Part shown: in pieces, positions 1 to 64,000 of the stretch | How the letters are laid out: each line of letters starts with the position of its first letter | Position numbering within the stretch: the first letter of the stretch is position 1 | Assembly: GCA_031426955.1 (NCBI GenBank) | Contig: JASJPA010000001.1 | Span: 18,152-82,151 of the forward strand | DNA length: 64,000 nucleotides | DNA from: Sulfuricella sp. | GTDB lineage: Bacteria > Pseudomonadota > Gammaproteobacteria > Burkholderiales > Sulfuricellaceae | Direction of reading: 5' to 3' | Made by a program: the position numbers and the translations under genes | Notes under the pieces: model-generated | Database searches by the model: none | What the model was told of the DNA's origin: nothing | What the model saw: the letters and a program-made list of their open reading frames with translations, nothing else

Positions 1-1
1 G

Positions 2-1699
2 AAGTTGCCGGACGGTCGCGCGCGCATTCTGCTCTGGCTGCTGCTGGCGTGGTTTCTGGTCTTGATTGCGCGGGCCCTTTACCTGCAGGGGCTGAACAAC
101 GACTTCCTGCGGCAGAAGGGGGATGCGCGCTACAGCCGGGTAATCGAACTGACCGCGCACCGCGGCATGATCACCGACCGCAACGGCGAACCGCTGGCGA
201 TCAGCACGCCGGTGGAGTCGGTATGGGCCAGCCCGAAGGATTTTGAGATCACTCCGGAGCGGGTGCGGCAGTTAGGAAAAATCCTGGAAATGAGCGAAAG
301 CGACGTGGAGAGCCGCTTCACTCAAAGCCAGCGCGATTTTGTCTACCTCAAGCGCCAGGTACCGCCGGAAACCGCGGCACGGGTGATGCAGGTCGATGCG
401 CCGGGCGTATTCCTGCAACGCGAATATCGCCGCTACTACCCGGCCGGGGAGGTGGTGGCCCATCTGCTCGGCTTTACCGGCGTCGACGACAACGGCCAGG
501 AAGGGCTCGAACTGACCTACCAGGACTGGCTCGCGGGCAAGCCGGGCAGTCGCCACGTGATCAAGGATCGCCTCGGCCGTATCGTTGAGGACGTGGAAAG
601 CATTCGCGCACCGCAGGACGGGCATGATCTGGCGCTCAGCATCGACCGCAAGATCCAGTACCTCGCCTACCGCGAGCTGAAAGCGGCGGTCACCGCGCAC
701 AAGGCCAAGGCCGGCGCGATTGTGGTGCTTGACGCGAAGACCGGCGAAATCCTGGCGCTGGCCAACCTGCCTGCCTACAACCCCAACAACCGTGCCAAGC
801 TCAACCGCAACAGCACGCGCAACCGCGCGGTTACCGATATCTTCGAGCCGGGCTCGACGTTCAAGCCCTTTACCGCGGCGGCAGTGCTGGAGGCGGGGAA
901 ATTCAAGCCTGATTCACCGGTTCAGACCGCGCCCGGCACCTTCACCATCGGTTCGGCGACGATCCATGATGCTCATCCCAACGGGGTGCTGACGGTGGCG
1001 CAGGTGATCCAGAAGTCGAGCAACGTCGGCGCTGCCAAAATGGCGCTGTCGCTCGAACCCGAAACCCTGTGGAATGCTTTCGACCGGCTCGGCTTCGGCA
1101 AGCCGCCCCATGCCGGCTTTCCCGGCGAGGCGTCAGGCAGGCTGCGCCCCTACAAGACCTGGCGGCCGATCGAGCAGGCCACCATGGCTTACGGCCACGG
1201 CATTTCCGTCAGCCTGCTGCAACTGGCGCGCTCCTACATGGTGTTTGCCGGAGACGGCGAAATCAGGCCGGTCTCTTTGCTCAAGCTGGATGTCCCACCG
1301 GTAGGGGCGAAGGTGGTCGCGGCGGAAACCTCGCAAGCAGTGCGCAGCATGCTGGAACTGGTGGTGATGCCGGGTGGCACGGCGCCGCGCGCCCAAGTGA
1401 TGGGCTATCGCGTGGCGGGCAAGACCGGCACGGCGCACAAGGAAGAAAACGGCCGTTACTCGGCGGATCGATATATCGCTTCATTTGTCGGCCTGGCGCC
1501 GGCATCCAATCCGCGCCTGATCGTGGCGGTGATGATCGACGAGCCTTCCAATGGTCAGTATTACGGCGGCACGGTGGCCGCGCCGGTATTCAGCCAGGTG
1601 ATGTCGGCCGCGCTGCGCCTGCTTTCCGTGCCACCCGATGCCCCAACCAACAATATCCTTCCGCTGGAAGGCGCCCCCGAAGTGAAGGAGGTGGTATGA
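2..1699 (+). CDS. ftsI: Penicillin-binding protein 3 / septal transpeptidase; 5' end lies outside the window
   Basis: N-terminal TM segment, SxxK (STFK), SxN (SSN) and KTGT motifs; first gene of the dcw order. Confidence 0.97.
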   Translation, partial: KLPDGRARILLWLLLAWFLVLIARALYLQGLNNDFLRQKGDARYSRVIELTAHRGMITDRNGEPLAISTPVESVWASPKDFEITPERVRQLGKILEMSESDVESRFTQSQRDFVYLKRQVPPETAARVMQVDAPGVFLQREYRRYYPAGEVVAHLLGFTGVDDNGQEGLELTYQDWLAGKPGSRHVIKDRLGRIVEDVESIRAPQDGHDLALSIDRKIQYLAYRELKAAVTAHKAKAGAIVVLDAKTGEILALANLPAYNPNNRAKLNRNSTRNRAVTDIFEPGSTFKPFTAAAVLEAGKFKPDSPVQTAPGTFTIGSATIHDAHPNGVLTVAQVIQKSSNVGAAKMALSLEPETLWNAFDRLGFGKPPHAGFPGEASGRLRPYKTWRPIEQATMAYGHGISVSLLQLARSYMVFAGDGEIRPVSLLKLDVPPVGAKVVAAETSQAVRSMLELVVMPGGTAPRAQVMGYRVAGKTGTAHKEENGRYSADRYIASFVGLAPASNPRLIVAVMIDEPSNGQYYGGTVAAPVFSQVMSAALRLLSVPPDAPTNNILPLEGAPEVKEVV

Positions 1700-3276
1700 C
1701 TTCGGTGAGGGGTGAAGTGTCAGGGGTGAGGAGCGGCGTGGCAGCTTCCTTCATCGCTGCTCAACTGGGCGCAGAGGTGAAGCATCTGGCTGTCGATAGC
1801 CGGCAAGTCCGGCAGGGAGATACCTTCGTCGCCTGTCCAGGCGAAAGGCAGGATGGGCGCAAGTTCATCGCACAGGCCATTGCCGCCGGCGCCAACGCGG
1901 TGCTGTGGGAGCGCGAGGGTTTCGAGTGGAATGCCGAGTGGGAAGTGCCGAATCTTCCCGTCGATGGCTTGCGCGACAAAGTCGGCGAGATTGCCAGCCA
2001 GGTTTACGGCGAGCCGTCGCGCCAGTTGCGGACGATCGGCATCACCGGCACCAACGGCAAGACTTCGTGCTGCCACTGGATTGCCCAATGCCTGACCGAA
2101 CTGGGCAGAAAAACCGCCATGGTCGGCACGCTCGGCAACGGTTTTCCCGGTACGCTGGCGCCTGCCGCCAACACCACGCCGGATGCGGTCAGCCTGCATG
2201 CGCTATTGCGCGACTACCTGGCTGAGGACGCAAAATGTGTGGCGATGGAAGTGTCGTCCCACGGTCTGGCGCAGGGCCGGGTCAACGGCGTGCATTTTGA
2301 CATCGCCGTGCTCACCAACCTGTCGCGCGACCATCTGGATTACCACGGCGACATGGCGTCCTACGCTGCCGCCAAGGCCGGCCTGTTCGCGTGGCCGGAG
2401 CTGCAATACGCGGTGCTCAACATGGATGACCCGTTCGGCGTTGAACTGGCCGGCAAGCTGGGTTGCAGCGGCGTGCAGACGGTGGGCTACAGCGTCGAAG
2501 GAAGCGCCCCTCACCTCAATCCTCTCCCGCAAGCGGGAGAGGAGGCAAACGTAAAAGGCGCTTGTTTCGATCGTTGCCGGTTTGCCGTTCTGGCGCGCGA
2601 TCTGGTGACGGACGCTGAAGGCATCCGCTTCAAGGCGGTAACGCCATGGGGGACGGCACAGCTGAGCAGCAAGTTGCTCGGCCGCTTCAACGCTTCCAAC
2701 CTGCTGGCAGCGCTGGCGGTACTGCTGGTGAGCGGCATCGCACTGGAAGACGCGGTGCGCGAACTGGGCAAGGTTGAATCGGTTGCGGGCCGCATGCAGC
2801 GCCTGGGCGGCGAGGGCAAGCCGCTGGTGGTGGTGGACTACGCCCACACCCCGGATGCGCTGGAAAAGGTGCTCGGAACTTTGCGCGAAATCATGGGCGA
2901 CAAAAGCAGGTTGATCTGCGTATTCGGCTGCGGCGGCGAACGCGACCGCGGCAAGCGCCCGCTGATGGGAGCGGCGGCGTCGCGCCTGGCGGACAGCGTG
3001 ATCGTGACCAGCGACAACCCGCGCGGCGAGGATGCCCACGCCATCATCGACGAAATCATCGCCGGCATGGGCGCCAACTACCATGTGATCGATGACCGCG
3101 CTGCCGCCATAGACGCCGCGGTGCGCGGGGCGCAGCCGGATGACGTGGTGCTGATCGCCGGCAAGGGTCACGAGGATTACCAGGAAATCAAGGGCGTGAA
3201 ATGGCCCTTTGCCGATGCCGCTGTGGCACAACGAATTTTGTCCCAAATCGGGATTCCGACTTTAGCTATGCGCTGA
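1696..3276 (+). CDS. murE: UDP-MurNAc-tripeptide synthetase; start at ATG 1696 or GTG 1738
   Basis: ITGTNGKTS P-loop, VDYAHTPD and DNPR motifs; ATGA overlap with ftsI stop. Confidence 0.96.
   Translation: MTSVRGEVSGVRSGVAASFIAAQLGAEVKHLAVDSRQVRQGDTFVACPGERQDGRKFIAQAIAAGANAVLWEREGFEWNAEWEVPNLPVDGLRDKVGEIASQVYGEPSRQLRTIGITGTNGKTSCCHWIAQCLTELGRKTAMVGTLGNGFPGTLAPAANTTPDAVSLHALLRDYLAEDAKCVAMEVSSHGLAQGRVNGVHFDIAVLTNLSRDHLDYHGDMASYAAAKAGLFAWPELQYAVLNMDDPFGVELAGKLGCSGVQTVGYSVEGSAPHLNPLPQAGEEANVKGACFDRCRFAVLARDLVTDAEGIRFKAVTPWGTAQLSSKLLGRFNASNLLAALAVLLVSGIALEDAVRELGKVESVAGRMQRLGGEGKPLVVVDYAHTPDALEKVLGTLREIMGDKSRLICVFGCGGERDRGKRPLMGAAASRLADSVIVTSDNPRGEDAHAIIDEIIAGMGANYHVIDDRAAAIDAAVRGAQPDDVVLIAGKGHEDYQEIKGVKWPFADAAVAQRILSQIGIPTLAMR
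1705..1733 (+). repeat. Four degenerate GTGAGGR heptamers at the murE 5' end
   Basis: gtgaggg gtgaagt gtcaggg gtgagga; same unit as at 8429 and 12068. Confidence 0.75.
2496..2569. repeat. CCTCTCCC-type palindromic element inserted in frame in murE
   Basis: Perfect 10-bp stem CCTCTCCCGC-aa-GCGGGAGAGG (2521-2542) inside an imperfect 13-bp outer stem (2496-2508/2557-2569). Confidence 0.85.
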
Positions 3277-3310
3277 AGCGTATGAAAGATCGTATGCAAG
3301 GAAATGCAAC

Positions 3311-4687
3311 ATGTTAAGCCTGAGTGCAGCAGCCAAGGCCCTGAACGCTGAAACCAGCGGTGCGGACGTGACGTTCTCCGGCGTCACCACCGACAGCCGT
3401 GCGGTGGCGGCCGGCGATTTGTTCGTGGCGCTGAAGGGCGAACGTTTCGATGGGCACAATTACGTCAAGCAGGTGATGGAACAGGGCGCAGCCGCAGCAC
3501 TGGTGGAGCGGCGCGACCCGGCCTGGGGCGATTTCCCGCTGCTGGTTGTCAAGGATGCGCGCCTTGCTCTGGGTGAACTGGCCGGTTACTGGCGCAGCCG
3601 CTTCACCATTCCCGTGGTGGCGCTCACCGGCAGCAGCGGCAAGACCACGGTGAAGGAAATGATCGCAGCGATCCTGCGGGCTCAGACCGGCGTGGCCGAT
3701 CAGGTGCTCGCGACCAAGGGCAACCTCAACAACGACATCGGCATGCCGCTGACGCTGCTCGGATTGCGCGACACCCATCGCTACGCCGTGATCGAGATGG
3801 GCATGAACCATCCGGGCGAGATCGCGTATCTGTCCAGGATCGCCAGGCCCGATGTGGCGCTGATCATCAATGCCCAGGCCGCCCATCTGGCGGGTTTGGG
3901 CACGGTGGAGGCGGTGGCTCGTGCCAAGGGCGAGATTTTCCAGGGCCTGGCCGCCAACGGTACCGCCGTGATCAACGCCGACGACCCTCATGCGGCACTG
4001 TGGCAGGAACTGGCGGGGGCTCATCCCATCATCCGCTTCGGCCTCGAGCAGCAGGCAGAAGTGTCGGCCAGCTTCAAATTGCAGCCCTTCGGCAGTGCAA
4101 TCGAGGTGGTCACTCCCGCCGGTAAATTTGCTGTCGCCTTGCCGGTACCGGGCGAGCACAACGTGCGCAACGCCCTGGCGGCCACTGCCGTGGCTCAGGC
4201 TCTGGGTGTCGACAACGCAACCGTCGCCGCGGGGCTGGCAAAGGTTTCCAGCGTCAAGGGCCGGCTGCTGAAAAATCCCTGCCTGCACGGCGCCACCATG
4301 ATCGACGATACCTACAACGCCAACCCCGGCTCGGTACGGGCGGCGATCGCCGTGCTCGCCGGCATGCCGGGCAAGAAGGTGCTGGTGCTCGGCGACATGG
4401 GCGAACTGGGCGAAAACGCACGCGCGCTGCATGCCGAAATCGGCGCGGCGGCGAAGGCGGCCGGGATCGACCTGCTGTTCACCCTGGGCGATCTGAGCGC
4501 CGCTGCTGCGCAGGCTTTCGGCGAGGGCGGACGGCATTTCGAATATATCGAGGACCTGCTGCACGATATCGAAAACCTGCTGGCGCCGGATGTGACGGTA
4601 CTGGTGAAGGGGTCGCGTTTCATGCAGATGGAGCGGGTAGTGAAAAGTTTCGAGCTGAAGGGGGATTCGACATGCTGCTCGCACTGA
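3311..4687 (+). CDS. murF: UDP-MurNAc-pentapeptide synthetase
   Basis: [23 protein letters not shown] and GDMGELG motifs. Confidence 0.97.
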
Positions 4688-5757
4688 CCCAATGGCTGGG
4701 GCACGACATTCGCGCCTTCAACGTGTTCAGTTACATCACGCTGCGCGCGGTGCTGGCGATGCTGACCGCGCTGATGATCTCGTTCATCGTCGGTCCGACC
4801 ATGATCCGCAAGCTCACCGCCTACAAGATCGGCCAGTCGGTACGCGACGACGGTCCGCAGACGCATCTGGTCAAGGCGGGAACGCCGACCATGGGCGGCG
4901 CGCTGATCCTGGTTGCGATGGCGATTTCCACCCTGCTCTGGGCGGACCTGAGAAACACTTATGTCTGGGTCGTGCTGGCCACCACGCTGGGATTCGGTGC
5001 AATCGGCTGGGTCGATGACTGGCGCAAGGTGGTGCATCGCAATCCCAAGGGGCTGTCGGCCAAGGCCAAGTATTTCTGGCAGTCGCTGATCGGAGTTAGT
5101 GTTGCCGCGTTCCTTGCCATGACGGCCACGCTGCCGGCCCATACCGAACTGATCGTGCCCTTCTTCAAGATGCTGACGATTCCTCTCGGCGGCGTGGGCT
5201 TCGTCGTGCTGACCTATTTCGTCATCGTCGGCAGCAGCAACGCGGTCAACCTCACCGACGGGCTGGATGGCCTGGCGATCATGCCGACGGTGATGGTGGC
5301 GGGCGCGCTGGCGCTTTTCGCCTACGTTGCCGGCCACTTCGTTTTTTCGCGTTACCTCGGTGTTCCCTACGTGCCGGGCGCCGGCGAATTGGCCGTGTTC
5401 TGCACCGCCCTGGCCGGAGCCGGTCTGGGGTTCCTCTGGTTCAATGCCTACCCCGCCGAAGTGTTCATGGGCGATGTGGGCGCGCTGGCGCTGGGCGCCG
5501 CGATCGGCGTGGTGGCGGTGATCGTGCGGCAGGAGATCGTCCTGTTCGTGATGGGCGGAGTGTTCGTGGTGGAAACCCTGTCGGTAGTGCTCCAGGTGGC
5601 GTCGTTCAAGCTTACCGGCAAGCGCATCTTCCGCATGGCGCCTCTGCATCACCATTATGAGTTGAAGGGCTGGAAAGAAAACCAGGTGGTGGTTCGCTTC
5701 TGGATCATATCGATGATGCTGGTGCTGGTGGGGTTGTCCACCCTGAAACTGAGATGA
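4672..5757 (+). CDS. mraY: Phospho-MurNAc-pentapeptide transferase
   Basis: Multi-TM; [16 protein letters not shown] and MAPLHHHYE motifs. Confidence 0.98.
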
Positions 5758-5763
5758 GTAGGC

Positions 5764-5844
5764 GTAGGTCGGGCACCCCGTGCCCGACAAACCCAAATCA
5801 CCATACCCCCAAATTATTTGTTGGGCACGGGGTGCCCAACCTAC
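5764..5844. repeat. GTAG-family REP doublet (REPIN-like)
   Basis: GTAGGTCGGGCACCCCGTGCCCGAC (5764-5788) with inverted copy GTTGGGCACGGGGTGCCCAACCTAC (5820-5844). Confidence 0.9.
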
Positions 5845-5868
5845 ATGGCTTTCGACGTTGAAATTGAG

Positions 5869-7257
5869 ATGAGCTTGAACCTCGAACATAAAAAAGTGCT
5901 GGTGGTGGGGCTGGGCGACACCGGCCTCTCCATGGCGCGCTGGCTGGACGCGAGAGGCGCGGTCGTGGCTGTCGCCGACTCGCGCGACAACCCGCCCCAC
6001 GCCGCACGCCTTCAGGCTGAACTGCCTGGCGTGCCGCTATTCACCGGCAAGCTCAGGGAAGAAGTCTTCCGCAATGCCGACCTGCTCGCGGTCAGTCCGG
6101 GCGTTTCCCTGCGCGAACCGGCCGTTGCCGATGCGCTGGCGCACGGCGTGGAAGTGGTCGGGGATGTCGAGCTGTTTGCTCAGGCACTCAGGACTCAGGA
6201 CTTGGAACTCCGGACTCGGGTTCTGGCCATTACCGGCTCCAATGGCAAGAGCACGGTGACCGAGATGGTCGGTGCGATGTGCAAGAAGGCCGGCCTGCAT
6301 ACGGTCGTGGCGGGAAATATCGGCCTGCCGGTGCTGGATGCATTGGGCGATCTGGATCAGCGCGGCGAGACCGCCGACGTGTTCGTTATCGAACTCTCCA
6401 GTTTCCAGCTGGAAACCACGCACACCCTGAACCCGGCTGCAGCGACCGTGCTCAACGTGACCGAAGACCACATGGACCGCTACAACGGCATGGAGGATTA
6501 CGCCGCGGCCAAAGAGCGCATTTTTGCCGGCAACGGCATTCAGGTGCTGAACCGGGAAGACCGCTACAGCTTGGCGATGGCGAAGCCCGATCGCAGGGTG
6601 ATGACGTTTGGCCTGGATGCGCCACAAAAACCCGAGGACTGGGGTTTGCTGGACGACGAGAACGGCCCGTGGCTGTCGCAGGGCGGAAATCGGCTGATGC
6701 CGTTAGCCGATCTGCCGCTTGCCGGCTTGCACAACGCGGCCAATGCGCTGGCCGCTCTGGCCTTGTGCCGCGCCATCGACCTGCCGCTCCAGCCCCTGAT
6801 CGAGGCGCTGCGCGAATTCAAGGGCTTGCCGCACCGGGTGGAGAAAGTGGCGGAGATTAATGGGGTGACCTTCTATGACGATTCCAAGGGAACCAACGTA
6901 GGAGCCACGGTGGCGGCGCTCAACGGCATGCCGTGCAAAGTGGTGCTGATTGCCGGCGGCGATGGCAAGGGCCAGGATTTCGGCCCGCTAGCACCGGCAG
7001 TGTCTGCCCATGCCCGAGCCGTCGTGCTGATCGGCCGCGATGGCCCAATAATCGGTGCGGCCCTGGCCGGCTGTGGCGTGCCCCTTCTCTCTGCTGCGAA
7101 TATGGAGGAGGCGGTGATCCTGGGATTCGAGCAGGCCCAGCCGGGTGACGCGGTGCTGCTGTCGCCGGCCTGCGCCAGTTTCGACATGTTCCGCAACTAC
7201 GAACATCGCGCCCAGGTATTTATCGCCGCAGTCAAAAAACTGGAGGAGGAAGCATGA
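5869..7257 (+). CDS. murD: UDP-MurNAc-L-Ala:D-Glu ligase; likely start ATG 5869
   Basis: [26 protein letters not shown] and SPACASFD motifs. Confidence 0.97.
6186..6220 (+). repeat. Five ACTCAGG-like heptamers inside murD
   Basis: actcagg actcagg acttgga actccgg actcggg, read as TQDLELRTR just before the P-loop strand. Confidence 0.7.
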
Positions 7258-8417
7258 ATTCCTATTCTCCGGTAGCCGCCCAGCACGCCAGACCCGACTA
7301 CGACCGCACCCTGCTGTGGCTGGTGATCCTGCTGCTCGGTTTCGGGCTGGTGATGGTGTATTCCTCCTCGATCGCCATCGCCGCAGCGAGCAAACACACC
7401 GGTTTCCAGGAAAGCTATTACCTGGTGCGGCAGGCAGTTTTCCTCGGCGTCGGTGCCTTGTTCGGCCTGTTTGCCTTCCAGGTGCCGAACAAGGTGTTGC
7501 AGGAAACCGCGCCCTATTTGTTCCTTTCCGGCCTGGTGCTGCTGGTGCTGGTGCTGATTCCCGGCATCGGTCGCGAGGTCAACGGCAGCCAGCGCTGGCT
7601 GTCACTGGTGGTGATCAATCTGCAGCCGTCCGAGTTCATGAAGCTGTTCGCGGTGCTCTACGCCGCCGATTACACGGTGCGCAAGGCGGCTTACATGGAC
7701 AACATCAAGAAGGGCTTCCTGCCGATGTTCATGGTGATGCTGCTGGTCGGCGGCCTGCTGCTGCGGGAACCGGATTTCGGCGCCTTCGCCGTGATCACCA
7801 GCATCGCCATGGCGATACTGTTCCTCGGCGGCATGAACTGGCGGCTGTTCGCCGGCCTCATCGCCATGCTGCTGGTGGGCTTCCTGGTGCTGATCTGGAC
7901 CTCGCCCTACCGCATGCAGCGCATTATCGGATTCATGGATCCCTGGGCCGACCCCTACGGCAAGGGCTACCAGCTTTCCCACGCGCTGATCGCCTTCGGC
8001 CGCGGCGAATGGTACGGAGTCGGTCTGGGCGCGAGCGTCGAAAAACTGTTCTATCTGCCGGAAGCGCACACCGACTTCCTGCTCGCAGTGATCGCCGAAG
8101 AGCTCGGGTTTGCCGGTGTCGCCGTGGTGCTCCTGCTGTTCGTCTGGCTGACCGTCCGCGCTTTCTCCATCGGCCGCCAGGCGGCCGGGATCGACCGCCA
8201 TTTTGCCGCACTGGTGGCCTACGGAATCGGCATCTGGCTGGCGGTGCAGGCGATCATCAACATGGGCGTGAACATGGGCCTGTTGCCGACCAAGGGCCTG
8301 ACCCTGCCCTTGCTGTCATTCGGCGGCAGCGGAATTGCCGCCAACTGCACTGCGATAGGGGTGCTGCTGCGGGTGGACTGGGAGAACCGGCAGGTGATGA
8401 AGGGGTACTCGGTATGA
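7254..8417 (+). CDS. ftsW: SEDS-family peptidoglycan polymerase
   Basis: Multi-TM; [15 protein letters not shown] and SFGGS motifs. Confidence 0.97.
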
Positions 8418-9619
8418 GTCATGAAGAAGTGAGGAGTGAGGGGTTAGGGGTGAGGAGTAAAACCTCCCACCGCGCCGCCTTTGACTCTACTCCTCACTCC
8501 TCACGCCTCACTCCTCACGGGGTTTCACGCACCATCCTCATCATGGCGGGCGGCACCGGCGGGCACGTGTTCCCGGCCCTGGCCGTGGCGGATTATCTGA
8601 AAGGGCGCGACTGGAACGTGGTGTGGCTGGGCACCCGTGCCGGCATGGAAGCGCGGCTGGTGCCGGAAAAGGGTTACGAAATGGCCTGGGTCAAGTTCGC
8701 CGGCATGCGCGGCAAGGGCGTGTTGCGCTGGGCGGCGCTGCCGCTCATGCTGCTGCTGGCGATGTGGCAGAGTGCGGCGGCGATATTCCGCATCCGCCCC
8801 GATGTGGTGCTCGGCATGGGCGGCTTCACGGCTTTCCCCGGCGGCCTGATGGCTTCCCTGCTGGCCAAGCCCCTGGTGATCCACGAGCAGAACTCAGTGG
8901 CCGGTCTGACCAACCGGGTGCTGGCCTGCCTCGCCGATCGTATCATGGTGGGCTTCCCGTCGGCCTTCAACAACCCCGGCGACAAGCCGATCGGCTGCCG
9001 CAAACCGGCTTTTGACTGGTGCGGCAATCCAGTGCGCGCCGATATCGCCGCCCTGCCTGCTCCTGAACAACGGATGGCCGGTCGTCAGGGCAAGCTGCGC
9101 CTGCTGGTGGTTGGCGGCAGCCTGGGTGCTGCGGCGTTGAACGATGCGGTGCCGCAGGCGCTGGCGCTGATTGCAGAAGCCGACCGTCCCGAGGTGATCC
9201 ATCAGTCCGGCGCCAGGAACCTGGAAAAGCTCAGTGCCAACTATGCCGCTGCCGGTGTCGCCGCCGACGCCCGCGCCTTCATCGACGACATGGCTCAGAT
9301 GTATGCCTGGTGCGACGTGATCGTGTGCCGGGCGGGAGCGCTGACCCTGGCCGAAGTGACTGCCGCCGGTGTGGCCAGCGTGCTGGTGCCTTACCCGCAC
9401 GCGGTGGACGACCACCAAACCGGCAACGCCCGCTTCCTGAGCGAGAACGGCGCGGCGGTGCTGCTGCCGCAGACCGAATTGAACGCGGAAAAACTGGCGG
9501 AACTGCTGCATGGTTTTACCCGCGAGAAGTTGCTGGCGATGGCGCAGGCGGCGAAAAAATTGGCCAAGCCAGAAGCCACGGCGGACGTGGCGAGGGTGTG
9601 CATGGAGCTGGCGAAATGA
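8414..9619 (+). CDS. murG: Lipid II GlcNAc transferase with a repeat-derived N-terminal insertion
   Basis: AGGTGGH, HEQN and DDHQTGNA motifs; ATGA overlap with ftsW stop. Confidence 0.96.
8429..8518. repeat. Heptamer-built inverted repeat (31-bp arms) inside the murG 5' coding region
   Basis: Left arm 8429-8459 gtgaggagtgaggggttaggggtgaggagta; right arm 8488-8518 tactcctcactcctcacgcctcactcctcac. Confidence 0.92.
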
Positions 9620-9630
9620 ATATTTATTTG

Positions 9631-9735
9631 AACCGCAGAGGCGCAGAGACGCAGAGAAACGCAAAAACAAATGCAAGGGCTCTGCGTATGCAAAGGAATT
9701 CTTGGTTTTCTCCGCGTCTCTGCGCCTCTGCGGTT
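9631..9735. repeat. CGCAGAGR octamer-built inverted repeat between murG and murC
   Basis: 29-bp arms at 9631-9659 and 9707-9735 with one mismatch. Confidence 0.92.
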
Positions 9736-9749
9736 AAGGGTTTAAAAAC

Positions 9750-11138
9750 ATGAAACACAAAGTCAAACACGTCCATTTCGTAGGCATCGGCGGCGTCGGC
9801 ATGAGCGGTATCGCCGAGGTGCTGCTCAACCTGGGTTACGAAGTAAGCGGTTCCGATCTGGGCGACAACGTCGCCACGCGTCGGCTGAAGAGTCTGGGCG
9901 CCCAGGTGTATCAGGGCCACGCCGCCAGCAATCTGGAGCGCGCCGATGTGGTGGTGATCTCCACCGCGGTCCAGGCCGACAACCCGGAAGTGGCGGCAGC
10001 GCGGGAGCGCAACATCCCGGTGGTGCCGCGCGCCATGATGCTGGCGGAGCTGATGCGCTTCAAGCAAGGCATTGCGGTGGCCGGCACCCACGGCAAGACC
10101 ACGACCACCAGCCTGATCGCCAGCATCCTCGGCGAGGCGGGCATGGACCCGACTTTCGTTATCGGTGGCAAGCTGGAGGCGGCCGGCGCCAATGCGCGGC
10201 TGGGCCAAGGCGAATTCATCGTCGCCGAGGCGGACGAGTCCGATGCCTCCTTCCTCTACCTGACTCCGGTGATGGCGGTGGTGACCAATATCGATGCCGA
10301 TCACATGGAAACCTACGGCCACGATTTCGGCCGGCTGAAGCAGGCCTTCGTCGATTTCATCCAGCGCCTGCCGTTCTACGGCATGGCGGTGCTGTGCGCC
10401 GACGATGCCAACGTGCGCGAGATCATGCCGCGCATCACCAAGCAGGTAACCACCTACGGCGTGTCAGAATCGGCGCAGGTGCGCGCGACCGACATCAGCC
10501 ATTGCGGTGGCCAGATGTGCTTCAAGGTGCAGCGCGCCGGCCAGCCGGAACTGGCGGTCACGCTCAATTTTCCCGGCCAGCACAACGTACTGAATGCGCT
10601 GGCGGCGATTGCGGTGGCGATGGAAGTGGGCGCGCCGGATGCCGCCATCGTCAAGGGATTGGCCGAATTCCGCGGCGTCGGCCGGCGTTTCGAACGGTAT
10701 GGCGAGGTTTTCCTGCCGAGCGGCGGCAGCTTCACCCTGATTGACGATTACGGTCACCACCCGGTGGAAATGGCGGCAACACTGGCGGCGGCGCGCGGTG
10801 CCTTTCCCGGCCGGCGGCTGGTGTTGGCATTCCAGCCGCACCGTTACACCCGTACTCGCGATTTGTTCGAGGATTTCGTCAAGGTGCTGTCTACCGTCGA
10901 CGCCCTGCTGCTGACCGAAGTCTACCCGGCCGGCGAAGCGCCGATCGTGGCCGCAGACGGCAGAGCATTGGCGCGTGCCATCCGGGTGGCGGGCAAGGTC
11001 GAGCCGATTTTCCTGGAGTCCGCGGTGGAACTGCCGCAGGCAATCATGAATGCGGTACGGGACGGCGATGTGGTGCTGACCATGGGCGCCGGGTCGATCG
11101 GCCAGGTGCCGGCAAAGCTGGTGAAGGGTGATGAGTGA
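9750..11138 (+). CDS. murC: UDP-MurNAc:L-Ala ligase
   Basis: [25 protein letters not shown] and DDYGHHP motifs. Confidence 0.98.
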
Positions 11139-11141
11139 TGA
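11121..11141 (+). repeat. Heptamer remnant (gtgaagg gtgatga gtgatga) forming the murC 3' end and stop
   Basis: Three tandem heptamers encode VKGDE and the TGA at 11136-11138. Confidence 0.55.
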
Positions 11142-11151
11142 GGGCAAAGGC

Positions 11152-12099
11152 ATGAACAGTGCGCTAATGCACGAATCCCGACAACTGCGCGGCGAGTTGC
11201 GCCGCAACGAGCCGATGAGCAAGCACACCAGCTGGCGCGTCGGCGGGCCGGCCGAGCGCTTTTACATTCCGGCGGATATCGCCGATTTGTCGCAGTTTTT
11301 GCAGGGGCTGGCGGCTGACGAGCCGGTGCACTTCATCGGCCTGGGCAGCAATTTGCTGGTGCGCGATGGCGGGGTACGCGGCACGGTGGTGCTTCTGCAC
11401 GGTGCGCTCAACCAGATCACGCTTACTCACGGAAAGCCGGGCGCGCCGGCCGGTGTTTACGCCGAAGCGGGTGTGGCCAGTCCCAAGGTGGCGCGATTTG
11501 CAGCCTTGAACGGTTTCGAAGGCGCCGAGTTTCTTGCCGGCATTCCCGGCACGGTGGGTGGTGCGCTGGCGATGAACGCCGGCTGCTACGGCGCCGAAAC
11601 CTGGCAATACGTGACCGAGGTGCTGACCATCGACAGTTTCGGCGAGTTGCGCCGCCGTACGCCGCAGGATTACGACATCGGCTACCGTCACGTGGCGCTC
11701 AAGGCGGGGAGCGGCAGCGAGTGGTTCGTCGCCGCCTGGTTCGCCTTCAGGCCCGGCAACGGTGAGGTTTCGCGGAAGAAGATCAAGGGCTTGCTGGAAA
11801 AGCGGGTGGCGAGCCAGCCGATCGGCACGCCCAATGCCGGCTCGGTGTTCCGCAATCCTCCCGGCGACCATGCGGCGCGACTGATCGAGGCGTGCGGCCT
11901 GAAGGGAACGACGATCGGCGGGGCGATGGTGTCGCCCAAGCATGCCAATTTCATCGTCAACGCCGGCGGAGCCACGGCAGCGGACATCGAGGCGCTGATC
12001 GCCAGGGTGCGGCAAACGGTCAAGGAACAGCACGGCGTGGAACTGGTGACGGAAGTAAGAGTAATCGGTGAGAAGTTAGGAGTAAGGAGTGAGGAGTAA
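11152..12099 (+). CDS. murB: UDP-N-acetylenolpyruvoylglucosamine reductase; start uncertain
   Basis: [26 protein letters not shown] and HANFIVN motifs. Confidence 0.96.
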
Positions 12100-12196
12100 A
12101 GGCATGCCAGGTGAAATCGACAATATGTTGACTGAGAAAGACGCGAGTGGAGAAATCGGGGTTTTTACCCCTCACTCCTCACCCCTCACTCCTCAC
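12068..12196. repeat. Heptamer-built inverted repeat (33-bp arms) straddling the murB stop and ddl start
   Basis: Left arm 12068-12100 and right arm 12164-12196 with 5 mismatches. Confidence 0.9.
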
Positions 12197-13102
12197 GTCT
12201 TTGGCAAGGTCGCGGTGCTGCTGGGCGGAAAATCCGCCGAGCGCGAGGTGTCGCTGAAGAGCGGCAATGCGGTGCTGGCGGCGCTCAAGCGCAGCGGTGT
12301 GGATGCGCACCCGTTCGATCCGGCCGAGCGGGAGCTGGGCGAGCTGAAGCGGGAGGGCTACCAGCGCGTCTTTATCGCCCTGCACGGCGGCCAGGGCGAA
12401 GACGGCACGGTGCAGGGCGCGCTGGCCCTGCTGGGTATTCCTTATACCGGCAGCGGCGTGCTGGCGTCTGCCCTGGCGATGGACAAATGGCGCAGCAAGC
12501 TGGTGTGGCAGGCGGCAGGGCTGCCGGTTCCCGCCTACGAGCTGCTCGATGCCGGCAGCGATTTTGCGGCGGTCGCCGCGCGCCTCGGCTTGCCGCTGTT
12601 CGTCAAGCCGGCCAACGAAGGCTCCAGCGTCGGCATCAGCAAGGTGAAGGCGGTTGAAGACCTGCGTGCCGCTTACGAGCTGGCGGCGCGTTACGACGAC
12701 CTGGTGATTGCCGAACAGTTCGTCGGTGGCGGCGAATACACCGCTGCGATTCTCGGCAATGATGCGCTGCCGGTGATCAAGATCGAGCCGGCCAACGAGT
12801 TCTACGATTACGAGGCGAAATACCTGCGCGACGACACCCGCTACCTTTGCCCGTGTGGGCTGTCAGCGGAACAGGAGAGCGAAATCCAGCGCCTGGCAAA
12901 ACGGGGCTATGCCGTGATCGGCGGCGCTGGCTGGGGGAGGGTGGATTTCCTGCTCGATGCGGCGGGCAAGCCGTACCTGCTGGAAGCCAACACCTCGCCC
13001 GGTATGACCGACCATAGCCTGGTGCCGATGGCGGCGCGGGCAGCGGGTTTGAGCTTTGAAGATTTGGTGATCAAGGTTCTTGAACTGGCTAGCGTGGAAT
13101 GA
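12104..13102 (+). CDS. ddlB: D-alanine--D-alanine ligase with a repeat-derived N-terminal extension; start ATG 12104 or 12125
   Basis: [24 protein letters not shown] and EANTSPGMT motifs. Confidence 0.96.
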
Positions 13103-13131
13103 ACGCCATGAACCCAGATTATTTGCTAGGC

Positions 13132-13177
13132 GTAGGTCGGGCTTTAGCCCGACATGTCGGGTTGAAACCCGACCTAC
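13132..13177. repeat. GTAG-family REP doublet
   Basis: GTAGGTCGGGCTTTAGCCCGAC-at-GTCGGGTTGAAACCCGACCTAC. Confidence 0.92.
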
Positions 13178-13194
13178 GATTCTGGAACTGAACC

Positions 13195-14001
13195 GTGTGG
13201 GATAAAACGCAGATGACCTTGTGGCTGGCAAACACGCTTTACGCCCTGGCGGCGGTGCTGCTGGTGTATGCCGTGCTGTTCCTGGTGGTGCATCTGCCGG
13301 TGTTTCCGCTGCGCAAGGTGGACGTCAAGGGAGAGCTGCAGCACGTCAACCGCGAGCAGGTGAAGTTCATCGTTGCACGCGAGATGAAGGGGAACTTCTT
13401 TACCCTCGATCTGAACCGCACCCGCGCGGCGTTCGAGAAGCTGCCCTGGGTGCGCAACGTGAACGTGAGGCGGCGCTGGCCGGACCGGCTGGAAGTGGCG
13501 ATCGAGGAGCATGTGGTGCTGGCACGCTGGGGGAGTTCGGCGCTGGTCAATACCCACGGCGAGCTGTTCAGGGCGGCTTCGAACGCGGTGCTGCCGGAGT
13601 TCAACGGCCCGGAAGACGCGGCCAGGGAAGTGACTGGGCATTATGAGGAATTCGGCCGGTTGCTCGAGCCGTTCAACCTGACTCTGACCCGCATGACCCT
13701 GTCGGACCGCCGTGCGTTGCAGCTCAAGCTGAATAATGGACTGGTAGTGGAATTGGGCAGGGAGAAGGTGCGCGAGCGCTTGGAGAAATTCGTCGGGGTG
13801 TACGGCCAGACTGTCGCCAAGCTCCCGCTATCCGTCGCCTACGCCGACCTGCGCTATGCCAACGGGTTTGCGGTGCGCTATCCGGAGATTGCAGAGAAGG
13901 CGGCAAAGAAGGCGCAGCCGGCAGCAAGGCCGAGTCAGGAAAGTTCGAAGAAAAAAGTCGGGTGGCGAAGTGATGTCTATGATCTGGCAACCGCCGTCTG
14001 A
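13195..14001 (+). CDS. ftsQ: Cell division protein FtsQ
   Basis: N-terminal TM, POTRA segment (LPWVRNVNVRRRWP), DLRYANG; precedes ftsA. Confidence 0.94.
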   Translation: MWDKTQMTLWLANTLYALAAVLLVYAVLFLVVHLPVFPLRKVDVKGELQHVNREQVKFIVAREMKGNFFTLDLNRTRAAFEKLPWVRNVNVRRRWPDRLEVAIEEHVVLARWGSSALVNTHGELFRAASNAVLPEFNGPEDAAREVTGHYEEFGRLLEPFNLTLTRMTLSDRRALQLKLNNGLVVELGREKVRERLEKFVGVYGQTVAKLPLSVAYADLRYANGFAVRYPEIAEKAAKKAQPAARPSQESSKKKVGWRSDVYDLATAV

Positions 14002-14016
14002 CCAGGGAGACCAGGG

Positions 14017-15255
14017 ATGAGCAAGACTAAAGAGCAAAAAAATCTGATCGTGGGTCTGGACATCGGCACCTCGAAAATCGTCGCCATCGTCGCGGAGATT
14101 CTGCCGGAAGGGCGGCTGGAGATCATCGGCATGGGGCAGGCGCCGTCGCGCGGTCTGAAGAAGGGCGTGGTGGTGAATATCGAGTCCACCGTCAACGCCA
14201 TCCAGCGCGCGCTGGAGGAAGCCGAGCTGATGGCCGACTGCAAGATCCGCGAGGTCTACACCGGCATCGCCGGCAGCCATATCAGGAGCATCAACTCGCA
14301 TGGCATGGTGGCGATCAAGGACAAGGAAGTGGGGCAGTCCGACGTCGACCGGGTGATCGAAACGGCGCGCGCGGTGATCATTCCGACCGACCAGCAGGTA
14401 CTCCACATCCTTACCCAGGAATTCATCATCGACGGACAGGAAGACGTGCGCGAGCCGCTCGGCATGAGCGGGGTAAAGCTGGAGGTCAAGGTGCATATCG
14501 TCACCGGCGCGATCAGCGCGGCCCAGAACATCATCAAGTGCGTGCGCCGCTGCGGGCTGGAAGTGCGCGACCTGATCCTGCAGCCGCTGGCATCCAGCAT
14601 GGCGGTGTTGTCGGAGGACGAAAAAGACCTGGGCGTGTGCCTGGTGGACATCGGCGGCGGCACCACCGACATCGCGGTATTCACCGGCGGCGCGATCCGC
14701 CACACCTCGGTGATCCCGATCGCCGGCGACCAGATCACCAACGATGTGGCCATGGCGCTCAGGACGCCGACGGCGGACGCCGAGGACCTGAAGGTTAAAT
14801 ACGGCTGCGCGCTGCGCCAGCTGGCCGACGCGAAGCAAATGATCGAGGTGCTCGGCGTCGGCGACCGGCCTGCGCGCCAGCTATCCCGCCAGACTCTGGC
14901 CGAGGTGATCGAGCCGCGAGTCGAGGAACTGTACAGCCTGGTGCAGGCGGAATTGCGCCGCAGCGGTTTCGAGGAGCTGCTCTCTTCCGGCATCGTCATC
15001 ACCGGCGGCAGCAGCGCCATGGAGGGTATGGCGGAGCTGGGCGAGGAGGTGTTCCACATGCCGGTGCGGCTGGGGATGCCGCAGTACGTGGGCGGGTTGG
15101 CCGAGGTGGTGCGCAATCCGCGCTTCGCCACCGGCGTGGGGCTGCTGCTCGCGGGCATGGATCAACACCAGCGGCATCACCTGGCAACGCTGCAGAACGG
15201 CTCGATGACACAGATTTTCAATCGGATGAAGAGTTGGTTTCAGGGGAACTTTTGA
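14017..15255 (+). CDS. ftsA: Cell division protein FtsA
   Basis: GLDIGTSK, DIGGGTT and TGGSS actin-fold motifs. Confidence 0.98.
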   Translation: MSKTKEQKNLIVGLDIGTSKIVAIVAEILPEGRLEIIGMGQAPSRGLKKGVVVNIESTVNAIQRALEEAELMADCKIREVYTGIAGSHIRSINSHGMVAIKDKEVGQSDVDRVIETARAVIIPTDQQVLHILTQEFIIDGQEDVREPLGMSGVKLEVKVHIVTGAISAAQNIIKCVRRCGLEVRDLILQPLASSMAVLSEDEKDLGVCLVDIGGGTTDIAVFTGGAIRHTSVIPIAGDQITNDVAMALRTPTADAEDLKVKYGCALRQLADAKQMIEVLGVGDRPARQLSRQTLAEVIEPRVEELYSLVQAELRRSGFEELLSSGIVITGGSSAMEGMAELGEEVFHMPVRLGMPQYVGGLAEVVRNPRFATGVGLLLAGMDQHQRHHLATLQNGSMTQIFNRMKSWFQGNF

Positions 15256-15300
15256 TTTTTTGGTTTTTTAACTTTGGGTATAACAACAAAGGAGACAGGC

Positions 15301-16455
15301 ATGTTTGAGATCATGGACACACAAACACAGGAAGCGGTAATCAAGGTGATCGGCGTGGGCGGCTGCGGCGGCAATGCAGTGGATCATATGATCGCCAGCG
15401 GCCTGGACGGCGTCGAGTTCATCTGCGCCAACACCGATGCGCAGGCGCTCAAGCGCAATCAGGCCGGCATCACCGTGCAGTTGGGCTCGGCCATCACCAA
15501 GGGTCTGGGTGCGGGCGCCAATCCCGGAGTCGGGCGCGAGGCGGCGCTGGAAGACAGGGAGCGCATCGCCGAGCTGATCGATGGCGCCGACATGCTGTTC
15601 ATCACCGCCGGCATGGGCGGCGGCACCGGCACCGGCGCCGCGCCGGTGGTGGCCGAAGTCGCCAAGGAGCTGGGCATCCTGACCGTGGCGGTGGTGACCA
15701 AGCCGTTCGGCTTCGAGGGCAAGCGCATGAAAGTGGCGCTCGAAGGCATCGAGGCGCTGACGCAGCATGTCGATTCCCTGATCGTGATCCCCAACGACAA
15801 GCTGATGGAAGTGCTGGGCGGCAAGATCGGCTTCCGCGATGCGTTCAAGGCGGCGGATGGCGTGTTGCATGGCGCGGTGGCGGGCATTGCCGAGCTGATC
15901 AAGTGCACCGGCCTGATCAACGTCGACTTTGCCGACGTGCGCACGGTGATGTCCGAGATGGGCATGGCGATGATGGGCTCGGCCCAGGCAACCGGCGCCG
16001 ACCGCGCCCGCATGGCGGCGGAGCAGGCAGTGGCCAGTCCGCTGCTGGAAGATGTCAACCTGTCCGGTGCGCGCGGCGTGCTGGTCAACATCAGTGCCAG
16101 CGAGGACATGAATCTCGAGGAAGTCTACGAAGTGATGAACACCATCCGCAGCTTTACCGCCGAGGACGCAACGGTGATTTTCGGCACGGTGTTCGACAAC
16201 ACACTGCAGGACGAATTGCGCGTGACAGTGGTGGCTACCGGCCTGGGTTCGCCGGTCAACCGTCAACAGAGCAAGCCGTTAAGCATAGTGATTTCGAAGA
16301 CCGGTACCGACAATGAGCCGATGATGGTGGATTACGCTGCACTGGAACAACCCTCAGTGTTCCGGAACCGGCGTGAAGCCCAAGTCGAGGCGATGAAACA
16401 GTCCGGCGTGGAATTGCTCGATATTCCGGCATTCCTGCGCAAGCAAGCCGACTGA
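15301..16455 (+). CDS. ftsZ: Cell division protein FtsZ
   Basis: GGGTGTG tubulin signature, NVDFAD, C-terminal [11 protein letters not shown]; SD GGAG before ATG 15301. Confidence 0.98.
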
Positions 16456-16465
16456 CCCGCGCGAT

Positions 16466-16534
16466 GTAGGTCGGGCTTCAGCCCGACATGTCGCCTAGAG
16501 GCGCCTACTTCTGGCGGGTTAAAACCCGACCTAC
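16466..16534. repeat. GTAG-family REP doublet after ftsZ
   Basis: GTAGGTCGGGCTTCAGCCCGAC (16466-16487) with inverted GGCGGGTTAAAACCCGACCTAC (16513-16534). Confidence 0.88.
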
Positions 16535-16642
16535 AATAGCAGCATCTGCAGGGTGTCGGTTTCGGTGCGAGAGTTGGCCTGCCACGCTCGCCGTGCTAAA
16601 CTGCCGGCCTCTGACAACACCATGATGCTCATGGGAAATTTC

Positions 16643-17557
16643 GTGATTAGACAGCGGACACTGAAAAATATCATACGCGCCACTGGGGTGGGGCTGCATA
16701 CCGGCGAGAAGGTGTACCTCACCTTGCGTCCGGCCGCAGTCGACACCGGCATCGTGTTTCGTCGCGTCGATCTGGCTGAACCTGTGGAGATCAAGGCGGA
16801 GCCGTTCAGTGTCGGCGAAACCCGGCTGTCCTCGACGCTGGTGCGGGATGGCGTCAAAGTGTCCACCGTCGAGCATCTGATGTCTGCCTTTGCCGGCCTG
16901 GGTATCGACAATGCCTATGTCGACCTGTCCGCGCCGGAAGTGCCGATCATGGACGGCAGCGCCTCGCCCTTCGTGTTTCTGCTGCAGTCCGCCGGCATCG
17001 AAGAGCAGTCGGCGCCGAAGAAATTCATCCGCGTCAAAAAACCGGTGGAGGTCAGGGACGGCGACAAATGGGTGCGCTTCGATCCGCACCCGGGCTTCCG
17101 GGTGAAGCTCACCATCGCTTTCGATCACCCGGTATTGTCCAATTCCGGCCAGTCCGTCACGGTGGATTTTGCCGACACTTCCTTCATCAAGGAAATTGCC
17201 CGTGCCCGCACCTTCGGCTTCATGCACGAGGTGGAGGCAATGCGCTCGCAGGGCCTGGCGCTGGGCGGCAGCCTCGACAACGCGATCGTGATGGACGAGT
17301 TTCGCGTGCTCAACAGCGATGGCTTGCGCTACGAGGATGAGTTCGTCAAGCACAAGGTGCTGGATGCCATCGGCGATCTTTATCTGCTCGGCCACCCGCT
17401 GATCGGTGCATTTACCGGCTACAAGTCCGGACATGCCATGAATAACCGCCTGTTGCGCTGCCTGATGGCGGATGCCGAGGCGTGGGAATTCGTCAGTTTC
17501 GAGCGCCAGGAAGATGCGCCGGCCGCCTTGCTGCGGTTGAACAGCCTGGCAGCCTGA
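16643..17557 (+). CDS. lpxC: UDP-3-O-acyl-GlcNAc deacetylase; likely GTG start
   Basis: RQRTLK N-terminus, TVEHLMSA and HKVLDAIGD zinc motifs. Confidence 0.97.
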
Positions 17558-17560
17558 GGC

Positions 17561-17749
17561 TTGTTCATACTCAGGTTATTTGTCTATCTTGGCCTGATCG
17601 CCATCGTTGTTGCCGTGGTGATGTTCCTGTTCACCCGCGATGTCCGCTACCTTCGCTTCGCCTGGCAGATTTTCAAGTTCTCCGTGGTGTTCCTGCTGGT
17701 TTTCGCGGTCCTGATGATGATGGGGCGACTAATCCTTTACCGCGTCTGA
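17561..17749 (+). CDS. Small two-TM membrane protein of unknown function
   Basis: 62 aa; two hydrophobic helices separated by TRDVRYLRFAWQ. Confidence 0.6.
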   Translation: MFILRLFVYLGLIAIVVAVVMFLFTRDVRYLRFAWQIFKFSVVFLLVFAVLMMMGRLILYRV

Positions 17750-18169
17750 ATGCCGCTGGATTAAGGTATGAAGGGCGTTTTTCAGCGGCGAATCTGCCAG
17801 GCTTTCCTCTAGTTTTTCAAGACTTATCAATGCGTTATGGCTCACCGTCAGGTCTTTCGGCTTTTTGCCCGGAGGCGGGGCCTCGACTTGCACGTCCACC
17901 CGAATTGCAGTAACCTCAATCCCCTGCTTTTGAATTTTTTCCAGCAGGCTGGGCACGAGCTGCCGAAGCTTTCCGGCAACCGCGCCATTGCTCGCGTAGA
18001 CGATCAGCGTTTGCTGGCGGACCGCGCCGACCCTGGATGCAGCGGCCAGCGGTTTGGGCGCGACTTCATTCCAGGCCTTCTGCAACACCAGCAGTTTTTG
18101 CGCTTGCTGAAGGAGCGCCTGCAGGTTGGGCGCGACGCTCAGGAATGAATGTGCTGGATGGGCGGGCAT
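17729..18169 (-). CDS. dciA: DciA/DUF721-family helicase loader
   Basis: Resembles DUF721 (W..VAP...AAASRV...LIVYASNGAVAGKLRQ); usual position between lpxC and secA. Confidence 0.8.
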   Translation of the reverse strand: MPAHPAHSFLSVAPNLQALLQQAQKLLVLQKAWNEVAPKPLAAASRVGAVRQQTLIVYASNGAVAGKLRQLVPSLLEKIQKQGIEVTAIRVDVQVEAPPPGKKPKDLTVSHNALISLEKLEESLADSPLKNALHTLIQRHSDAVKD

Positions 18170-18197
18170 AGGGAACGAACAAACTAAAGGGAGAACT

Positions 18198-18458
18198 ATG
18201 AATGTTATTCTAGTTTCCGGTAAGTTGGCAAAGGGAAAGGCTGTGGCGCTTCCGGTTTTTCCCGCGGTTGCTGGTGACGGTCTTCTCCGGCGGTTGTTTC
18301 ATGCCGATACTTATGCCGGCTATGGTAATATGATAAAAATGGATCACAGCAACGGCTGACTTGGTGCTTAATGAGGGCCTCTGGAAAGTCAGAGTTCGAC
18401 AAAGGGCACCCTTTTGAAATTTGAAATTGATGGCCATCGCCCTGCTCGGCGCTGGCTT
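18198..18458 (+). pseudogene. Decayed M23 metallopeptidase remnant
   Basis: MNVILVSGKLAK N-terminus joined to YAGYGNMIKMDHSNG, then in-frame stops, then a degenerate STKGTLLKFEIDG. Confidence 0.7.
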
Positions 18459-18485
18459 TTTGTTTATTTTACTTCCTGAAAACTC

Positions 18486-21206
18486 ATGATATCCCGTCTG
18501 GTCAGAAAAATCTTTGGTAGCCGCAACGATCGGCTAATTAAGCAATACACGCAAACGGTACTAGCCATCAACGCGCTGGAGCCGAAAATCTCGCCTCTGT
18601 CCGATGCGGAGTTGCGTGCCAAAACTGATGAATTCAGGCAGCGTTACCAGAACGGGGAATCCCTGGATGCGCTGCTGCCGGAGGCTTTCGCCGTAGTACG
18701 CGAAGCCGGCAAGCGCGTGCTCGAGATGCGCCACTTCGATGTGCAGTTGATCGGCGGCATGGTGCTGCATTACGGCAAGATTGCCGAAATGCGCACCGGC
18801 GAGGGCAAAACCCTGGTGGCCACCCTGCCCGCGTATCTCAATGCGCTGTCCGGCAAGGGCGTCCATGTGATTACGGTGAACGACTACCTGGCCAAGCGCG
18901 ATGCCGAGTGGATGGGCCGCATCCACAATTTCCTCGGACTCACTGTCGGCGTCAACCTGTCGCAGATGGACCACGAGGAGAAACAGGCTGCCTACGCTGC
19001 CGACATCACCTACGGCACCAACAACGAATTCGGTTTCGACTACCTGCGCGACAATATGGTGTACCAGCCCGCGGAGCGGGTGCAGCGCAGCCTGAACTAC
19101 GCGATCGTCGATGAGGTGGATTCGATCCTGATCGACGAGGCGCGCACCCCGCTGATCATCTCCGGCCAGGCCGAGGACAACGTCGATCTGTATTACCGTA
19201 TCAACGATCTTGCGCCGAAACTGGCCAAGCAGGAACAGGAAGACGGGCCGGGCGATTACAGTGTCGATGAAAAGTCGCACCAGGTGTTGCTCAGCGAAGA
19301 GGGGCACGAGCACGCCGAGCAGATGCTGACACAGGCCGGCCTGCTGCTGCCCGGCACCAGCCTGTACGATGCCGCCAACATCAGCCTGGTCCATCACCTC
19401 TACGCTGCGCTGCGCGCCCACGCCCTGTACCACCGCGACCAGCACTACGTGGTGCAGGATGGCGAAGTGGTCATCGTCGACGAATTTACCGGCCGCCTGA
19501 TGTCCGGGCGACGCTGGTCGGATGGCCTGCATCAGGCGGTGGAGGCGAAGGAAGGCGTGGCGATCCAGAAGGAAAACCAGACCCTGGCGTCGATTACCTT
19601 CCAGAATTACTTCCGCATGTATTTGAAGCTGTCCGGCATGACCGGCACGGCCGAAACCGAAGCTTACGAATTCCAGCAGATATATGGGCTGGAAACCGTG
19701 GTGATCCCGCCCCACCGGCCCATGATCCGCGAGGATCGCATGGATCAGGTTTTTCGCACCGCAAAAGAAAAATACCAGGCGGTGATCAACGACATCAAGG
19801 AGTGCCAGAGCCGGGGCCAGCCGGTGCTGGTTGGCACGACCTCGATCGAAACTTCGGAATACATTTCCAATCTGCTGGAGCAGGAAAAGCTTGCGCATCA
19901 GGTGCTCAACGCCAAGCAGCACGCGCGCGAGGCCGAGATCGTGGCGCAGGCGGGTCGGCCGCAAGCGATTACCATCGCCACCAACATGGCGGGCCGCGGC
20001 ACGGATATCGTGCTGGGCGGTAGCATTGAAGGCGCTTTCGAAAAGATTCGCTTCGACGAGAGCCTGAGCGAAGAGGAAAAGATCAAGCGCCACGACGCGG
20101 TCAAGGGTGAATGGCAACCCGTGCATGACCAGGTACTGGTGGCGGGCGGCCTGCACATCATCGGCACCGAGCGCCACGAGTCGCGCCGGGTGGACAACCA
20201 GTTGCGGGGCCGTGCCGGGCGCCAGGGCGATGATGGTTCAAGCCGTTTCTACCTGTCGCTGGAAGATCCTCTGCTGCGCATCTTCGCCTCCGACCGCGTC
20301 GCAGCCATCATGGACCGCCTGAAGATGCCGGAGGGCGAGGCGATCGAGCACCCCTGGGTGACCCGCGCCATTGAGAATGCCCAGCGCAAGGTGGAGGCGC
20401 GCAACTTCGACATCCGCAAGCAACTGCTGGAGTACGACGATGTTGCCAACGACCAGCGCAAGGTGATCTACGCCCAGCGCAACGAGTTGCTGGAGGCCGA
20501 CGATATTTCCGAAACCATCCAGGCGATGCGCGAGGATGTGGTCAACGACCACATCAGCCAGTACATCATGCCGGAAAGCATGGAAGAGCAGTGGGACGTG
20601 GCGGGGCTGGAGAAGTCGCTGCACGCCGAATGGCAACTGGTCTTGCCGCTACGCGAGTGGCTGGATAAGGAATCCAGCCTGGACGAACACGGCCTGCGCA
20701 AACGCATCATCGATGCAGCCAACACACAGTACCAGCACAAGTTGGAATCTGTCGGCCTCGAAACCATGCACCACTTCGAACGCGCAGTGATGCTGCAAAG
20801 CCTGGACACCCACTGGCGCGAGCATCTGGCGGCGCTGGATCATCTGCGTCAGGGTATCCATCTGCGCGGTTACGCCCAGAAAAATCCGAAGCAGGAATAC
20901 AAGCGCGAAGCGTTCGAGCTGTTCTCCGACATGCTCGACCGCATCAAGCGCGAAGTCACCCAGATCGTGCTGACCGTGCAGATCCGCAGCGAAGAGGACG
21001 TGGAGGCGGTGGAAGCCCAGCCGCAACCGTCCAATGTTCAATACCACCACGCCGATTACGACGAGGCGCTGGGCGGGTCTGACGAGGGTGCAGAGGGTGA
21101 GGAGCATCACCCCTTCGTCCGCGCCGGCGACAAGGTCGGCCGCAACGATCCCTGTCCGTGCGGTTCGGGCAGGAAGTACAAGCAGTGCCATGGCAAGCTC
21201 AGCTGA
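18486..21206 (+). CDS. secA: Preprotein translocase ATPase
   Basis: [21 protein letters not shown]-terminal [13 protein letters not shown]. Confidence 0.99.
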
Positions 21207-21224
21207 TTGCTGAGATTTGGCAGG

Positions 21225-21263
21225 AACAGAAAGGCCGGCTGGATGCCGGCCTTTCTGTTTCTT
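21225..21263 (+). terminator. Intrinsic terminator after secA
   Basis: Perfect 15-bp stem aacagaaaggccggc/gccggcctttctgtt with a T-rich 3' arm. Confidence 0.8.
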
Positions 21264-21318
21264 CTGCGGACGCCGGCTGTTAAAATACCGCAATCGTAAT
21301 AACCTTTCTGGAAGTGCC

Positions 21319-22548
21319 ATGCCCGTCAATCTCACTCCTCCCAACCCCGATCAACTGCTGCCCGTCAAGGGCATCGCCCTCGGCATCGCCGAAGCCGGTA
21401 TCAAGAAGGCCAATCGCAAGGATTTGCTGGTGATGCGGCTAGGCGAGCAGGCCCGGGTGGCGGGGGTGTTCACGCAGAACCGCTTCTGTGCCGCGCCGGT
21501 GGTTCTGTGCAAGAGCCACTTGGCGGCTGGCAAGGGCATCCGCGCACTGGTGGTGAACACCGGCAATGCCAACGCCGGCACGGGAGAAGAGGGTTTGAAT
21601 CGCGCCCGGCGGACATGCGCCGAGGTGGCGAAGCTGCTGGGTTGCGCGGAGGAACAGGTGCTGCCTTTTTCCACCGGCGTGATCCTGGAGCCGCTGCCGG
21701 TAGAGAAGCTTGTTGCCGGCCTGCCGGCGGCACTGGCCGACCTTAAGGAAAACAACTGGTTCGACGCTGCGCAGGCGATCATGACCACCGACATCGTGTC
21801 CAAGGCGGTGTCGAAGCAGATCAGGCTGGGCGACGCGACGGTTACCATTACCGGCATCGCCAAGGGCTCCGGCATGATCCATCCCAACATGGCGACCATG
21901 CTCGGCTATGTCGCCACCGACGCGGCGCTCAGCCAGCCCCTGCTGGAGGCGCTGGTGCGCCATGCCGCCGATCGTTCCTTCAACTGCATCACGGTGGACG
22001 GCGACACTTCCACCAATGATTCCTTCATGCTGATCGCGACCGGCGAGGCTGGCGTGGCGGAAATCACCGATGCCGCAAGTGCTCACTACGCCGCACTGCG
22101 CGATGCAGTCACCGAGGTGTCGCAAACGCTGGCCCAGGCCATCGTCCGGGATGGCGAGGGTGCGACCAAGTTCATCACCATCGCCGTCGAGGGTGGGGCC
22201 TCGGAAGCGGAATGCCGCCAGGTGGCATATGCCATCGCACACTCACCCCTGGTCAAGACCGCTTTCTTCGCCTCGGATCCCAATCTGGGGCGGATACTCG
22301 CCGCCATCGGCTATGCCGGCATTGCCGATCTGGATGTGGAGAGGCTCAAGCTCTATCTGGGCGATGTGCTGGTAGCGGAAAACGGTGGCCGCGCGGCGAG
22401 CTATCAGGAGCAGGACGGCCAGCGGGTGATGAAGGAGCCCGAAATCACCGTGCGGGTTCAGCTCGGTCGGGGTTCGGCCGCAGCCACGGTATGGACCTGC
22501 GATTTCTCTTATGATTACGTCAAGATCAATGCCGAGTACCGAAGCTGA
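21319..22548 (+). CDS. argJ: Bifunctional ornithine acetyltransferase
   Basis: [14 protein letters not shown] autocleavage motif; DGEGATK. Confidence 0.96.
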
Positions 22549-23480
22549 TGACGAACATTCTGGAGGTCGCCGCCGCCGTCGTGCAGCGGCCCGATGGCGA
22601 GTTTCTATTGGCAGAGCGTCCGGCGGGCAAACCTTATGCCGGATGGTGGGAATTTCCTGGCGGCAAGATCGAAGCGGGCGAGTCGCCCTACCATGCTCTG
22701 GTACGTGAACTGCACGAGGAGCTGGGGATAGCGGTGGATGTGGCGCATCCCTGGCTGACCCGCGTCTATTCCTACCCCCATGCCACGGTGCGGCTGCATT
22801 TCTTTCGCGTGGTGAGCTGGCACGGCGAGCCTCATGGCAAGGAAAACCAGTGCCTTTCCTGGCAACATCCCGATGCAGTGACCGTGACGCCGCTATTGCC
22901 GGCCAATGGACCGGTTCTGCGCTCGCTTAATTTACCTCCGGTGTATGCGATTACTCATGCCGCCGAGCTTGGTGTGGAGGCGTTTCTGGAGCGGCTGCAG
23001 GCTGCGCTGCAGCAGGGGGTCAAACTGATCCAGGTGCGAGAGAAGGCCATGGATGCGGCAACATTGCGCGCTTTCGCCGCCGAGGTGGTGCGGCGGGCAC
23101 ATGCTCACGGCGCGCGCGTGGTGATCAACGGCGATGCGGCCCTGGCCAGAGAGGTCGGGGCGGATGGGGTGCAACTGAATTCGGCACAGCTGATGGCGTT
23201 GACGGCCCGGCCGGAGGTGGAGTTGGTGAGCGCTTCCTGCCATGACAGGCGCGAACTGGAACGGGCTGCCGAACTGGAGCTGGATTTTGCCTTGCTGTCT
23301 CCGGTGCTGCCGACCCTGAGCCATCCTGGAGCGCCGGTTCTGGGCTGGGAGGGTTTTGCGCGCCTGGTAAAGGATTTGCCGATGCCGGTCTATGCGCTGG
23401 GCGGGGTCTCCCGCGCCGACCTGGACGAAGCGTGGCGGCATGGTGCTCATGGAATCGCCATGTTGCGTGGGGCATGGTGA
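22548..23480 (+). CDS. Nudix hydrolase (MutT-like) fused to a thiamine-phosphate-synthase-like domain
   Basis: Nudix box GGKIEAGESPYHALVRELHEELG; C-terminal QVREK...SCH...PVYALGG TIM-barrel segment. Confidence 0.9.
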   Translation: MTNILEVAAAVVQRPDGEFLLAERPAGKPYAGWWEFPGGKIEAGESPYHALVRELHEELGIAVDVAHPWLTRVYSYPHATVRLHFFRVVSWHGEPHGKENQCLSWQHPDAVTVTPLLPANGPVLRSLNLPPVYAITHAAELGVEAFLERLQAALQQGVKLIQVREKAMDAATLRAFAAEVVRRAHAHGARVVINGDAALAREVGADGVQLNSAQLMALTARPEVELVSASCHDRRELERAAELELDFALLSPVLPTLSHPGAPVLGWEGFARLVKDLPMPVYALGGVSRADLDEAWRHGAHGIAMLRGAW

Positions 23481-23493
23481 CGATGGAATGAAC

Positions 23494-23919
23494 ATGAAAA
23501 AAATCTGGCCTTTCCTGCTATTGCTCCTGCCGGTGCTGCTGGCGCTGGGCCTGCCTCGCCTTATAGGCGGTGATGTCGGCGGGCCGATATTGACGGCGCA
23601 CTGCCCAGACCTGGTTCAAGGTTGCCAAGTGCCGTTCGGGGAGAGGCAGGTGGAAGTCAGGTTCCTGTCCGCCCCAACACCGCTCAAGCGGTTCGATCTG
23701 GTGGTGAAGGCGCCGGATGTCGGACAGGTCACCGCCGATTTCGCCATGCAGGGCATGGATATGGGGCCAAATCGTTACGTGTTGCAGCGTACAGCAGATG
23801 GGGCATGGCATGGAAAGATCGTATTGCCGGTGTGTGTTAGCGGCACCAGCAATTGGACTATGACGCTGGAGCTGGATGGCGTGAAGCGGCAAATCCCCTT
23901 TGTCGCGGTCAAGCAGTAG
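23494..23919 (+). CDS. Exported or membrane-anchored hypothetical protein (FixH/YtkA-like segment)
   Basis: N-terminal hydrophobic helix, FAMQGMDMG motif, three Cys; host-like codon usage. Confidence 0.7.
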   Translation: MKKIWPFLLLLLPVLLALGLPRLIGGDVGGPILTAHCPDLVQGCQVPFGERQVEVRFLSAPTPLKRFDLVVKAPDVGQVTADFAMQGMDMGPNRYVLQRTADGAWHGKIVLPVCVSGTSNWTMTLELDGVKRQIPFVAVKQ

Positions 23920-23948
23920 GATTAACGTGAAACTCGCGAAGCGAGACC

Positions 23949-24146
23949 TTAGTTGAGATTCTCGCCCTTTTCCGGCTCTTCCTCGGCCAGCGGGATACGA
24001 TAGCCCTCCTTCGCCCACTCACCGAGGTCTATCAGCTTGCAGCGCTCCGAGCAGAACGGGCGGAATGGATTTTTCGGGCTGAAGGGCGCGGGATTGCCAC
24101 AAATCGGGCAGGGGACGGAGGGAGAGGGTTTTTCAGGGGTAGTCAT
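23949..24146 (-). CDS. yacG: DNA gyrase inhibitor
   Basis: CPIC...[17 protein letters not shown] zinc finger; follows zapD. Confidence 0.95.
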
Positions 24147-24177
24147 GTGCGGTAATGCCAATTATTGATTGCCTGGC

Positions 24178-24933
24178 TTAAAGGTTGCAAAGGGTCAGAT
24201 CAAATTCGACATCGGTGTCGCATCCCCGTGGTTTCTGGGGCCCGCCCAGAGCGGTGAAGCGGATGTTGATCGCGTATTTGTTGGCACTGATTTCGGGGAA
24301 GCAGGGCAAGTTGCGTGCGACTGAGATGCGCAGCATCTGCGCCACCCTGCCGCTCAGCATCTGTTGAAATGTGCCTTGCTGTGCGGTGTGGTGGCTGGAT
24401 CTGCCACTGTCGCGCAGCATCCGCAGGATGATCCTCAATCCATCCCGGATCGGCAGCATCGGCGCCAGCCATTCCGTCAGATTCTGACGGCGCAGACTTT
24501 CATCCTGGTTCAGCCAGAAATGATAGGAAGGCAGATCGAATTCGCAGACTCCGCCGGGGATGGAGGTGCGCTGCTTGATGCTCATCAGCCATTCATTCTC
24601 GCGCAGGTGCTGGCCGACCTTGCCGGGCAGGCTGTGCAGACGGCCAGCGACATTGTTGATATCGCGCAGCACTTCATTCAAGGCTTCTTCCGAAATGGCG
24701 GGATTGTTGCGCAGGGCTTCCAGGGTTTGCTTCTGCCGCTCCAGTTCCTGGAGCAGGTCGGATTTTAGATCGGCGCGGCAGGAAACTTCCAGAATTTCGA
24801 ACACAACCAACAGTGCGGCGTGGTGATCCATCTGATGCGACTGCGAGGAAAAGTAATGCGCTTTGGCATAGAGATCCTCCAGTCGCAGGAGAGTGCGAAT
24901 CCGCTCATTAAGAGGGTGGTCGTAGGAGATCAC
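24178..24933 (-). CDS. zapD: Cell division protein ZapD; likely GTG start
   Basis: YDHPLNERIRTLLRLE N-terminus; lies in coaE-zapD-yacG order. Confidence 0.95.
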   Translation of the reverse strand: MISYDHPLNERIRTLLRLEDLYAKAHYFSSQSHQMDHHAALLVVFEILEVSCRADLKSDLLQELERQKQTLEALRNNPAISEEALNEVLRDINNVAGRLHSLPGKVGQHLRENEWLMSIKQRTSIPGGVCEFDLPSYHFWLNQDESLRRQNLTEWLAPMLPIRDGLRIILRMLRDSGRSSHHTAQQGTFQQMLSGRVAQMLRISVARNLPCFPEISANKYAINIRFTALGGPQKPRGCDTDVEFDLTLCNL

Positions 24934-25067
24934 GGTCGGGTCTGGGATCGGCAAAGTTCAATTCTGCCGAATTATGAGCAATCTGACAATGATTTGTGTC
25001 GGCCTGATTTGTATTGACACATAATTGCATGAAACTTTGAATTATTTTGATTTTCAGTGAAGCGGCT

Positions 25068-25676
25068 TCAGGCCCGCCGCTGTAATGCCAGTGCCAAGTA
25101 ACGCTGATGCAGTTCCTTGACATGCTCTTCGAGATCGGCGTGGTCGCCCCGGTTCGACAGGATGTCATCGGCTTGTTTGATGCGCTCCGCGCGAGGTGTC
25201 TGGTGAGCCATGATGGTGCGCACATCTTCGGCGGAAAGCTGGCTACGGGACATAGTCCGGGAGATTTGCTGATTTTCATCGCAATCCACCACCAGTACCC
25301 TGTCAACCAGATCGCGGTATGCACCGGTCTCAAAAAACAGCGGGATCACCAGCACCAGATAGGGCCCCTGCGCCTCAGCCATTTCCGAGACGACCTGTTG
25401 TTTGATGAGGGGGTGGAGTAGCGCTTCCAGTTTTTCCTTGGCAGCATGATCGGAAAACACCCGTTTGCGCAATCTGGCACGGTCGAGGTTTCCATCCGGC
25501 AACTGATAGCTGGAGCCGAACTGCTCGATGATGGCGGCAAGGGCCGGAGCGCCTTTTGCCGTCAGGCGATGCGCGATCTCGTCGGTGTCGATGACGGCGG
25601 CGCCCAAGGCGGAAAAAATTCTGGCGACGCTGCTTTTGCCGCAGCCGATGCCGCCGGTGAGGCCGATAACCAGCAT
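25068..25676 (-). CDS. coaE: Dephospho-CoA kinase
   Basis: IGLTGGIGCGKS P-loop; DTDEIAH. Confidence 0.96.
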   Translation of the reverse strand: MLVIGLTGGIGCGKSSVARIFSALGAAVIDTDEIAHRLTAKGAPALAAIIEQFGSSYQLPDGNLDRARLRKRVFSDHAAKEKLEALLHPLIKQQVVSEMAEAQGPYLVLVIPLFFETGAYRDLVDRVLVVDCDENQQISRTMSRSQLSAEDVRTIMAHQTPRAERIKQADDILSNRGDHADLEEHVKELHQRYLALALQRRA

Positions 25677-25679
25677 CCC

Positions 25680-26534
25680 CTAAAGCCCGAGATAGGCCTG
25701 GGTGATTTGCTTTCCCCACAGCAGGGCGATCAGGCCGCCACCCGCGAGGTAGGGGCCGAAGGGGATCGGAATCTGGCGGCCATGGCCGGCAAACAGGATC
25801 AGTGAAATGCCGATCACCGCTCCGACCAGAGAAGACAGCAGGATGACCAGCGGCAGCATCTGCCAGCCCAGCCATGCGCCGATCGCGGCAAGCAGCTTGA
25901 AATCTCCGTAGCCCATGCCTTCCTTTTTTGTCACCAGCTTGAACAGCCAGTAAACGCTCCAGAGCGACAGGTAGCCCGCCACCACCCCGACCAGGGCGGA
26001 GTCCAGGTCGGTGAAGAAGCCGTTGAGATTGAGCAACAGGCCGAGCCAGATCAGGGGTTGGGTGATGCTGTCCGGCAGCAGCTGGGTGTCGAAGTCGACG
26101 AAGGTCAGTGCGATCAGTGCCCAGGTGAAGAGCAGGGCGGCCAGGGCGGTCGGCCCGAAGCCGAAACGCCAGACGATGTAACCGCTGATAATGCCGGTAA
26201 GGGCTTCGACGATGGGGTAACGTGGGCTGATCGGGGTCTTGCAGTGTGCGCAGCGGCCGCGCAAAATCAGCCAGGAAATCACCGGAATGTTTTCCCATGC
26301 CGAAATCATGTGGCCGCAGGAAGGGCAGGCCGAGCGCGGCGTAGCCAGGTTGTAGGGCGCTGCGGGCGGGGCTCCTTCTCCGTCCAGAGTGCTGCATTGC
26401 TCGCGCCACTCGCGTTCCATCATCCTGGGAAGGCGATGGATGACGACATTCAGGAAGCTGCCGACCATCAGGCCGAGGAACGCGGCCACGCTAACGTACA
26501 GCGCCGGGGAGGATTGCAGGGGTTCGAAGATCAT
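25680..26534 (-). CDS. pilD: Type IV prepilin peptidase/methylase
   Basis: CPSC and CAHC zinc motifs; GMGYGDFKL. Confidence 0.96.
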   Translation of the reverse strand: MIFEPLQSSPALYVSVAAFLGLMVGSFLNVVIHRLPRMMEREWREQCSTLDGEGAPPAAPYNLATPRSACPSCGHMISAWENIPVISWLILRGRCAHCKTPISPRYPIVEALTGIISGYIVWRFGFGPTALAALLFTWALIALTFVDFDTQLLPDSITQPLIWLGLLLNLNGFFTDLDSALVGVVAGYLSLWSVYWLFKLVTKKEGMGYGDFKLLAAIGAWLGWQMLPLVILLSSLVGAVIGISLILFAGHGRQIPIPFGPYLAGGGLIALLWGKQITQAYLGL

Positions 26535-26547
26535 TTGAGTCCTGTTT

Positions 26548-27771
26548 TTAAATCACCTGGCCCATCTTGAAGATCGGCAGATACATGGCGACGACCAGGC
26601 CGCCGATCAGGGTGCCCAGAATTACCATGATCATCGGTTCCATCAGGCTGGAAAGCGCGTCCACGGCATCGTCCACTTCGGCTTCGTAAAAATCGGCCAC
26701 CTTGGAGAGCATGGAGTCCAAAGCGCCCGACTCCTCGCCGATGGCGACCATTTGCAGCACCATGTTGGGAAACAGATTGCTGTTCTGCATCGCCACCGTC
26801 AGGCTGGTGCCGGTGCTGACTTCGCTCTGGATTTTTTTCGTCGCATCAAAATACAAGGCGTTGCCGGCAGCGCCGCCGACCGAGTCCAGTGCCTCGACCA
26901 GCGGCACGCCGGCGGCAAACATGGTGGACAGGGTACGGGTCCAGCGCGCGATAGTGGCTTTCTCGATCACCGGGCCAAAAACAGGCAGTTGCAGGGACAG
27001 CCGGTCCATGAAGTACTGCATTTTCTTCGAGCGTTTCCAGGTGTAGAAAAAGAGCTGGAGTACGCCATAGATTGAGCCAAAAATCGCCCACCACCAGGCA
27101 ACGAAAAAGTCGGATATGGCCATCACCACCAGCGTCGGGGTGGGCAAATCGGCGCCGAAGTTGGTGAACAGTTCCTTGAAGGCCGGCACTACGAAGATCA
27201 TGATGATTGCGGTGATGACGAAAGCGACGACCAGAATCGAGATGGGATAGAACAGCGCCGATTTGATCTTGCCTTTGATGGCAAGAATTTTTTCCTTGTA
27301 GGTGGCGAGGCGATCCAGCACCGTGTCGATAATGCCCGCCTGTTCGCCAGCGTTGACCAGGTTGCAGTACAGCGCGTCGAAATACAATGGGTATTTGCGG
27401 AATGCCTGGCTCATGCTGCTACCGGTTTCGATATCGGCCTTGATGTTGCCAAGCAGCTTCGATACGGCCGGGTTGCTGTGCCCTTTGCCGACAATGTCGA
27501 AGGCCTGGAGCAGCGGCACACCCGCCTTCATCATGACTGCCAGCTGCCGTGTGAACAGGGAGATGTCTTTTTCGGTGACTTTCTTGCCCTTTTTGAAACG
27601 GCCTTGTTTTTTAACCTTGAGAACGGTGATGCCCTGGCGTCGCAGCATGGCATGCACTACCGCCTCACCCGGTGCGCTCATCTCGCCCTTTACGGCTTTG
27701 CCTTTTTTATCCGTTCCCTCCCAGGCGAAGAGGAGGTCTTTCACCGCTTCCTTTTTTTTTGCGACGGCCAT
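26548..27771 (-). CDS. pilC: Type IV pilus platform protein (GspF family)
   Basis: Two T2SSF domains (AGEQAG, GEESG); lies between pilB and pilD. Confidence 0.96.
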   Translation of the reverse strand: MAVAKKKEAVKDLLFAWEGTDKKGKAVKGEMSAPGEAVVHAMLRRQGITVLKVKKQGRFKKGKKVTEKDISLFTRQLAVMMKAGVPLLQAFDIVGKGHSNPAVSKLLGNIKADIETGSSMSQAFRKYPLYFDALYCNLVNAGEQAGIIDTVLDRLATYKEKILAIKGKIKSALFYPISILVVAFVITAIIMIFVVPAFKELFTNFGADLPTPTLVVMAISDFFVAWWWAIFGSIYGVLQLFFYTWKRSKKMQYFMDRLSLQLPVFGPVIEKATIARWTRTLSTMFAAGVPLVEALDSVGGAAGNALYFDATKKIQSEVSTGTSLTVAMQNSNLFPNMVLQMVAIGEESGALDSMLSKVADFYEAEVDDAVDALSSLMEPMIMVILGTLIGGLVVAMYLPIFKMGQVI

Positions 27772-27781
27772 GCTTACCCCT

Positions 27782-29497
27782 TTAAACGTTGGTGACGGCT
27801 TCGATTTCTTCCAGCGTCGTCAGTCCGGCCTTCACTTTGAGCAGGCCGGACTGACGCAGATCACGTACGCCTTCGCGCTTTGCCTGGTCGGCGATGTCAT
27901 GCGCGGTGCCGTTTTTCATGATGATGCGGCTCATTTCGTCGCTGATCGGCATGACCTGGTAGATGCCGACTCGCCCCTTGTAGCCGGTGCCCTTGCAGAT
28001 TTCGCAACCAACATGGCCATAAGGCTGCCAGCTGCCGTCGAGATCTTCCTCGGTATAGCCGGCGCGCAATAGTGCCTCCCTGGGAATGTCGATGGGCTGT
28101 TTGCACTTGCACAGGCGCCGCGCCAGGCGCTGTGCGGTAATCAGGATCACCGCGGAGGCGATGTTGAAAGGGGCGACGCCCATATTCATCAGGCGGGTCA
28201 AGGTGGCGGGCGCATCGTTGGTATGCAGGGTGGACAGAACCATGTGGCCGGTTTGCGCTGCCTTGATGGCGATGTCCGCCGTTTCCAGGTCGCGGATCTC
28301 ACCCACCATGATGACATCCGGATCCTGACGCAGGAAGGCCCTGAGCGCTGCAGCGAAATTCAGTCCGGCCTTGTCGTTGACGTTGACCTGGTTGATGCCG
28401 GGAAGGTTGATCTCGACAGGGTCTTCCGCGGTGGAGATGTTAATGCCCGGTTCGTTCAGGATATTCAGGCAGGTATACAGCGATACGGTTTTGCCGCTGC
28501 CGGTCGGCCCGGTCACCAGCACCATGCCATAGGGCCGCTTGACGGCATTGAGCAGAAACTCTTTCTGGTCCGGCTCGTAGCCCAATGCGTCAACCCCCAG
28601 CGTGGCGATGGTCGGGTCGAGAATCCGCATCACGATTTTCTCGCCGTACAGGGTGGGCAGGGTGCTGACGCGAAAATCGATGGCGCGGTTTTTGGACAGC
28701 ACCAGTTTCATGCGGCCGTCCTGCGGTATGCGCTTTTCCGAAATATCGAGCTTGGAAATCACCTTGATGCGGGAGGAAAGTTTATCCTTGATCGCCAGGG
28801 GCGGCTGCGCTGCTTCATAGAGTATGCCGTCGAGGCGGTAGCGGATACGATAGTATTTTTCGTAGGGTTCGAAGTGGATATCGGATACCCCGGCATTGAT
28901 CGCGTCCAGCAGCATTTTCTGGAGGAAACGGACGACCGGTGCGTCATCGACTTCTGCGCTGGCGCCCTCATCTTTCTGCGCTAGTGCTTCCTCGTCGGTG
29001 AATTCTAGGTTGAGGTCTTCACCAGCCAGATTCTGCAGTGTAGTGTCGGTGGCTTCAGCAATTTTTTCTATCAGCTTGCCGAGCTTGTCGTCCTCCACCA
29101 CCACCGGCTCAACCGTGAGGCTGGTTTTGAAACGCACATCGTCCAGGGCGCGCAGGTTGGCTGGATCGGAGGTGGCGATGAACAGACGATTGCCGCGCTT
29201 TTGCAGGGCCAGAACGCGCCGGCTTCTGATCAGCTTGGCATCGAGCACGTCATTGGGCAGGTGATCCACATCGATGGCAGCCAAGTCCAGCAGGGGAAAG
29301 CCGAAGGTCCGCGCAGCAAATTCTGCAACTTCCAGGGGGCTCATTTTTTTGCTTTGCACCAACTGGGCGACAAAGCCGGTCTCAGCGGCGCCGGCCTGGG
29401 ACTGAATGGCTTCGGCATCGGCTTCCAGCAGGCGCCCGCTTTGCACTAGTGCGTTGGCCAGTCCGCTGAGCTTGGTCGAAGTTGTTGCTGCTGCCAT
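27782..29497 (-). CDS. pilB: Type IV pilus assembly ATPase
   Basis: GPTGSGKT, LRQDPDVIMVGEIRD, CxC/CxxC tetracysteine. Confidence 0.97.
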   Translation of the reverse strand: MAAATTSTKLSGLANALVQSGRLLEADAEAIQSQAGAAETGFVAQLVQSKKMSPLEVAEFAARTFGFPLLDLAAIDVDHLPNDVLDAKLIRSRRVLALQKRGNRLFIATSDPANLRALDDVRFKTSLTVEPVVVEDDKLGKLIEKIAEATDTTLQNLAGEDLNLEFTDEEALAQKDEGASAEVDDAPVVRFLQKMLLDAINAGVSDIHFEPYEKYYRIRYRLDGILYEAAQPPLAIKDKLSSRIKVISKLDISEKRIPQDGRMKLVLSKNRAIDFRVSTLPTLYGEKIVMRILDPTIATLGVDALGYEPDQKEFLLNAVKRPYGMVLVTGPTGSGKTVSLYTCLNILNEPGINISTAEDPVEINLPGINQVNVNDKAGLNFAAALRAFLRQDPDVIMVGEIRDLETADIAIKAAQTGHMVLSTLHTNDAPATLTRLMNMGVAPFNIASAVILITAQRLARRLCKCKQPIDIPREALLRAGYTEEDLDGSWQPYGHVGCEICKGTGYKGRVGIYQVMPISDEMSRIIMKNGTAHDIADQAKREGVRDLRQSGLLKVKAGLTTLEEIEAVTNV

Positions 29498-29572
29498 CTG
29501 GGGTTGTCCGCTTAGGGATTAAAAACAGCCCAATAATGCACTTGGCAAGTTTTTTTGTAAAGGCGGCGGAGT

Positions 29573-30844
29573 CTATTCCGAGGCGGATATAAGAAGCGGG
29601 AAAATACGCACGACTTTGACGATGCGATCCTGAGTCTGGACAATTTCCAGTGTATGCCCGTTGATTTTGAAGCTGGTGCCGGCTTCCGGGATGTCCTCGA
29701 AATGTTCGAGAACCAGGCCATTCAGGGTTTTAGGGCCATCCATCGGCAAATTGAGCTTGAGCTTGCGGTTCAGGTCACGCAGAGAGCAGCCGCCATCGAC
29801 CAGCCAACTGCCGTCGTCCTGTGGGTAGATGCCGCCGTGGGCAGTGGGGCGTGAGGCGAATTCGCCGACGATTTCTTCCAGAATATCCTCCAGGCTCACC
29901 AACCCGAGCAATTCGCCATACTCGTCCACCACCAGGCCGATATGATGCCGGTTTTCCTGAAAGTGCTGGAGCTGGGAAAAAAGCGAGGTGCCGGCGGGAA
30001 CAAAGTAGGGCTCGCGCAAAATTTCTTGCAATGTTTCGACATCGATTTCCATGTTGCGAACCTGGTGCAGCACGTTGCGAATGTGAACGACGCCGACGAT
30101 GTTGTCCAGCCTGCCCCGGTACACCGGCAGCCGGGTGTGGTGACTGGTGGCGAGCTGTTCGCGTATCGTTTCGGCCGGGGCGTCGAGGTCGATCGCCTCA
30201 ATCTGGCTGCGCGGGATCATGATGTCGTCGACGGTGACGTTTTCCAGCTCGAACAGGTTGAGGAAAATGCTCTGGTGCTTGGGGGGGATGTAATGGCTCG
30301 CTTCCAGCACCAGGGTACGCAGTTCTTCCATGTTGAGGCGGGTGTCGGCGGAGGGCGGTTTCAGGCGCAGCATCCAGAGCAGGGCGCGAACGAACAGGTT
30401 GACGAACCATACCACCGGATAAAACAGCTTGAGCAAAGGGGCGAGGATGTAACTGGAGGGAATGGCAATGCGCTCCGGATAGGCGGCCCCCATGACTTTC
30501 GGGGTGATTTCGCTGAACACCAGGATCAGGAAGGTGACGGACAGGGTGCCGATGGTGAGTGCGAATTCGCTCTCGCCCATCAGGCGGACAGTGATCACGG
30601 TGACCAGGGCGGCCGCGGCGGCATTGAGCAGATTGTTGCCGAGCAGGATCACGCCGAGCAGTTTGTCTGTTTTTTCCAGCAGTTGCACGGTCAGCTTGGC
30701 GCCGCGGTGGCCACGTTTGGCCATGTGCTTTAGCCGGTAGCGGTTGAGCGCCATCATGCTGATTTCCGCGATGGAAAAGAAGCCGGAACCGATCAGCAAC
30801 AGCAGCAGCGTAGCAAGCAGCAGGCTGGTTGAGATGTCATCCAA
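29573..30844 (-). CDS. CNNM/HlyC/CorC-family transporter (DUF21-CBS-CorC)
   Basis: FFSIAEISMM, EITPK, HTRLPVY, DEYG...LEDILEEIVGE. Confidence 0.92.
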   Translation of the reverse strand: MDDISTSLLLATLLLLLIGSGFFSIAEISMMALNRYRLKHMAKRGHRGAKLTVQLLEKTDKLLGVILLGNNLLNAAAAALVTVITVRLMGESEFALTIGTLSVTFLILVFSEITPKVMGAAYPERIAIPSSYILAPLLKLFYPVVWFVNLFVRALLWMLRLKPPSADTRLNMEELRTLVLEASHYIPPKHQSIFLNLFELENVTVDDIMIPRSQIEAIDLDAPAETIREQLATSHHTRLPVYRGRLDNIVGVVHIRNVLHQVRNMEIDVETLQEILREPYFVPAGTSLFSQLQHFQENRHHIGLVVDEYGELLGLVSLEDILEEIVGEFASRPTAHGGIYPQDDGSWLVDGGCSLRDLNRKLKLNLPMDGPKTLNGLVLEHFEDIPEAGTSFKINGHTLEIVQTQDRIVKVVRIFPLLISASE

Positions 30845-30872
30845 GAGCGAGAACCTTCATGCTATAAAAAGC

Positions 30873-30947
30873 GTAATGGGTAATGGGTAAACCGGCGACG
30901 GTGTTGCCTTTGACTTTTCTTATCCCCCATCACTCATCACCCATTAC
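30873..30947. repeat. Degenerate heptamer-built inverted repeat (GTRATGR units)
   Basis: gtaatgggtaatgggtaa (30873-30890) against tcactcatcacccattac (30930-30947). Confidence 0.7.
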
Positions 30948-30954
30948 TTGTGAG

Positions 30955-31782
30955 TCAGCGTTGCAGAATGATTTCCAGCACGAACTTGCTGCCGAGGTAG
31001 GCCAGCAGCAGCATCGCAAACCCGGCAAGCGTCCAGAGGATGGCGGTGCGACCACGCCAGCCGTAAATTTGCCGTCCCCCCAGCAGGGCTGCGTAAATGC
31101 CCCAGGAAAGCAGTGCGAACAGCGACTTGTGGCTGAATTGCAGGGGTTTGTGGAAGAGTTCTTCGGAGAACATCACGCCGCTCAGGATGGACAGGGTGAG
31201 CAGGACGAATCCCGCCATGATGATGCGAAACAGCAGCGCTTCCATCGCCAGCAGGGGCGGCAATTTTCCCAGGATGCGCGACAGGGCATGGCCGTGCAGA
31301 CGGCGTTCCGCCAGGGCCATCAGCACTGCGTGCACTGCCGCGATAGTGAACAGGCTGTAGGCGAGCAGCGAAATCAGCAAGTGAACCTTGAAAAGCGGCA
31401 GCTCGGTATGGGCGATGGCGTGCGCTTCCGGAAAAATCAGCGGTAGCAGCAGGCAGATCGCAGCGCCGGGCAATACCAGGGTTTGCAGGCCTTCCATGTT
31501 GTAACGGAAGCTGGCGAGCCAGTAGACCAGTACGGTGAGCCAGGAGATCGCCGATACCGTATTGCCGATGCCGAGGTTCAGTCCTGCGCCGGGAAACAGG
31601 GAGGGTTGCAGCAGCGCGCCATGCAGCGCGAGTGGCACCAGTATGGCAAGACGCCCGGCCGTCGAGGCTGTGGCGCCGTGCTGTGCTAATTCCGGGCCGG
31701 CGGGGCGCCAGACCGAGCGCCAGAAAAGCAGGCCGAGCGCGCTGTAAAGCAGAAAGGCGAGGAAATGGAGTGAACCGCTCAT
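30955..31782 (-). CDS. CcsA/YpjD-family inner membrane protein
   Basis: Eight-TM pattern, HLLIS, HKSLF and GWRG motifs; divergent from ffh as in other proteobacteria. Confidence 0.88.
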   Translation of the reverse strand: MSGSLHFLAFLLYSALGLLFWRSVWRPAGPELAQHGATASTAGRLAILVPLALHGALLQPSLFPGAGLNLGIGNTVSAISWLTVLVYWLASFRYNMEGLQTLVLPGAAICLLLPLIFPEAHAIAHTELPLFKVHLLISLLAYSLFTIAAVHAVLMALAERRLHGHALSRILGKLPPLLAMEALLFRIIMAGFVLLTLSILSGVMFSEELFHKPLQFSHKSLFALLSWGIYAALLGGRQIYGWRGRTAILWTLAGFAMLLLAYLGSKFVLEIILQR

Positions 31783-31873
31783 TGTGTTGTAAACTTGTCG
31801 GCGTATTGTTTCTCTAACCCCAAGTCTACACTATCCGAATTCGGATTAACATTCAGCAGGACATTTCTCCGCC

Positions 31874-33217
31874 ATGTTCGACAATCTCACCCATCGCCTT
31901 TCCGGCGTAATCAAAACCCTGCGCGGCCAGGCCCGCCTGAGCGAAGCCAACATTCGGGACGCCCTGCGCGAGGTGCGTATGGCCCTGCTCGAGGCGGACG
32001 TCGCCTTGCCGGTGGTGAAGGATTTCATTGCCCACGTCAGGGAGCGTGCACAGGGCCAGGAGGTGCTGGCCAGCCTGACGCCGGGCCAGGCCGTGATCGG
32101 TATCGTCCATCAGGAAATGGCCAGACTGATGGGCGGCCAGAACGCCGCGATCAACTTCGCCACGCAGCCGCCTGCGGTAATCCTGATGGCGGGCCTGCAG
32201 GGCGCGGGCAAGACCACTACTTCGGCCAAGCTGGCCAAATACCTGCGCGAGCAGATGAAGAAAAAAGTGCTGCTGGCGAGTTGCGACGTTTACCGCCCGG
32301 CGGCGATGGAGCAGTTGCGTGCCTTGGCGCAGCAGATCGATACGGATTACTTTGCCGCCGGGGCGGGTCAGAGCCCGGAGCAGATCGCGCTGGCGGCGCG
32401 GGATTACGCCGACAAGCATTTCCACGATGTGCTGATCATCGACACCGCGGGGCGTCTGGCGATAGACGAAGCCATGATGGCCGAGATCCAGCGCCTGCAC
32501 GAAGTGCTCAAGCCGATCGAAACCCTGTTCGTGGTCGATGCCATGCAGGGCCAGGATGCCGTCAATACCGCCAAGGCTTTCAGCGAGGCGTTGCCGCTGA
32601 CCGGCGTGGTGCTCACCAAGCTCGACGGCGACGCCCGCGGAGGCGCGGCGCTGTCGGTGCGCCAAGTCACCGGCAAGCCGATCAAGTTCGCCGGCGTGGG
32701 CGAGAAAGTTGGCGGTCTCGAAGCCTTCCATCCGGAGCGCATGGCATCGCGCATCCTCGGCATGGGCGACGTGCTGTCCCTGATCGAAGAAGCCCAGCGC
32801 GGCGTCGACCAGGAAGAAGCGGTCAAGCTGGCAAAGAAGCTCAAGTCCGGCAAGAGTTTCGATCTCGAAGATTTCAAGGCGCAGCTGCAACAAATGAAAA
32901 AAATGGGTGGTGTCGCCGCCCTGATGGACAAGTTGCCGGCACAGATGGGACAGGCGGCGGCTGGTATGGCGGACGACAAATCGATCAATCGTATCGAGGG
33001 CATCATCAACTCGATGACGCCGGGAGAGCGCCGCAATCCGGCGCTCCTCAAGGCATCGCGCAAGCGCCGCATCGCCGCCGGCGCCGGGGTGCAGGTGCAG
33101 GAGGTGAACCGGTTGCTGAGCCAGTTCGAGCAAACCCAGAAAATGATGAAGATGGTCGCCAAGGGCGGGATGGCGAAGATGATGAGGGGCATGAAGGGCA
33201 TGTTGCCCGGCATGTGA
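31874..33217 (+). CDS. ffh: Signal recognition particle protein
   Basis: GLQGAGKTTT, DTAGR, TKLDGDARGG, Met-rich C-terminus. Confidence 0.98.
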   Translation: MFDNLTHRLSGVIKTLRGQARLSEANIRDALREVRMALLEADVALPVVKDFIAHVRERAQGQEVLASLTPGQAVIGIVHQEMARLMGGQNAAINFATQPPAVILMAGLQGAGKTTTSAKLAKYLREQMKKKVLLASCDVYRPAAMEQLRALAQQIDTDYFAAGAGQSPEQIALAARDYADKHFHDVLIIDTAGRLAIDEAMMAEIQRLHEVLKPIETLFVVDAMQGQDAVNTAKAFSEALPLTGVVLTKLDGDARGGAALSVRQVTGKPIKFAGVGEKVGGLEAFHPERMASRILGMGDVLSLIEEAQRGVDQEEAVKLAKKLKSGKSFDLEDFKAQLQQMKKMGGVAALMDKLPAQMGQAAAGMADDKSINRIEGIINSMTPGERRNPALLKASRKRRIAAGAGVQVQEVNRLLSQFEQTQKMMKMVAKGGMAKMMRGMKGMLPGM

Positions 33218-33230
33218 TAGATAATCTTTC

Positions 33231-33260
33231 TTGCGTTTATTCCAAAACTTAGCGTAAAAT
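33231..33260 (+). promoter_or_regulatory. Sigma70-like promoter for rpsP-rimM-trmD-rplS
   Basis: TTGCGT-N18-TAAAAT upstream of rpsP. Confidence 0.55.
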
Positions 33261-33303
33261 GGCCGGCTTTTTAGACCGAATTTTTTAAGGGTGACATTTA
33301 ATT

Positions 33304-33546
33304 ATGGTTGTGATTCGACTTGCCCGTGGCGGCGCCAAGAAGCGCCCGTTTTTCAACGTAGTCGTGGCCGATTCCCGCAATCGCCGTGACGGCCGGTTCA
33401 TTGAGCGCGTGGGTTTCTACAACCCGGTTGCGCGTGAAGGTCAGGAGGCTGTGCGCCTCGACAGCGAGCGCATCAGCTACTGGCAGGGACACGGCGCGTT
33501 GCTGTCCGACGCGGTGGCCAAGCTCGTCAAGCGTACCGCTGCCTAA
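33304..33546 (+). CDS. rpsP: 30S ribosomal protein S16
   Basis: [16 protein letters not shown]...[14 protein letters not shown]. Confidence 0.98.
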
Positions 33547-33557
33547 TTTAGTCAGGC

Positions 33558-34064
33558 GTGCCGCCGGCTGGCAAATGGGTGGTCATGGGGCGCATCGCCG
33601 CCCCCTTCGGCATCCTCGGCTGGGTCAAGGTGCAGCCGTTCACCGAAGAAATCGGTGGGCTGCTGGCTTTTCCTGTCTGGAATCTTGGACGAGGCGAGCA
33701 GTGGCGCGAAGTCAAGGTGCTGGAGACGGAGGCTCACCACAAGACTCTGGTTGCCAGGTTGGACGGGTGCAATGACCGCGATGCCGCTGCAGCGTTGAAG
33801 GGCCTTGAAATCGCAGTGCCGCGCGCGGCGCTGCCGGAAGCGGCGGAAAATGAATATTACTGGTCCGATCTGATCGGGCTGGAAGTGGTGAATGTCCAGG
33901 GTGAAGTGCTGGGCAAGGTGACGGAACTTCTGGAAACCGGCGCGAACGACGTGCTGGTGGTAGAGGGGGAGCGCGAAAGGCTGCTCCCGTTTACCGCGCA
34001 GGTCATCCTCAAAGTCGACCTGGCGGCGGGACGGATCAACGTGGACTGGGGCGCGGATTATTGA
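33558..34064 (+). CDS. rimM: 16S rRNA processing protein
   Basis: [32 protein letters not shown]. Confidence 0.96.
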
Positions 34065-34831
34065 ATTTCGACGTCATCACCTTGTTCCCGCCGATGTTCG
34101 ACGCGCTTGCCAAACACGGCATCACCCGGCGCGCGCTGGAGCAGGAGCGCTTCCAGTTGCAGTTGTGGAATCCGCGCGATTTTACCGAGGACAACTATCG
34201 TACGGTAGATGATCGCCCCTACGGAGGCGGGCCAGGCATGGTGATGCTGGCCGAGCCGCTGGAAAAGGCGATCCTGGCCGCGAAAGAGCGGCAGAAACAG
34301 GCCGGTGTGGCGAACCCGAGGGTGATTCATCTTTCGCCCCAAGGCAAGGTGTTGACCCACCAGCGGGTGATGGAGCTGACCCGGGAGCCCGGTTTGGTGC
34401 TGCTGGCGAGCCGTTACGAAGGCGTAGACGAGCGTTTGCTACGCCATCAGGTGGATGAGGAAATCTCGATCGGCGACTACGTGCTGTCCGGCGGGGAACT
34501 GGCGGCGATGGTGCTGATCGACGCCATCGTCAGGCAGTTGCCGGGCGTACTCGGCGATGCCGAATCGGCAGTGCAGGATTCATTCGTGGACGGGCTGCTG
34601 GATTGCCCCCACTATACCCGCCCCGAGGTTTATCAGGGCGAGGCGGTGCCGGAAGTGCTGATGTCCGGGCACCACGCGGAAATTCAACGCTGGCGGTTAA
34701 AGCAGGCGTTGGGCAGGACCTGGTTGAGGCGGCCGGATTTATTGGCCGCCCGTCAGTTGACAAAACAGGAATCCGGGCTGCTGGCTGAATTTAAAGCAGA
34801 AAACCAGCAGGAACAGGAATCCGATAAATAA
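34061..34831 (+). CDS. trmD: tRNA m1G37 methyltransferase (TTG start)
   Basis: [30 protein letters not shown]. Confidence 0.98.
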
Positions 34832-34850
34832 CCAAGCTAAGGAGTTTTAA

Positions 34851-35234
34851 ATGGATATCATCAAGCAGCTGGAACAGGAAGAAATCGCCCGCCTGGGCAA
34901 GACCATCCCCGATTTCGCCCCGGGCGACACGGTGATCGTCGGCGTCAATGTCGTGGAAGGTACCCGCAAGCGGGTGCAGGTTTTTGAAGGTGTGGTGATT
35001 GCCAAGCGCAACAGGGGCCTCAACTCCGCCTTCATCGTCCGCAAAATTTCCAACGGCGAAGGCGTGGAACGTACCTTCCAGACCCATTCCCCGCTGATCG
35101 CCAGCGTCGAGGTGAAGCGTCGCGGCGACGTGCGCCGCGCCAAGCTGTATTACCTGCGTGACCGCTCCGGCAAGTCCGCACGTATCAAGGAAAAGCTGGT
35201 CGCCCGTGCCCAGCCGGCGAAGTCGGCACAGTAA
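34851..35234 (+). CDS. rplS: 50S ribosomal protein L19
   Basis: [25 protein letters not shown]. Confidence 0.98.
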
Positions 35235-35251
35235 GCTTACACGCCGCAGTC

Positions 35252-35293
35252 CAAAGGCCACCAAGGCATTGCCTTGGTGGCCTTTGTCGTTTT
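35252..35293 (+). terminator. Intrinsic terminator after rplS
   Basis: caaaggccaccaaggca/tgccttggtggcctttg inverted repeat followed by a T-rich tract. Confidence 0.8.
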
Positions 35294-35386
35294 GATCGGC
35301 TAAAATGTTGCCATGCGTTATCCGGTTGTGATGTTCCCTAGCTTCTTCCCGTTAGTCAGCGCCGCCTGTGGCGCGGTTGTGGGGTA

Positions 35387-35857
35387 ATGGCTTACCAGGC
35401 GAGACTCACTGCGCCATTTGCGGTGCTCGGCATCAAGACCGATGGCACGGCGCTGACCGGACTTGATTTTCTGCCGCTTGGAACCCCGGATCTGGAGCCG
35501 CAGGATACCATTTCCAGACAGGCTTGCACCCAGTTGCAGGCCTACCTCGCCGATCCCCTTTTCAGCTTTGACCTGCCTCTGGCGTTGCACGGCACCGCGT
35601 TCCAATCCAAGGTGTGGCAGGCGCTACGGCAGATTCCGAGCGGCTCGACGCAAAGCTACGGCGAGCTGGCCAAGCGGCTCCACTCCGCGCCGCGCGCGGT
35701 GGGGCAGGCCTGCGGCGCCAATCCCATTCCCGTGATCATCCCCTGCCACCGCGTGCTGGCGCGAGACGGTCTGGGCGGGTTCATGAACAGCGCAGGCGGC
35801 GATCCGCTGGCGATCAAACGTTGGCTGTTAGAGCATGAGCGCAGACAGCCTGCTTGA
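35387..35857 (+). CDS. ogt: Methylated-DNA-protein-cysteine methyltransferase
   Basis: PCHRV active site; GTAFQ and RAVGQAC motifs. Confidence 0.93.
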   Translation: MAYQARLTAPFAVLGIKTDGTALTGLDFLPLGTPDLEPQDTISRQACTQLQAYLADPLFSFDLPLALHGTAFQSKVWQALRQIPSGSTQSYGELAKRLHSAPRAVGQACGANPIPVIIPCHRVLARDGLGGFMNSAGGDPLAIKRWLLEHERRQPA

Positions 35858-36731
35858 CGAATTCTGCGACGCGCTGTGGCTTGAGGAAGGCCTGGCTCGC
35901 AATACCCTGGAGAGCTACCGGCGCGATTTGCAGCAGTTCGCCGTTTGGCTCCATGGGACATGCGGCAAGAGCTTGCATGAGGCGGGTCATGCCGAGCTGG
36001 AAGGTTTTTTGTCGCATCAGTACAACGTGACGAAAACCCGTGCCAGCACCGCCAGTCGTGAGCTTTCCAGCTTCCGGCGGTTTTACCGCTACCTGTTGCG
36101 CCAGGGCCGGATAAGTGCCGACCCGACGCTCAACATCGCCTCGCCGAAACAGGTCAGGGCGTTGCCAAAAAGCCTGACCGAAGCCGACGTGGAAGCCTTG
36201 TTGAGCGCGCCCGATATTGGCGACGCGCTGGGATTGCGCGACAAGGCGATGCTGGAAACGCTTTATGCCACCGGCCTGCGGGTTTCCGAACTGGTGACGC
36301 TGAAGGTGGCGGAAGCGAGCCTGGATATGGGCGTGGTGCGCGTCATGGGCAAAGGCGGCAAGGAAAGACTGGTACCCCTGGGCGAAGAGGCTGTCGGCTG
36401 GCTAAAGCGTTATCTGGCCGAAGCGCGCCCGCATCTGCTCAATGGCAAAACCAGCGATGCCCTGTTTGTCACTGCCCGGCATGGGGCGATGACGCGCCAG
36501 GCCTTCTGGTATCTGATCAAGCGCCGCGCCGTCCAGGGTGGGGTCGGGAAGCCGTTATCGCCGCATACCCTGCGCCACGCCTTCGCCACTCATCTGCTCA
36601 ACCACGGCGCCGATTTGCGCGTGGTGCAGATGCTGCTGGGGCATGCAGACATTGCCACCACCCAGATCTACACCCACGTGGCGCGGGAGCGCCTGAAGCA
36701 GCTGCACGCCATGCATCATCCGCGGGGGTGA
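35835..36731 (+). CDS. xerD: Chromosome dimer resolution tyrosine recombinase
   Basis: YATGLRVSEL, SPHTLRHAFATHLLNHGADLR, LGHADIATTQIY. Confidence 0.95.
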   Translation: MSADSLLDEFCDALWLEEGLARNTLESYRRDLQQFAVWLHGTCGKSLHEAGHAELEGFLSHQYNVTKTRASTASRELSSFRRFYRYLLRQGRISADPTLNIASPKQVRALPKSLTEADVEALLSAPDIGDALGLRDKAMLETLYATGLRVSELVTLKVAEASLDMGVVRVMGKGGKERLVPLGEEAVGWLKRYLAEARPHLLNGKTSDALFVTARHGAMTRQAFWYLIKRRAVQGGVGKPLSPHTLRHAFATHLLNHGADLRVVQMLLGHADIATTQIYTHVARERLKQLHAMHHPRG

Positions 36732-36749
36732 GGCTGTTCCAAGGCACGG

Positions 36750-37229
36750 TCAGCGGTTTGCCGGTGGGGGAAAGTGCAAGGAAACCGGCTGCGAGCGGAT
36801 TTCGGGCCGAACCTTCAGGACGGCGACTGCCTGGTAGCTGCCGGGCTCGAGCGGTTCTCCCGCAAGGTTACGGAGAGCGCCTTGCGACGTCTCCCAGTCG
36901 ACCCGGTAAGCCATGACGCCCTCCGGGGGAAGAGAAAGCGGCGTCAGTACCGCCGCAAACCGCATCCCCTTTGACCAGCGCCACACCATCTGCCCTTCTT
37001 CTCGCAGCACCAGCACGTCATAGACTTGCGCGGTGGGCAGCAGGCAGTTGAGCGGGCCTCTTCCGGGGTTTCTCACCGTCACGGAAAATGCCACCGCCCG
37101 ATCCATTCGCGGTTCCCCTTGCGGCGCCTTGAGAAAAACCTCCGCCGGACAGCTCTGGCCGGCAAAGGCTCCTGCACTCATTGTCAGAAAGGTCAGAACA
37201 GGGGCGATCCGGCAAATCAAGGCTGCCAT
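36750..37229 (-). CDS. BsuPI-type proteinase-inhibitor-domain protein with a predicted signal peptide
   Basis: YDVLVLREEGQMVWRWSKGMRFAAVL...W...PGSY resembles BsuPI; N-terminus ends GAFA. Confidence 0.7.
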   Translation of the reverse strand: MAALICRIAPVLTFLTMSAGAFAGQSCPAEVFLKAPQGEPRMDRAVAFSVTVRNPGRGPLNCLLPTAQVYDVLVLREEGQMVWRWSKGMRFAAVLTPLSLPPEGVMAYRVDWETSQGALRNLAGEPLEPGSYQAVAVLKVRPEIRSQPVSLHFPPPANR

Positions 37230-37238
37230 CGCACGCTA

Positions 37239-38390
37239 TTAGTGGCAGTTGACTGCCTTCTCGGCGTCCACCAGCCCCGCCCCCTGCTGATTGGCGCTCA
37301 GCCCGAGGGGTTCGGCGGTGTCCTGGAGGCATTTTTTGACCTGGTCAGGCTTTAGGTTGGGGTTTTTCTCCAACACCAGCGCAGCCACGCCGGAAACATG
37401 CGGCGCCGCCATGGAAGTGCCGCTCAAGGTCTTGTAGCCGGCCTTCTTGTAAGTGGAGGGGATAGCCACCCCGGGGGCGGTCAGGTCCACCGCGTCCCCT
37501 TGGCTGGAAAAGGAGGCGAATCCGTTGCTGCTGTTGATCGCCGTGACGGCGATCACTTTAGCGTAAGCGGCCGGATAATCCACTGCGCCGCCGTAATTGT
37601 TGCCGGCCGCCGCCACCAGGGTGATTCCAGCTGCATCGGCCGAGTCCAGCGCCTCTTTTTCCCCGCTGCATAGCTCCGAACCGCCGTAGCTCATGTTGGC
37701 CACTTTTATGCCTTTTTGGATGCTCCAGTCGAGCCCTTCGATGATGTCTGAGCAGTAGCCCCAGCCGGAAGCGCTGAGCACCTGGACGGCGCAGAGCATG
37801 GCCTTGGGCGCCACGCCCACCACCCCGATGCCGTTGTGAACCGCGGCGATCGTCCCGGCAACGTGGCTGCCATGGCCGTTCAGGTCCTCGGGGGCTTTGC
37901 TTGGGTCTATGGTGTTGTAGCTGCAGTTGGTGTTGATGTTGTCCTTGAGGTCGGGATGGGACAGGGAGATGCCGGTGTCGAGCACGGCCACCTTGACGCC
38001 GCTTCCCGTCGAGGTGCCCCATGCCTTCTCGGCATCGATGCGGTCCACCCCCCAGGGTATGGTTTGACCTGGAGCGGGCTTGGCTGTCGCCTTGCGGATC
38101 ACGTCTTTTTCCACCCGCTTTACCAGGATGCTGGTGCGCAGGGTTGCAACCATGGACTCGGGACCCCGCACCGCACGGCCGTTGATCAGATGAAGCCGCT
38201 TGACGGTCTGCCCGCCGGTGTAGCTGATCAGCGCATCAATTTCGTTTTCGGACGGAGCCCCTTCGAACTGAACGATCCAACGGTCATTTTCCGGTTCAGA
38301 CGGCGCGCCATTGGGCTCCTGAGCAAATGCCCCGCCAGTCATGGAGGCCACCACTAACATCAATAAGCCTATCGAACGTAACTGTTTCAT
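37239..38390 (-). CDS. Exported S8A subtilisin-like serine protease (signal peptide, I9-like propeptide)
   Basis: Catalytic motifs VAVLDTG, HGSHVAGTI and GTSMAAPHVSG; oxyanion AAAGN. Confidence 0.95.
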   Translation of the reverse strand: MKQLRSIGLLMLVVASMTGGAFAQEPNGAPSEPENDRWIVQFEGAPSENEIDALISYTGGQTVKRLHLINGRAVRGPESMVATLRTSILVKRVEKDVIRKATAKPAPGQTIPWGVDRIDAEKAWGTSTGSGVKVAVLDTGISLSHPDLKDNINTNCSYNTIDPSKAPEDLNGHGSHVAGTIAAVHNGIGVVGVAPKAMLCAVQVLSASGWGYCSDIIEGLDWSIQKGIKVANMSYGGSELCSGEKEALDSADAAGITLVAAAGNNYGGAVDYPAAYAKVIAVTAINSSNGFASFSSQGDAVDLTAPGVAIPSTYKKAGYKTLSGTSMAAPHVSGVAALVLEKNPNLKPDQVKKCLQDTAEPLGLSANQQGAGLVDAEKAVNCH

Positions 38391-38617
38391 GATTCCTAAC
38401 CTCGGCAAAGATGCGTTAATGAAGGATGAAAGCCCTTAAAGGGAGGCTCGTAAACTGTATCGACCCCGCGCGAATGGGGATCCGGCAAGGTTTTTTTAGG
38501 GACGGCCGCTTTCTGAGAACGGCGCGAAGAAACAAGAAACCATTTGGTTTAAAGATAGCAAATGAAACTCAGCTTGTCACGGCGCGGAAGTGGCGGCTGG
38601 CGCTTGAAGACCGCTTC

Positions 38618-39352
38618 TCACATCCAGGCTTTCCAGAGAAGCGAGGCGCCGCTGCCGATGAGCAGCACGCCGATGAGTTTGAGCATTTGCCGGCTGGAGA
38701 TGCCGAGGTGGGCGCGGTGGCCGAGATACAGGCCGAGCGCCATGACCGGCAGGGCGGCAAGCAGGGCGGTGAACATCCCGTTCTGCAGGAGCAGGCCAGT
38801 GGCGAGGAAAGAAACGAGCCGCAGCCCGCCATCGAAGATGAACAGGCCGGAGAAGGTGGCGCGCAGTTCGGCCTTGTCCTTCAGGCGGTGGGACAGGTAG
38901 ATGATGTAGGGCGGACCGCCGGTGCCGAACAGGGCGCCCACGGTGCCGCCCGTTAGCCCGGCGGGAATGGCCCAGAGACGCGAGATCGGTTTTTCGCCGT
39001 GGATATTGAGCAGGTTGCGCACGCCGAAAATCAGGACGAAAATCCCCAGCCCGACCAGCAACGGCTCGCGCGGCATCCGGATGAGCAGGGCCACGCCCAG
39101 CATCACGCCTGCCGCGCCGAAGGGCAGCAGGGGTTTCAGCTCATTCCAGTCGATGTGCTGGCGGGTTTTGCCGCCGAGCGCAATGGACGCCGTAAAATCC
39201 AGCATCAGCACGAACGGCACGACGAATTGCAGGGGCAGGAAGTGAGCCAGGAGCGGTACCGCAATCAGTCCGGAGCCGAAACCCGTGATGCCACGGATGA
39301 AGTAGGCGAGAAGGAGGATTAGCAGTGCGGCCGCTAAGGCTTCCAGGCTGAT
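38618..39352 (-). CDS. TauE/SafE-family sulfite exporter; the expected start codon reads ATC
   Basis: RGITGFGSGLIAVPLL and GALFGTGGPP repeats; no ATG/GTG/TTG in frame before the first motif. Confidence 0.85.
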   Translation of the reverse strand: MSLEALAAALLILLLAYFIRGITGFGSGLIAVPLLAHFLPLQFVVPFVLMLDFTASIALGGKTRQHIDWNELKPLLPFGAAGVMLGVALLIRMPREPLLVGLGIFVLIFGVRNLLNIHGEKPISRLWAIPAGLTGGTVGALFGTGGPPYIIYLSHRLKDKAELRATFSGLFIFDGGLRLVSFLATGLLLQNGMFTALLAALPVMALGLYLGHRAHLGISSRQMLKLIGVLLIGSGASLLWKAWM

Positions 39353-39705
39353 GGCCGTTCCCCGCGTTCAATCACGATTCCCAGCCGCTTGACGCCGCGC
39401 AGCATACCCAGTTTGGAGACAGAGACTTTAACCCAGGGCGCGCCGAACTCGGTGCGGATCAGGGCGGCAATGTGCTCCGCCAGGGCTTCCACCAGGGAAA
39501 AGTGCTGTTCGGCCGCAGTTTGACGAATGCGCGCCATCACTGCACCATAGTCGATGGTGTCCGTTATGCTGTCGGTTTCGCCGGCACGGCTGTGCGGCAG
39601 GCCGATGTCGATGTCGATGCGGATGGTCTGGGGGACTTTGCGCTCCCACTCATAGATGCCGATGACGATGTCGAGCTTGATTTCTTCCAGGAAAACGATG
39701 TCCAT
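39334..39705 (-). CDS. folB: Dihydroneopterin aldolase
   Basis: MDIVFLE..L...IGIYEWER, IDYG, LVEALAE, V.V.K motifs. Confidence 0.95.
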   Translation of the reverse strand: MDIVFLEEIKLDIVIGIYEWERKVPQTIRIDIDIGLPHSRAGETDSITDTIDYGAVMARIRQTAAEQHFSLVEALAEHIAALIRTEFGAPWVKVSVSKLGMLRGVKRLGIVIERGERPSAWKP

Positions 39706-39766
39706 CGGGTGTTCGGGCGGGCAATTTGCCGTAAAATCTAAAAGTGGCCATTTTAAGTGATTTGAT

Positions 39767-40390
39767 ATGAATACGGTAATTTTCATCCTCGCGGCTTACC
39801 TGATCGGTTCGGTTTCCTTTGCCGTCCTCACCAGCAAGGTGTTCGGCCTGCCCGACCCGCGCACCTTCGGCTCGAAAAATCCGGGCGCGACCAATGTCTT
39901 GCGCACCGGCAAAAAGCTGGCCGCCGCGGTGACCTTGCTGGGCGATGGCGCCAAGGGCTGGCTGGCGGTTTTTCTTGCATTGCGCCTGGCGCCCGTCTAC
40001 GGCCTGGACGAGACTGCCGTCGCCGCATCGGCAATCGCGGTGTTCCTCGGCCATGTCTACCCGGTTTTTTTCGGCTTTCACGGCGGCAAGGGCGTAGCCA
40101 CGGTGCTGGGCATCCTGCTGGCGCTTAATCCCTGGCTGGGTCTCGCGGCCTTGGCAACCTGGCTGCTGGCGGCCTACATGTTTCGAATCTCTTCCTTGTC
40201 CGCCTTGATCGCGGCGCTGTTCACACCGTTTTACGGCTGGTTGTGGTTGAAGTCCGGTGTGCTGGTTGCGGCGGTGGCGGCGCTGTCGCTGCTCCTGATG
40301 TGGCGGCACAAGAGCAATATCCAGAACCTGCTATCCGGCAAGGAACGTGCGATCGGCAAGACCCCGCCCGGTGATGCACCGCCGCAGTAA
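39767..40390 (+). CDS. plsY: Glycerol-3-phosphate acyltransferase
   Basis: AYLIGS, GSKNPGATNV, GGKGVAT, RHKSNI. Confidence 0.96.
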   Translation: MNTVIFILAAYLIGSVSFAVLTSKVFGLPDPRTFGSKNPGATNVLRTGKKLAAAVTLLGDGAKGWLAVFLALRLAPVYGLDETAVAASAIAVFLGHVYPVFFGFHGGKGVATVLGILLALNPWLGLAALATWLLAAYMFRISSLSALIAALFTPFYGWLWLKSGVLVAAVAALSLLLMWRHKSNIQNLLSGKERAIGKTPPGDAPPQ

Positions 40391-40413
40391 GCGCTATATT
40401 TAACACGGGAGGT

Positions 40414-41214
40414 GTGGCTGTGGCTTGGTTCGAAAAGGAAATGGATTACGCACGGGAAAGCCTGGAACAGGTTTCCCGCACGGCCATCGAGGAGGCCGCG
40501 GAGAAGTTGAATGGCGTTGTCCAGGGCGGGGTGAAGGAGGCCAGCGGCGAACTGCGTGAGGCGGTATTGAGCGCGAGCCGGGAAGTGGATAACAAGCTGG
40601 ACAAGATTTCCGCCGAATTGCACAGCCAGCGCCAGTTCACCAAGGACGACGTGATCGAGCTGGTGGATTACGCCGCGGAGAAGCTCGGGGCCACGATCGA
40701 TGCCCGTGTGGCCGTGATGAAGGCGGAAATCACCGGCCTGGTGCAGGACCGGGTCGAGTATCTGAAGCGCGAGGTGGACAGCTTCTTCATCCAGCGCCAG
40801 CAGGATCTGGCTCGCGAACGGCGGCGCCTGATTGCCAACATCCTGATCGCGGTAGTCGCTTCTGTGGTCATGGGGGGGCTTTCGCTGATGTATCACCGCG
40901 CCCTGCTCGGCGGCATGGACATGTACAGCCTGTTTCGCGTGGTGTTCCTGTCGCTTAGCGGCGGCTACGCCGTGTATCTGCTGGTCAAGCTGGTGCTGAA
41001 ATACCGCAGCATGTCGGAGCACAAGAAGGATATGGTGTTCCTCGCCATGAAATACTGGGGGGTGTTACGGCCTGAAAGCGTGCTCGGCCACGTGTTGTTG
41101 ATCCTGATCCTGATTGCATTCTATGCGGTGCTGTTTTTTCCGCTGGAGGTGACGCGGATGATCGGCAACGAAGCCCTGATCCGCTGGGTGAGCGGATTGC
41201 GCGGCATCAAATAG
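40414..41214 (+). CDS. Hypothetical membrane protein with a long helical N-terminal domain and three C-terminal TM segments
   Basis: 266-aa ORF with SD GGAGG and host-like codon usage; family not recognised. Confidence 0.75.
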
Positions 41215-42211
41215 CAGACAGATCCCAGCGCGGCCGCACGTTGAACTTCCAGCCCTTGGCGGGAGAAAGCTTGATCCGCATCGCGCCGGCGAAGGCGATC
41301 ATGGCGCCGTTGTCGGTGCAGAATTCGAGTTTCGGATAAAACACCTCAAAGCCCCGGCGGGCGGCAAGCGCGGAGAGCTGTTCGCGCAGCTGCCGGTTGG
41401 CGCCCACCCCGCCGGCCACCACCAGCCGGTCCAGGCCGCTCTGGCTCAGTGCAGCCAGAGATTTGGCGGCGAGTACCTCGACGATGGCGTCCTGAAAGGC
41501 GCGGGCGATGTCGGCTACGGTCTGGTCGTCCAGGGTCTGCTGCCTGGCCAGGGTCAGCACTGCAGTCTTCAGGCCGCTGAAGCTGAAATTGAGGTCGCCG
41601 CTGTTGATCATTGGCCGCGGCAGCTTGAAACGCCCCGGCACGCCCCGCTCGGCCCGCATGGATAGCGCCGGTCCGCCCGGATAGCCCAGTCCGAGCAGCT
41701 TGGCGGTCTTGTCGAAGGCTTCGCCGGCGGCGTCGTCCAGGGTTTCCCCCAGGGTTTCATAGGCGCCGATGCCGGAAACCTTCATCAACTGACTGTGGCC
41801 GCCTGAAACCAGCAGGGCGACAAACGGAAAGGCCGGCGGATCGGGCTCGAGCAGCGGCGCGAGCAGGTGGCCTTCAAGATGGTGGATGCCGATGACCGGC
41901 ACCTTGAGCGCAAATCCGAGCGCGGCGGCAATGCTGGCGCCGACCAGCAGTGCCCCTGCCAGCCCCGGACCCTCGGTATAGGCGATGGCCTCGATATCGT
42001 TCAGGGTGCAACTCGCCTCTAGCAGGATTTGCCGGGTCAGTGGCAGTACGCGCCGGATGTGATCACGCGAAGCGAGTTCCGGCACCACCCCGCCATATTC
42101 GGCGTGCATCGCCACCTGCGAGTGCAGCGCATGGGCGAGCAAGCCTCGCTCCGTATGGTACAGGGCAACGCCGGTTTCATCGCAGGAGGTTTCGATTCCG
42201 AGGACGAGCAT
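41207..42211 (-). CDS. tsaD: t6A biosynthesis protein
   Basis: [34 protein letters not shown]. Confidence 0.98.
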
Positions 42212-42333
42212 AAGGCCGCCATCATAGCGGTTTTGCGGGCAGCGGTAAATTTGGCTATGAAAAAGACAATTTAGCCGATATAATTATCGATTTACTCCAA
42301 AACTCATTAACTAATTTAGAAGGTGATTTGCTC

Positions 42334-42546
42334 ATGCCGAGTGTACGCGTCAAGGAAAATGAACCGTTCGATGTGGCCCTGCGCCGTTTCAAGCGCGCCG
42401 TGGAAAAAACCGGTCTGCTGACCGAACTGCGTGCCCGCGAGTTTTACGAGAAGCCCACCGCCGAGCGCAAGCGCAAGATGGCTGCTGCCGTCAAGCGCCA
42501 CTTCAAGCGCCTGCGCGGCCAGACGCTCCCCCCCAAGCTCTACTGA
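42334..42546 (+). CDS. rpsU: 30S ribosomal protein S21
   Basis: [14 protein letters not shown]...REFYEKP. Confidence 0.98.
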
Positions 42547-42549
42547 GCA

Positions 42550-42996
42550 ATGAGTCTCAGGCTTCAAATCGCCGAGGATATGAAATCGGCGATGCGTGCC
42601 AAGGATGTGTCACGCCTTTCGGCGATCCGGCTGCTCATGGCCGCGATCAAGCAGCGCGAGGTGGACGAGCGTATCGAGCTCTCCGATGATCAGGTGATCG
42701 CGGCGATCGAGAAAATGCTCAAGCAGCGGCGCGACTCCATTTCCCAGTTCGAATCCGCCGGACGGCAGGATCTGGCCGACACCGAGAAGTTCGAGGTGTC
42801 GGTGCTGCAGGGCTATATGCCGCAGCCCCTGACGGACGCCGAGGCCGAGGCGCTGGTTGTTGCCGCGATTGTTTCCTCCGGGGCCGCCGGCGTGAAGGAC
42901 ATGGGCAAGGTCATGGCGATCGTCAAGCCGCAAATGGCCGGACGTGCCGACATGGGCAAGGTGTCTGCCCTGATCAAAGCCAAGCTGGGCGGCTAA
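42550..42996 (+). CDS. GatB/YqeY-domain protein
   Basis: MKSAMRAKD, KQRRDSI, DMGKVM. Confidence 0.93.
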   Translation: MSLRLQIAEDMKSAMRAKDVSRLSAIRLLMAAIKQREVDERIELSDDQVIAAIEKMLKQRRDSISQFESAGRQDLADTEKFEVSVLQGYMPQPLTDAEAEALVVAAIVSSGAAGVKDMGKVMAIVKPQMAGRADMGKVSALIKAKLGG

Positions 42997-43088
42997 ACGC
43001 TTCATCTCCAAGGTTTCACCCGTCCGACTGTCGTTTCTGATTCCCGCATCAATGACGGGCGGTGCCGTTTCGGTTTAGCAGGGGGTTC

Positions 43089-44846
43089 ATGATTCCGCAG
43101 TCCTTCGTCCAGGATCTTCTCAATCGCCTGGATATCGTCGACGTGGTGGACCGCTACGTCCCGCTCAAGAAGGCGGGCGCGAACTACGTCGCCTGCTGTC
43201 CGTTTCACAGTGAAAAATCTCCTTCTTTTTCGGTTAGTCCCACCAAGCAGTTTTACCATTGCTTCGGCTGCGGCGCGCATGGCAGCGCCATCGGTTTTGT
43301 CATGGAGCATCAGGGGCTGGGCTTCGTCGAGGCGGTGGAGGAGTTGGCCAGAAGCGCCGGCCTGACGGTGCCGAAAGAGGAATCCGGGCGTTATGAGCAC
43401 AAGACGGGGGGCGATTTTGACGCCCTGTCCGAGGCCATGCAGCATGCGACCCATTATTATCGCGACGAACTGAAGCGCTCGGAAGTGGCGATCGCTTACC
43501 TGAAAAAGCGCGGCCTTTCCGGCGAAATCGCGGCGCGCTTCGGCATCGGTTATGCGCCGGGAGGCTGGCAAAACCTCGCCACGGTTTTTCCCGATTACCA
43601 GGCAAAGTCCCTGGTGCAGGCGGGGCTGGTGATCGAGGGCGACGGTAGGCGTTACGACCGTTTCCGCGATCGTATCATGTTTCCCATCCTCAACCAGAAG
43701 GGTGCGGTGATCGGCTTCGGCGGGCGGGTGCTGGAAACGGGAGAGCCCAAGTACCTGAATTCTCCGGAAACGCCGCTGTTTGAGAAGGGTCGGGAACTGT
43801 ACGGGCTGTTCCAGGCGCGCCAGGCGATCCGCGCCGCCGGCAAAGTGATCGTGGTGGAAGGTTACATGGACGTGGTGGCGCTGGCGCAGCACGGCGTTGA
43901 ATATGCGGTGGCGACGCTGGGCACCGCGACCACGCCGGTGCATGTGCAGAAGCTGCTACGCCAGAGCGATAACGTAGTGTTCTGTTTCGACGGCGACACG
44001 GCGGGGCGCAAGGCGGCGTGGCGCGCCCTGGAAAACAGCCTGGCGCTGGTGGGCGACGGAAAAAGCATCAAGTTCCTGTTCCTGCCCCAGGGCGAGGACC
44101 CCGACAGCTACGTGCGCAAGGAAGGGAAGGCGGCATTCGAGGCGTTGCTCGAAAGCGCGATGCCGATGTCGGAGTTCCTCCTGCGTGAACTGGCCGCCGG
44201 GGTGGACATGCAAACCATGGAAGGGCGGGCGCACTTTCTCAAGCTGGCGCAGCCCCTGGCGCAGCAGGTGGCTGCACCGGCGCTGCGTCTGATGCTGCAG
44301 CAGCGTCTGGCGGAATTGGCGGGAGTTTCGCGGAATGAACTAGAGGGACTGATCCCGGTCAAATCGACGGTAAAGCCCGCTGCTACGCGCCCCCGACCTT
44401 CCCGCAAGCCGCCCTCGCTGGCCAGAAAGCTGCTGCAGTTGCTGCTTTTCCAGCCCGAACTGGGGGCGGAGTTCGATATGGGCCTGCTGGGCGAAGGATC
44501 GGAAGAGCTGAAGACCTTGTCGGCACTGCTTGGTCTCGTCGCCGGCGGCCATTCACAGCCAATGACGACGGTGGCCGTATTGGAGCGTTTTCGTGGCACG
44601 TCTCATGAGGCTTTGTTGAGCGAGGTGTCGGGCGAGATTCTCCAGTGGGATGGGGAATTCGAGGTGGCTGAGGAGTTCGCCGGCGCGCTGGAGCAGTTGA
44701 AAAAATCCGGCCGTCAGCGGCGGATCGACGAGCTGCTTGCTCTCTCCCGTGTGCAGGGGCTGTCCCCGGAAGAGAAACAGGAGTTGCAGCGCTTGCTGCA
44801 GGGTGGCTCCGCTTCGACAAAAAGTGGCCAGTCCACCCAAAAGTAG
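43089..44846 (+). CDS. dnaG: DNA primase
   Basis: CPFH...CFGC zinc finger, KYLNSPET, VEGYMDV TOPRIM motif. Confidence 0.98.
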   Translation: MIPQSFVQDLLNRLDIVDVVDRYVPLKKAGANYVACCPFHSEKSPSFSVSPTKQFYHCFGCGAHGSAIGFVMEHQGLGFVEAVEELARSAGLTVPKEESGRYEHKTGGDFDALSEAMQHATHYYRDELKRSEVAIAYLKKRGLSGEIAARFGIGYAPGGWQNLATVFPDYQAKSLVQAGLVIEGDGRRYDRFRDRIMFPILNQKGAVIGFGGRVLETGEPKYLNSPETPLFEKGRELYGLFQARQAIRAAGKVIVVEGYMDVVALAQHGVEYAVATLGTATTPVHVQKLLRQSDNVVFCFDGDTAGRKAAWRALENSLALVGDGKSIKFLFLPQGEDPDSYVRKEGKAAFEALLESAMPMSEFLLRELAAGVDMQTMEGRAHFLKLAQPLAQQVAAPALRLMLQQRLAELAGVSRNELEGLIPVKSTVKPAATRPRPSRKPPSLARKLLQLLLFQPELGAEFDMGLLGEGSEELKTLSALLGLVAGGHSQPMTTVAVLERFRGTSHEALLSEVSGEILQWDGEFEVAEEFAGALEQLKKSGRQRRIDELLALSRVQGLSPEEKQELQRLLQGGSASTKSGQSTQK

Positions 44847-44898
44847 TATATAATTTAGCACTTTTTTGCAACGAAATCCTTTGCTGGAACAGAATGTT

Positions 44899-46785
<1,887 letters not shown>

Positions 46786-46814
46786 TCCAGGGATTGGCGT
46801 AGCATAGAGTTATT

Positions 46815-46891
46815 GGGCCTGTAGCTCAGTTGGTTAGAGCAGAGGACTCATAATCCTTTGGTCCACGGTTCAAGTCCGTGCGGGCCCACCA
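46815..46891 (+). tRNA. tRNA-Ile2 (CAT anticodon, lysidine type); automated tools may call it Met
   Basis: 77 nt cloverleaf; GGGCCTG/CGGGCCC acceptor stem, CT-CAT-AA loop, GGTTCAAGTCC T-arm, encoded CCA; position after rpoD. Confidence 0.92.
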
Positions 46892-46895
46892 AAAT

Positions 46896-46933
46896 AACGG
46901 CTTAGAGCTAACGCTCTAGGCCGTTTTTCTTTT
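46896..46933 (+). terminator. Intrinsic terminator after the tRNA
   Basis: 13-bp stem aacggcttagagc/gctctaggccgtt followed by a T-run. Confidence 0.8.
46907..46927 (+). repeat. 21-bp direct repeat, copy 1
   Basis: GCTAACGCTCTAGGCCGTTTT, identical to 48686-48706. Confidence 0.9.
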
Positions 46934-47172
46934 CCGCCGGTTCTGGTGTCTATTCAGTACCAGTTGGGTCGGATGTAAATTTATAAGCCGCAGGCTGGCT
47001 TTTTTCAATCCATGCCAGGCACAAACCTGCCCCATCGGCTTGCCAGGAAGGTCGTGGCTGCGTTTACAGGGGGTCGAAGGAGTTATAGATACCCAATCGC
47101 GCCGGCGGCGGATTACGGGACGGCGAATGAAGCGTGGATGTGGGCGGGTTATAAGTTGGGCTCGTACGTTCG

Positions 47173-47601
47173 TCAGTCCGTCTTGTCGGTCGGTTTTGGC
47201 CGCAGGATGGAAAGCCCGAGCATGAGTTGTCCATAGGGTTGGCGACCGGTAATCCAAGCCACAGCCTCGCGGATGGCGCCGTAGAGCACGCTATGGGCTG
47301 TAATCATTACACCGTGGGCAGCTTCCTCTGGTGACAGGGATTTATCGACAATAAACATGCCGACGCACTCCATATCAATCATGTATGGGGTATTCTTGTC
47401 GCCGCCCGAGTTTAATACTGACTGCATGGTCGCTATGTAGCGCCTTGGCTCCTCTTCTTCCTCGACGGCGGCCACATCAATCTTATTTTCCGGTGCAATT
47501 GAGAGTGTGCCATCGTCAGGCTTGTGATCGGGGATAGCGACTACGATGGATCGGGTAAAGAACACCCTGTCCAGAACGATGGGGTGGATTGGATGTTCCA
47601 T
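47173..47601 (-). CDS. SecB-like chaperone (TAC chaperone candidate)
   Basis: SecB-like PIVLDRVFF strand, YMIDMECVGMF, LYGAIREAVAWITGRQPYGQLML; SD GAGGA, 9 nt after the antitoxin. Confidence 0.75.
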   Translation of the reverse strand: MEHPIHPIVLDRVFFTRSIVVAIPDHKPDDGTLSIAPENKIDVAAVEEEEEPRRYIATMQSVLNSGGDKNTPYMIDMECVGMFIVDKSLSPEEAAHGVMITAHSVLYGAIREAVAWITGRQPYGQLMLGLSILRPKPTDKTD

Positions 47602-47610
47602 AATTCCTCG

Positions 47611-48024
47611 TCAGGCTGCGATCTTGTTGTCTTTGTCCTGAGCATAATTACTCAAAGACACGACTGGCGCGGTTCGGATGTATGGTTGATTGGCCGCTTC
47701 ATGTGTGTGCGCTGCCATGGCGGCGTTAATCCAGCGCTTGGCGTCAGCCTGCTCGTCAACGATCTGAATGTTGACCCGGCCGCCTGTGGATCGCGCCAGC
47801 TTTACCATGGATTCGATGGTCAAGTTGGCATCACCGCGGAACACCTTGGTGATGTATGCTGCGCTGGTGCCAATCTTTTTTGCAATGGCGGCATAGGTCA
47901 TGCCGGCGCCCCGGCGCTGGTTTTCCAGCGCCATGGAAAAGTCGAGCTTGGCCCGTTCAATCCAGTAGGTATCGTTACCCTTCGCCAGTTCGGCAAATTT
48001 CTGCAATGCCTTGCTAAGTCCCAT
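47611..48024 (-). CDS. HigA-like XRE HTH antitoxin with a ~45-aa C-terminal extension
   Basis: GMTYAAIAKKIGTSAAYITKVFRGDANLTIESMVKLA HTH; overlaps the toxin stop by 11 nt. Confidence 0.85.
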   Translation of the reverse strand: MGLSKALQKFAELAKGNDTYWIERAKLDFSMALENQRRGAGMTYAAIAKKIGTSAAYITKVFRGDANLTIESMVKLARSTGGRVNIQIVDEQADAKRWINAAMAAHTHEAANQPYIRTAPVVSLSNYAQDKDNKIAA

Positions 48025-48427
48025 CTTCGTTCACCGTAGTCAATGTGTCGTTTTTCAACGCTTCGTAATAATCGTCACGCCACTTGGCGGCTTTCTTAAT
48101 CGCAGCCGGGTCAGCCTTGTTGCCTGATTTTATGATCCCGGTCGTACACACCGCAATCTGCCCATTCTTGCCCTTGAAGAAGAACAGCCGCAACGGACCC
48201 TTGATGAATTCGTAAATCTTGAGATTCTTGTTCGCTTCATGAACCCAGGCATGCGGTACATTCTGCAACCCATTCTCCGCAATCGTGCCCAACATGTGCA
48301 TCAAGCCGTATCGCACGGCCTCGGTGGATTCCTCGCCATGCAGCAAAAAACTTTCCGCCGGACATTCGTCCCCGTCCATAACGGCGACAATCTCAAAACG
48401 GTGGGCCACCAGTCGTTTCAGCTTCAA
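48014..48427 (-). CDS. HigB/RelE (Gp49-like) toxin
   Basis: RelE-type pattern IYEFIKGPLRLFFF...VCTTGIIKSGNKADPAAIKKA; toxin-first order. Confidence 0.75.
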   Translation of the reverse strand: MKLKRLVAHRFEIVAVMDGDECPAESFLLHGEESTEAVRYGLMHMLGTIAENGLQNVPHAWVHEANKNLKIYEFIKGPLRLFFFKGKNGQIAVCTTGIIKSGNKADPAAIKKAAKWRDDYYEALKNDTLTTVNEDGT

Positions 48428-48455
48428 AGTTTAACCTATAGGTTAATTATGTCAA
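48428..48455 (-). promoter_or_regulatory. Promoter and operator of the TAC operon
   Basis: Minus strand TTGACA(48455-48450)-N16-TAAACT(48433-48428); perfect palindrome TTAACCTATAGGTTAA at 48431-48446. Confidence 0.75.
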
Positions 48456-48685
48456 GGTAGATTGCTGGTGCTAGGCGTTTCTTGTCCGGCACATCCGCCG
48501 CTCTTTCCGGCCGGCAGTTATCGTTTGCCACGCCATATAATACAGCGCATCAGCCGAACCTTGTGCTGCTGGTTTGAATAATCCGGGACGGTAACCGTGT
48601 CACCAAAGAGCAGTTGACCTGTTGCCACTCACCCGCGCCTGCGGACGATAGGGCGAAGCATGAAGCGCGGACGTTGGCTGAAAGC

Positions 48686-48706
48686 GCTAACGCTCTAGGC
48701 CGTTTT
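48686..48706 (+). repeat. 21-bp direct repeat, copy 2
   Basis: Identical to 46907-46927; 30 bp from the integrase stop. Confidence 0.9.
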
Positions 48707-48736
48707 CTACAAATCGCGCTTGTTTTTCTACAATTC

Positions 48737-48964
48737 TCATTTCAGCGGCTTAACCTTCTCGCCCATTTTGTTCCTGGTGTAGTGCTCAGTCATGCCGCGA
48801 TTTTTGTGCCCCAAAAGCTTCTGTGCATGTGCAAGGTCGTCTGTGTCGGTGGCGGCTTTTGCACGGATATCGCGGAATTGAAAATTGACCTTGGCGAGTT
48901 CCCGCGCCTTGTCAAAACGAGAGCGCAAAGCGCAATAGGTGAGACGGTGCCCCTTGGTCTTCAT
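48737..48964 (-). pseudogene. C-terminal fragment of a phage-type tyrosine integrase
   Basis: FQFRDIRAKAATD and AQKLLGH...MTEHY catalytic motifs; in-frame TAG six codons upstream, N-terminal part missing. Confidence 0.88.
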
Positions 48965-49032
48965 TGAGGACTCTTGATTCTAGCCGAGTCGGCCTGATTC
49001 TCCCAGTAACATACTCGGGATTGAATCGCTCC

Positions 49033-50502
49033 ATGAAAAAGCTGGATCAGCTGGATTTTCAGAATACCTTTGCGCGCCTGCCGGATACTTTCCACCGCCG
49101 CTTGCACCCCACGCCTCTGCCCGAGCCTTACCTGGTCAGCTTCAACGCGAATGCGGCGGAATTGATCGATCTGGATGCGGACGAAGCGAAGCGCGCCGAC
49201 TTTGCCGAGTATTTCATCGGCAACCGTTTGCTGCCCGGCAGCGACCCGCTGGCGATGCTCTATGCCGGGCACCAGTTTGGCCATTTCGTGCCGCAGCTGG
49301 GCGATGGCAGGGCGATATTGCTGGGTGAAATCAAGAATCGTGCCGGGGAGCACTGGGATCTTCAACTGAAGGGGACAGGGGCCACGCCGTTTTCACGCAG
49401 TGGCGATGGCCGAGCCGTGCTGCGTTCCAGCATCCGCGAATACCTGTGCTCGGAGGCCATGCATGGCCTGGGCATTCCCACCACGCGCGCCTTGTGCATA
49501 GTCGGCAGCGACGAGGAGGTTTGGCGCGAGAGCGTTGAAAGTGCCGCGGTGGTTACGCGCATCGCCCCTTCTCACGTGCGCTTCGGTTCGTTCGAGGTGT
49601 TTTTCTACCGGGACCAGCCTGAGCCGATCTCCCTGCTTGCCGATTATGTGATCGCCAGGCATTTCCCCGAGCTGGCCGATGCGCCTGACAAATATCCGCG
49701 CTTCCTGAACGAAGTGGTCACGCGCACCGCCAGGCTGATGGCCAAGTGGCAGGCGGTCGGCTTCTCGCATGGGGTGATGAACACCGACAACATGTCCATC
49801 CTCGGTTTGACTTTCGACTATGGCCCATTCGGCTTCATGGATGCCTACAATCCGGGTTACGTCTGCAACCATTCCGACCATGGCGGGCGCTACGCCTTTG
49901 ACCGTCAGCCGCAAATCGGGCTGTGGAACCTGACCTGCCTGGCGCAGGCCTTGACGCCGATTGTTCCGGTGGAGGAAGCAAGAGCGGTGCTGGGCAACTA
50001 TGGCCCGGCTTATGCCGAGCACTATGTGGACTTGATGAGCCAGAAGCTGGGGCTGGCTCACACGGGCAAAGAAGATGTTGCACTGATCGAGGCGCTGCTG
50101 GGGCTGATGCACGCAAACCAGGTGGACTATACCAATCTGTTCCGCAGCCTGGGCGATTTCAGATCCGCACCGGGCGAGCAGAACAGCGTGGTGCGCGATC
50201 AATTCATCGACCGTCCGGCGTTCGATGCCTGGGCCGAAACTTATCGCACCCGTTTGCAAAGTGAGCCGGGCTCGGACGGGGAGCGCAAGGTGCGCATGGA
50301 CAGGGCCAATCCCAAGTACATTCTGCGCAATTATCTGGCGCAGGTCGCAATCGGCAAGGCTGAGAAGGAGCGCGACTTTTCGGAAGTGGATCGCTTGCTG
50401 AAATTGCTTGGCCGCCCCTTTGACGAGCAGCCGGAGATGGCCGATTATGCCGCCCCGCCGCCGGACTGGGCGCAGCATATCTCGGTGAGCTGCTCGTCGT
50501 GA
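49033..50502 (+). CDS. selO: SelO/YdiU pseudokinase AMPylase
   Basis: YAGHQFG..VPQLGDGRA, LQLKGTG.TPFSR.GDGRA, HGVMNTDN, C-terminal SCSS. Confidence 0.96.
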   Translation: MKKLDQLDFQNTFARLPDTFHRRLHPTPLPEPYLVSFNANAAELIDLDADEAKRADFAEYFIGNRLLPGSDPLAMLYAGHQFGHFVPQLGDGRAILLGEIKNRAGEHWDLQLKGTGATPFSRSGDGRAVLRSSIREYLCSEAMHGLGIPTTRALCIVGSDEEVWRESVESAAVVTRIAPSHVRFGSFEVFFYRDQPEPISLLADYVIARHFPELADAPDKYPRFLNEVVTRTARLMAKWQAVGFSHGVMNTDNMSILGLTFDYGPFGFMDAYNPGYVCNHSDHGGRYAFDRQPQIGLWNLTCLAQALTPIVPVEEARAVLGNYGPAYAEHYVDLMSQKLGLAHTGKEDVALIEALLGLMHANQVDYTNLFRSLGDFRSAPGEQNSVVRDQFIDRPAFDAWAETYRTRLQSEPGSDGERKVRMDRANPKYILRNYLAQVAIGKAEKERDFSEVDRLLKLLGRPFDEQPEMADYAAPPPDWAQHISVSCSS

Positions 50503-50589
50503 AGGGTTCCTGGTTTCAGGTTTTGATGGTAATGGATTTGGACGGGCATGGCGCGAATTTTACATGCGAATTTCGGCGTAAAATAAACC

Positions 50590-51483
50590 ATGGCAAATGA
50601 AGCGATGTGGCAGGCGATCGGCAAGGCAATCCGGGTTGCAACGGGGGAAGATTTTGCCGTCCGGAAATGCCGCGCCATCGGCGGCGGATGCATCAATTCG
50701 ACGTATTCGGTCGAGGACGGTGCGCTCCGCTTCTTCGTCAAGGTTAACCGCGTGTCTGGTCTGGCCATGTTTGAAGCGGAGGCCGACGGGTTGCGTGAAA
50801 TCGCGGGAGCCGGCGTTATCCGCGTTCCCCATCCGGTGTGTGCCGGAGTCGCCGAAGATTCGGCATTTCTGGTGCTTGAGGTTATTGATTTCAGTTCCGG
50901 CAGGAGGGGGCGGGCAGAAGATCTGGGGCGCCGGCTGGCCGACATGCACCGGGCAAGTGCGACACAGTACGGCTGGCGGCGCGACAACACGATCGGCTCC
51001 ACCCCCCAGGTCAACACGCCTGCCGACAACTGGCCGGAGTTCTGGCGTGACCGGAGGATCGGGCGCCAGCTGGCGCTGGCGGCAAGCATCGGTTACGGCG
51101 GTGCACTGCAACGCAAGGGGGAGCGTTTGCTGGCGAGGCTGGACGGGTTTTTTGCCGGCTATGCACCGTTGCCCTCCTTGTTGCACGGCGATCTGTGGGG
51201 CGGAAATTATGCTTACGCCGCTACCGGTGAGCCGGTTATTTTCGATCCGGCGGTCTACTATGGCGACAGGGAAACTGATCTGGCGATGACAGAATTATTC
51301 GGAGGGTTCCCCGAGGCATTCCATGCGGCCTACCGCGAGGCGTTCCCTCTCGATTCCGGCTACCCCATGCGAAAGGCGTTATACAATCTGTACCACATAC
51401 TCAATCACCTGAATATGTTTGGCGAAGGCTATCTTGGGCAAGCAGAAGGGATGATCGAAAAGCTGTTGAGCGAGGCAGAATAG
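50590..51483 (+). CDS. Fructosamine/ketosamine-3-kinase family protein
   Basis: MFEAEADGL, DNTIGSTPQ, LLHGDLWGGN, FDPAVYYGDRETDLAM. Confidence 0.92.
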   Translation: MANEAMWQAIGKAIRVATGEDFAVRKCRAIGGGCINSTYSVEDGALRFFVKVNRVSGLAMFEAEADGLREIAGAGVIRVPHPVCAGVAEDSAFLVLEVIDFSSGRRGRAEDLGRRLADMHRASATQYGWRRDNTIGSTPQVNTPADNWPEFWRDRRIGRQLALAASIGYGGALQRKGERLLARLDGFFAGYAPLPSLLHGDLWGGNYAYAATGEPVIFDPAVYYGDRETDLAMTELFGGFPEAFHAAYREAFPLDSGYPMRKALYNLYHILNHLNMFGEGYLGQAEGMIEKLLSEAE

Positions 51484-51543
51484 CTTTGCGCCAAAAATGA
51501 TTGCCTTTGGTTTGATCGGCAATTGGTAATATGCTAATTTACC

Positions 51544-51559
51544 TAGTACATTTGTACTA
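51544..51559. promoter_or_regulatory. Candidate regulator operator upstream of the sox genes
   Basis: Perfect TAGTACA-tt-TGTACTA inverted repeat in an AT-rich intergenic region. Confidence 0.5.
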
Positions 51560-51706
51560 ACTATCGGAAATAAAACAAAAAATTTCAAAAAAAGCTTGCT
51601 TTGACCAAGGTAAATTCAGTATGCTTGTTTTACACAAACAGCAAATTTTTCCAGGGTAAAGTGGATGCCTTCGGAGAATGCTCGACAAAACGGAGAAGGA
51701 GGAGTG

Positions 51707-52066
51707 ATGCGGAAAATATCGACACTTTTGTTTGCGCTGATCGCCGGCTTGGGTATCGCGAACCTGTCCATGGCAGCCGAAGTTGCCAAGGAGCCCGCTG
51801 GACGGACGGTCTTGTTCAACAAGGCGAAGGGCAATTGCCTCGCCTGCCATGCGATCCCCAATGATCCGAAGGCCTTGTCGCCTGGTAACATAGCGCCACC
51901 CTTCGTCATGATGAAGGAGCGCTTTCCCGACCGGAACAAGCTGCGTGCCCAGGTTTGGGATTCCACGGTAGCCAATCCAAAAACTTCGATGCCGCCTTTC
52001 GGAAAGCACCAGATTCTGACTGAGCAGGAAATTGATCAGGTCGTTGAATATATACTTAGCCTTTAA
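51707..52066 (+). CDS. soxX: Sulfur-oxidation c-type cytochrome SoxX
   Basis: Signal peptide, KGNCLACH heme motif, GNIAPP, SMPPFG. Confidence 0.95.
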   Translation: MRKISTLLFALIAGLGIANLSMAAEVAKEPAGRTVLFNKAKGNCLACHAIPNDPKALSPGNIAPPFVMMKERFPDRNKLRAQVWDSTVANPKTSMPPFGKHQILTEQEIDQVVEYILSL

Positions 52067-52089
52067 CTTTTTTATTCGGAGATCGAAAG

Positions 52090-52560
52090 ATGAATCACTT
52101 GCGTAGAACTTTTTTGAAGAGTACCGGTGCTGCCGGGACGGTGGCGGTCGCCATCGCCGCGGGCCTGCTCAGGCCTGGTCAGGTATTGGCAGCGGAATGG
52201 AACAAGGTGGCATTTGATGCCACGACCACGGCGGATGCGATGAAGGGTTTGAATGTTACTGGCGCCACCGAGAGCAAGGATATCCTGATCAAGGCGCCGG
52301 ATATTGCCGAGAATGGCGCGGTGGTTCCGGTGGAAGTGACCAGCAAGATTCCAGGCACCACTTCCATCATGATCTTTGTAGACAAGAACCAGAATCCCTT
52401 GATCGCTGATTTCGAGTTTTCCAATGGTGCTGAAGGATACGTTTCCACGCGCATCAAGATGGCCAACACTTCCCACGTCAGGGTGGCAGTGAAAGCCGGC
52501 GGCAAGGCATACACCGCCACCAAGGAAGTCAAGGTGACGATCGGCGGCTGCGGCGGCTGA
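52090..52560 (+). CDS. soxY: Sulfur carrier SoxY
   Basis: Tat RRTFLK; IAENGAVVP; C-terminal VTIGGCGG. Confidence 0.98.
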   Translation: MNHLRRTFLKSTGAAGTVAVAIAAGLLRPGQVLAAEWNKVAFDATTTADAMKGLNVTGATESKDILIKAPDIAENGAVVPVEVTSKIPGTTSIMIFVDKNQNPLIADFEFSNGAEGYVSTRIKMANTSHVRVAVKAGGKAYTATKEVKVTIGGCGG

Positions 52561-52610
52561 TCGGCATTGAATGGATTTGAATATTCACTTTATTTGACAA
52601 GGATACGAAC

Positions 52611-52925
52611 ATGGCTGAAGGAATGAAAATTCGCGCGACGCTGCAAGGCGATGTCGCCGATGTGAAAGCGCTGATGAATCACATCATGGAGACCGGCTTG
52701 CGCAAGGACGCCAAAACCGGGCAATTGATTCCTGCCCACTTCATCAATCACGTCGTTGCTACCCTGAACGGCAAGACCGTGCTGGAAGCGCAGTGGGGTG
52801 CGGCAATTGCCAAGAATCCCTTTCTGGGCTTCAAGATCAAGGGCGCCAAGGCCGGCGACAAAATCGTGATTAATGCGGTGGACAACAAAGGCGAAAAAAT
52901 GAGCGGCGAAGCGAGTATTGCCTGA
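52611..52925 (+). CDS. soxZ: Sulfur carrier SoxZ
   Basis: HIMETGLRKD...IPAHFI, KNPF. Confidence 0.97.
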   Translation: MAEGMKIRATLQGDVADVKALMNHIMETGLRKDAKTGQLIPAHFINHVVATLNGKTVLEAQWGAAIAKNPFLGFKIKGAKAGDKIVINAVDNKGEKMSGEASIA

Positions 52926-52932
52926 TCAAGCC

Positions 52933-52957
52933 TGGCCGGATGCTTCTTGTCCGGCCA
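52933..52957. other. Intergenic hairpin between soxZ and soxA
   Basis: tggccgga/tccggcca 8-bp stem. Confidence 0.4.
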
Positions 52958-52995
52958 ATTTCACACAAAAAATTATAACGATTTCTGCGAAAGGA

Positions 52996-53829
52996 ATGAT
53001 GATGAGACGGAGACTCACCGCTTTTCTGGCCTGTCTGTTTCTGGGTGCCAGCCTTGCTGCGAGCGCCGGGCCTGCCGAGGATCGCAAGGCCTTGACCGAG
53101 CATTACAAGCAGCGTCTTCCTGGCGTAAAGTTTGAGGATTATGTGCTGGGCGCCCTGGCGTTGAATAAAGACGCCCTGGATCAGTATGAAAGCATCATGA
53201 TTTTCCCGCCTTTCGTCAACGATGTCGATGATGGCAGGAAAATATGGGAAAAGCCGTTCAAGAACGGTAAGAAGTTCTCTTCGTGCTTTCCCGATGGCGG
53301 CAAGAATGTGGCTGGCCGCTATCCCTATTTCGACAATGCCAGCGGCAAGGTCATCACTTTCGAGAACGCGCTCAATGCCTGCCTGAAGGCGAACGGCGAG
53401 GCGGAGTTGAAATATGGCAGCAATGATCTCGGGTTGTTGTCGGCATATGTAAAGAGTTTGTCGGACGGGATGAAAGTGCAGGTCAAGGTGGAGGGCCCTG
53501 CTGCCCTGGCTGCGTATGAAAAAGGCAAGACACATTACTATAGCCGCCGCGGCCAGCTGAATTTCTCTTGCGCATCTTGCCATATCGACAATGTCGGTAT
53601 GTTCGTCCGTAGCGAACAGCTCTCCCCGATGATCGGGCAGGCGGCACACTGGCCGGAATTTCGCGCCGGAACGGAACTGGTTACGCTGCAAGGGCGTTTT
53701 CGGCAATGCCAAAAGAATGTGCGTGCAACTCCGCTGGAATTCAACAGTGAAGAGTACAACAATCTGGAATACTTCCTCACCTACATGAGCAACGGCCTGC
53801 CGATGCAGACGCCGGTGTTCCGCAAGTAA
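52996..53829 (+). CDS. soxA: SoxA cytochrome c, monoheme form
   Basis: One CASCH; first site reduced to FSSCF; RRGQLNF and RFRQC motifs. Confidence 0.95.
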   Translation: MMMRRRLTAFLACLFLGASLAASAGPAEDRKALTEHYKQRLPGVKFEDYVLGALALNKDALDQYESIMIFPPFVNDVDDGRKIWEKPFKNGKKFSSCFPDGGKNVAGRYPYFDNASGKVITFENALNACLKANGEAELKYGSNDLGLLSAYVKSLSDGMKVQVKVEGPAALAAYEKGKTHYYSRRGQLNFSCASCHIDNVGMFVRSEQLSPMIGQAAHWPEFRAGTELVTLQGRFRQCQKNVRATPLEFNSEEYNNLEYFLTYMSNGLPMQTPVFRK

Positions 53830-53842
53830 GCCACTCGGGCCA

Positions 53843-53912
53843 GGGGTATGGGGCTAGAGGCTGGAGGCGGTTGTCGCTTCGCGTTTTCCTCCTGCCCCTC
53901 GCCTCGTGCCTC
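53843..53912. repeat. Degenerate heptamer-built inverted repeat between soxA and soxB
   Basis: Arms 53843-53867 and 53888-53912 pair with 4 G-U and 3 mismatches. Confidence 0.6.
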
Positions 53913-53932
53913 TTTCCTGATTTGGAGTTCCC

Positions 53933-55648
53933 ATGTCCATGAACCGCCGCGAATTTCTGCAGATGCTGGCAGTGGCCGCCGCATCCGGCTTCGCGCTGAA
54001 CAGCCGGCAGGCCCTGTCTGCCAGCCACGCAGGAAGCTTCTACGATTTGCCCGCATACGGCAATGTCTCATTGCTGCACATCACCGATTGCCATGCTCAG
54101 TTGATGCCGATTTATTTCCGTGAACCCAACGTGAATATCGGCCTGGGCGCCAGCCTCAACAAGCCGCCGCACCTGGTGGGAGAGAAGCTGCTCAAGGCAT
54201 TCGGCATCCGTCCCGGCACGGTCGAAGCGCATGCTTTCACTTCCCTCGATTTCGAAAAGGCCGCCCGCACCTACGGCAAGGTCGGCGGCTTTGCCCACCT
54301 CGCCGGACTGGTGAAGAAGGTTCGCGCCAACCGTCCGGGGGCCTTGCTGCTGGATGGCGGCGATACCTGGCAGGGTTCCGCCACCGCGCTGTGGACCAAT
54401 GGCCAGGACATGGTGGATGCCTGCAAACTGCTTGGTGTGGACATCATGACCGGACACTGGGAATTCACTCTGGGCGCAGAGCGCGTCAAGCAGATCGTGG
54501 ACAACGATTTCAAGGGCAAGGTGGATTTTCTGGCGCAGAACATCAAGACCAACGATTTCGGCGACCAGGTGTTCCAGCCTTATGTCATCAAGCGCATGAA
54601 CGGCATCCCGGTTGCGATCATCGGCCAGGCCTTCCCCTACACGCCGATCGCCAACCCGCGTTACATGACCCCGGACTGGAGCTTCGGCATCCAGGACGAC
54701 AATATGCAGAAGATGGTAGATGAGGCTCGCGCCAAGGGCGCCCAGGTCGTGGTGGTGCTGTCCCACAACGGCATGGACGTGGACCTCAAAATGGCCAGCC
54801 GCGTCACCGGTATCGATGCCATCCTCGGCGGCCATACCCACGACGGCATGCCTGCTCCGTCCATCGTCAAGAATGCCAAGGGACAAACCCTGGTGACCAA
54901 CGCCGGTTCCAATGGCAAGTTTCTTGGCGTGCTGGATTTCGACGTCAGGAACGGCAAGGTGGCCGGCTTCAAATACAAGCTGCTGCCGGTGTTCGCTAAC
55001 CTGATTAAGCCGGATGCAAACATGGCAGCCCTGATCAAGAAGGTTCGCGCGCCCTACGAAGCCAAGCTGGCGGAAAAGCTGGCCGTCACCGAGGGGACGC
55101 TGTACCGCCGCGGCAACTTCAACGGCACCTTCGATCAATTGATTCTGGATGCCCTGATGGAAGTGAAAGGAGCGGACGCGGCCTTCTCTCCCGGCTTCCG
55201 CTGGGGCACTTCGCTGTTGCCGGGCGACACCATCACCATGGAAAATCTGATGGACCAGACCGCCATCACCTATCCCTATACCACGCTGACCGAAATGACC
55301 GGTGAAACGATCAAGTCCGTTATGGAAGACGTCTGTGACAACCTGTTCAATGCCGATCCCTACAAGCAGCAGGGCGGCGACATGGTGCGCGTCGGCGGCA
55401 TCAGCTATACCTGCGATTTGCGCCAGGGCTTCGGCAAGCGCATCAACAACATGGTTCTGAAGGGCAAGCCGCTCGATCCCAACAAGAAATACAAGGTGGC
55501 GGGCTGGGCACCGGTGGCGGAGGGCGCCAGCGGCGAGCCGGTCTGGGATGTGGTGGCGAGCTACTTGCGCGACAAGAAGGTGATCACGCCGCGCAAGCTC
55601 AATCTGCCCAGGCTGATCGGGGTGGAGGGCAATGCCGGCATCGCTTGA
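53933..55648 (+). CDS. soxB: Thiosulfohydrolase SoxB
   Basis: Tat RREFL; TDCHAQ, DGGDTWQGS, GHWEF and GGHTHD metallophosphoesterase motifs. Confidence 0.98.
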   Translation: MSMNRREFLQMLAVAAASGFALNSRQALSASHAGSFYDLPAYGNVSLLHITDCHAQLMPIYFREPNVNIGLGASLNKPPHLVGEKLLKAFGIRPGTVEAHAFTSLDFEKAARTYGKVGGFAHLAGLVKKVRANRPGALLLDGGDTWQGSATALWTNGQDMVDACKLLGVDIMTGHWEFTLGAERVKQIVDNDFKGKVDFLAQNIKTNDFGDQVFQPYVIKRMNGIPVAIIGQAFPYTPIANPRYMTPDWSFGIQDDNMQKMVDEARAKGAQVVVVLSHNGMDVDLKMASRVTGIDAILGGHTHDGMPAPSIVKNAKGQTLVTNAGSNGKFLGVLDFDVRNGKVAGFKYKLLPVFANLIKPDANMAALIKKVRAPYEAKLAEKLAVTEGTLYRRGNFNGTFDQLILDALMEVKGADAAFSPGFRWGTSLLPGDTITMENLMDQTAITYPYTTLTEMTGETIKSVMEDVCDNLFNADPYKQQGGDMVRVGGISYTCDLRQGFGKRINNMVLKGKPLDPNKKYKVAGWAPVAEGASGEPVWDVVASYLRDKKVITPRKLNLPRLIGVEGNAGIA

Positions 55649-55671
55649 ATAGGGTAAGATAGGCGGGCAAC

Positions 55672-55680
55672 TGCTATAAT
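55672..55680 (+). promoter_or_regulatory. Extended -10 promoter element for the exporter/cysC/wzm unit
   Basis: TG-c-TATAAT a short distance before the first CDS. Confidence 0.5.
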
Positions 55681-55696
55681 TTTTTCTTTGCCGAAG

Positions 55697-56869
55697 ATGC
55701 CTATGCCCTCAACCCGTTCCATCCGAATCCCGCTGGTTATTCTCGCGCTCATCGTCGCTGCCGGCGGCGCCTATTACTGGAAGACCCGGAGCGCCAGCCC
55801 CTCCCAGGAAAAGTTCAAAACCCAGGCTGTTGACCGCGGCGATATCGTCCAGACCATCTCGGCCAATGGCACCCTGAGCCCGGTGGTGCTGGTGAACGTA
55901 GGCACCCAGGTGTCCGGCACGGTGAAGAGGCTCAACGCGGATTTCAACAGCCGGGTGAAAGAAGGGCAGATCCTGGCGGAGCTCGACCCCGCCCTGTTCG
56001 AAGCCCAGCTCAGGCAGGACCAGGCCAACGTCGCCAATGCGGAGGCCAACCTTGTACTGATGAGAGCCAAGGAGGAGCGCGCGCGCTCATTGCAGAAGAA
56101 GGGTTTCATTTCGCAGGATGGCGTGGACCAGGCCCGGCAGCAACTGGACTCCGCATTGGCACAGATGAAGCTCACACAAGCCCAGTTGGCGCGTTCCCGC
56201 ACCAACCTGAACTATAGCGTGATCCGTTCGCCGATTTCCGGCGTGGTGGTGGCGCGCAACATCGATGTGGGCCAGACGGTTGCGGCCAGCTTTCAGACGC
56301 CGACGTTGTTCCAGATCGCCGGCGATCTCAAGCAGATGCAGATCGAAACCAGCGTGGCCGAGGCGGATATCGGCAATCTCACGATCGGCCTGCCGGTGCG
56401 CTTTAGCGTCGACGCCTTTGCCGACCGGCAGTTCGAAGGCCGCGTCAAGCAGGTCAGGCTGAACCCCACCGTGCAGCAGAACGTAGTGACCTACAATGTG
56501 GTGGTGGCGGTGGACAACCCGGATGAAGTGCTGTTGCCGGGTATGACCGCCCACGTCCAGATCATCGTTAGCCGCCACGAAAACGTGCTGCGCGTGCCGA
56601 ATGCGGCGCTGCGCTTCAAGCCGCTGAAGGAAGAAGGCGGCGAGACCGCCGGCAAGAACAACAACAGGAAAGAAAAAGGGCGCGGCGGCGCTACCGTTTA
56701 CCGGCTCGATCGCGGGGAGCCGAAGCCGGTGAGGATCAAGGCCGGCATTTCCGATGGCACCTACACCGAAGTGCTGGGGGATGAACTCAAGCCCGGGGAG
56801 TCGCTGGTAGTCAGAGAGATCGATACCAAGAAAGGCAAAGGTTCTGGCTTTGGCCTCAGGATGATGTAA
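55697..56869 (+). CDS. MacA-like periplasmic adaptor; start uncertain (55688/55697/55703)
   Basis: N-terminal TM, VGTQVSG, ISPISG-like IRSPISG, GQTVAASFQTP, LLPGMTA. Confidence 0.92.
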   Translation: MPMPSTRSIRIPLVILALIVAAGGAYYWKTRSASPSQEKFKTQAVDRGDIVQTISANGTLSPVVLVNVGTQVSGTVKRLNADFNSRVKEGQILAELDPALFEAQLRQDQANVANAEANLVLMRAKEERARSLQKKGFISQDGVDQARQQLDSALAQMKLTQAQLARSRTNLNYSVIRSPISGVVVARNIDVGQTVAASFQTPTLFQIAGDLKQMQIETSVAEADIGNLTIGLPVRFSVDAFADRQFEGRVKQVRLNPTVQQNVVTYNVVVAVDNPDEVLLPGMTAHVQIIVSRHENVLRVPNAALRFKPLKEEGGETAGKNNNRKEKGRGGATVYRLDRGEPKPVRIKAGISDGTYTEVLGDELKPGESLVVREIDTKKGKGSGFGLRMM

Positions 56870-57570
56870 TGGCCGATTCCCTGATCCGCGTCGAAGGCCT
56901 GCACAAGCAGTATGAAATCGCCGGCGGCCGCACCGCCCCGGTGCTGCATGACGTCAACCTGAGCATCGCCCCCGGCGAATTCGTCGCCATCATGGGGCCC
57001 TCCGGTTCGGGCAAGTCCACTTTCATGAACATCCTCGGCTGTCTCGATACGCCAACCAGCGGGCATTATTTCCTGAATGGCCGGGATGTCGCGCAGCTGA
57101 ATCCGGACGAACTTGCTAATCTGCGCAACGGCCTGATCGGCTTCGTGTTCCAGGGCTTCAATTTGCTCAAGCGCGTCACGGCTGTCGACAATGTCGCGCT
57201 GCCGCTGCTGTATGCCGGCCTGGGACAGGCTGAACGCCGTGAACGCGCCCTGGAAATGCTGCGCCAGACCGGCCTGGAAAAGTTCGCGCTATCGCTGCCC
57301 AATCAGCTCTCCGGCGGCCAGCAGCAGCGCGTCGCCATCGCCCGCGCGCTGATCAACCGCCCGCCGCTGATCCTGGCGGACGAGCCCACCGGCAATCTCG
57401 ACACCCACACCGGCCAGGAGATCATGGAAATATTCACCCGCCTCAACCGCGAACAGGGCATGACCGTCATCCTGGTAACCCACGAGCTGGATATCGCCCG
57501 CTATGCTCACCGGATGGTGCGCTTCGTGGACGGGCGGGTGGCGCATGATGGGGAGGTGGCGTCCGTATGA
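56869..57570 (+). CDS. MacB/LolD-like ABC ATP-binding subunit
   Basis: [27 protein letters not shown]. Confidence 0.95.
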
Positions 57571-58790
57571 AAATTCTCGCCATCTTTGCCGAAGCCTGGC
57601 GCGCCATGGCGATGAATGGCATGCGCACCGCGCTGACCATGCTCGGCATGGTGATCGGCGTGGCGGCGGTGGTGCTGATGCTCGCCGTCGGCCAAGGCGC
57701 GCAGTACACCGTCAACCAGTCCATCGCCTCGATGGGCAGCCACCTGTTCATCGTCCTGTCCGGCGCCAGCACTTCAGGCGGGCTGCGCTTCGGCGCGGGC
57801 AGCGTGCCTACCCTGACCGTCGCCGATGCGCAGGCGCTCGCTCAAATCCCGTCGGTCAAGGCGGTTTCCCCCTCGTATCCGGGCAACGCCCAGCTGGCCT
57901 ATGGTTCAAACAACTGGAGCACCATCGTCACCGGCTCCACGCCGGATTACTTTACAGTGCGCAACTGGAGTCTGGACTCCGGGCATCCCTTCGAGGAAAG
58001 CGATGTGCGCGGCGCGACCCGGGTGGTCCTGCTCGGCCAGACGGTGGCAAAAAACCTGTTCGGCGAGGAAGACCCCACCGGCAAGATCATCCGCATCAAG
58101 AACATGCCGTTCCTGGTCGTTGGCCTGCTGTCGGCAAAGGGGCAGAGCCTGGACGGACGGGATCAGGACGACACCGCCGTGGTGCCGGTCACCACCGCCC
58201 AGCGCAAGCTTTTCGGCAACCAGTTCCCGGGCACGGTGCGCTACATCATGGTTCAGGCGCGATCGGCCGAAACGATGGATGAAGCGGAGCGTGAAATGAC
58301 CCAGTTGCTGCGCCAGCGCCATCGCCTGGCCGAAGATGCGGAAAACGACTTCACAATCCGCAACCTGACCTCGGTGGCGCAATCCGCCGCCGGATCGGCG
58401 CAGGCCATGTCCTTCATGCTCGGCGCCATCGCCTCCATTTCCCTGCTCGTGGGCGGGATCGGCATCATGAACATCATGCTGGTATCGGTCACCGAGCGCA
58501 CCCGGGAAATCGGCATCCGCATGGCGATCGGCGCGCGCCGCCGCGACATCCTGCTGCAATTTTTGCTCGAAGCGCTGATTATCTGCATCGTCGGCGGGCT
58601 GGTTGGCGTGCTCTTCGGCGTAGGGGGCGCCTGGCTGGTCAGTTCGATGGCGGAAATGGTCGTGGTGGTGACAGTGTGGTCGATCCTGCTGTCGTTTGCC
58701 TTTTCTGCCGCCATCGGCGTATTTTTCGGCTATTACCCGGCACGCAGGGCAGCGATGCTCAAGCCGGTGGAGGCGTTGCGCTATGAATAA
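57567..58790 (+). CDS. MacB/FtsX-family ABC permease
   Basis: [37 protein letters not shown]. Confidence 0.95.
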
Positions 58791-59397
58791 TAAAAGCTCC
58801 GATACCGTCTGGCACCATGCCACGGTAACGCGCGCTCGCAGGGAACAACTCAACGGCCACAAAAGCGTGATCGTGTGGTTTACCGGGCTTTCCGGTGCCG
58901 GCAAGTCGACATTGGCGCACGCGGTTGAAGAGAGGCTGCACCAGAGGAGTTGCCGAACCTTTGTTTTCGATGGCGACAATGTTCGTCACGGACTGTGCGG
59001 TGATCTGGATTTTTCCGAGGAGGATCGCAGGGAAAATATCCGCCGCATCGGCGAAATGGCCAAGCTGTTTGTCGAAGCGGGCGTGGTTGCGCTGACCGCC
59101 TTCATCTCGCCCTTTCGCGCGGATCGTCTCAAGGTTCGCAATCTGACGGCTCACGGCGATTTCATCGAAATCTATTGCCGCTGTCCGATTGAGGTTTGTG
59201 AGCAGAGGGATGTGAAAGGGATGTACCGCCGGGCCCGTGCCGGCGAGATTCGCGATTTCACCGGCATCTCCTCCCCCTATGAAGAACCGGAAAATCCGGA
59301 ACTGGCCATCGATACAGGCAGCATGCCGCTGGATCAATGTGTGGATCAGGTCGTCGGCTACCTACAGGGCCGCGGAGTGATCCCCAAACCGCAATGA
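58783..59397 (+). CDS. cysC: Adenylyl-sulfate kinase
   Basis: [36 protein letters not shown]. Confidence 0.96.
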
Positions 59398-60203
59398 GCC
59401 AAATGGTTTTCAATCCCCTGCGCATCGTTGCCGATATCTGGCGCCATCGTTACCTGCTTGGCCAGCTCATCAAGCGCGATGTGCTGCTGCGCTACCGGGG
59501 CGCGATGTTTGGCGTGCTGTGGATTTTTCTCAGCCCACTGCTGATGCTGGGTATTTTTGCCTTCGTCTTCGGCCATATCTTTCAGGCGCGCTGGCCCCAG
59601 CAGCAGGAGGGGCTGCCCTTCTGGCTGATCCTGTATAGCGGCCTGATCGTATTCAACATCTTTGCCGAAGCCGTATCCCGCTCGCCCTCGGCGGTGCGCG
59701 GCTACCCCAGCTTCGTGAAAAAAATCATCTTTCCGGTGGAAATCCTGCCCCTGGTTCCCCTCGGCGCAGGGCTGGTGCATGGCGCATTCAATTTCCTCAT
59801 TCTGCTGGCGGCACTGGCCTGGACAGGCAATCTGCACGCGCAAGTGCTTTTCTTCCCCTTCCTGCTCATTCCCATCCTGCTGCTCGCCTTGGGTTTTTCC
59901 TGGTTTCTCGCCGCTTGGGGAGTGTTCATCAAGGACATGACCCAGATCGTGCCGCTGTTCGTGCAGATGCTGATGTTTTTGTCGCCGGTGTTCTACCCGG
60001 TGAGCGCTGTGCCTGAAGCGCTGCGCCCCCTTTATTTGCATAATCCGCTCGGTGCGGTGATAGAGGCTGGACGGGCGGCTTCCCTGGGAACGTCGATTCC
60101 GTGGGCTCCCTGGATCACCGCGCTGGCCATCGGTTTGGCAGCTGCCATTCTCGGTTATGCCTTCTTTCAGCACAGCCGCGAGGAATTCGCCGATGCGCTG
60201 TAA
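59394..60203 (+). CDS. wzm: Polysaccharide ABC transporter permease
   Basis: [26 protein letters not shown]; ATGA overlap with cysC. Confidence 0.93.
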
Positions 60204-60248
60204 AAAGGCGCCCGCATCGCTGTGTTCATGGTATGTCAGTGCGCCCTA

Positions 60249-60277
60249 TTCATTGTTTATACAAATTTATATATAAT
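60249..60277 (+). promoter_or_regulatory. Promoter and operator for the higBA-like module; probably leaderless mRNA
   Basis: TTCATT-N17-TATAAT ending 7 nt before ATG 60284; near-palindrome TATACAAATTTATATA at 60258-60273; no SD. Confidence 0.6.
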
Positions 60278-60283
60278 TACAAA

Positions 60284-60610
60284 ATGAAGCCAGTTGAGTT
60301 TATCGGTGCTGCGCTTGATGACCTGCGCGCCTTTCCCGAAATCGCACGACGCGAGGCCGGGTATCAAATTGATAAGGTGCAGCATGGCGAGACGCCGGAC
60401 GATTGGAAACCAATGACCAGCATTGGCTCGGGTGTCAAAGAGATTCGCATTCAGGATGCTTCGGGCGCATTCCGGGTGATCTATCTCGCCAAACTGGCTG
60501 ATGCAGTCTATGTGCTGCATTGCTTTCAGAAAAAAAGCGAGCAAACCAGCGAGGTCGATATTCGTTTGGCGCGTAAGCGGTTCAAGGAACTGACAAAGGA
60601 TCCATCATGA
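60284..60610 (+). CDS. HigB/RelE (Gp49-like) toxin
   Basis: LDDLRAFP..ARREAGYQ, GVKEIRI, FRVIY, VLHCFQKK. Confidence 0.9.
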   Translation: MKPVEFIGAALDDLRAFPEIARREAGYQIDKVQHGETPDDWKPMTSIGSGVKEIRIQDASGAFRVIYLAKLADAVYVLHCFQKKSEQTSEVDIRLARKRFKELTKDPS

Positions 60611-60924
60611 CCGGGCAACGTTTTTCCAGTGTTTGGGATGCAATCGAGGACACCCCACAGCAAGCCGCCAGCATGAAGGCTCGCTCTGATTTGATGCGGG
60701 CGTTGCAATCGTGGATCGAGTCCGAGGGGCTAAATCAGGTTGCCGCAGCGGGGCTGTTTGGTGTCACGCAACCACGAATTTCAGATCTTGTGCGCGGGCG
60801 AATCAATCTATTTTCGCTGGATACCTTGATGGATATGGCGGCAACAGCGGGCTTATCGCCTCATGTGGCAATCAAGGTGCCAAAGCGTGGCAAGCGACGG
60901 GATTCTGACGTGATCCATGCTTGA
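60607..60924 (+). CDS. HigA-like XRE HTH antitoxin
   Basis: GLNQVAAAGLFGVTQPRISDLVRGRINLFSLD; ATGA overlap. Confidence 0.9.
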   Translation: MTGQRFSSVWDAIEDTPQQAASMKARSDLMRALQSWIESEGLNQVAAAGLFGVTQPRISDLVRGRINLFSLDTLMDMAATAGLSPHVAIKVPKRGKRRDSDVIHA

Positions 60925-61109
60925 GCAAGCAGCCCAATCATCCATCGCCTTACCACGCTGCACTTGTCGAAAAGCTGATTAAATATGCGGATGAGTGAAA
61001 TGAAAACCGGACATGCGCGACAAGCCAGCCATCAGGTCAGAAAACAACGCCCTCTGCTCACAGATATAGAGAAATCACACAAAGCAACCCCTCCAGCAGG
61101 AGACATGAC

Positions 61110-61403
61110 ATGCCACGAGATGACATCCTGACCTTCCTGAGAACTCACAAGCAGGAAATGCAACTGAACTACGGTGTGGCCGTTATCGGACTTTTTGGCA
61201 GCTACGCACGCCAGGCTGCGCGGGACGACTCGGATATCGATATCCTCGTCGAATTTCAGGCCGAGAAGAAAACCTTGCGGAATTTCTTCGGGTGCAAACG
61301 CTATCTTGAAGAAAACCTTGGAAGGCACGTCGATCTTGGCATCGAGAGCGCATTGAAGCCGATGGTTCACGAGACAATAAAAAAAGATGTTCTCTATGCC
61401 TGA
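61110..61403 (+). CDS. Minimal nucleotidyltransferase (MNT) antitoxin
   Basis: GLFGSYAR..ARDDSDIDILVEF; SD GGAG. Confidence 0.92.
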   Translation: MPRDDILTFLRTHKQEMQLNYGVAVIGLFGSYARQAARDDSDIDILVEFQAEKKTLRNFFGCKRYLEENLGRHVDLGIESALKPMVHETIKKDVLYA

Positions 61404-61707
61404 ACGCCATCACCAGCTTTATCTCACGGACATACTGGATTCTGGGCCCGCATTCCAGTCCTATGTTCAAGACATTGCCTTCGAACAGTTCATTGTCGAG
61501 AGGATGCGCTGCGCAGCCGTCATACGTGAATTTGAGATCATCGGCGAAGCGGTTGGAAAACTGCCGGAAACAGTCAAGGCTGACTCCCCTGAGGTGCCGT
61601 GGCGTGATATCAATGCCATAAAGACAGAACTCCCATTACTGCTGGACGCGACTCAGACGATCCTCAGCGGCGAGCAAACAAAGGAAAGTAATCGGGATGC
61701 CCTCTGA
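61396..61707 (+). pseudogene. HEPN/DUF86 ribonuclease with the catalytic segment deleted in frame
   Basis: LYLTDIL...EIIGEAVGKLP...VPWRDI runs directly into NAIKTELP; no R-X4-H motif. Confidence 0.8.
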
Positions 61708-62980
61708 CGAAATCGCCATCTCGGTCAAAAATCTCACCAAGAAATATCGTATCTTCGGCCACCCCGGCGACCGGATCAAGCAGGCGCTTACCTTTGGTCG
61801 GGTTCGCTTTCACCGGGAATTTACGGCCTTGCAGGACGTTTCCTTTGAAATCAAAAAAGGAGAAACCGTCGGCATCATTGGCCGTAATGGGTCGGGTAAG
61901 AGCACCTTGCTGCAGCTCATCTGCGGCATTCTCAAACCCACATCCGGCACCGTGCAGGTCAATGGACGTGTTTCCGCTTTGTTGGAATTGGGTGCTGGCT
62001 TCAACCCGGAATTTACCGGGCGTGAGAATGTTTACTTCCAGGGTGCGGTGATGGGCCTGACGAAGGAAGAAATGGACGAACGTTTCGATGTCATCGCCGC
62101 CTTCGCGGAAATCGGGGAATTCATTGACCAGCCGGTGCGGACTTATTCGAGTGGGATGTTTGTGCGGCTGGCGTTCGCAGTGGCCGTCAGTGTGGAGCCC
62201 GATGTCTTGGTGGTGGATGAGGCGCTTGCAGTGGGCGACTCGGGGTTCCAAGCGAAGTGTTTCCGCCGTATGCAGGAGATGTGCGATGGCGGCGTCACCA
62301 TATTATTCGTTACCCATGATATGGACCAAATCATCCAGATGTGCCGACGGGCACTGTTCCTAGATGAAGGGACTCTCTTGGGCGATGGGCAGCCGAATGG
62401 TATTGCGAACCGCTATCTGGACAGCCTGTTTACCCATGTGCGGGGTGAAAAAGTGAGTGAACGCCCCTCGTGTGGACACGTCAACGAGGCCGAACATTTC
62501 CACCTCCACCCTGCCTATCACTCCGGTGAATACCGCTGGGGCAATGGAGGGGCCGCCATACAGGATTTTGTTCTGCGCCAGAATGGACTGGATAACCCGC
62601 CTGTATTGGAGTCGGGTATGCCAGTGGAGTTGTCGATTCTCGTTAGCTTTCATCAGAGCACCACTCACCCCGTTTTCGGCCTTGCCCTCAAATCTAAGCA
62701 AGGCGCCATCCTGTTCGGAGCGAATTCCGACACTATTCCAGATATCCCAGACACGCTGCCTCGCAGCGCCGGGGAAGTCTTGTGGGCGATCTTCACATTC
62801 ACCCCGTGGCTCCACTCTGGAGACTACTTCCTATCCGTGGGCGTGGTGGAAATCTGTGACCAGGGAATTCTTCCCCTGGATCGGCGCTACGACTCTATCC
62901 GCTTCTCTGTGCGGCACTCCGCCTCCCAAGCCGGTCCGGTAGCGATGAACCCGGGCTTCAGTTTTCTTGATTCACCATGA
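61697..62980 (+). CDS. wzt: Polysaccharide ABC transporter ATPase with a C-terminal Wzt_C domain
   Basis: GRNGSGKSTLL, YSSGMFVRLAF, VDEALAVGD, RWGNGGA. Confidence 0.94.
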   Translation: MPSDEIAISVKNLTKKYRIFGHPGDRIKQALTFGRVRFHREFTALQDVSFEIKKGETVGIIGRNGSGKSTLLQLICGILKPTSGTVQVNGRVSALLELGAGFNPEFTGRENVYFQGAVMGLTKEEMDERFDVIAAFAEIGEFIDQPVRTYSSGMFVRLAFAVAVSVEPDVLVVDEALAVGDSGFQAKCFRRMQEMCDGGVTILFVTHDMDQIIQMCRRALFLDEGTLLGDGQPNGIANRYLDSLFTHVRGEKVSERPSCGHVNEAEHFHLHPAYHSGEYRWGNGGAAIQDFVLRQNGLDNPPVLESGMPVELSILVSFHQSTTHPVFGLALKSKQGAILFGANSDTIPDIPDTLPRSAGEVLWAIFTFTPWLHSGDYFLSVGVVEICDQGILPLDRRYDSIRFSVRHSASQAGPVAMNPGFSFLDSP

Positions 62981-64000
62981 GCGCCTACGACCACGACCCT
63001 GTAACTTGTGTCTGGTTACGCCAAGACGCAGCCTCACTGTCTTACTCTGATGGCTCAGAAGTGGAAAACCGCATGCTCAGTATCCTCAAAAATACGGAGG
63101 ATGTTTCCACCCTATCACCTCAGTTGGCCAACGCCATCCGAGACTGGCCTACTGAGTACCATTTTTCGTCTGCACGCCACAATCTTCTGCGTCCCTTTGC
63201 CATCGGCCCGCGCCAACGTGTCCTGGAGTTGGGTAGTGGGTGTGGCGCGTTAACCCGTTACCTAGGCGAATCTGGGGCCACCGTGGTGGCAGTGGAAGGT
63301 AGTCTGCCCCGTGCCGGCATCACCGCCGAGCGCTGCCGGGATCTACCTAATGTCTCAGTCTATTGCGACGACCTGATGGCCTTTGAGGCGGAGGGCTCCT
63401 TTGACTATGTGCTTCTGATCGGTGTGCTGGAATGGACCCCAGTCTTCATGGCGGGTGATGAGCCTGTGGGCCGAACCCTTTCTGTAGCTGCACGCTACCT
63501 TGCAGAGGATGGCACCTTGCTTCTTGCCATTGAGAACCGACTCGGCTTGAAATACTTCAATGGCTGTGCTGAAGACCACATTGGAATACCCTATTTTGGT
63601 ATCCACGACCTATATGGTAGGGGTACGCCCGTTACTTTCGGACGTGCACAGATCTCGACCTATCTCAGGGCGGCCGGGTTCCAGGAACAGGAGTTTTTTC
63701 ATCCCTTCCCGGACTACAAGCTGCCGGGACTCATCCTAAGCGAAGCGGGAAGTAAGGATGTGCGGCTGCGCCAAGCCGATCTCCTTCTCCCCTATGCCGG
63801 ATGGGGTTGCCAGGAAACATATCACCGTGCATTTGATGAAGCGCTGGTCTGGCAGAGTATCGCTGCCAACGGGCTGATGGGTGAATTTTCCAATTCATTC
63901 CTGATCCGAGCTCGGAAATCTGTATCCTCACCTGTAGATTGGCTCGTTAAGGCATATGGTCGCACCCAGCGACACACCGCCTTTCTCACGGAAAGCACCA
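62977..64000 (+). CDS. Class I SAM-dependent methyltransferase of the glycan locus; runs off the window
   Basis: Open frame from ATG 62977 (ATGA overlap with wzt); VLELGSGCG motif I, FDYVLLIGVLE, PFPDYKLP; not in the ORF track because no stop is reached. Confidence 0.85.
   Translation, partial: MSAYDHDPVTCVWLRQDAASLSYSDGSEVENRMLSILKNTEDVSTLSPQLANAIRDWPTEYHFSSARHNLLRPFAIGPRQRVLELGSGCGALTRYLGESGATVVAVEGSLPRAGITAERCRDLPNVSVYCDDLMAFEAEGSFDYVLLIGVLEWTPVFMAGDEPVGRTLSVAARYLAEDGTLLLAIENRLGLKYFNGCAEDHIGIPYFGIHDLYGRGTPVTFGRAQISTYLRAAGFQEQEFFHPFPDYKLPGLILSEAGSKDVRLRQADLLLPYAGWGCQETYHRAFDEALVWQSIAANGLMGEFSNSFLIRARKSVSSPVDWLVKAYGRTQRHTAFLTEST

Follow-up and report, generated by a model that had tools for sequence, protein, structure and literature searches.

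Few bacterial operons are as conserved and as densely packed as the dcw cluster, and in the Sulfuricella sp. analyzed here (3.05 Mb genome) its gene junctions and several of its reading frames carry small repeat elements. This raises the question of whether the elements serve the expression of a long transcript, mark a region that collects mobile DNA, or stand out only by the choice of the region. The elements were located in the window, i.e., the 64,000-nt stretch of DNA under analysis, and the cluster was compared with the rest of the genome, with the dcw loci of 11 relatives (12 Sulfuricella genomes including the source genome), and with two outgroups. The results indicate that the dcw cluster has probably been colonized repeatedly by selfish repeats, which are replaced over time and filtered so that the essential genes continue to work.

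Repeat elements of the dcw cluster

The preliminary description had counted about ten repeat elements in the cluster, and all ten were recovered in place (Table 1). Folding identified seven of them as very stable hairpins with stems of 24–33 bp (energies between −36 and −64 kcal/mol, z-scores between −3.7 and −9.7 relative to shuffles), and found no structure relative to shuffles in the single-arm runs at 1705, 6186, and 11121. The dcw elements are not chance occurrences. A 37-nt spacer between murE and murF was considered as a further repeat and rejected, having just two copies in the genome. The Rfam search of the elements returned only sub-threshold microRNA-precursor look-alikes, as expected of any long hairpin, and a promoter/terminator scan detected no terminator-like sites at the elements and no promoter-like sites above chance or in excess over shuffles.

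Table 1. Repeat elements of the dcw cluster and two comparison elements from elsewhere in the window, with folding energy and z-score against shuffles
Element	Positions	Strand	Folding or remark
Single-arm array, four GTGAGGR heptamers	1705..1732	+	no structure
CCTCTCCC-GCAAGC-GGGAGAGG palindromic element, in murE	about 2497..2569	+	−41 kcal/mol, z −5.6
REP doublet, inverted GTAGGTCGGGC heads, mraY/murD junction	5764..5844	.	−53.7 kcal/mol, z −7.7
Five decayed ACTCAGG heptamers, within murD	6186..6220	+	no structure
Inverted pair, GTGAGGR heptamer arrays, ftsW/murG	8429..8518	.	−54.6 kcal/mol, z −6.3
Inverted pair, CGCAGAGR octamer arrays, murG/murC	9631..9735	.	−63.5 kcal/mol, z −9.7
Three GTGAWGR heptamers, murC/murB overlap	11121..11141	+	no structure
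Inverted pair, GTGAGGR-type heptamer arrays, murB/ddl	12061..12196	.	−50.1 kcal/mol, z −3.7
REP doublet, back-to-back GTAGGTCGGGC hairpins, ddl/ftsQ	13131..13178	.	−37.2 kcal/mol, z −7.3
REP doublet with extra sequence between REPs	16466..16534	.	−36.4 kcal/mol, z −4.4
Inverted pair, GTAATGG heptamer arrays, outside dcw	30873..30947	.	comparison element
Degenerate inverted heptamer pair, CTAGAGG unit type, outside dcw	53843..53922	.	comparison element

Gene starts were chosen by coding score, the longest murE and murG open reading frames running through the repeats. Three elements begin 6–11 nt past a stop codon: the first REP doublet 6 nt past that of mraY, the last REP doublet 10 nt past that of ftsZ and upstream of lpxC, and the octamer pair (29-bp stem, 47-nt loop) 11 nt past that of murG, ending 14 nt before the murC start. 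The heptamer pair between ftsW and murG (31-bp stem, 28-nt loop) is in frame from a coupled ATG at 8414 and yields a 36-residue MurG insert. Its counterpart at the murB/ddl junction spans the murB stop (12097–12099) and the ddl start (12104), with the right arm lying within the ddl reading frame; the two GTGAGGR pairs have stems of 31–33 bp, the loop of the latter measuring 63 nt. The three heptamers at 11121 span the murC stop and a candidate GTG start of murB.

Other elements are located inside proteins. The first heptamer array follows directly on the ATGA overlap of the ftsI stop and murE start and, read in frame, forms the start of MurE; relatives carry heptamer runs with different unit sequences at this site. 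The palindrome in murE is a dispersed repeat that keeps the frame, adds about 20 residues (SAPHLNPLPQAGEEANVKGA), and is missing from all 10 relatives whose MurE could be aligned at the site; inserts of the same peptide type occur in MurF and MurC of relatives. The murD heptamers are placed in a variable linker ahead of the ATP-binding loop and are found in most Sulfuricella, being shorter or absent in L011, L014, L016, and L018; their ACTCAGG unit type also forms the arms of four-helix-bundle cassettes in relatives.

Density relative to the rest of the genome

Two catalogues were used to assess repeat density. The broad one combined 16-mers repeated in at least five copies, inverted repeats, and heptamer arrays (796 loci), and the curated one was restricted to named families (608 loci), so that the genome carries 608–796 small repeat loci, which occupy 17–20% of co-directional and 22–36% of convergent gaps. 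Heptamer arrays were called with a degenerate unit pattern and checked against shuffles; a strict consensus-unit filter, which lost true inverted pairs, and a 12-mer catalogue, useless with 41% of the genome included in it, were both dropped. Genome-wide, 149 REP heads, 155 octamer arms, 119 CCTCTCCC matches (palindromic, with both strands counted), and 88 GTRAKSR-type heptamer arrays were detected (96 including the ACTCAGS type, against 1–4 in shuffles), and the heptamer hairpin elements account for about 70 loci.

By either catalogue the cluster holds nine loci; equal-sized windows average 3.7 (sd 2.3) in the broad catalogue and 2.85 (sd 2.0) for the named families. Its density is thus 2.4–3.2 times the genome mean and belongs to the top 1–3% of equal-sized windows, at the high end of a distribution that is over-dispersed. 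The preliminary description had drawn its contrast against the rest of the window; the higher density is borne out, and the contrast itself proved inflated because the remainder is repeat-poor, with four loci against 12.4 expected in the broad catalogue, one of the four being a conserved ABC-transporter coding motif. The CTAGAGG unit type found in this remainder brackets four-helix-bundle genes in the relatives L037, L053, and L054.

One explanation is that nothing regional distinguishes dcw and that, among about 205 windows of a repeat-rich genome, a few will look dense. The region was picked after it had been seen, a first catalogue put 9% of windows at its count, and in the broad catalogue 2.6% of windows, in 14 distinct regions, reach nine loci. 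With the named families, however, the share falls to 1.2%, and only four other regions in the sliding-window list, housekeeping clusters as well, attain 9–12 loci, namely the trp region, gatCAB-mreBCD-mrdAB, metK-lpxL-dapF-xerC-hslVU, and the cbb/glycolysis operon. Eight of the 13 dcw junctions carry an element, whereas the share among all co-directional gaps of the genome is 17% (binomial P = 4e-4), and 0.5% of 13-gap runs in the genome reach eight. Heptamer arrays are about 12-fold over-represented, with four loci where 0.34 would be expected; four or more occur in 0.56% of windows, and the cbb/glycolysis operon is the sole denser region. The dcw clusters of most other Sulfuricella are also insertion-rich, and those of the outgroups have about none. 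We therefore regard ascertainment by itself as an unlikely explanation: the cluster is dense, yet one of about five such regions and chosen after the fact, and its enrichment is real (8 of 13 junctions), which implies something regional that colonization by selfish repeats explains only in part.

It had also been proposed that insertion favors the long dcw transcript. This idea found no support, as no family lies in longer same-strand runs than co-directional gaps in general (Mann–Whitney p = 0.1–0.96), and the one nominally significant family is in shorter same-strand gene runs. Fully co-directional 13-gap runs carry 2.07 elements, against 2.79 overall.

Turnover among relatives

Junction occupancy among the relatives was read from the junction sequences themselves; an automatic junction matrix was set aside, since it over-counted and its baseline was shifted by divergent outgroup protein ends. 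The other 11 Sulfuricella dcw loci show roughly 2–7 readable junction or in-frame insertions per genome, and the clusters of the two outgroups are compact with about none, which agrees with the earlier suggestion that dcw is hit repeatedly. The mraY/murD junction is occupied in 7 of 12 Sulfuricella genomes, with no fewer than four families represented, and ftsW/murG is filled in 9 of 12, by two heptamer types and one other. Octamer, nonamer, and heptamer elements are found at murG/murC (6 of 12 genomes), and heptamer, nonamer, octamer, and REP elements at murB/ddl (8 of 11). The family present at a given junction thus varies from species to species. The closest full-length relative (94% MurG identity) has two elements in common with the source genome and differs at seven places. 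Reading frames are preserved: all eight heptamer inserts at ftsW/murG are multiples of three and lack an in-frame stop.

Each of the junctions is empty in some close relative, and the empty sites are plain ATGA stop/start overlaps, with the inserts exactly there. In L008, the end of a nonamer element survives next to a REP at murB/ddl, which points to a nested insertion or a replacement. Such observations could mean that ATGA overlaps or existing hairpins are preferred targets, or that elements spread locally, so that tight junctions collect them regardless of any selection on the mRNA. ATGA(A) flanks the murG/murC insert on both sides, many heptamer loci fill an entire same-strand gap, and three GTGAGGR elements lie within 10.5 kb, the right arms at 8488–8519 and 12166–12197 being 94% identical; the arms are of low complexity, however, so relatedness of the copies is hard to judge. 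Other tight dcw junctions (murD/ftsW and murF/mraY) are seldom hit, and once the element is subtracted, gaps of the tandem-unit families have medians of 31–46 nt, only slightly shorter than the 55-nt median of the genome. A preference of the heptamers for long operons or very tight junctions was likewise rejected, with no effect of length and a residual gap only slightly short. A target or neighborhood effect is accordingly a reasonable but weaker candidate, one we would hold at rather less than even chances.

Cassette genes and mobility

Genes associated with the repeats were found elsewhere in the genome. A four-helix-bundle ("23S rRNA intervening-sequence") gene is present once (C39:25596-25987), bracketed by heptamer-array arms; copies occur in 15 of 18 genomes of the genus, and of the 18 copies in all, most are visibly flanked by heptamer arrays. 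A GxxExxY nuclease gene is also single (C15:12441-12875) and starts and ends inside octamer arms, as do six of the eight examined copies of relatives within octamer or nonamer arms. The dcw heptamer pairs contain no S23p/four-helix-bundle protein (PF05635, TIGR02436) in their 28- and 63-nt loops, which have no open reading frame, and no GxxExxY (PD-(D/E)XK_3) gene was found in the 47-nt loop of the octamer copy at 9631–9735 (ACCGCAGAGG arms). Judging from their arms, the tandem-unit hairpins of dcw are gene-less copies or relatives of the two cassette types and not strict members. The tandem-unit elements are not known to transpose, and no enzyme is known to move them.

Seven Y1 transposase (PF01797) genes are present, two of which, in an unsystematic survey of flanks, adjoin REP doublets: C15:102368-102685 lies about 120 nt from the doublet at 102805–102850, and C44:6090-6407 adjoins a second-family doublet at 5927–6019. 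Thirty REP doublets were found as inverted repeats, 25 in co-directional, three in convergent, and two in divergent gaps.

Evidence bearing on an RNA function

The alternative put forward in the preliminary description was that the hairpins were retained as an mRNA processing and stability code. In this case they would be kept because they cut or stabilize segments of the dcw mRNA and so set the relative output of neighboring genes, which might proceed through RNase III cleavage of long stems, exonuclease protection, or ribosome slowing near stop codons. E. coli REPs can reportedly stabilize upstream mRNA (Newbury et al. 1987) and lower the translation of a gene if its stop is within about 15 nt (Liang et al. 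2015); these effects are counted in favor of such a role. The length and stability of the stems, the three starts just past stop codons, and the filling of four junctions in 6–9 of 11–12 Sulfuricella genomes by unrelated families are also in its favor. At an orthologous cassette site between rfbB and rfbA, both arms switch unit sequence together between species, so that something is maintaining the pairing. The stems of the related 23S rRNA intervening sequences are cut by RNase III in other bacteria (PMC4990558), and through this relationship RNase III cleavage of the dcw heptamer hairpins is possible.

Against these points, no junction is filled in all species, close relatives differ at most junctions, and hundreds of unrelated sites have elements of the same families. 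Of the ten dcw elements, three do not fold. On the transcribed strand, stem mismatches comprise 155 G·U and 156 A·C (7191 stem positions in co-directional gaps), and such equal counts give no sign of selection for RNA pairing. The hairpin is in the reading frame, and always kept in frame, at ftsW/murG and probably also at murB/ddl. Such frame keeping would be pointless unless the message remained uncut from the upstream start onward, and it therefore speaks against regular cleavage at these places. With patchy occupancy, family swaps, an empty ATGA site at every junction, and element positions that are not conserved among close relatives, the dcw hairpins do not look like a conserved regulatory code, and we consider adaptive punctuation of the mRNA quite improbable. 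Equally doubtful is its more elaborate form, in which the tandem-unit hairpins would be gene-less relatives of rRNA intervening sequences, repeatedly selected in Sulfuricella at mraY/murD, ftsW/murG, murG/murC, and murB/ddl as punctuation that RNase III could cleave or that makes ribosomes pause, so that neighboring cell-wall genes are decoupled in their expression, the arms co-evolving to keep the stem while the units drift.

Comparison with known repeat systems

The dcw cluster of Neisseria was the subject of a 2003 paper by Snyder, Shafer, and Saunders (Mol Microbiol 47:431, listed among the references of PMC3184786). Correia and other repeats reportedly break up that cluster and were associated with promoters and terminators. 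The Sulfuricella locus is similar as a betaproteobacterial cluster with intergenic spaces expanded by species-specific repeats; the families are different, however, and the Sulfuricella elements lack terminator-like or above-chance promoter-like sites.

The REPs resemble the REP/BIME/REPIN elements with RAYT of E. coli and Pseudomonas (PMC3116915, PMC3333891) in their GTAG-type head and short GC-rich palindrome, their inverted doublets, their copy number of about 150, with most copies in co-directional or convergent gaps, and the presence of Y1 transposase genes, two of them beside REP doublets. The sequence GTAGGTCGGGC-TTNA-GCCCGAC, with a GTAG-type head and a palindrome of 20–25 nt, is present at 5764, 13132, and 16466 together with inverted partners. 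This Sulfuricella consensus differs from that of the known REPs, and a further difference is that a single genome of 3 Mb has seven Y1 genes alongside no fewer than three REP families.

The heptamer hairpins are comparable to S23p-type 23S rRNA intervening sequences of Coxiella, Leptospira, and Salmonella, with terminal inverted repeats of tandem heptamers and a stem of about 28–30 bp; in Coxiella the stem is 28 bp long and is built with GACAGAT heptamers (PMC4990558). Unlike these sequences, which reside in helix 25 or 45 of the 23S rRNA, the copies studied here sit between or inside protein-coding genes, and the dcw copies have loops of 28–63 nt without an open reading frame. Tandem heptamers by start codons, some within ribosomal or essential operons, and an over-represented period of seven are shared with the cyanobacterial STRR and Beggiatoaceae TAACTGA repeats, which are mostly direct arrays of one unit (PMC4679880), whereas the Sulfuricella elements form inverted pairs with locus-variable units tied to a cassette gene.

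In-frame palindromes that conserved, functional proteins carry as extra residues, here in MurE, in MurF and MurC of relatives, and at the MurG N-terminus, recall the Rickettsia palindromic elements (Ogata et al. 2000) and the Bordetella betaproteobacterial repeat element (Hot et al. 2011), both cited in PMC3184786. The sequences and host are unrelated, and in Sulfuricella several essential paralogous Mur ligases are hit at differing positions per species.

A proposed model of selfish repeats filtered by function

We propose that three kinds of small selfish repeat, present throughout the genome, have repeatedly colonized dcw: REP doublets, of the type mobilized by Y1 (RAYT) transposases; hairpins with arms of tandem 7–9-nt units, gene-less copies of cassettes in which heptamer arms accompany the four-helix-bundle gene and octamer or nonamer arms the GxxExxY nuclease gene; and the CCTCTCCC palindrome, which can be accommodated in frame within proteins. 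They are inserted, replaced, and lost rapidly, in ways that differ between lineages. Since none of the dcw genes is dispensable, we infer that only harmless copies survive: these are placed exactly at junctions with stop, ribosome-binding site, and start kept or rebuilt, maintain the frame where translation passes through them, and lack a terminator. Occupied junctions probably attract more elements, so that a junction can stay filled while the family changes. The re-occupation of four junctions by different families counts against this account and could equally mean selection for a hairpin; the joint change of both arms at rfbB/rfbA counts against it as well.

Seen in this way, the Sulfuricella dcw junctions and the MurE, MurG, and Ddl frames put up with selfish hairpin DNA whose make-up changes from species to species, and the insert positions amount to a natural record of the sites at which these essential proteins and junctions can take up extra sequence. 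The poorly described but widespread heptamer and octamer hairpin repeats are linked to two small genes of 23S rRNA intervening sequences, which suggests that the complete form of these repeats may be a gene-carrying cassette. RNase III processing of mRNA hairpins thereby becomes a concrete and testable idea.

Repeat elements of the dcw cluster

The genome comprises 3.05 Mb in 44 contigs (the window being C1:18152-82151), with 2759 genes and 86% coding sequence by genome-wide gene calling, and its nearest relatives by MurG are Sulfuricella genomes. The genes ftsI, murE, murF, mraY, murD, ftsW, murG, murC, murB, ddl, ftsQ, ftsA, ftsZ and lpxC lie at positions 1-17557, all on the + strand. All ten repeat elements that the preliminary description had placed in this cluster were found at the stated positions. 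Its term "hairpins" fits only seven of the ten: the paired elements fold stably as RNA (between -36 and -64 kcal/mol, with z from -3.7 down to -9.7), whereas the three single-arm runs (1705, 6186, 11121) fold no better than shuffled sequences. For the ten elements, Rfam gave no family match, no U-tract was present on the 3' side, and no terminator-like site coincided with any of them.

Repeat elements of the dcw cluster, in window positions
Position	Element	Unit or head	Location
1705-1732	single-arm heptamer run		
~2497-2569	palindrome	CCTCTCCC...GGGAGAGG	within murE
5764-5844	REP inverted doublet	GTAGGTCGGGC	
6186-6220	single-arm heptamer run		
8429-8518	heptamer arrays, inverted pair	GTGAGGR	
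9631-9735	octamer arrays, inverted pair	CGCAGAGR	
11121-11141	single-arm heptamer run		
12061-12196	heptamer arrays, inverted pair	GTGAGGR	
13131-13178	REP inverted doublet	GTAGGTCGGGC	
16466-16534	REP inverted doublet	GTAGGTCGGGC	

Repeat density relative to the genome

Three repeat catalogues were compared in equal-sized windows across the genome, the dcw region having been picked after being seen. With repeated 16-mers and long inverted repeats (762 loci), dcw holds 7 loci where the mean is 3.5, a count that 9% of windows equal or exceed. A degenerate unit pattern recovered 96 heptamer arrays, 88 of them GTRAKSR-type, where shuffled sequences gave 1-4; with these arrays added (796 loci), dcw holds 9 loci against 3.7 (sd 2.3), a count reached by 2.6% of windows in 14 separate regions. 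With named, i.e., curated, families only (608 loci), the mean is 2.85 (sd 2.0) and the dcw count again 9, which 1.2% of windows attain. The named-family scan placed 9-12 loci in four other regions: the trp region, the metK-lpxL-dapF-xerC-hslVU run, gatCAB-mreBCD-mrdAB and the cbb/glycolysis operon. The dcw cluster is therefore dense, at about 2.4-3.2 times the genome mean, yet the genome has about five regions of this kind, dcw included. The contrast originally drawn with the rest of the window was exaggerated, because the ~47 kb outside dcw (16535-64000) are themselves repeat-poor, with 4 loci against 12.4 expected. One of those four, 57307-57344, was rejected as a false positive, being a conserved ABC-transporter signature motif.

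Counted by gaps between genes, 8 of 13 in dcw contain an element, the share for co-directional gaps across the genome being 17% (binomial P = 4e-4), and 0.5% of 13-gap runs reach 8; about one fifth of all same-strand junctions in the genome carry an element. Heptamer arrays are the most enriched family in dcw (4 loci, 0.34 expected), their density being exceeded in the cbb operon alone, and REP doublets number 3 against 0.84 expected. The cbb/glycolysis operon (tkt-gap-pgk-pyk-fba, contig C17:100000-113000, beside form II RuBisCO) is the heptamer-array maximum, with 5 such loci and 11 named-family loci. The suggestion that insertion favours a long transcript did not hold up: for no family are the surrounding same-strand gene runs longer than those around co-directional gaps generally, and fully co-directional 13-gap runs are below average in elements (2.07 vs 2.79). 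A target-site or neighbourhood effect is a tentative and rather unlikely explanation of the density, and would be compatible with the lineage-specific insertion that we prefer below.

Comparison across the genus

The 14 dcw genes were located in 13 related loci (11 from Sulfuricella and two outgroups, L-numbers below denoting loci from relatives), and every junction was read. In the outgroups, Sulfuriferula and a Rhodocyclaceae genome, the cluster is compact with overlapping stop and start codons, while each of the other 11 Sulfuricella loci has some 2-7 insertions, at differing positions. The murF/mraY, murD/ftsW and ftsA/ftsZ junctions, empty here, contain inserts in some relatives. L004, the closest full-length relative (94% MurG identity), has two elements in common with this genome, the heptamers at ftsI/murE and the octamer element at murG/murC, and seven other places differ. 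At murB/ddl, L008 retains the end of a nonamer element beside a REP, a sign that one element may insert into another or take its place.

Recurrently occupied dcw junctions in Sulfuricella, this genome included
Junction	Occupied	Element types
mraY/murD	7/12	REP, octamer, heptamer, others
ftsW/murG	9/12	GTGAGGR type x4, GTGATGG type x4, one other
murG/murC	6/12	octamer, nonamer, heptamer
murB/ddl	8/11	heptamer, nonamer, octamer, REP

A second copy of the upstream gene's 3' end follows the insert at mraY/murD in L011 (the last ~20 mraY codons) and L007, at ftsA/ftsZ in L026 and L014, and at ftsW/murG in L003, where the insert is followed by another copy of the ftsW end with its ATGA; such inserts are apparently of a different kind, in which the gene end is restored. 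A 37-nt murE/murF spacer (3277-3310) is common to this genome, L004 and L003, the genes overlapping instead in most relatives. It resembles part of the L009 murC/murB insert and, as only 2 copies occur in this genome, may be what is left of an element since lost.

Inserts within coding sequences

The CCTCTCCC palindrome forms a 20-residue in-frame insertion in MurE that is absent from 10/10 relatives aligned there and resembles the Rickettsia palindromic elements. In five relatives (L009, L011, L013, L007, L015) the same type of peptide (...NPLPQAGEG...) is found in MurF and MurC, though not at the corresponding position, some of these palindrome inserts being doubled or nested; in-frame inserts in the relatives' MurF, MurC and MurB span 16-47 residues, those in MurB occurring in L013, L007 and L014. 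In most Sulfuricella genomes a heptamer run encodes the first residues of MurE (1696-1740 here; L003-L014), with units that differ among genomes (GTGAGGG, ATCAGCC, ATCAGCA, GGCGGAA).

Empty ftsW/murG sites read GTATGAGCCGCACC, with the ftsW stop overlapped by the murG ATG. In 8/8 genomes with a heptamer pair at this junction, the insert measures 72-108 nt, is a multiple of 3 and lacks an in-frame stop, so that MurG is longer by 24-36 residues after its second codon. In L003 and L015, which carry other insert types, the frame is not kept and a new start is used. The murB/ddl element provides both the stop codon of murB and, shortly before the ddl ATG, a GAGGAG ribosome-binding site. Features of this kind point to a selective filter on the inserts.

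Relationships of the element families

The dcw REP doublets match the REP/REPIN pattern, of which the genome has 149 heads. It encodes seven Y1 transposases, two of whose genes adjoin REP doublets; three of the seven (IS200/IS605-type, RAYT-like) lie in tandem within 2.2 kb (C3:96440-98636).

The tandem-unit arms are linked to two genes. The sole GxxExxY nuclease gene of the genome (PF13366, E = 2e-43; TIGR04256) lies between trpD and trpC (C15:12441-12875), and both ends of its reading frame fall within octamer arms (ACCGCAGAGG type) like those of 9631-9735; octamer or nonamer arms stand 378-408 nt apart around 6/8 of the relatives' genes examined. The sole four-helix-bundle gene (PF05635 "23S rRNA intervening sequence protein", E = 3e-34; TIGR02436) lies between rfbB and rfbA (C39:25596-25987), with inverted heptamer arrays on both sides. 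Most of its 18 copies across the genus have flanking heptamer arrays, with a unit that differs at nearly every locus (GTGAGGG, GTGATGG, ACTCAGG, CTAGAGG, CCACTCG, TTTCAGT and others), and the types present in the window are all among them, those of the murD ACTCAGG run and of a degenerate element at 53843 included. At the orthologous rfbB/rfbA cassette (C39:25596-26017; L043-L050) the units of both arms differ together between species (GTGAGCG, GTGATGG, CCACTCG, GGGGAGT); the arms therefore co-vary.

The four-helix-bundle cassettes have the same build as the 23S rRNA intervening sequence of Coxiella, which has an S23p ORF, a 28-bp terminal-inverted-repeat stem and tandem heptamers in strain-variable number, and is cut by RNase III within the stem (PMC4990558). 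The heptamer and octamer hairpins of dcw lack an ORF and do not lie in rRNA, and so fall outside that class in the strict sense. Given the links between arms and genes and the Coxiella-like build, we regard these hairpins as putative gene-less relatives of the four-helix-bundle and GxxExxY cassettes. Long nonamer, decamer and CACAGAG-unit elements across the genome (e.g., C5:51612-51775, C17:45431-45590), with loops of ~70-110 nt, have common outer ends, CCTAAAAA...TTGA before and TCAA...TTTTTAGG after the arms, and this arrangement suggests one superfamily with tandem units just inside the ends.

Processing code or repeated insertion

The hairpins had also been proposed to be retained as an mRNA processing and stability code, which predicted conserved positions and selection for RNA pairing. 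The positions are not conserved among relatives. Inverted repeats in co-directional gaps provide 7191 stem positions, and on the transcribed strand these include 155 G.U and 156 A.C mismatches. Such symmetry is what one would expect of complementarity maintained at the level of DNA or of copying and not in mRNA. The frame kept at ftsW/murG is a further argument that the transcript has to remain uncut at that hairpin. Re-occupation of the same four junctions by different families and the joint change of both arms at rfbB/rfbA speak for an adaptive punctuation role, as would, by analogy, the stems of related 23S rRNA intervening sequences, which are known RNase III substrates (PMC4990558). Taken together, we consider such a role of the dcw hairpins improbable.

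The probable explanation, in our judgement, is that selfish repeats have inserted and been replaced again and again in separate lineages, filtered by essential genes. A precedent reportedly exists in Neisseria, whose dcw cluster Snyder et al. are said to have found invaded by repeats in 2003, as in Sulfuricella. Selfish repeats would repeatedly insert into dcw and be replaced there, lineage by lineage; the function of the essential genes would decide which inserted copies survive; and dcw would come to lie in the upper tail of the distribution of elements over the genome, which is over-dispersed.

Follow-up and report, generated by a model that had tools for sequence, protein, structure and literature searches.

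The murG gene of Sulfuricella sp. begins with an inverted heptamer repeat, and comparison with orthologues indicates that this is a real, inherited element that was absorbed into the gene. We propose that the hairpin is probably translated as a tolerated N-terminal tail while being conserved as nucleotides, and that it is likely to act as an mRNA stem-loop tuning the output of ftsW and murG. The element lies in a 64,000-nucleotide stretch of contig JASJPA010000001.1 (hereafter the window). It had been described from the sequence in an earlier note, whose observation was confirmed and whose interpretation was partly supported.

The ftsW/murG junction and its empty counterparts

As noted earlier, the murG start codon adjoins the ftsW stop codon, overlapping it (TGA 8415-8417) in an ATGA, and the frame from 8414 reads through the inverted repeat with exactly the translation given there. 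The AAGGGG motif upstream is a putative Shine-Dalgarno sequence for this ATG, and the same arrangement is present in relatives lacking the element. The orthologue of S. denitrificans is likewise annotated by NCBI with 401 aa. The alignment of the E. coli MurG structure 1F0K to the window MurG begins at residue 36.

The repeat follows the plan (GTGAGGN)4, loop, (NCCTCAC)4, with four tandem heptamers and a partial unit in each arm (Table 1). Its 31-nt arms are 90% complementary and enclose a 28-nt loop, in agreement with the 31-bp stem proposed at 15 nt past the start. TRF placed the period-7 arrays at 8428-8458 and 8489-8518. The predicted RNA fold of 8400-8550 reaches -66 kcal/mol (z = -4.0), with none of 200 shuffles as stable, and the stem accounts for about -55 to -60 kcal/mol. 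The tandem units leave the pairing register of the stem ambiguous. The heptamer motif GTGAGGAGTGAGG, allowing at most 2 mismatches, has 20 occurrences in the window, where 1.35 would be expected. An assembly artefact was ruled out, since independent contigs from two runs (depth about 1090 and 930), spanning 8256-8562 and 8270-8561, match the window with zero differences.

Table 1. Coordinates of the murG element, its surroundings and its sister arrays in the window.
Feature	Position	Strand	Description and basis
ftsW	7254..8417	+	ORF list; Pfam FTSW_RODA_SPOVE on L001 orthologue
AAGGGG	8400..8405	+	Shine-Dalgarno-like; 8 nt 5' of ATG 8414, within ftsW 3' end
murG	8414..9619	+	401 codons with extension; ATG 8414 is the ancestral coupled start codon
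Spacer	8417..8428	+	Stem base 15 nt from A of ATG, 11 nt past ftsW stop
Segment differing from empty alleles	8419..8527	+	Single C in its place in empty alleles; net gain 108 nt, 36 codons (H3-S38)
Left G-rich arm	8429..8459	+	GTGAGGA GTGAGGG GTTAGGG GTGAGGA GTA; TRF period 7, 4.4 copies
Codon TTA (L11), unit 3	8444..8446	+	Only unit with a would-be in-frame TGA
Loop	8460..8487	+	AAAACCTCCCACCGCGCCGCCTTTGACTC; peptide of 10 codons
Right C-rich arm	8488..8518	+	TAC TCCTCAC TCCTCAC GCCTCAC TCCTCAC; period 7, 4.3 copies
Codons T40-M44 (TILIM)	8531..8545	+	First beta strand (beta1) of MurG Rossmann fold; AlphaFold2 strand E40-44; 1F0K alignment
murE half-array	1705..1732	+	G-type units only, in frame right after ATG 1696
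murD array	6179..6217	+	In-frame heptamers (CTCAGGA, about 5 copies), linker before ITGSNGKST loop; TRF
murB/ddl hairpin	12068..12196	+	Full sister hairpin between murB and ddl

A scan of 7200-12400 found no promoter or terminator in or beside the murG element. The stem is followed by GGGGTTTCACGC, without a U run, and the terminator scan finds no intrinsic terminator or attenuator here. In Rfam the element matched nothing but generic models of microRNA hairpins, all of them below threshold.

Relatives whose MurG is 88-94% identical to that of the window have an empty site. In these alleles (ATGAGCCGCACC; found in the relatives with the handles L123, L124 and L125) ATGAGC runs directly into CGCACC and the protein starts MSRTILIM with no extension, whereas the filled site reads ATGAGT, then the element, then TCACGCACC. 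Metagenome contigs show the corresponding joints, 8418->8528 (with an added C) and 8418->8531. The window therefore carries a net 108-nt, 36-codon insertion in frame, which bears out the insertion of about 35 aa suggested previously; in the ortholog alignment the relatives without the repeat also lack the extension, so that the outcome named in the note as refuting the insertion did not occur. The comparison of filled and empty sites revealed no target-site duplication, and no flanking direct repeat explains the empty site. Because close relatives do without the element, it is, judged from these alleles, dispensable in principle.

The same element occupies the same murG position in Sulfuricella denitrificans skB26. 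In each of twelve orthologous filled sites, measuring 93-132 nt from the ATG to the AGGTGGH motif, the frame is maintained, and the predicted folds of the 12 range from -38 to -63 kcal/mol. The ftsW/murG junction is a recurrent insertion hotspot; it bears differing repeats in differing lineages, as do the ftsI/murE and murB/ddl junctions.

We also found sister arrays elsewhere in this dcw cluster, at three sites: in murE, in murD and between murB and ddl. The murE ATG 1696 overlaps the ftsI stop, and unit 3 of the array behind it is GTCAGGG, so that the in-frame TGA is replaced by TCA; this array is the same in L001 and L203, consists of other unit types in L122 and L123, and is missing from L125, where the site is empty. 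The murD site has other unit types in L204 and L134 and no array in L127 and L131. In the murB/ddl hairpin, which is the same in L001 and L207, the murB stop (TAA 12097-12099) falls within the left arm and the ddl ATG 12104 in the loop, 7 nt past GAGGAG, and the right arm is translated into the N-terminus of Ddl. Contig depth suggests about 3-4 copies of the element at at least 80% identity in this genome. The element belongs to a dispersed family with many intergenic sites: a pattern scan of contigs gave at least 120 heptamer loci across many phyla, with 2-8 units per array in the wider family. The G-arm is 5' in all 55 hairpins collected, with a search pattern that was itself written for that order.

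Conservation of the element and its possible role

The dispersal of the family, the presence of the element in some close relatives and its absence from others, and the lineage-specific repeats at the three junctions are all compatible with a selfish or neutral passenger that landed or expanded at a permissive spot, its conservation being due to recombination, gene conversion or a small sample. We regard this explanation as a serious though lesser possibility, and the pattern of substitutions bears on it directly. Among six orthologues, variable sites are spread over the three codon positions at 32/29/32% in the element, compared to 20/10/70% in the MurG core. Third positions of the element are under half as variable as those of the core (p = 1e-4), which speaks against a passenger, and its first and second positions together are more variable (p = 0.007). 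Equal variation at the three positions indicates that the constraint acts on the nucleotides and not on the peptide. It thus seems to be the nucleic acid of the murG element, and not the peptide encoded by it, that is conserved, a signal drawn from six related sequences. Variability by codon position was used for this comparison, the 11 loop codons being too few for a count of synonymous and nonsynonymous changes.

The loop points in the same direction. A 33-nt block containing it diverges by 0-18% among the six orthologues, against 20-53% at 4-fold sites, and the window and S. denitrificans have the very same loop despite a difference at 26% of 4-fold sites; a passenger would not be expected to keep it so. 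A full-length paralogue in the same genome has another loop sequence, so the conservation of the loop cannot be put down to homogenisation between copies; this paralogue, together with the few copies detectable, also argues against the passenger explanation. In its favor, L207 and L122 are nearer to the window in the flanking genes, yet their loops have diverged fast, with indels. Either the constraint is uneven, then, or there has been recombination, and the strong uniform constraint suggested at first sight by how little the window and S. denitrificans differ has to be tempered. The spacer is 15 nt long in 8/9 orthologues and 18 nt in one, while its sequence varies; the retention of length without sequence is a further point against a passenger. 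Three features are thus retained: a frame kept open by TTA or TCA in place of TGA in the one in-frame unit, a spacer of 15 nt, and the nucleotides of stem and loop.

For the favored reading, a translated hairpin that serves as an mRNA stem-loop, we propose the following course of events. Ribosomes most likely initiate at the ancestral coupled ATG 8414 and then read through the hairpin. The tail would be a tolerated by-product, because its amino acids are not conserved in a protein-like manner. The stem-loop would stand just at the downstream edge of a ribosome placed on the ftsW stop and murG start, and we infer that it functions there as a hairpin in the mRNA, bordering the ribosome footprint. 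It would not impede initiation but could delay termination, re-initiation and the earliest rounds of elongation, and it might also block 3'-5' decay; in either case the output of ftsW relative to that of murG would be tuned. In E. coli, REP hairpins at most 15 nt from a stop codon are reported, as summarised in a preprint, to cause ribosome stalling and to reduce translation of the gene upstream (bioRxiv 10.1101/2024.07.17.603846). Early-CDS stem-loops have been proposed to give the 30S subunit a 'starting block' (PMC7769764). Since relatives live without the element, any function would be modulatory at most.

A more demanding version, in which the hairpin is a selected cis-acting device rather than a passenger and may set the FtsW:MurG translation ratio, seems to us rather unlikely. 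Such a device would hinder terminating ribosomes in the manner of stop-proximal REPs and act as a 'starting block' for re-initiation, and each passing ribosome would melt and translate the hairpin. GTGAGGN arrays contain TGA, as well as GGAG with GTG 6 nt later, in all three frames. Such arrays, together with a partner arm open in all frames, could be frame-independent 'punctuation' modules that colonise coupled junctions and leave the operon unbroken.

Reading frame and start codon

A perfect (GTGAGGN)n array contains a TGA in each frame, one per 21 nt. The left arm would therefore bear a TGA in every frame, and it is the alteration of a single unit that keeps the murG frame open. In unit 3 the codon is TTA or TCA (GTTAGG/GTCAGG) in 9/9 murG orthologues; in the window, the T of this codon is an unpaired mismatch in the stem, and the other arm never compensates. 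The right arm is open in all three frames of the + strand. At other loci, 57 long open frames enter such an arm and 40/57 stop inside it; read-through of more than 100 aa past the arm was found only in the murG orthologues and two other cases. In the AlphaFold2 model, MurG residues 1-35 have a pLDDT below 50 and are predicted to be disordered, while the core is confidently predicted. We infer that the tail is a floppy, low-complexity and disordered 36-residue N-terminal extension in front of the normal fold.

The murG frame holds no ATG, GTG or TTG in 8451-8542, and hence no canonical start between the stem and strand beta1. Taken together with the TTA in place of TGA and the predicted disorder of residues 1-35, this makes translation through the murG element the best reading. 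Four metatranscriptomes that we examined contained distant relatives only, with no usable RNA ends or joints.

It is improbable that the hairpin is an untranslated spacer, with MurG starting after it at ATG 8543 or at a non-canonical ATC (8534 or 8540). Some gene callers do start relatives at MAGGTGGH or MIMAGG, both on one contig, GGGG or GGAG follows directly after the right arm, and the element lacks a codon-position pattern, all of which would fit an untranslated spacer. But ATG 8543 sits within beta1, and a start there would delete this strand of the Rossmann fold. Every orthologue, moreover, keeps the frame open although the repeat unit bears TGA, and half-elements in relatives leave no alternative start. 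Among the loci found through the MurG core, every array that lacks a later start is in frame (window, L001, L122/L126, L131, L134), whereas the out-of-frame arrays (L154, L178, L183) have their own downstream start. The out-of-frame lineages gained a new start with a Shine-Dalgarno sequence; the window lineage has none.

Initiation within the left arm, at GTG 8429 or GTG 8450 (both in frame), with the repeat serving as its own ribosome-binding site and the tail shortened by 5-12 residues, seems to us very unlikely. GAGG-type motifs of earlier units precede both codons, the GTGAGGA tandem places GGAG 6 nt before the next-but-one GTG, the only in-frame start of L154 is a GTG within such an array, and the ddl ATG uses the GAGGAG of a left arm as a Shine-Dalgarno motif. 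These sites would, however, be buried in a stem of about -55 kcal/mol, and every orthologue has retained the ancestral ATG intact, together with the Shine-Dalgarno motif in front of it and its overlap with the stop.

The plus and minus strands of the element fold equally well in a G-U versus A-C wobble test, which gives no pointer to RNA over DNA as the selected form. That a DNA form (a cruciform or G-quadruplex) is selected and acts on replication, supercoiling or transcription, a role that has been suggested for G-rich heptamer repeats, is nevertheless hard to credit: the left arm has GGGG tracts, and (GGGAATC)4-type oligonucleotides form G4 with a bias to four units (Rehm et al., PMC4692102), but only 2/4 units here have a run of at least 3 G, the complementary arm 28 nt away favors a duplex, and there is no promoter- or terminator-like site in or beside the element.

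Relation to known repeat classes

The murG element belongs, by its sequence, to the G-rich heptameric repeat pairs, which are palindromic and REP-like in look. The closest counterparts are the G-rich heptamer SSRs of Xanthomonas and Nostoc, (GGGAATC)n / (GGGANTN)n and GGGGA(C/T)T (Rehm et al. 2015, PMC4692102). These lie mostly between co-oriented genes near the upstream stop, are transcribed, have no known transposase link, are often at the same locus in sister species, and in large share form convergent stem-loop pairs (PMC4692102). The murG element shares the 7-nt period with about four units per array, the two convergent arrays with the G-rich one first and able to form a stem-loop, and the location near the upstream stop of a co-oriented ORF. 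Only 7-11% of the Xanthomonas SSRs overlap ORFs, and translated copies were not analysed (PMC4692102); the murG copy, in contrast, lies wholly inside an essential downstream ORF and is probably translated. It also departs from the GGGANTN consensus and its G-tract of at least 3, its unit being GTGAGGN with a TGA in each, and its host is a betaproteobacterial taxon.

The earlier note had drawn a parallel to the Rickettsia palindromic elements (RPEs), which holds as an analogy but not as a class. RPEs are described as palindromes of about 100-150 bp inserted in frame in unrelated housekeeping genes, where the fold tolerates the peptide (PMC10969869). The murG element is likewise in frame and at a site the fold tolerates, its 36 codons being added ahead of beta1. 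Unlike RPEs, each reported to encode a conserved peptide, its peptide is not conserved as such. RPEs are Rickettsia-specific families, and the element is set apart from them by architecture, with tandem-heptamer arms at the extreme N-terminus on a start/stop overlap. On architecture the element is therefore unlikely to be an RPE, inverted arrays of tandem G-rich heptamers being another class.

REP, BIME and REPIN sequences are intergenic operon palindromes that form mRNA stem-loops stabilising the upstream mRNA, and the murG element resembles them in being palindromic. REP/REPIN units, however, are imperfect palindromes of 20-40 bp, while the murG arms have no internal complementarity; a purine-rich tandem arm is unable to form a hairpin of its own, which rules out a pair of REP hairpins. 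Intragenic REPs are known, and a GTAG/CGTC end tag is the criterion for REP/REPIN (PMC3733652). The murG element has no terminal GTAG/CGTC: its outer ends are GTGAGG and CCTCAC, and CTAC is confined to the loop-proximal end of the right arm. GTAG REP/REPIN identity was rejected on the missing end tag and the lack of self-palindromic units; the copies detectable in this genome, about 3-4 by contig depth, are also few.

Correia hairpins are described as being cut by RNase III, and ERIC elements as modulating RNase E decay (PMC10969869). Such hairpins are the precedent for the possible RNase III site suggested in the earlier note, which also raised the idea that the stem may throttle translation. 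Like these and the nemis MITEs, the murG element is a long hairpin predicted in the mRNA; clear MITE identity was rejected because the filled site, compared to the empty one, has no target-site duplication. In Beggiatoaceae, direct TAACTGA heptamer repeats near start codons have been proposed to exert translational control (MacGregor 2015, PMC4679880). These are also tandem heptamers a few nt from starts, essential genes included, but they have another unit, are direct only, and lie mostly upstream of the start.

We know of no parent transposon for elements of the murG type. Heptameric repeat pairs occur in large numbers in several bacterial phyla and, to our knowledge, have no established function, and repeats translated within genes are best known from Rickettsia. 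The locus described here is unusually testable, since the essential gene murG is found with and without the element in relatives whose MurG is 88-94% identical, and one of the carriers, S. denitrificans skB26, is in culture and has been completely sequenced. Two layers of selection can be told apart in the sequence, a frame that is kept open and nucleotides that are conserved while the peptide drifts. For annotation, this suggests that the N-terminal extensions should not be trimmed, and that repeat-derived tails are to be expected on MurE, MurG, Ddl and others here. If the hairpin does tune expression across the start/stop overlap, it would represent a simple and widespread way of setting protein ratios in the division and cell-wall operon.

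Insertion of a heptamer hairpin at the start of murG

The window covers the dcw cluster (cell division and cell wall) of a betaproteobacterium closely related to Sulfuricella, and its closest MurG is that of S. denitrificans skB26 (94% identity). The earlier note had described a murG start codon (ATG 8414) coupled to the ftsW stop and a frame running on through an inverted repeat; both were confirmed from the ORFs and arms. The stem base lies 15 nt past the A of this ATG and 11 nt past the ftsW stop. The murG-start region folds at -66 kcal/mol (z = -4), and 0 of 200 shuffles were as good. Positions 8256-8562 were reproduced without any difference in independently assembled contigs from two runs at ~1000x depth. 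The hairpin in the start of MurG is real.

Among 120 MurG homologues, the usual form is a 365-aa protein with a short common N-terminus and no extension. The empty-site DNA of loci L123, L124 and L125 (MurG 88-94% identical) reads ggtATGAGC followed by CGCACCATCCTGATCATG, and in metagenome contigs 8418 is joined straight to 8528 with one C in between. These empty sites and joints therefore give a net gain in the window of 108 nt, or 36 codons (H3-S38), placed between codon 2 and old codon 3. This bears out the in-frame insertion of about 35 aa proposed earlier, and relatives with the empty site lack the extension. The alignment to E. coli MurG (PDB 1F0K) begins only at residue 36. An AlphaFold2 model built on a 40-sequence alignment gave pLDDT <50 at residues 1-35 and placed beta1, the first strand of the Rossmann fold, at residues 40-44.

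Features of the window and translated copies in compared loci of other genomes
Feature	Position	Strand	Description
ftsW	7254..8417	+	ORF; TGA shared with murG ATG 8414 as ATGA
murG inverted-repeat arms	8429-8459 / 8488-8518	+	31 nt each, 90% complementary, 28 nt between
Left arm units		+	four tandem heptamers: GTGAGGA, GTGAGGG, GTTAGGG, GTGAGGA
Right arm units		+	four tandem heptamers: TCCTCAC, TCCTCAC, GCCTCAC, TCCTCAC
murE half-array	1705-1732	+	G-type heptamers (MTSVRGEVSGVRSG...), in frame after ATG 1696
murD array	6179-6217	+	in frame, CTCAGGA ~5 copies, linker before ITGSNGKST loop
murG-murC octamer hairpin	9631-9735		CGCAGAGA x3 / CTCTGCGC x3; 37-nt arms, 89% complementary
murB-ddl sister hairpin	12068-12196	+	full hairpin between murB and ddl
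In-frame heptamer hairpins or half-arrays, other proteins/phyla	L102 5972-6037		
	L099 7227-7320	-	
	L088 ~4540-4590		
	L041 ~860-910		

Translation through the element and level of conservation

Four lines of argument from the sequence favour translation through the murG element. Inspection found no ATG, GTG or TTG between the stem and beta1, and a start at ATG 8543 would delete this strand. A perfect GTGAGGN array has a TGA in each frame every 21 nt; among the matches listed, 40 of 57 long open frames entering such an arm at other loci end inside it, and only two hairpins besides the murG orthologues are read through for >100 aa. The third left-arm heptamer of murG, the sole unit in which a TGA would be in frame, reads GTTAGG or GTCAGG in each of the nine orthologues, and its altered base is a stem mismatch without compensation in the other arm. 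All 12 filled murG sites are in frame despite different lengths, and lineages with out-of-frame arrays (L154, L178, L183) have acquired another start codon, past the array or within it. Initiation at an in-frame GTG inside the left arm (8429 or 8450) is a minor alternative to the start at 8414. Taken together, the element sits in frame where ftsW and murG overlap at ATGA and is very probably translated from 8414, and the product is very probably a normal MurG carrying a disordered tail.

We compared the six orthologues with the shared loop type (the window, S. denitrificans, L209, L210, L205, L206), a small sample. Variable sites fell at codon positions 1/2/3 as 20/10/70% in the MurG core, the usual coding pattern, and as 32/29/32% in the first 84 nt of murG (spacer, left arm, loop). 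These 84 nt were less variable than the core at third positions (p = 1e-4) and more variable at first and second positions (p = 0.007). The 33-nt loop block diverged by 0-18%, versus 20-53% at 4-fold degenerate sites, and the spacer measured 15 nt in 8 of 9 orthologues while its sequence varied (HEE, EPQ, KGVQ). The codon-position pattern, conserved loop and fixed spacer therefore suggest that the peptide drifts and that nucleotides, spacing and open frame are held. L207 and L122 have flanks closer to the window, yet their loops have diverged. Since both strands fold equally well, RNA and DNA are indistinguishable as the conserved form.

Other arrays and insertions

The dcw cluster is peppered with repeat arrays. 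The murE start codon overlaps the ftsI stop, and the half-array behind it, common to the window, S. denitrificans and L203, has GTCAGGG as its in-frame unit, with TCA there. The same site holds GTCAGCN-type arrays in L122 and L123 and is empty in L125. At the murD site we found CACTCAG units in L204, GTCAGGC units in L134, and short forms in L127 and L131. The octamer hairpin occupies the spacer between murG and murC, two genes that overlap in S. denitrificans. Hairpins of the related CGCAGAGG type occur at the murB-ddl junction of L123, L125 and L131.

The left arm of the sister hairpin holds the murB stop TAA, and its in-frame unit again has TTA, not TGA. The ddl ATG 12104 lies in its loop, with GAGGAG from the hairpin 7 nt before, and the hairpin is predicted to be translated into a Ddl N-terminal tail of ~31 residues including PHSSPLTPH. 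More distant relatives have a simple ATGA overlap here. The murE, murG and ddl copies are also present in S. denitrificans; other lineages have other unit types, other repeat families or empty sites at the same junctions.

At the ftsW-murG junction of L209 (697-800), L133, L146, L151 and L188, an unrelated ~80-150-nt element follows the ftsW stop (core ...tttcagtgRaggctaac...gccggaactaaaa...; no match in an Rfam search). Behind this element the final ~24 nt of ftsW are repeated, complete with Shine-Dalgarno motif and ATGA, so murG keeps a coupled-looking start. In L140 (~8005-8170) and L175 (~1316-1460), a ~100-nt insert is flanked by two copies of the opening ~45 nt of murG, and a new start codon stands ahead of the second one, apparently the product of a different type of insertion in this place. 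In L207, a Sulfuricella MAG, murB contains a GTGAGG-type hairpin (5859-5929) and is called as two genes, of 278 and 89 aa; the gene may truly be disrupted or frameshifted, or the assembly may be wrong. Directly past ftsZ, inside the predicted lpxC ORF (16553..17557), 16577-16715 resembles the proteobacterial sRNA Xoo8 in Rfam, but below threshold (29 bits, E = 5e-5; gathering score 90).

Class and possible effect of the element

Hairpins of the form (GTGAGGN)2-8, 13-90-nt loop, (NCCTCAC)2-8 occur in many betaproteobacterial genomes and other phyla, usually between co-oriented genes, among the matches listed. The architecture is that of the Xanthomonas G-rich heptameric repeats, which are transcribed, biased to four units, convergently paired in ~40% of cases and ~90% intergenic between aligned ORFs (PMC4692102). 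A GTAG/CGTC-tagged REP or REPIN was rejected (arms unable to self-fold, tag absent), as was a MITE (no target-site duplication between filled and empty sites), and an Rfam search of the element found no match above threshold. The earlier comparison with Rickettsia palindromic elements holds as analogy only, not as relatedness. We estimated from contig depth ~3-4 copies at >=80% identity in the source genome, one of them a full-length paralogue whose loop differs. We found further translated copies in other proteins, among them a Nitrospirota hybrid kinase, where the copy lies in a receiver-domain loop (LRSKELGVRSEE...LRLTPHSPS); a planctomycete reductase-like protein, where it lies in a linker; a UvrA-like protein; and NadD from a Thiobacillus MAG, at the N-terminus. 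In one sediment metatranscriptome (run X24), only the C-rich arm was deeply covered (8472-8533, contig depth ~1000x), which implies abundant TCCTCAC-array transcripts from other loci or organisms. The murG element combines known kinds, a heptameric repeat pair and an in-frame palindromic element, and the variant itself is new.

The stem would begin at the leading edge of a ribosome seated on the ftsW stop or murG start; as it begins just there, initiation is probably not occluded. A terminating or re-initiating ribosome would abut the stem; the ribosomes that elongate first would have to melt ~-55 kcal/mol of it. In E. coli, REPs that lie <=15 nt from a stop codon are reported to reduce how much the upstream gene is translated (bioRxiv 10.1101/2024.07.17.603846). 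A 'starting block' role has been proposed for stem-loops near the beginning of a coding sequence (PMC7769764), and hairpins of the REP and Correia types undergo processing or form decay barriers (PMC10969869). RNase III cleavage, proposed in the earlier note, is possible. The main rival, a functionless passenger, seems less likely to us. By analogy with the published cases, we favour a modulatory role, in which the element would affect mRNA decay or the output of ftsW and murG. Its moderate interest lies mainly in its testability, since alleles that carry or lack the element occur naturally.

Follow-up and report, generated by a model that had tools for sequence, protein, structure and literature searches.

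The DNA analysed in this study, referred to throughout as the window, is a 64-kb stretch from a relative of Sulfuricella denitrificans that holds the dcw cell-wall and division cluster. Its murB and ddl genes, both essential and both acting on the cell wall, meet at an inverted repeat that overlaps the two coding sequences, and the genes and features on which the analysis turns are the following:

7254-8417: ftsW (NCBIfam identification)
9750-11138: murC (NCBIfam identification)
11128-12099, plus strand: murB coding sequence, UDP-N-acetylmuramate dehydrogenase (from the ORF list; NCBIfam PRK13905, E 1.2e-115)
12068-12100, plus strand: left arm of the inverted repeat, with the heptads GTGAGAA GTTAGGA GTAAGGA GTGAGGA GTAAA
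12076 to 12099, plus strand: the last eight murB codons, beyond the native GEK and within the left arm, from TTA 12076 to TAA 12097-12099
12076-12078, plus strand: TTA codon in heptad 2 (GTTAGGA), where the consensus GTGAGGA would give a TGA in the murB frame
12091-12096, plus strand: GAGGAG, the ddl Shine-Dalgarno (SD) sequence, 7 nt upstream of the ATG and within the stem
12097-12099, plus strand: murB stop TAA, which is CAA in skB26-type alleles
12101-12163, plus strand: loop of 63 nt, coding for about Ddl residues 1-21 and atypical within the repeat family
12104-12106, plus strand: ATG, the most likely ddl start, in the loop and conserved with GAGGAG in five alleles
12104-13102, plus strand: ddl coding sequence, D-alanine--D-alanine ligase, 332 aa (NCBIfam PRK01372, E 5e-127, residues 32-330)
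12164-12196, plus strand: right arm, TTTA CCCCTCAC TCCTCAC CCCTCAC TCCTCAC, with no stop in any frame
13195-14001: ftsQ (NCBIfam identification)

The window Ddl is 91% identical to that of S. denitrificans skB26, whose complete genome (AP013066.1) was compared over a 21-kb locus (allele L001) and carries both the murB-ddl repeat and a second copy between ftsW and murG at the same sites. The murB-ddl element is also present in three metagenomic relatives (L205, L206, and L207), and contigs of two groundwater metagenomes reproduce the window sequence exactly at about 1000x depth. Evidence at the RNA level comes from Logan metatranscriptome contigs, whose usable coverage runs from the loop into ddl: one contig of 132 nt matches 12118-12249 at 100% identity. 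A further metagenome scan for close Ddl relatives returned matches of at most 80% identity, and these provided the material for the junction survey described below.

The two arms of the inverted repeat, of 33 nt each, are 85% complementary and enclose the 63-nt loop. This repeat is not a product of chance. A binomial estimate gives about 2e-5 inverted repeats with 28 of 33 positions paired within 120 nt per 64 kb, and the 12-mer GGAGTGAGGAGT, with at most one mismatch, was counted 11 times in the window, where 0.22 would be expected (0 of 100 shuffles); all 11 occurrences fall in the murB-ddl element or in the second copy at 8429-8518. Base composition changes at the same place, with a GC content of 46-52% across 12050-12200 versus 64-73% in the 100-nt windows of 11800-12049 and 12200-12699. 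Read as its reverse complement, the right arm is GTGAGGA GTGAGGG GTGAGGA GTGAGGG GTAAA. Each heptad of the left arm (GTGAGG, GTAAGG, or GTTAGG) holds a TGA, TAA, or TAG together with a GGAG motif and, because seven is not a multiple of three, three heptads close all three frames; in the window, the stops TGA 12069 and 12090, TAA 12083, and TAA 12097 do so. Searches for other signals in the element gave only sub-threshold, generic hairpin (miRNA precursor) matches in Rfam and no sigma-70-type promoter-like sites in or beside it. The terminator scan was likewise negative in and beside the element, its sole match in 11700-12500 lying inside ddl (12422-12434) and within shuffle expectation.

The preliminary description of this stretch placed the last MurB residues (EKLGVRSEE), the TAA at 12097-12099, and a GAGGAG 7 nt ahead of ATG 12104 in the left arm, and these coordinates hold. 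It also had the right arm encode the Ddl residues directly ahead of FGKVAV; the arm does encode residues before this motif, but one Val lies between them, so that the claim was off by one codon. Both ATG 12104 and GAGGAG are invariant in the window, L001, L205, L206, and L207, whereas ATG 12125 is not conserved, and the window sequence has no in-frame start between the right arm and FGKVAV. The codons of this motif vary only synonymously among the alleles (TTT GGC AAG / TTC GGA AAA / TAC GGA AAA...) and are thus translated. A 12-nt deletion is the sole length difference among the five close alleles. The conserved Ddl fold starts at F33-GKVAV, residues 1-32 being encoded by the element, and AlphaFold2 models residues 1-28 with a pLDDT below 50 and has the usual Ddl fold set in near residue 30. 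The predicted N-terminal peptide of the skB26 Ddl reads MQVETGK...SPHPSPLTPHLFGK.

The distance between the murB stop and the ddl start changes from allele to allele: it is +4 nt in the window, -11 nt in alleles of the skB26 type, where CAA stands in place of TAA and the murB frame continues to a TGA that lies 11 nt within ddl, and -1 nt in L209, where stop and start overlap as TGATG. The second heptad, in turn, is GTTAGGA in all six alleles that have this left arm (window, L001, L205, L206, L207, and L209). Were this heptad of the consensus type, murB would stop at 12076, which is 25 nt upstream of the ddl start; the TTA lets the murB frame run on to TAA 12097, 4 nt before the AUG.

Special attention was given to junctions that lack the element. 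The alignment of orthologues, which the preliminary description had named as a check, shows native junctions in which MurB ends in GEKA* and Ddl begins with M-x(4-5)-FGKVAV; across 23 homologues, the normal Ddl N-terminus is M-x(3-6)-FGKVAV. In the element-free L002, the junction consists of GTAATTGGAGAAAAGGCGTGA, 20 nt, and ATGGCTGAAGCAAGACAATTTGGCAAA, giving a MurB that ends ...VIGEKA* and a Ddl that begins MAEARQFGKVAV; in L211, also element-free, it reads ...GACAAGTGAGATGGCG with a gap of 1 nt between stop and start, and MurB of L210 has the native C-terminus VIGEKA*. The native spacer between the MurB stop and the Ddl start thus spans 1-20 nt in element-free orthologues. Because these relatives lack them, the last seven residues and stop of MurB, the SD and start of ddl, and the 32-residue Ddl N-terminus are derived from the element, which agrees with the earlier proposal that a single repeat supplies the end of one gene and the beginning of the other. 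In the S. denitrificans group, the element stands in place of the tight native junction (GEKA*, 1-20 nt, ATG).

Two apparent extensions of this comparison were tried and rejected. Parts of the loop ('GGAGnAAAGGCrTG' and 'TGAGAAAGA') resemble L002 and were considered as a remnant of the native junction, but Smith-Waterman scores against shuffles gave p = 0.07, 0.07, and 0.50. The upstream murB codons GAAGTAAGAGTAATC were considered as further element heptads, but GTAAGG codons occupy the same place in the element-free L211.

Across 42 murB-ddl junctions surveyed, 24 keep the native distance of 17-68 nt, and many of the longer ones carry hairpins built from other units (GTGAAAT, CACGGAGAA, CGCAGATGAA, CGCAAAG, and CGCAGAG). 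Among the sequences compared, this junction is a hot spot for hairpin elements.

The second member of the family in the window is read in frame within murG:

8429-8518, plus strand: second family copy, in frame within murG, just 3' of the native ATG 8414, which overlaps the ftsW TGA

This copy adds about 36 residues to MurG; in the element-free L003, murG starts ATGAGCCGCACC..., its native N-terminus. In five alleles (window, skB26, L206, L209, and L210), the murG reading frame runs through the entire element with no stop. In the window, heptad 3 of this copy is GTTAGGG, with the in-frame TGA removed. The critical triplet of the murG frame is TTA (GTTAGG) in four alleles and TCG (GTCGGG) in L210, so that the TGA has been removed by two independent solutions, a pattern that shows selection for stop avoidance.

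Further copies are present in the source genome: sequence bins over the arms have 2-6 times the depth of the flanks, and some contigs link these arms with other loops (e.g. GATCAAAAACAACTCCATCGCCCG) and other flanks, so the family is multi-copy there. We defined this family as at least three tandem GTGAGGN units, 8-150 nt, and then NCCTCAC, in that order; the murB-ddl element has this anatomy, as do the copy at 8429-8518 and 32 hairpins from other genomes. The murG copies of the window, L001, and L210, together with L100 and metagenome contigs, share a loop core of approximately GTAAAACC..CACCGCACCGC..TTTTGAC. The murB-ddl copy lacks this core, its 63-nt loop being unrelated to it, and it is therefore an atypical or remodelled member.

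Scanning a genome collection for three heptads, we found at least 120 loci in many phyla. Among the matches listed there were 134 arms, 43 of them partnered, and every partnered arm had GTGAGG first and CCTCAC after it, with none reversed. At least 10 phyla contain similar hairpins, and clear hairpins with unrelated loops were seen in Clostridia, Chloroflexota, Gemmatimonadota, Planctomycetota, Nostoc, Campylobacterota, and many Betaproteobacteria. The betaproteobacterial examples occupy narrow junctions between co-directional genes (tatA-tatB, dnaK-dnaJ, and ubiJ-ubiB, among others); the stop of the upstream gene is often inside heptad 1, and the ATG of the downstream gene follows the right arm at 2-15 nt. 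It is important to note that the automatic classification of gene context was ambiguous in 14 of the 32 hairpins, because GC-rich DNA abounds in spurious antisense ORFs. An exhaustive HMMER search with the element-encoded peptide found only two ORFs of 40-46 aa (P0121 and P0122), both over other copies, and a word-index search for it in other proteins gave no candidates; from these searches, run with a 33-aa query of poor sensitivity, there is no sign of widespread in-frame capture in that frame. A literature search on the exact heptad strings returned nothing relevant, and the family of heptad-armed hairpins appears to be undescribed. A far-reaching reading of these data would make the hairpins a class of mobile 'intercistronic cassettes' that spans phyla, is as yet undescribed, and has a sequence shaped to be harmless in operons: the 5' arm would stop all frames and offer an SD-like AGGAG, the stop-free 3' arm would resemble the anti-SD of the 16S tail, and the loop would host a start. 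Such cassettes would prefer tight co-directional junctions and rewire their coupling, and their likeness across phyla would come from the universality of SD and anti-SD rather than from descent. We offer this as a speculation and judge it to be improbable.

In RNA, the arms are predicted to form a stable stem. The hairpin alone folds with -48.5 kcal/mol in the window versus -68.0 kcal/mol in skB26, and, folded within 260 nt of sequence, each SD nucleotide is unpaired with a probability of at most 0.06, whereas the AUG is unpaired with a probability of about 0.9. Opening the region from -18 to +12 was computed to cost 17.4 kcal/mol for the window junction, 23.2-29.2 kcal/mol for L001, L205, L206, and L207, and 18.3 kcal/mol for L209, in comparison with 7.1-8.8 kcal/mol at the ddl junctions without the element (L002, L211, L003, and L210). 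These values uphold in silico the earlier suggestion that pairing of the arms sequesters the ddl SD, and the downstream SD is predicted to be paired with upstream-ORF sequence, as in coupling by RNA unfolding. With these folds, a translational coupling from murB to ddl enforced by structure is plausible. The fold has a z-score of only -1.6 against dinucleotide shuffles, but this score says little for a sequence with one purine-rich and one pyrimidine-rich half, whose shuffles fold well too. Only one double-sided change was found in the stem among five alleles, and the window stem has mismatches lacking at the same positions in the sister alleles, which makes it the weakest of the group. Elsewhere in the family, the murG copy sits downstream of an unsequestered native start; in L208, the native murB stop precedes the left arm and the ddl start, with its own SD, lies in the middle of an 83-nt loop at a cost of 5-6 kcal/mol. 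From these two cases, sequestration of the SD and the coupling that it would enforce are not general to the family. With closely coupled transcription and translation, moreover, the hairpin may seldom form.

Sequence divergence among the five alleles separates the arms from the loop. Mean pairwise identity is 91.5% in the left arm and 92.7% in the right arm, and 78.5% in the loop versus 79.7% at the fourfold-degenerate sites of ddl. Because the loop evolves at the synonymous rate, the peptide it encodes is unconstrained. The arms, judged by their identity, are either constrained or homogenised, and their conservation could reflect processes at the DNA level. The preliminary description had called the element domesticated. 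A loop evolving at the synonymous rate and a tail modelled below pLDDT 50 at Ddl residues 1-28 speak against this, and what they indicate is entrenchment with no gained function.

It had further been proposed that the element cannot be cleanly lost. Simple excision would indeed remove the ddl start, but the element-free L002 is nested inside the element-bearing clade. In neighbour-joining trees (300 bootstraps), L002 is sister to the element-bearing L207 with 99% bootstrap both in ddl and in a 2.0-kb stretch of ftsQ-ftsA, and this pair groups with the window, leaving skB26 outside, with 94% bootstrap. From this nesting, the element is either polymorphic or has, on one occasion or more, been lost or been replaced through recombination. 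The L002 Ddl begins with MAEARQF, which resembles the distant element-free forms MAEPRDF and MAEVRNF, and its junction is therefore of the ancestral type and bears no deletion scar. A comparison of empty sites (L002 and L003) with filled ones revealed no target-site duplication beside the two GTGAGGN copies; what it did reveal is a loss of about 44 nt of the native junction. The element is thus entrenched against simple excision, yet its presence is not irreversible.

Taken together, these observations are best explained by an entrenched selfish insertion that carries obligatory coupling as a side effect and is no domesticated device, a reading that we regard as moderately likely. The feature is one copy of a multi-copy palindromic repeat of about 90-130 nt, built as (GTGAGGN)4-5, loop, and (NCCTCAC)4. 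Given the stops and GGAG motifs of its left arm and the stop-free right arm, such an element closes an ORF entering from upstream after a few codons, presents SD-like sequences, and allows a frame opened in the loop to continue into the downstream gene. At this site, murB ends at TAA 12097 and ddl most likely starts at ATG 12104 behind GAGGAG, gaining a 32-residue tail that, inferred from conservation and modelling, is unconstrained and disordered. In the mRNA, the arms would pair and bury the ddl SD, leading to poor initiation by free 30S subunits. Ribosomes on the last murB codons would melt the left arm and terminate 4 nt ahead of the ddl AUG, and ddl would be translated mainly through unfolding-dependent or termination-reinitiation coupling, both of which are established models (PMC12548453). 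The exchange of G for T in heptad 2, by which the distance of the murB stop upstream of the AUG falls from 25 nt to 4 nt, may then be an adjustment that restored tight coupling.

The closest competitor of this reading is neutral entrenchment, in which the element is tolerated junk, ribosomes tail RNA polymerase through murB, the stem is rarely formed, and ddl is expressed at a near-native level. Much of the evidence is compatible with it: the loop drifts at the synonymous rate, the Ddl tail is disordered, an element-free allele exists inside the clade, L208 copes with an open ribosome-binding site in its loop, the window stem is degraded relative to the sister alleles, and native junctions were already tightly coupled. 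We nevertheless consider it rather unlikely, since conservation of the arms exceeds that of neutral sites about 2.7-fold, the murB stop is always found beside the ddl start although its position has shifted, and the predicted opening cost is 10-20 kcal/mol above that of native junctions. Conservation of the arms also has an explanation in which RNA pairing is incidental and the arms are kept alike at the DNA level, by gene conversion, hairpin-templated repair, or recognition by a transposase or other protein. The multi-copy state of the family, its strict polarity (no reversed pair among the 43 partnered of 134 arms in the matches listed), the near absence of compensatory changes, and the occurrence of similar hairpins in at least 10 phyla all favour it; on the other hand, the heptad variants in the ddl copy differ from those in the murG copy of the same genome, so that homogenisation is not evident, and the tracking of the ddl start by the murB stop is left unexplained. 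We give this explanation little credence.

Two other accounts would change what the hairpin, or the start of Ddl, is taken to be. The stem could act on the fate of the mRNA, either as a processing site for RNase III or RNase E or as a REP-like 3' stabiliser, and so set the levels of murB versus ddl in the dcw transcript. A stem of about 33 bp is enough for RNase III, palindromic elements lie at six dcw junctions in the window, relatives carry hairpins of other units at the murB-ddl junction, and REP and BIME elements, which stabilise upstream mRNA, offer a precedent; however, cleavage in the stem would remove the murB stop and the ddl SD, and the element has neither a terminator-like tail nor an Rfam match, for which reasons we hold this account to be highly unlikely. 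Alternatively, Ddl might start at GTG 12215, downstream of the element, which would then be an untranslated spacer. This codon is the sole in-frame start 3' of the right arm, and gene callers sometimes choose a shorter form for the analogous murG (L209). Starting there would delete FGKVA of the first beta-strand, where 33 homologues show no variation at G34, K35, and A37 and almost none at F33 and V36. The FGKVA codons show synonymous-only variation among alleles; in addition, no SD lies upstream and the opening cost is 15.5 kcal/mol. The GTG start is extremely improbable.

Empty and filled sites in close relatives show how a selfish palindrome may land and survive in the tightest part of an essential operon. 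Its route to survival is the stop, the ribosome-binding site, and the open exit frame that it brings along, after which the host fixes single nucleotides, by which in-frame stops are removed or a stop is moved beside the new start. The dcw cluster of S. denitrificans skB26, which is culturable, would thereby offer a natural and testable case of structure-enforced coupling. The results also carry a warning for annotation, as the lengths of MurG, Ddl, and MurB differ by 7-36 residues among close relatives purely through such elements.

The nearest analogues in behaviour include, beside MIRUs and REP-like elements, the Rickettsia palindromic elements (RPEs), which Ogata et al. in 2000 reportedly described as short selfish palindromes lying in frame inside protein-coding genes. 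The peptide segment added by an RPE leaves the fold of the host protein undisturbed. The murG copy behaves exactly alike and the ddl copy adds an N-terminal tail: murG is open through the element and the Ddl core is predicted to be normal. RPEs differ in belonging to an unrelated sequence family and host, and their arms are without tandem heptads; RPEs are not known to supply a stop, an SD, and a start at an operon junction.

Among repeats of operon junctions, MIRUs settle at start codons and intercistronic junctions, where tight coupling of stop and start keeps downstream translation and so limits their harm (PMC12548453). They are direct, often tandem units with a small ORF of their own and -4 overlaps, form no hairpin, and have not been reported to bury an SD (PMC12548453). 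Our element likewise carries ORF ends that abut or overlap those of its two neighbours (stop and start +4, -11, and -1 nt apart); it is palindromic and the same on both strands, instead of being a direct repeat of 40-100 bp in fixed orientation, and the ORFs on its two sides extend into it. Elements of the REP, BIME, and REPIN type are similar in being abundant short palindromes at gene ends, often in inverted hairpin pairs (PMC3116915, PMC2817692), but REPs are by definition extragenic, whereas the murB-ddl element overlaps two coding sequences. It also has arms of tandem heptads, no GTAG head, and single arms that are not palindromic, which sets it apart from the imperfect GTAG-headed palindromes of 20-40 nt that define REP and REPIN. 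The window also holds REP-like doublets of the GTAGGTCGGGC type, and true GTAG-type units lie elsewhere in it:

5764-5844: GTAG-type unit
13131-13178: GTAG-type unit
16465-16535: GTAG-type unit

Nor are its arms flanked by the short target-site duplication that marks a MITE. In E. coli, the TMECO/PIT motif (CCCTCNCCC-N3-6-GGGNGAGGG-N3-GGGNGAGGG) has three segments over 37 nt and has been proposed to form an intrastrand triplex (PMC4666352). It is alike in its GGGTGAGGG/CCCTCACCC block, intergenic location, multiple copies, lack of a known mobilising gene, and local sequence variability (PMC4666352); it is, however, always intergenic (PMC4666352), whereas our element consists of two long heptad arms around a loop of 28-63 nt and is partly coding. 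Arrays of G-rich heptamers between aligned ORFs have been described in Xanthomonas and Nostoc (PMC4692102). With respect to mechanism, the comparison is with coupling by RNA unfolding, exemplified by the MS2 coat-lysis pair, genes VII/IX of f1, and rpmI-rplT (PMC12548453), in which a structure that takes in the 3' end of the first ORF likewise locks the ribosome-binding site of the second, and the stop of the one gene is next to the start of the other. The locking structure of those pairs is made of ordinary gene sequence, whereas here it was delivered ready-made by a repeat and its function is a prediction. Set against these precedents, the murB-ddl junction is a tidy, though not unprecedented, case of selfish DNA built into an operon.

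Ranked by strength, the top six short-range inverted repeats in the 64-kb window each sit at a gene junction within the dcw cluster (5.7-16.5 kb), and no short-range inverted repeat of similar strength was found in the remaining 47 kb. These six elements fall into three families and occupy the following positions.

Short-range inverted repeats at dcw gene junctions (window coordinates)
5764-5844, junction mraY-murD
8429-8518, junction ftsW-murG
9631-9735, junction murG-murC
12068-12196, junction murB-ddl
13131-13178, junction ddl-ftsQ
16465-16535, junction ftsZ-lpxC

The mraY-murD element is a REP-like doublet of the GTAGGTCGGGC type, and the native ATGA junction is duplicated on both sides of it over 15-21 nt (window 5744-5873). 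In the Sulfuricella denitrificans skB26 locus, the native mraY-murD junction is present once (L001, ~3768-3790). An ATG at position 5845 of the window also shares the murD frame.

Duplicated mraY-murD junction (window coordinates)
5744-5758, first copy, TGAAACTGAGATGAG, retains the mraY stop
5859-5873, second copy, TGAAATTGAGATGAG, retains the murD start

A second copy of the heptad repeat stands in frame in murG (window 8414-8530), directly behind the native ATG, which overlaps ftsW as ATGA; through this copy MurG gains about 36 residues. The sole heptad able to place a TGA in the murG frame is GTTAGGG in the window and GTCGGGA in the relative L210.

Hairpins built from other units occur at the same junctions. 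The murG-murC spacer of the window (9631-9735) is taken up by a hairpin with CGCAGAG-type tandem arms of 37 nt that are 89% complementary, and units of this type also form the hairpin in the murB-ddl spacer of L210; the corresponding spacer of another relative, L003, carries a hairpin with CGCAAAG-type units. In other Nitrosomonadales, the hairpin arms consist of differing tandem units (GTGAAAT, CACGGAGAA, CGCAGATGAA, and GGTGATG), as seen at the murB-ddl junctions of L131, L132, L134, L152, and L208 and at the ftsW-murG junction of L208 (~1880-2036). The Ddl homologue P0020 begins ...HHSSPITHH-AFGKVAV, N-terminal residues that apparently derive from a GTGATGG-type right arm. Several Gallionellaceae-type Ddl proteins (P0021, P0039, P0041, and P0047) are lengthened at the C-terminus, for instance by IKNCSSRSLPRPLAGGESEARG and IKDCPSRLLPRPQAGEGWGVGDVG, apparently the product of read-through into a further GC-rich repeat 3' of ddl.

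In L206, the metagenomic contig encoding P0002, gene calling splits murB into two ORFs of 278 and 89 aa (4945-6011), which points to a frameshift or a misassembly in that record. Across the window, Rfam gave a single match above the gathering score, a tRNA gene at 46815-46888.

Many phyla are represented among the GTGAGGN heptad arrays listed from the genome scan (at least 120 loci, L005-L124). About one third of the matches listed form hairpins, in every case with the GTGAGG arm on the 5' side and the CCTCAC arm on the 3' side (43 versus 0 for this polarity); the remainder are solo arrays that reach up to about 16 units. The unit of the left arm is similar to an extended SD (AGGAG-TGA), and that of the right arm to the 3' tail of 16S rRNA.

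Follow-up and report, generated by a model that had tools for sequence, protein, structure and literature searches.

A three-gene operon on the minus strand of a Sulfuricella sp. contig is quite probably an intact toxin-antitoxin-chaperone (TAC) operon of the HigBA type, residing on a small, horizontally acquired cassette that adjoins a tRNA gene. The operon is an uncharacterised addition to an already known class of TACs. It was analyzed in-silico within a 64,000-nucleotide stretch of DNA, the whole of which is termed the window, in terms of gene arrangement, protein folds, the antitoxin tail and the genomic surroundings of its relatives.

Organization and predicted regulation of the operon

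The elements of the operon are as follows.

47173..47601, minus strand: dedicated SecB-like chaperone gene (SecB-TA), 142 aa, ATG start
47611..48024, minus strand: antitoxin gene, XRE-type helix-turn-helix, HigA-like, 137 aa, ATG start
47614..47748, minus strand: candidate chaperone-addiction (ChAD) tail, antitoxin residues 93-137, with W98, Y115, Y127 and a C-terminal Ile-Ala-Ala
48014..48427, minus strand: toxin gene, HigB/Gp49-like, RelE/ParE superfamily, 137 aa, TTG start
48428..48455, minus strand: predicted sigma-70-like promoter, TTGACA-16 nt-TAAACT, 10/12 consensus positions
48431..48446, no strand assigned: perfect 16-bp palindrome TTAACCTATAGGTTAA, probable antitoxin operator, overlapping the core promoter

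The original prediction had described three tightly coupled minus-strand genes with an 11-nt overlap and a 9-nt gap, and the ORF listing reproduces this exactly. All three reading frames are intact at the coordinates above, with toxin and antitoxin genes overlapping at 48014-48024, the antitoxin stop separated from the chaperone gene by positions 47602-47610, and a GAGGA ribosome-binding site 5' of the chaperone ATG. The toxin gene lies 5' of its XRE helix-turn-helix antitoxin gene, which is the 'reversed' order of HigB-type systems. Each of the three proteins has 200-300 homologues (298 for the antitoxin); this gene order is shared by 32 of 35 assessable genome loci seeded with the chaperone, and the trio is kept in 49 of 52 assessable toxin-seeded loci, in which the chaperone gene mostly stands 0-15 nt 3' of the antitoxin gene or overlaps it. 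The arrangement is therefore not a product of chance, and the three genes, co-oriented and tightly linked, are inherited together as a conserved unit. The window copies of all three proteins retain every family-invariant residue, because the alignments that define those positions include them as first sequence. None of the three genes recurs elsewhere in the window, and neither does the operator.

The predicted promoter has a -10 element that abuts the toxin start codon, and the palindrome TTAACCTATAGGTTAA takes in the AGG of the likely ribosome-binding site, occurring once in the window against 0.02 occurrences expected by chance. Nearly all of some 80 related loci carry the motif TTAAC[CT][CT]ATAGGTTAA about 19-20 nt 5' of the toxin start, even where the toxins are only about 30% identical, while TTGACA lies 1-3 nt 5' of the palindrome in many, not all, relatives. 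By analogy with characterised TACs, an antitoxin dimer would repress the operon at this promoter-overlapping site.

The long TTG start of the toxin is real. A canonical start codon stands at position 1 in 81 of 83 non-redundant loci (TTG in 43 of those), variation across toxin codons 2-6 is greatest at third positions, and the model of the N-terminal strand is of high confidence. The downstream ATG (M17, 48379) was rejected as a start, since relatives do not conserve a Met at residue 17 but do conserve the start codon at position 1. Judging from characterised TACs, the TTG start may keep toxin translation weak.

Protein folds and the antitoxin tail

A RelE/HigB-like toxin and a SecB-like third protein had been proposed from the sequence, with Foldseek comparison of both products as the check, and both proposals are borne out by fold. 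The AlphaFold (AF2) model of the toxin (pLDDT 91.7) adopts a RelE-like fold nearest to HigB-type toxins, with HigB structures at the top of the Foldseek matches. HigB of S. pneumoniae ranks best (6af4; TM up to 0.77, E 9e-5), and after it come M. tuberculosis HigB1 (7awk, E 7e-3), V. cholerae HigB2 and RelE. The toxin itself scores 18.5 bits against Pfam Gp49, under the cut-off of 23.9, and 33 of 41 toxin homologues match this family (best E 1e-6). Its conserved residues R39, H63, E73, K76, R80, K85 and K100 are situated mostly on or beside predicted helix alpha-2 and the sheet strands. Like the toxins of characterised TACs, it would act as a ribosome-dependent mRNA endonuclease.

The chaperone likewise falls below the Pfam threshold for SecB (21.8 bits, cut-off 26), which 25 of 41 chaperone homologues match with a best E of 2.5e-8. 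Its AF2 model (pLDDT 82.8) comprises four strands and a long helix, and its best PDB match is the TAC chaperone Rv1957 of M. tuberculosis bound to a ChAD peptide (5mtw, E 4e-5), followed by the SecB proteins of E. coli and H. influenzae. With a broadened profile, A4, SecB of E. coli was retrieved at 7e-9, and Rv1957 was retrieved at 8e-5. In sequence searches of the PDB, neither the single chaperone or toxin sequence nor the narrow family profiles A1 and A2 gave a match; the SecB and HigB links emerge only through the fold search and the broadened profile.

The identity of this protein with housekeeping SecB was considered and rejected on score, context and the absent C-terminal helix. It shares the fold of the E. 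coli and H. influenzae proteins, shows profile homology across residues 6-132, and carries a conserved segment, LYGAIRE...R.P.G..LG, that aligns with a segment of E. coli SecB. However, it reaches only 12-18 bits against the NCBIfam housekeeping SecB equivalog models, whose cut-offs are 143-277, lies outside the secB genomic context, and ends short of helix alpha-2 and of the acidic C-terminal tail. E. coli SecB D20 and E24, which we take to be SecA contacts, are aligned with Arg17 and Val21 of the window chaperone.

The antitoxin matches Pfam HTH_3 with 35 bits over residues 35-81; its residues 1-95 are conserved, with S54, Y57, K60 and F62 invariant in the recognition-helix region. The tail of about 45 residues that the original prediction had singled out as the ChAD corresponds to residues about 93-137. 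It is a C-terminal extension after the conserved domain, variable in sequence among homologues apart from the near-invariant W98 and terminal Ala. The tails of four chaperone-less relatives measure 22-24 residues in two cases, and 40 and 64 in the others.

Among 79 non-redundant antitoxins linked to a chaperone gene, 78 have a Trp near the tail start, 54 end in Ala-Ala and 72 in Ala, against backgrounds of 5% for the Ala-Ala ending and 16% for the Ala ending. Neither the early Trp nor the Ala-Ala ending occurs in the chaperone-less loci (0/4 for each), a group of four loci only that are not phylogenetically independent. The hallmark features of the tail thus track the presence of the chaperone gene, near-universal with it and absent from the four loci lacking it, and the comparative data uphold the ChAD reading. 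M. tuberculosis HigA1 likewise has its ChAD in the final 45 residues, where it relies on Trp/Tyr motifs (PMC5105189). The C-terminal Ala-Ala of the CmdTAC antitoxin CmdA and the Val-Ala of M. tuberculosis HigA1 are ClpXP degrons (bioRxiv 10.1101/2024.02.24.581848; PMC11618068). ClpXP is not needed for E. coli HigA (bioRxiv 10.1101/2024.02.24.581848), so reading Ala-Ala as a degron is not valid for every TAC.

On the pattern of the characterised TACs M. tuberculosis HigBA1-SecB, E. coli HigBAC and CmdTAC, the folded N-terminal part of the antitoxin would bind and neutralise the toxin. The tail would render the antitoxin unstable: misfolding would be favoured by patches of aromatic and hydrophobic residues (W98, Y115 and VVSLSNY, the last within the hydrophobic stretch TAPVVSLSNY), and the C-terminal Ile-Ala-Ala would lay the antitoxin open to ClpXP. 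A SecB-like tetramer holding the tail would keep the antitoxin functional, and titration of the chaperone would lead to loss of the antitoxin, release of the toxin and shutdown of translation.

The tRNA-linked cassette and the possible roles of the operon

The operon is enclosed in a 1.78-kb low-GC cassette between 24-nt direct repeats, beside an integrase stub. The surrounding features are listed below.

44866-46785: rpoD ORF, upstream of the tRNA
46815..46891, plus strand: tRNA with CAT anticodon, most like tRNA-Ile(CAU), marker of the probable insertion site (ARAGORN)
46904..46927, plus strand: direct repeat copy 1, att-like, comprising the 3' arm and T-run of the tRNA terminator hairpin
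48683..48706, plus strand: direct repeat copy 2, att-like, with the TAC promoter region on one side and the integrase stub on the other
48737..48964, minus strand: tyrosine recombinase (integrase) remnant, C-terminal 75 aa with the catalytic-Tyr region only

The repeats are identical at 23 of 24 positions with a spacing of 1779, and the terminator hairpin that contributes to the first copy (46896-46925) has a folding energy of -22 kcal/mol (z -4.9). Between the repeats the GC content is 51-55%, lower than the 58-63% of the neighbouring rpoD and selO genes. The integrase remnant, which falls outside the repeat-bounded cassette, matches positions 100-170 of the 172 in Pfam Phage_integrase (E 9.5e-7). 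The stub adjoins the same operon in the independent metagenome contigs L039 and L040, and identical chaperone and antitoxin proteins, a toxin-sized ORF of 137 aa and the integrase stub recur in independent metagenome samples (L038-L040). ARAGORN labels the tRNA as Met because its anticodon is CAT; since its best full-length E. coli matches, at 82-83% identity, are annotated tRNA-Ile, the tRNA-Ile site named in the original prediction is a reasonable designation despite that call. The likeness of the tRNA anticodon arm (46842-46857) to 48966-48981, 13 of 16 positions, was also considered as an old att site; it extends no further and was taken as chance.

The genomic context of relatives renders a phage-defence role of the window operon plausible. 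Relatives L041, L120 and L121 lie in prophage early or immunity regions or downstream of cI-like repressors, L046 has type I R-M/TacAT genes on one side and BREX genes on the other, and six toxin-seeded matches, with the chaperone gene also detected, come from IMG/VR viral contigs. Others have ordinary chromosomal surroundings (L043 near nif genes, L045), and frameshifted copies exist among relatives, e.g. L002 and L083. Searching 50,697 sequenced phage genomes by tblastn with the chaperone as query uncovered no family member, and PADLOC defence models gave no match for the toxin or the chaperone. The phage-sensing step and its trigger at the window locus are conjecture drawn from known systems, in which the chaperone is competed for by a phage structural protein that is freshly synthesised in large amounts and carries a similar aromatic pattern. 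It is a rather unlikely extension that the SecB-like protein senses phages through one particular structural protein of those infecting sulfur- and iron-oxidising Betaproteobacteria, phages about which little is yet known, and that the 1.78-kb unit is a minimal defence cassette moving between tRNA sites and cI-adjacent prophage slots via integrases supplied in trans. If true, the near-invariant 16-bp operator would let co-resident or incoming copies cross-repress.

A genuine chaperone-dependent TAC could also serve an end other than phage defence, either stabilising a mobile element by post-segregational addiction or responding to proteotoxic or export stress that diverts the chaperone, and we regard this as a possibility of lesser but real weight. 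Being the sole cargo of a repeat-flanked 1.78-kb cassette by a decayed integrase would suit a selfish addiction module. Stress response was the role in which TACs were originally described (PMC3581621), chaperone diversion being the first proposal for the M. tuberculosis TAC, and both the relatives among ordinary chromosomal genes and the blank result in the 50,697 phage genomes agree with a role outside defence. Against it, E. coli HigBAC and CmdTAC, which have the same architecture, are shown to defend against phages, and relatives occupy the cI-adjacent defence slot of prophages or sit beside BREX and R-M genes. Defence and non-defence roles are mutually compatible.

It is highly improbable that the operon is an ordinary two-gene HigBA pair whose SecB-like neighbour has another job, such as export of other clients, the tail being a disordered appendix. 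SecB-like TAC chaperones are able to take over part of the work of housekeeping SecB in E. coli (PMC5105189) and the window chaperone does stay under the Pfam SecB threshold, but the chaperone gene follows the antitoxin gene in those 49 of 52 toxin-seeded loci, and the tail Trp and Ala-Ala ending are lost exactly where it is lost. The distance of the chaperone from the housekeeping models, its end at the would-be start of the second SecB helix, and the Arg and Val at the positions of D20 and E24 speak against this reading as well. Very unlikely, too, is a decaying and no longer working remnant of an old integrated element, as might be suspected from an adjoining integrase reduced to its last 75 residues, a cassette free of other cargo and the frameshifted relatives. 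The three intact frames with their family-invariant residues, the intact predicted promoter and perfect operator palindrome, and the recurrence of the same proteins and arrangement in the independent samples L038-L040 oppose it; an unrepressed or unneutralised toxin would be selected against, so the intactness of all three parts implies ongoing function.

Significance and comparison with known systems

TACs are among the few defence types whose sensing step is understood, a phage structural protein titrating the chaperone away. To our knowledge, experiments cover only a handful of them, drawn from E. coli, Mycobacterium, Vibrio, Methylomonas and Geobacter. The present family adds a compact, well-populated TAC clade from environmental Betaproteobacteria, amounting to about 37 clusters at 50% identity (E <= 1e-30) and about 300 clusters at 90% identity, which PADLOC 2.0 defence models and Pfam thresholds miss in annotation. 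It offers a handy test case by virtue of a short 45-residue tail uniting a Trp anchor with a candidate Ala-Ala degron, natural chaperone-less variants devoid of both tail features, and an unusually conserved probable operator, and it could be used to study the evolution of addiction tails and chaperone specificity. The module had been described as a divergent HigBAC type; this stands at the level of sequence, given the missing PADLOC match, the sub-threshold Pfam scores and the blank single-sequence PDB searches, but not at the level of architecture, which is textbook.

The M. tuberculosis TAC (HigB1-HigA1-SecB-TA, Rv1955-Rv1956-Rv1957) shares the order toxin, antitoxin, chaperone, a HigB-fold toxin (7awk) and an XRE helix-turn-helix antitoxin with a C-terminal tail of about 45 residues, in M. 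tuberculosis with Trp/Tyr motifs. The tail ends in a small aliphatic residue plus Ala in both, Val-Ala there and Ala-Ala in the window, and its chaperone Rv1957 is the best structural match of the window third protein. The two systems share little sequence, with 15-18% identity between the chaperones and about 16% between the toxins. The window chaperone, with 142 residues against 184 in the crystallised Rv1957 chain, is without any C-terminal extension, and the window operon belongs to an environmental sulfur-oxidising betaproteobacterium, on a tRNA-linked cassette. A kinship with the validated HigBA-type TAC of Geobacter lovleyi was also considered. Its cloning primers give MFIKSLIP as the toxin N-terminus and VYRHAQG as the antitoxin C-terminus (PMC5105189); the sole Geobacteraceae-binned family locus, L003, encodes neither, so no relationship can be claimed.

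In the plasmid collection, the nearest SecB-like proteins outside the family belong to MqsRA-SecB TACs of a Cupriavidus taiwanensis plasmid (NZ_CP016951) and Thiodictyon pTs485, whose chaperones are 38% and 26% identical to that of the window over about half the length. In each the chaperone gene directly follows the antitoxin gene, and one adjoins the DISARM gene drmA. They differ in their MqsA-type antitoxin (zinc ribbon plus helix-turn-helix) and in the toxin family. In CmdTAC (E. coli ECOR22 / O112ab:H26), a SecB-like chaperone shields a Leu-Ala-Ala-ending antitoxin from ClpXP until a phage capsid protein displaces it (PMC11618068); its toxin, however, is an mRNA ADP-ribosyltransferase instead of a RelE/HigB-type RNase, and its antitoxin belongs to another family.

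By description, the window operon can be likened to HigBAC of E. coli NT1F31, which combines a HigB-type toxin, a HigA-type antitoxin, a ChAD read via aromatic residues and a SecB-like sensor, and which is a phage-defence TAC triggered by the lambda major tail protein gpV. The ChAD of HigBAC has 96 residues with four spaced aromatic motifs and no ClpXP dependence (bioRxiv 10.1101/2024.02.24.581848), while the window tail has 45 residues and an Ala-Ala end. HigBAC lies downstream of a cI repressor, and relatives of the window operon hold the same prophage slot, 3' of a cI-like repressor.

Architecture of the operon and its setting

Three minus-strand genes of a toxin-antitoxin-chaperone (TAC) operon were placed beside a tRNA by the original prediction, and the ORF listing and the sequence agree exactly on their positions. 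The features of the locus are as follows.

46815-46891, tRNA with CAT anticodon, downstream of rpoD
46904-46927 and 48683-48706, direct repeat of 24 nt (23/24 identical) that brackets the operon
47173-47601, minus strand, chaperone (third) gene, 142 aa, from the ORF listing
47611-48024, minus strand, antitoxin gene, 137 aa, from the ORF listing
48014-48427, minus strand, toxin gene, 137 aa, TTG start, from the ORF listing
48428-48455, sigma-70-like promoter, TTGACA-16 nt-TAAACT, upstream of the toxin gene
48431-48446, perfect 16-bp palindrome TTAACCTATAGGTTAA within the promoter spacer
48737-48964, integrase stub of which only the last 75 residues are left

The toxin and antitoxin genes share 11 nt, and the antitoxin stop is followed after 9 nt by the third gene, with GAGGA just ahead of it. 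The operon lies between the tRNA, whose closest E. coli matches are tRNA-Ile, and the integrase stub, which sits just outside the second repeat copy; the first copy coincides with half of the tRNA's terminator hairpin (-22 kcal/mol, z -4.9), namely its 3' arm and T-run. The 1.78-kb interval between the repeats holds the three TAC genes only, at a GC content of 51-55% against 58-63% outside. The repeats, the lower GC and the tRNA/integrase-stub setting mark the interval as a 1.78-kb cassette, acquired horizontally, whose only cargo is the operon. It probably entered by site-specific recombination, in tandem with an element now reduced to its integrase end; the order of these insertion events is one that we infer.

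Downstream of the operon are selO, a fructosamine-kinase-like gene and a soxXYAB cluster, the last of which marks the host as a sulfur oxidiser. The thiosulfate-oxidation genes at 51665-55648 (SoxX-like cytochrome c, SoxY-like, SoxA-like and SoxB-like 5'-nucleotidase/metallophosphatase) were assigned by eye from translations, and a short low-GC stretch (43-47%) lies ahead of them at 51200-51800.

The three genes form a conserved unit. Each protein has 200-300 homologues, mostly in Betaproteobacteria (for example Sulfuricella, Gallionella, Sideroxydans, Nitrosomonadales, Rhodoferax, Polaromonas, Azonexus and Polynucleobacter); the toxin-antitoxin-chaperone order was found in 32/35 assessable loci of a chaperone-seeded scan with one genome per species, and the chaperone directly follows the antitoxin in 49 of the 52 assessable loci of toxin-seeded metagenome and viral scans. 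Two related loci look like damaged copies: L083 (about 1121-1897), where a frameshift, as judged against the related locus L076, fuses antitoxin and chaperone into a single 258-aa frame, and L002 (5184-5962), in which the toxin is split and the antitoxin tail frameshifted.

Identity of the toxin and the third protein

Single-sequence evidence for the identities is weak, and family-level and structural evidence settles them. Within the trio only HTH_3 in the antitoxin exceeds its Pfam threshold (35 bits), Gp49 in the toxin (18.5 bits, cut-off 23.9) and SecB in the third protein (21.8 bits, cut-off 26) falling below theirs; PADLOC gave no match for toxin or chaperone, and PDB searches with their single sequences and narrow family profiles found nothing. 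Gp49 is matched by 33/41 toxin homologues (best E 1e-6), and for the AlphaFold model of the toxin (pLDDT 91.7) the top structure is HigB of S. pneumoniae (6af4; E 9e-5, TM as high as 0.77), ahead of HigB1 of M. tuberculosis, HigB2 of V. cholerae and RelE, which bears out the predicted HigB/Gp49 identity.

Met17 was ruled out as the toxin start. The TTG start is genuine, since a start codon is kept at its position in 81/83 non-redundant loci (TTG 43, ATG 27, GTG 11), codons 2-6 in the same comparison vary most at third positions and Met17 is not conserved; a weak start on the first gene would fit a lower yield of toxin than of antitoxin. In a clade including L096-L109 the toxin is only 31-39% identical to that of the window, with the antitoxin matching its family profile at E ~1e-50 and the chaperone at E ~1e-69; the toxin there either evolves faster or was exchanged between modules.

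The SecB fold predicted for the third protein was recovered likewise. SecB is matched by 25 of 41 chaperone homologues (best E 2.5e-8), and the AlphaFold model (pLDDT 82.8; four strands and a long helix) finds as best PDB match 5mtw (E 4e-5), the M. tuberculosis TAC chaperone Rv1957 with the bound chaperone-addiction (ChAD) peptide of HigA1, and next the SecB proteins of both E. coli and H. influenzae. After being broadened with representatives at 50% identity, a profile of the family matches E. coli SecB (7e-9, alignment nearly full-length), H. influenzae SecB (1e-8) and Rv1957 (8e-5). A housekeeping SecB was considered and rejected: the protein scores 12-18 bits against equivalog cut-offs of 143-277, it stops where SecB helix alpha-2 would start, Arg17 and Val21 align with E. 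coli SecB D20 and E24, which we take to be SecA contacts, and the proteins closest to it outside the family, among those of a plasmid collection, serve as chaperones in MqsA+SecB TAC operons.

Distant SecB-like genes occur in MqsA-type TAC operons of Thiodictyon plasmid pTs485 and a Cupriavidus plasmid, one directly adjoining the DISARM helicase gene drmA and the other amid insertion sequences. The C-terminal segment GRQPYGQLMLGLSILRP (residues 118-142, window 47173-47250) is among the most conserved chaperone parts, with R120, G124, G129, L130 and S131 invariant; it has low model confidence and aligns with the 15-residue crossover segment of E. coli SecB.

Antitoxin tail and putative operator

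The antitoxin alignment consists of a conserved domain (residues 1-95) and a variable tail in which W98, at its start, and a terminal Ala are kept. Among 79 non-redundant chaperone-linked antitoxins, 78 carry Trp in the first 16 tail residues, 54 end in Ala-Ala and 72 in Ala; for reading frames picked at random from these loci the figures are 5% (Ala-Ala) and 16% (Ala). The corresponding counts are 0, 0 and 1 in the four loci (L051, L062, L079 and L089) that lack the chaperone and whose downstream sequence is long enough to tell; as these are few and phylogenetically non-independent, the evidence stops short of proof. The Trp and the Ala or Ala-Ala end match ChADs defined by experiment: in M. 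tuberculosis HigA1 the ChAD comprises the 45 C-terminal residues and uses Trp/Tyr motifs (PMC5105189), the E. coli HigA tail is recognised via spaced aromatic residues, and the C-terminal Val-Ala of HigA1 (both bioRxiv 10.1101/2024.02.24.581848) and Leu-Ala-Ala of CmdA (PMC11618068) are chaperone-shielded ClpXP degrons. This is good circumstantial evidence for the tail as a candidate chaperone-addiction element.

A single copy of the palindrome is present in the window (0.02 expected). Almost every related locus has the family motif TTAAC[CT][CT]ATAGGTTAA about 19-20 nt ahead of the start of the toxin gene, even where the toxin shares only some 30% identity with that of the window, and TTGACA usually lies 1-3 nt upstream of the motif. 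The antitoxin recognition-helix region is invariant. The obvious reading is that the antitoxin would autorepress the operon at the palindrome, a putative operator. Across L001-L122, the related loci, the palindrome is more conserved than the proteins, and its near-identity at ~30% toxin identity implies that co-resident family members could cross-repress each other.

TAAACT, the best -10 candidate, stops one base ahead of the conserved TTG start, so the conserved N-terminus of the toxin would be missing from the product of any transcript that it drives. Either transcription starts inside the palindrome from an extended -10 (TGaCATAAT), which would make the AGG of the palindrome the ribosome-binding site, or another promoter is used.

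Settings of relatives and relation to known systems

A phage-defence role is supported, short of proof, by the settings of relatives and by the position of validated E. coli HigBAC downstream of cI. Two related loci, L120 (integrase nearby) and L121 (VapE-like primase nearby), share that position, about 0.6-0.8 kb downstream of cI-like repressors with helix-turn-helix and S24 peptidase domains, with one ORF between. In the L041/L042 clade the surroundings are those of a prophage early region, with RecT, YqaJ, DnaB and a cI-like repressor close by, and the clade also occurs on an IMG/VR contig (L117); in L046-L048 the operon has a type I R-M/TacAT cluster on one side and BREX genes on the other, and the remaining settings include ordinary chromosomal genes. 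The closest genomic relative, a Sulfuricella MAG (L043/L044), carries a second, ordinary two-gene HigBA pair (PF09907 HigB and HTH_3; 3953-4649) beside nif genes, 3 kb from the TAC operon.

We propose that the standard TAC model applies here: the chaperone would stabilise an antitoxin otherwise lost via ClpXP, and titrating the chaperone away would release the effector, a HigB RNase. For this locus we infer toxicity, dependence on the chaperone, binding at the operator and sensing of phages. Present defence-annotation models miss the family, which offers natural chaperone-less variants, a family-wide putative operator and a minimal repeat-flanked cassette as useful extras. Overall, the observed architecture, folds, linkage and tail covariation support the HigBAC-type interpretation of the original prediction. 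The locus adds a predicted member to the HigBA-type TAC class already known; it does not represent a new kind of system.
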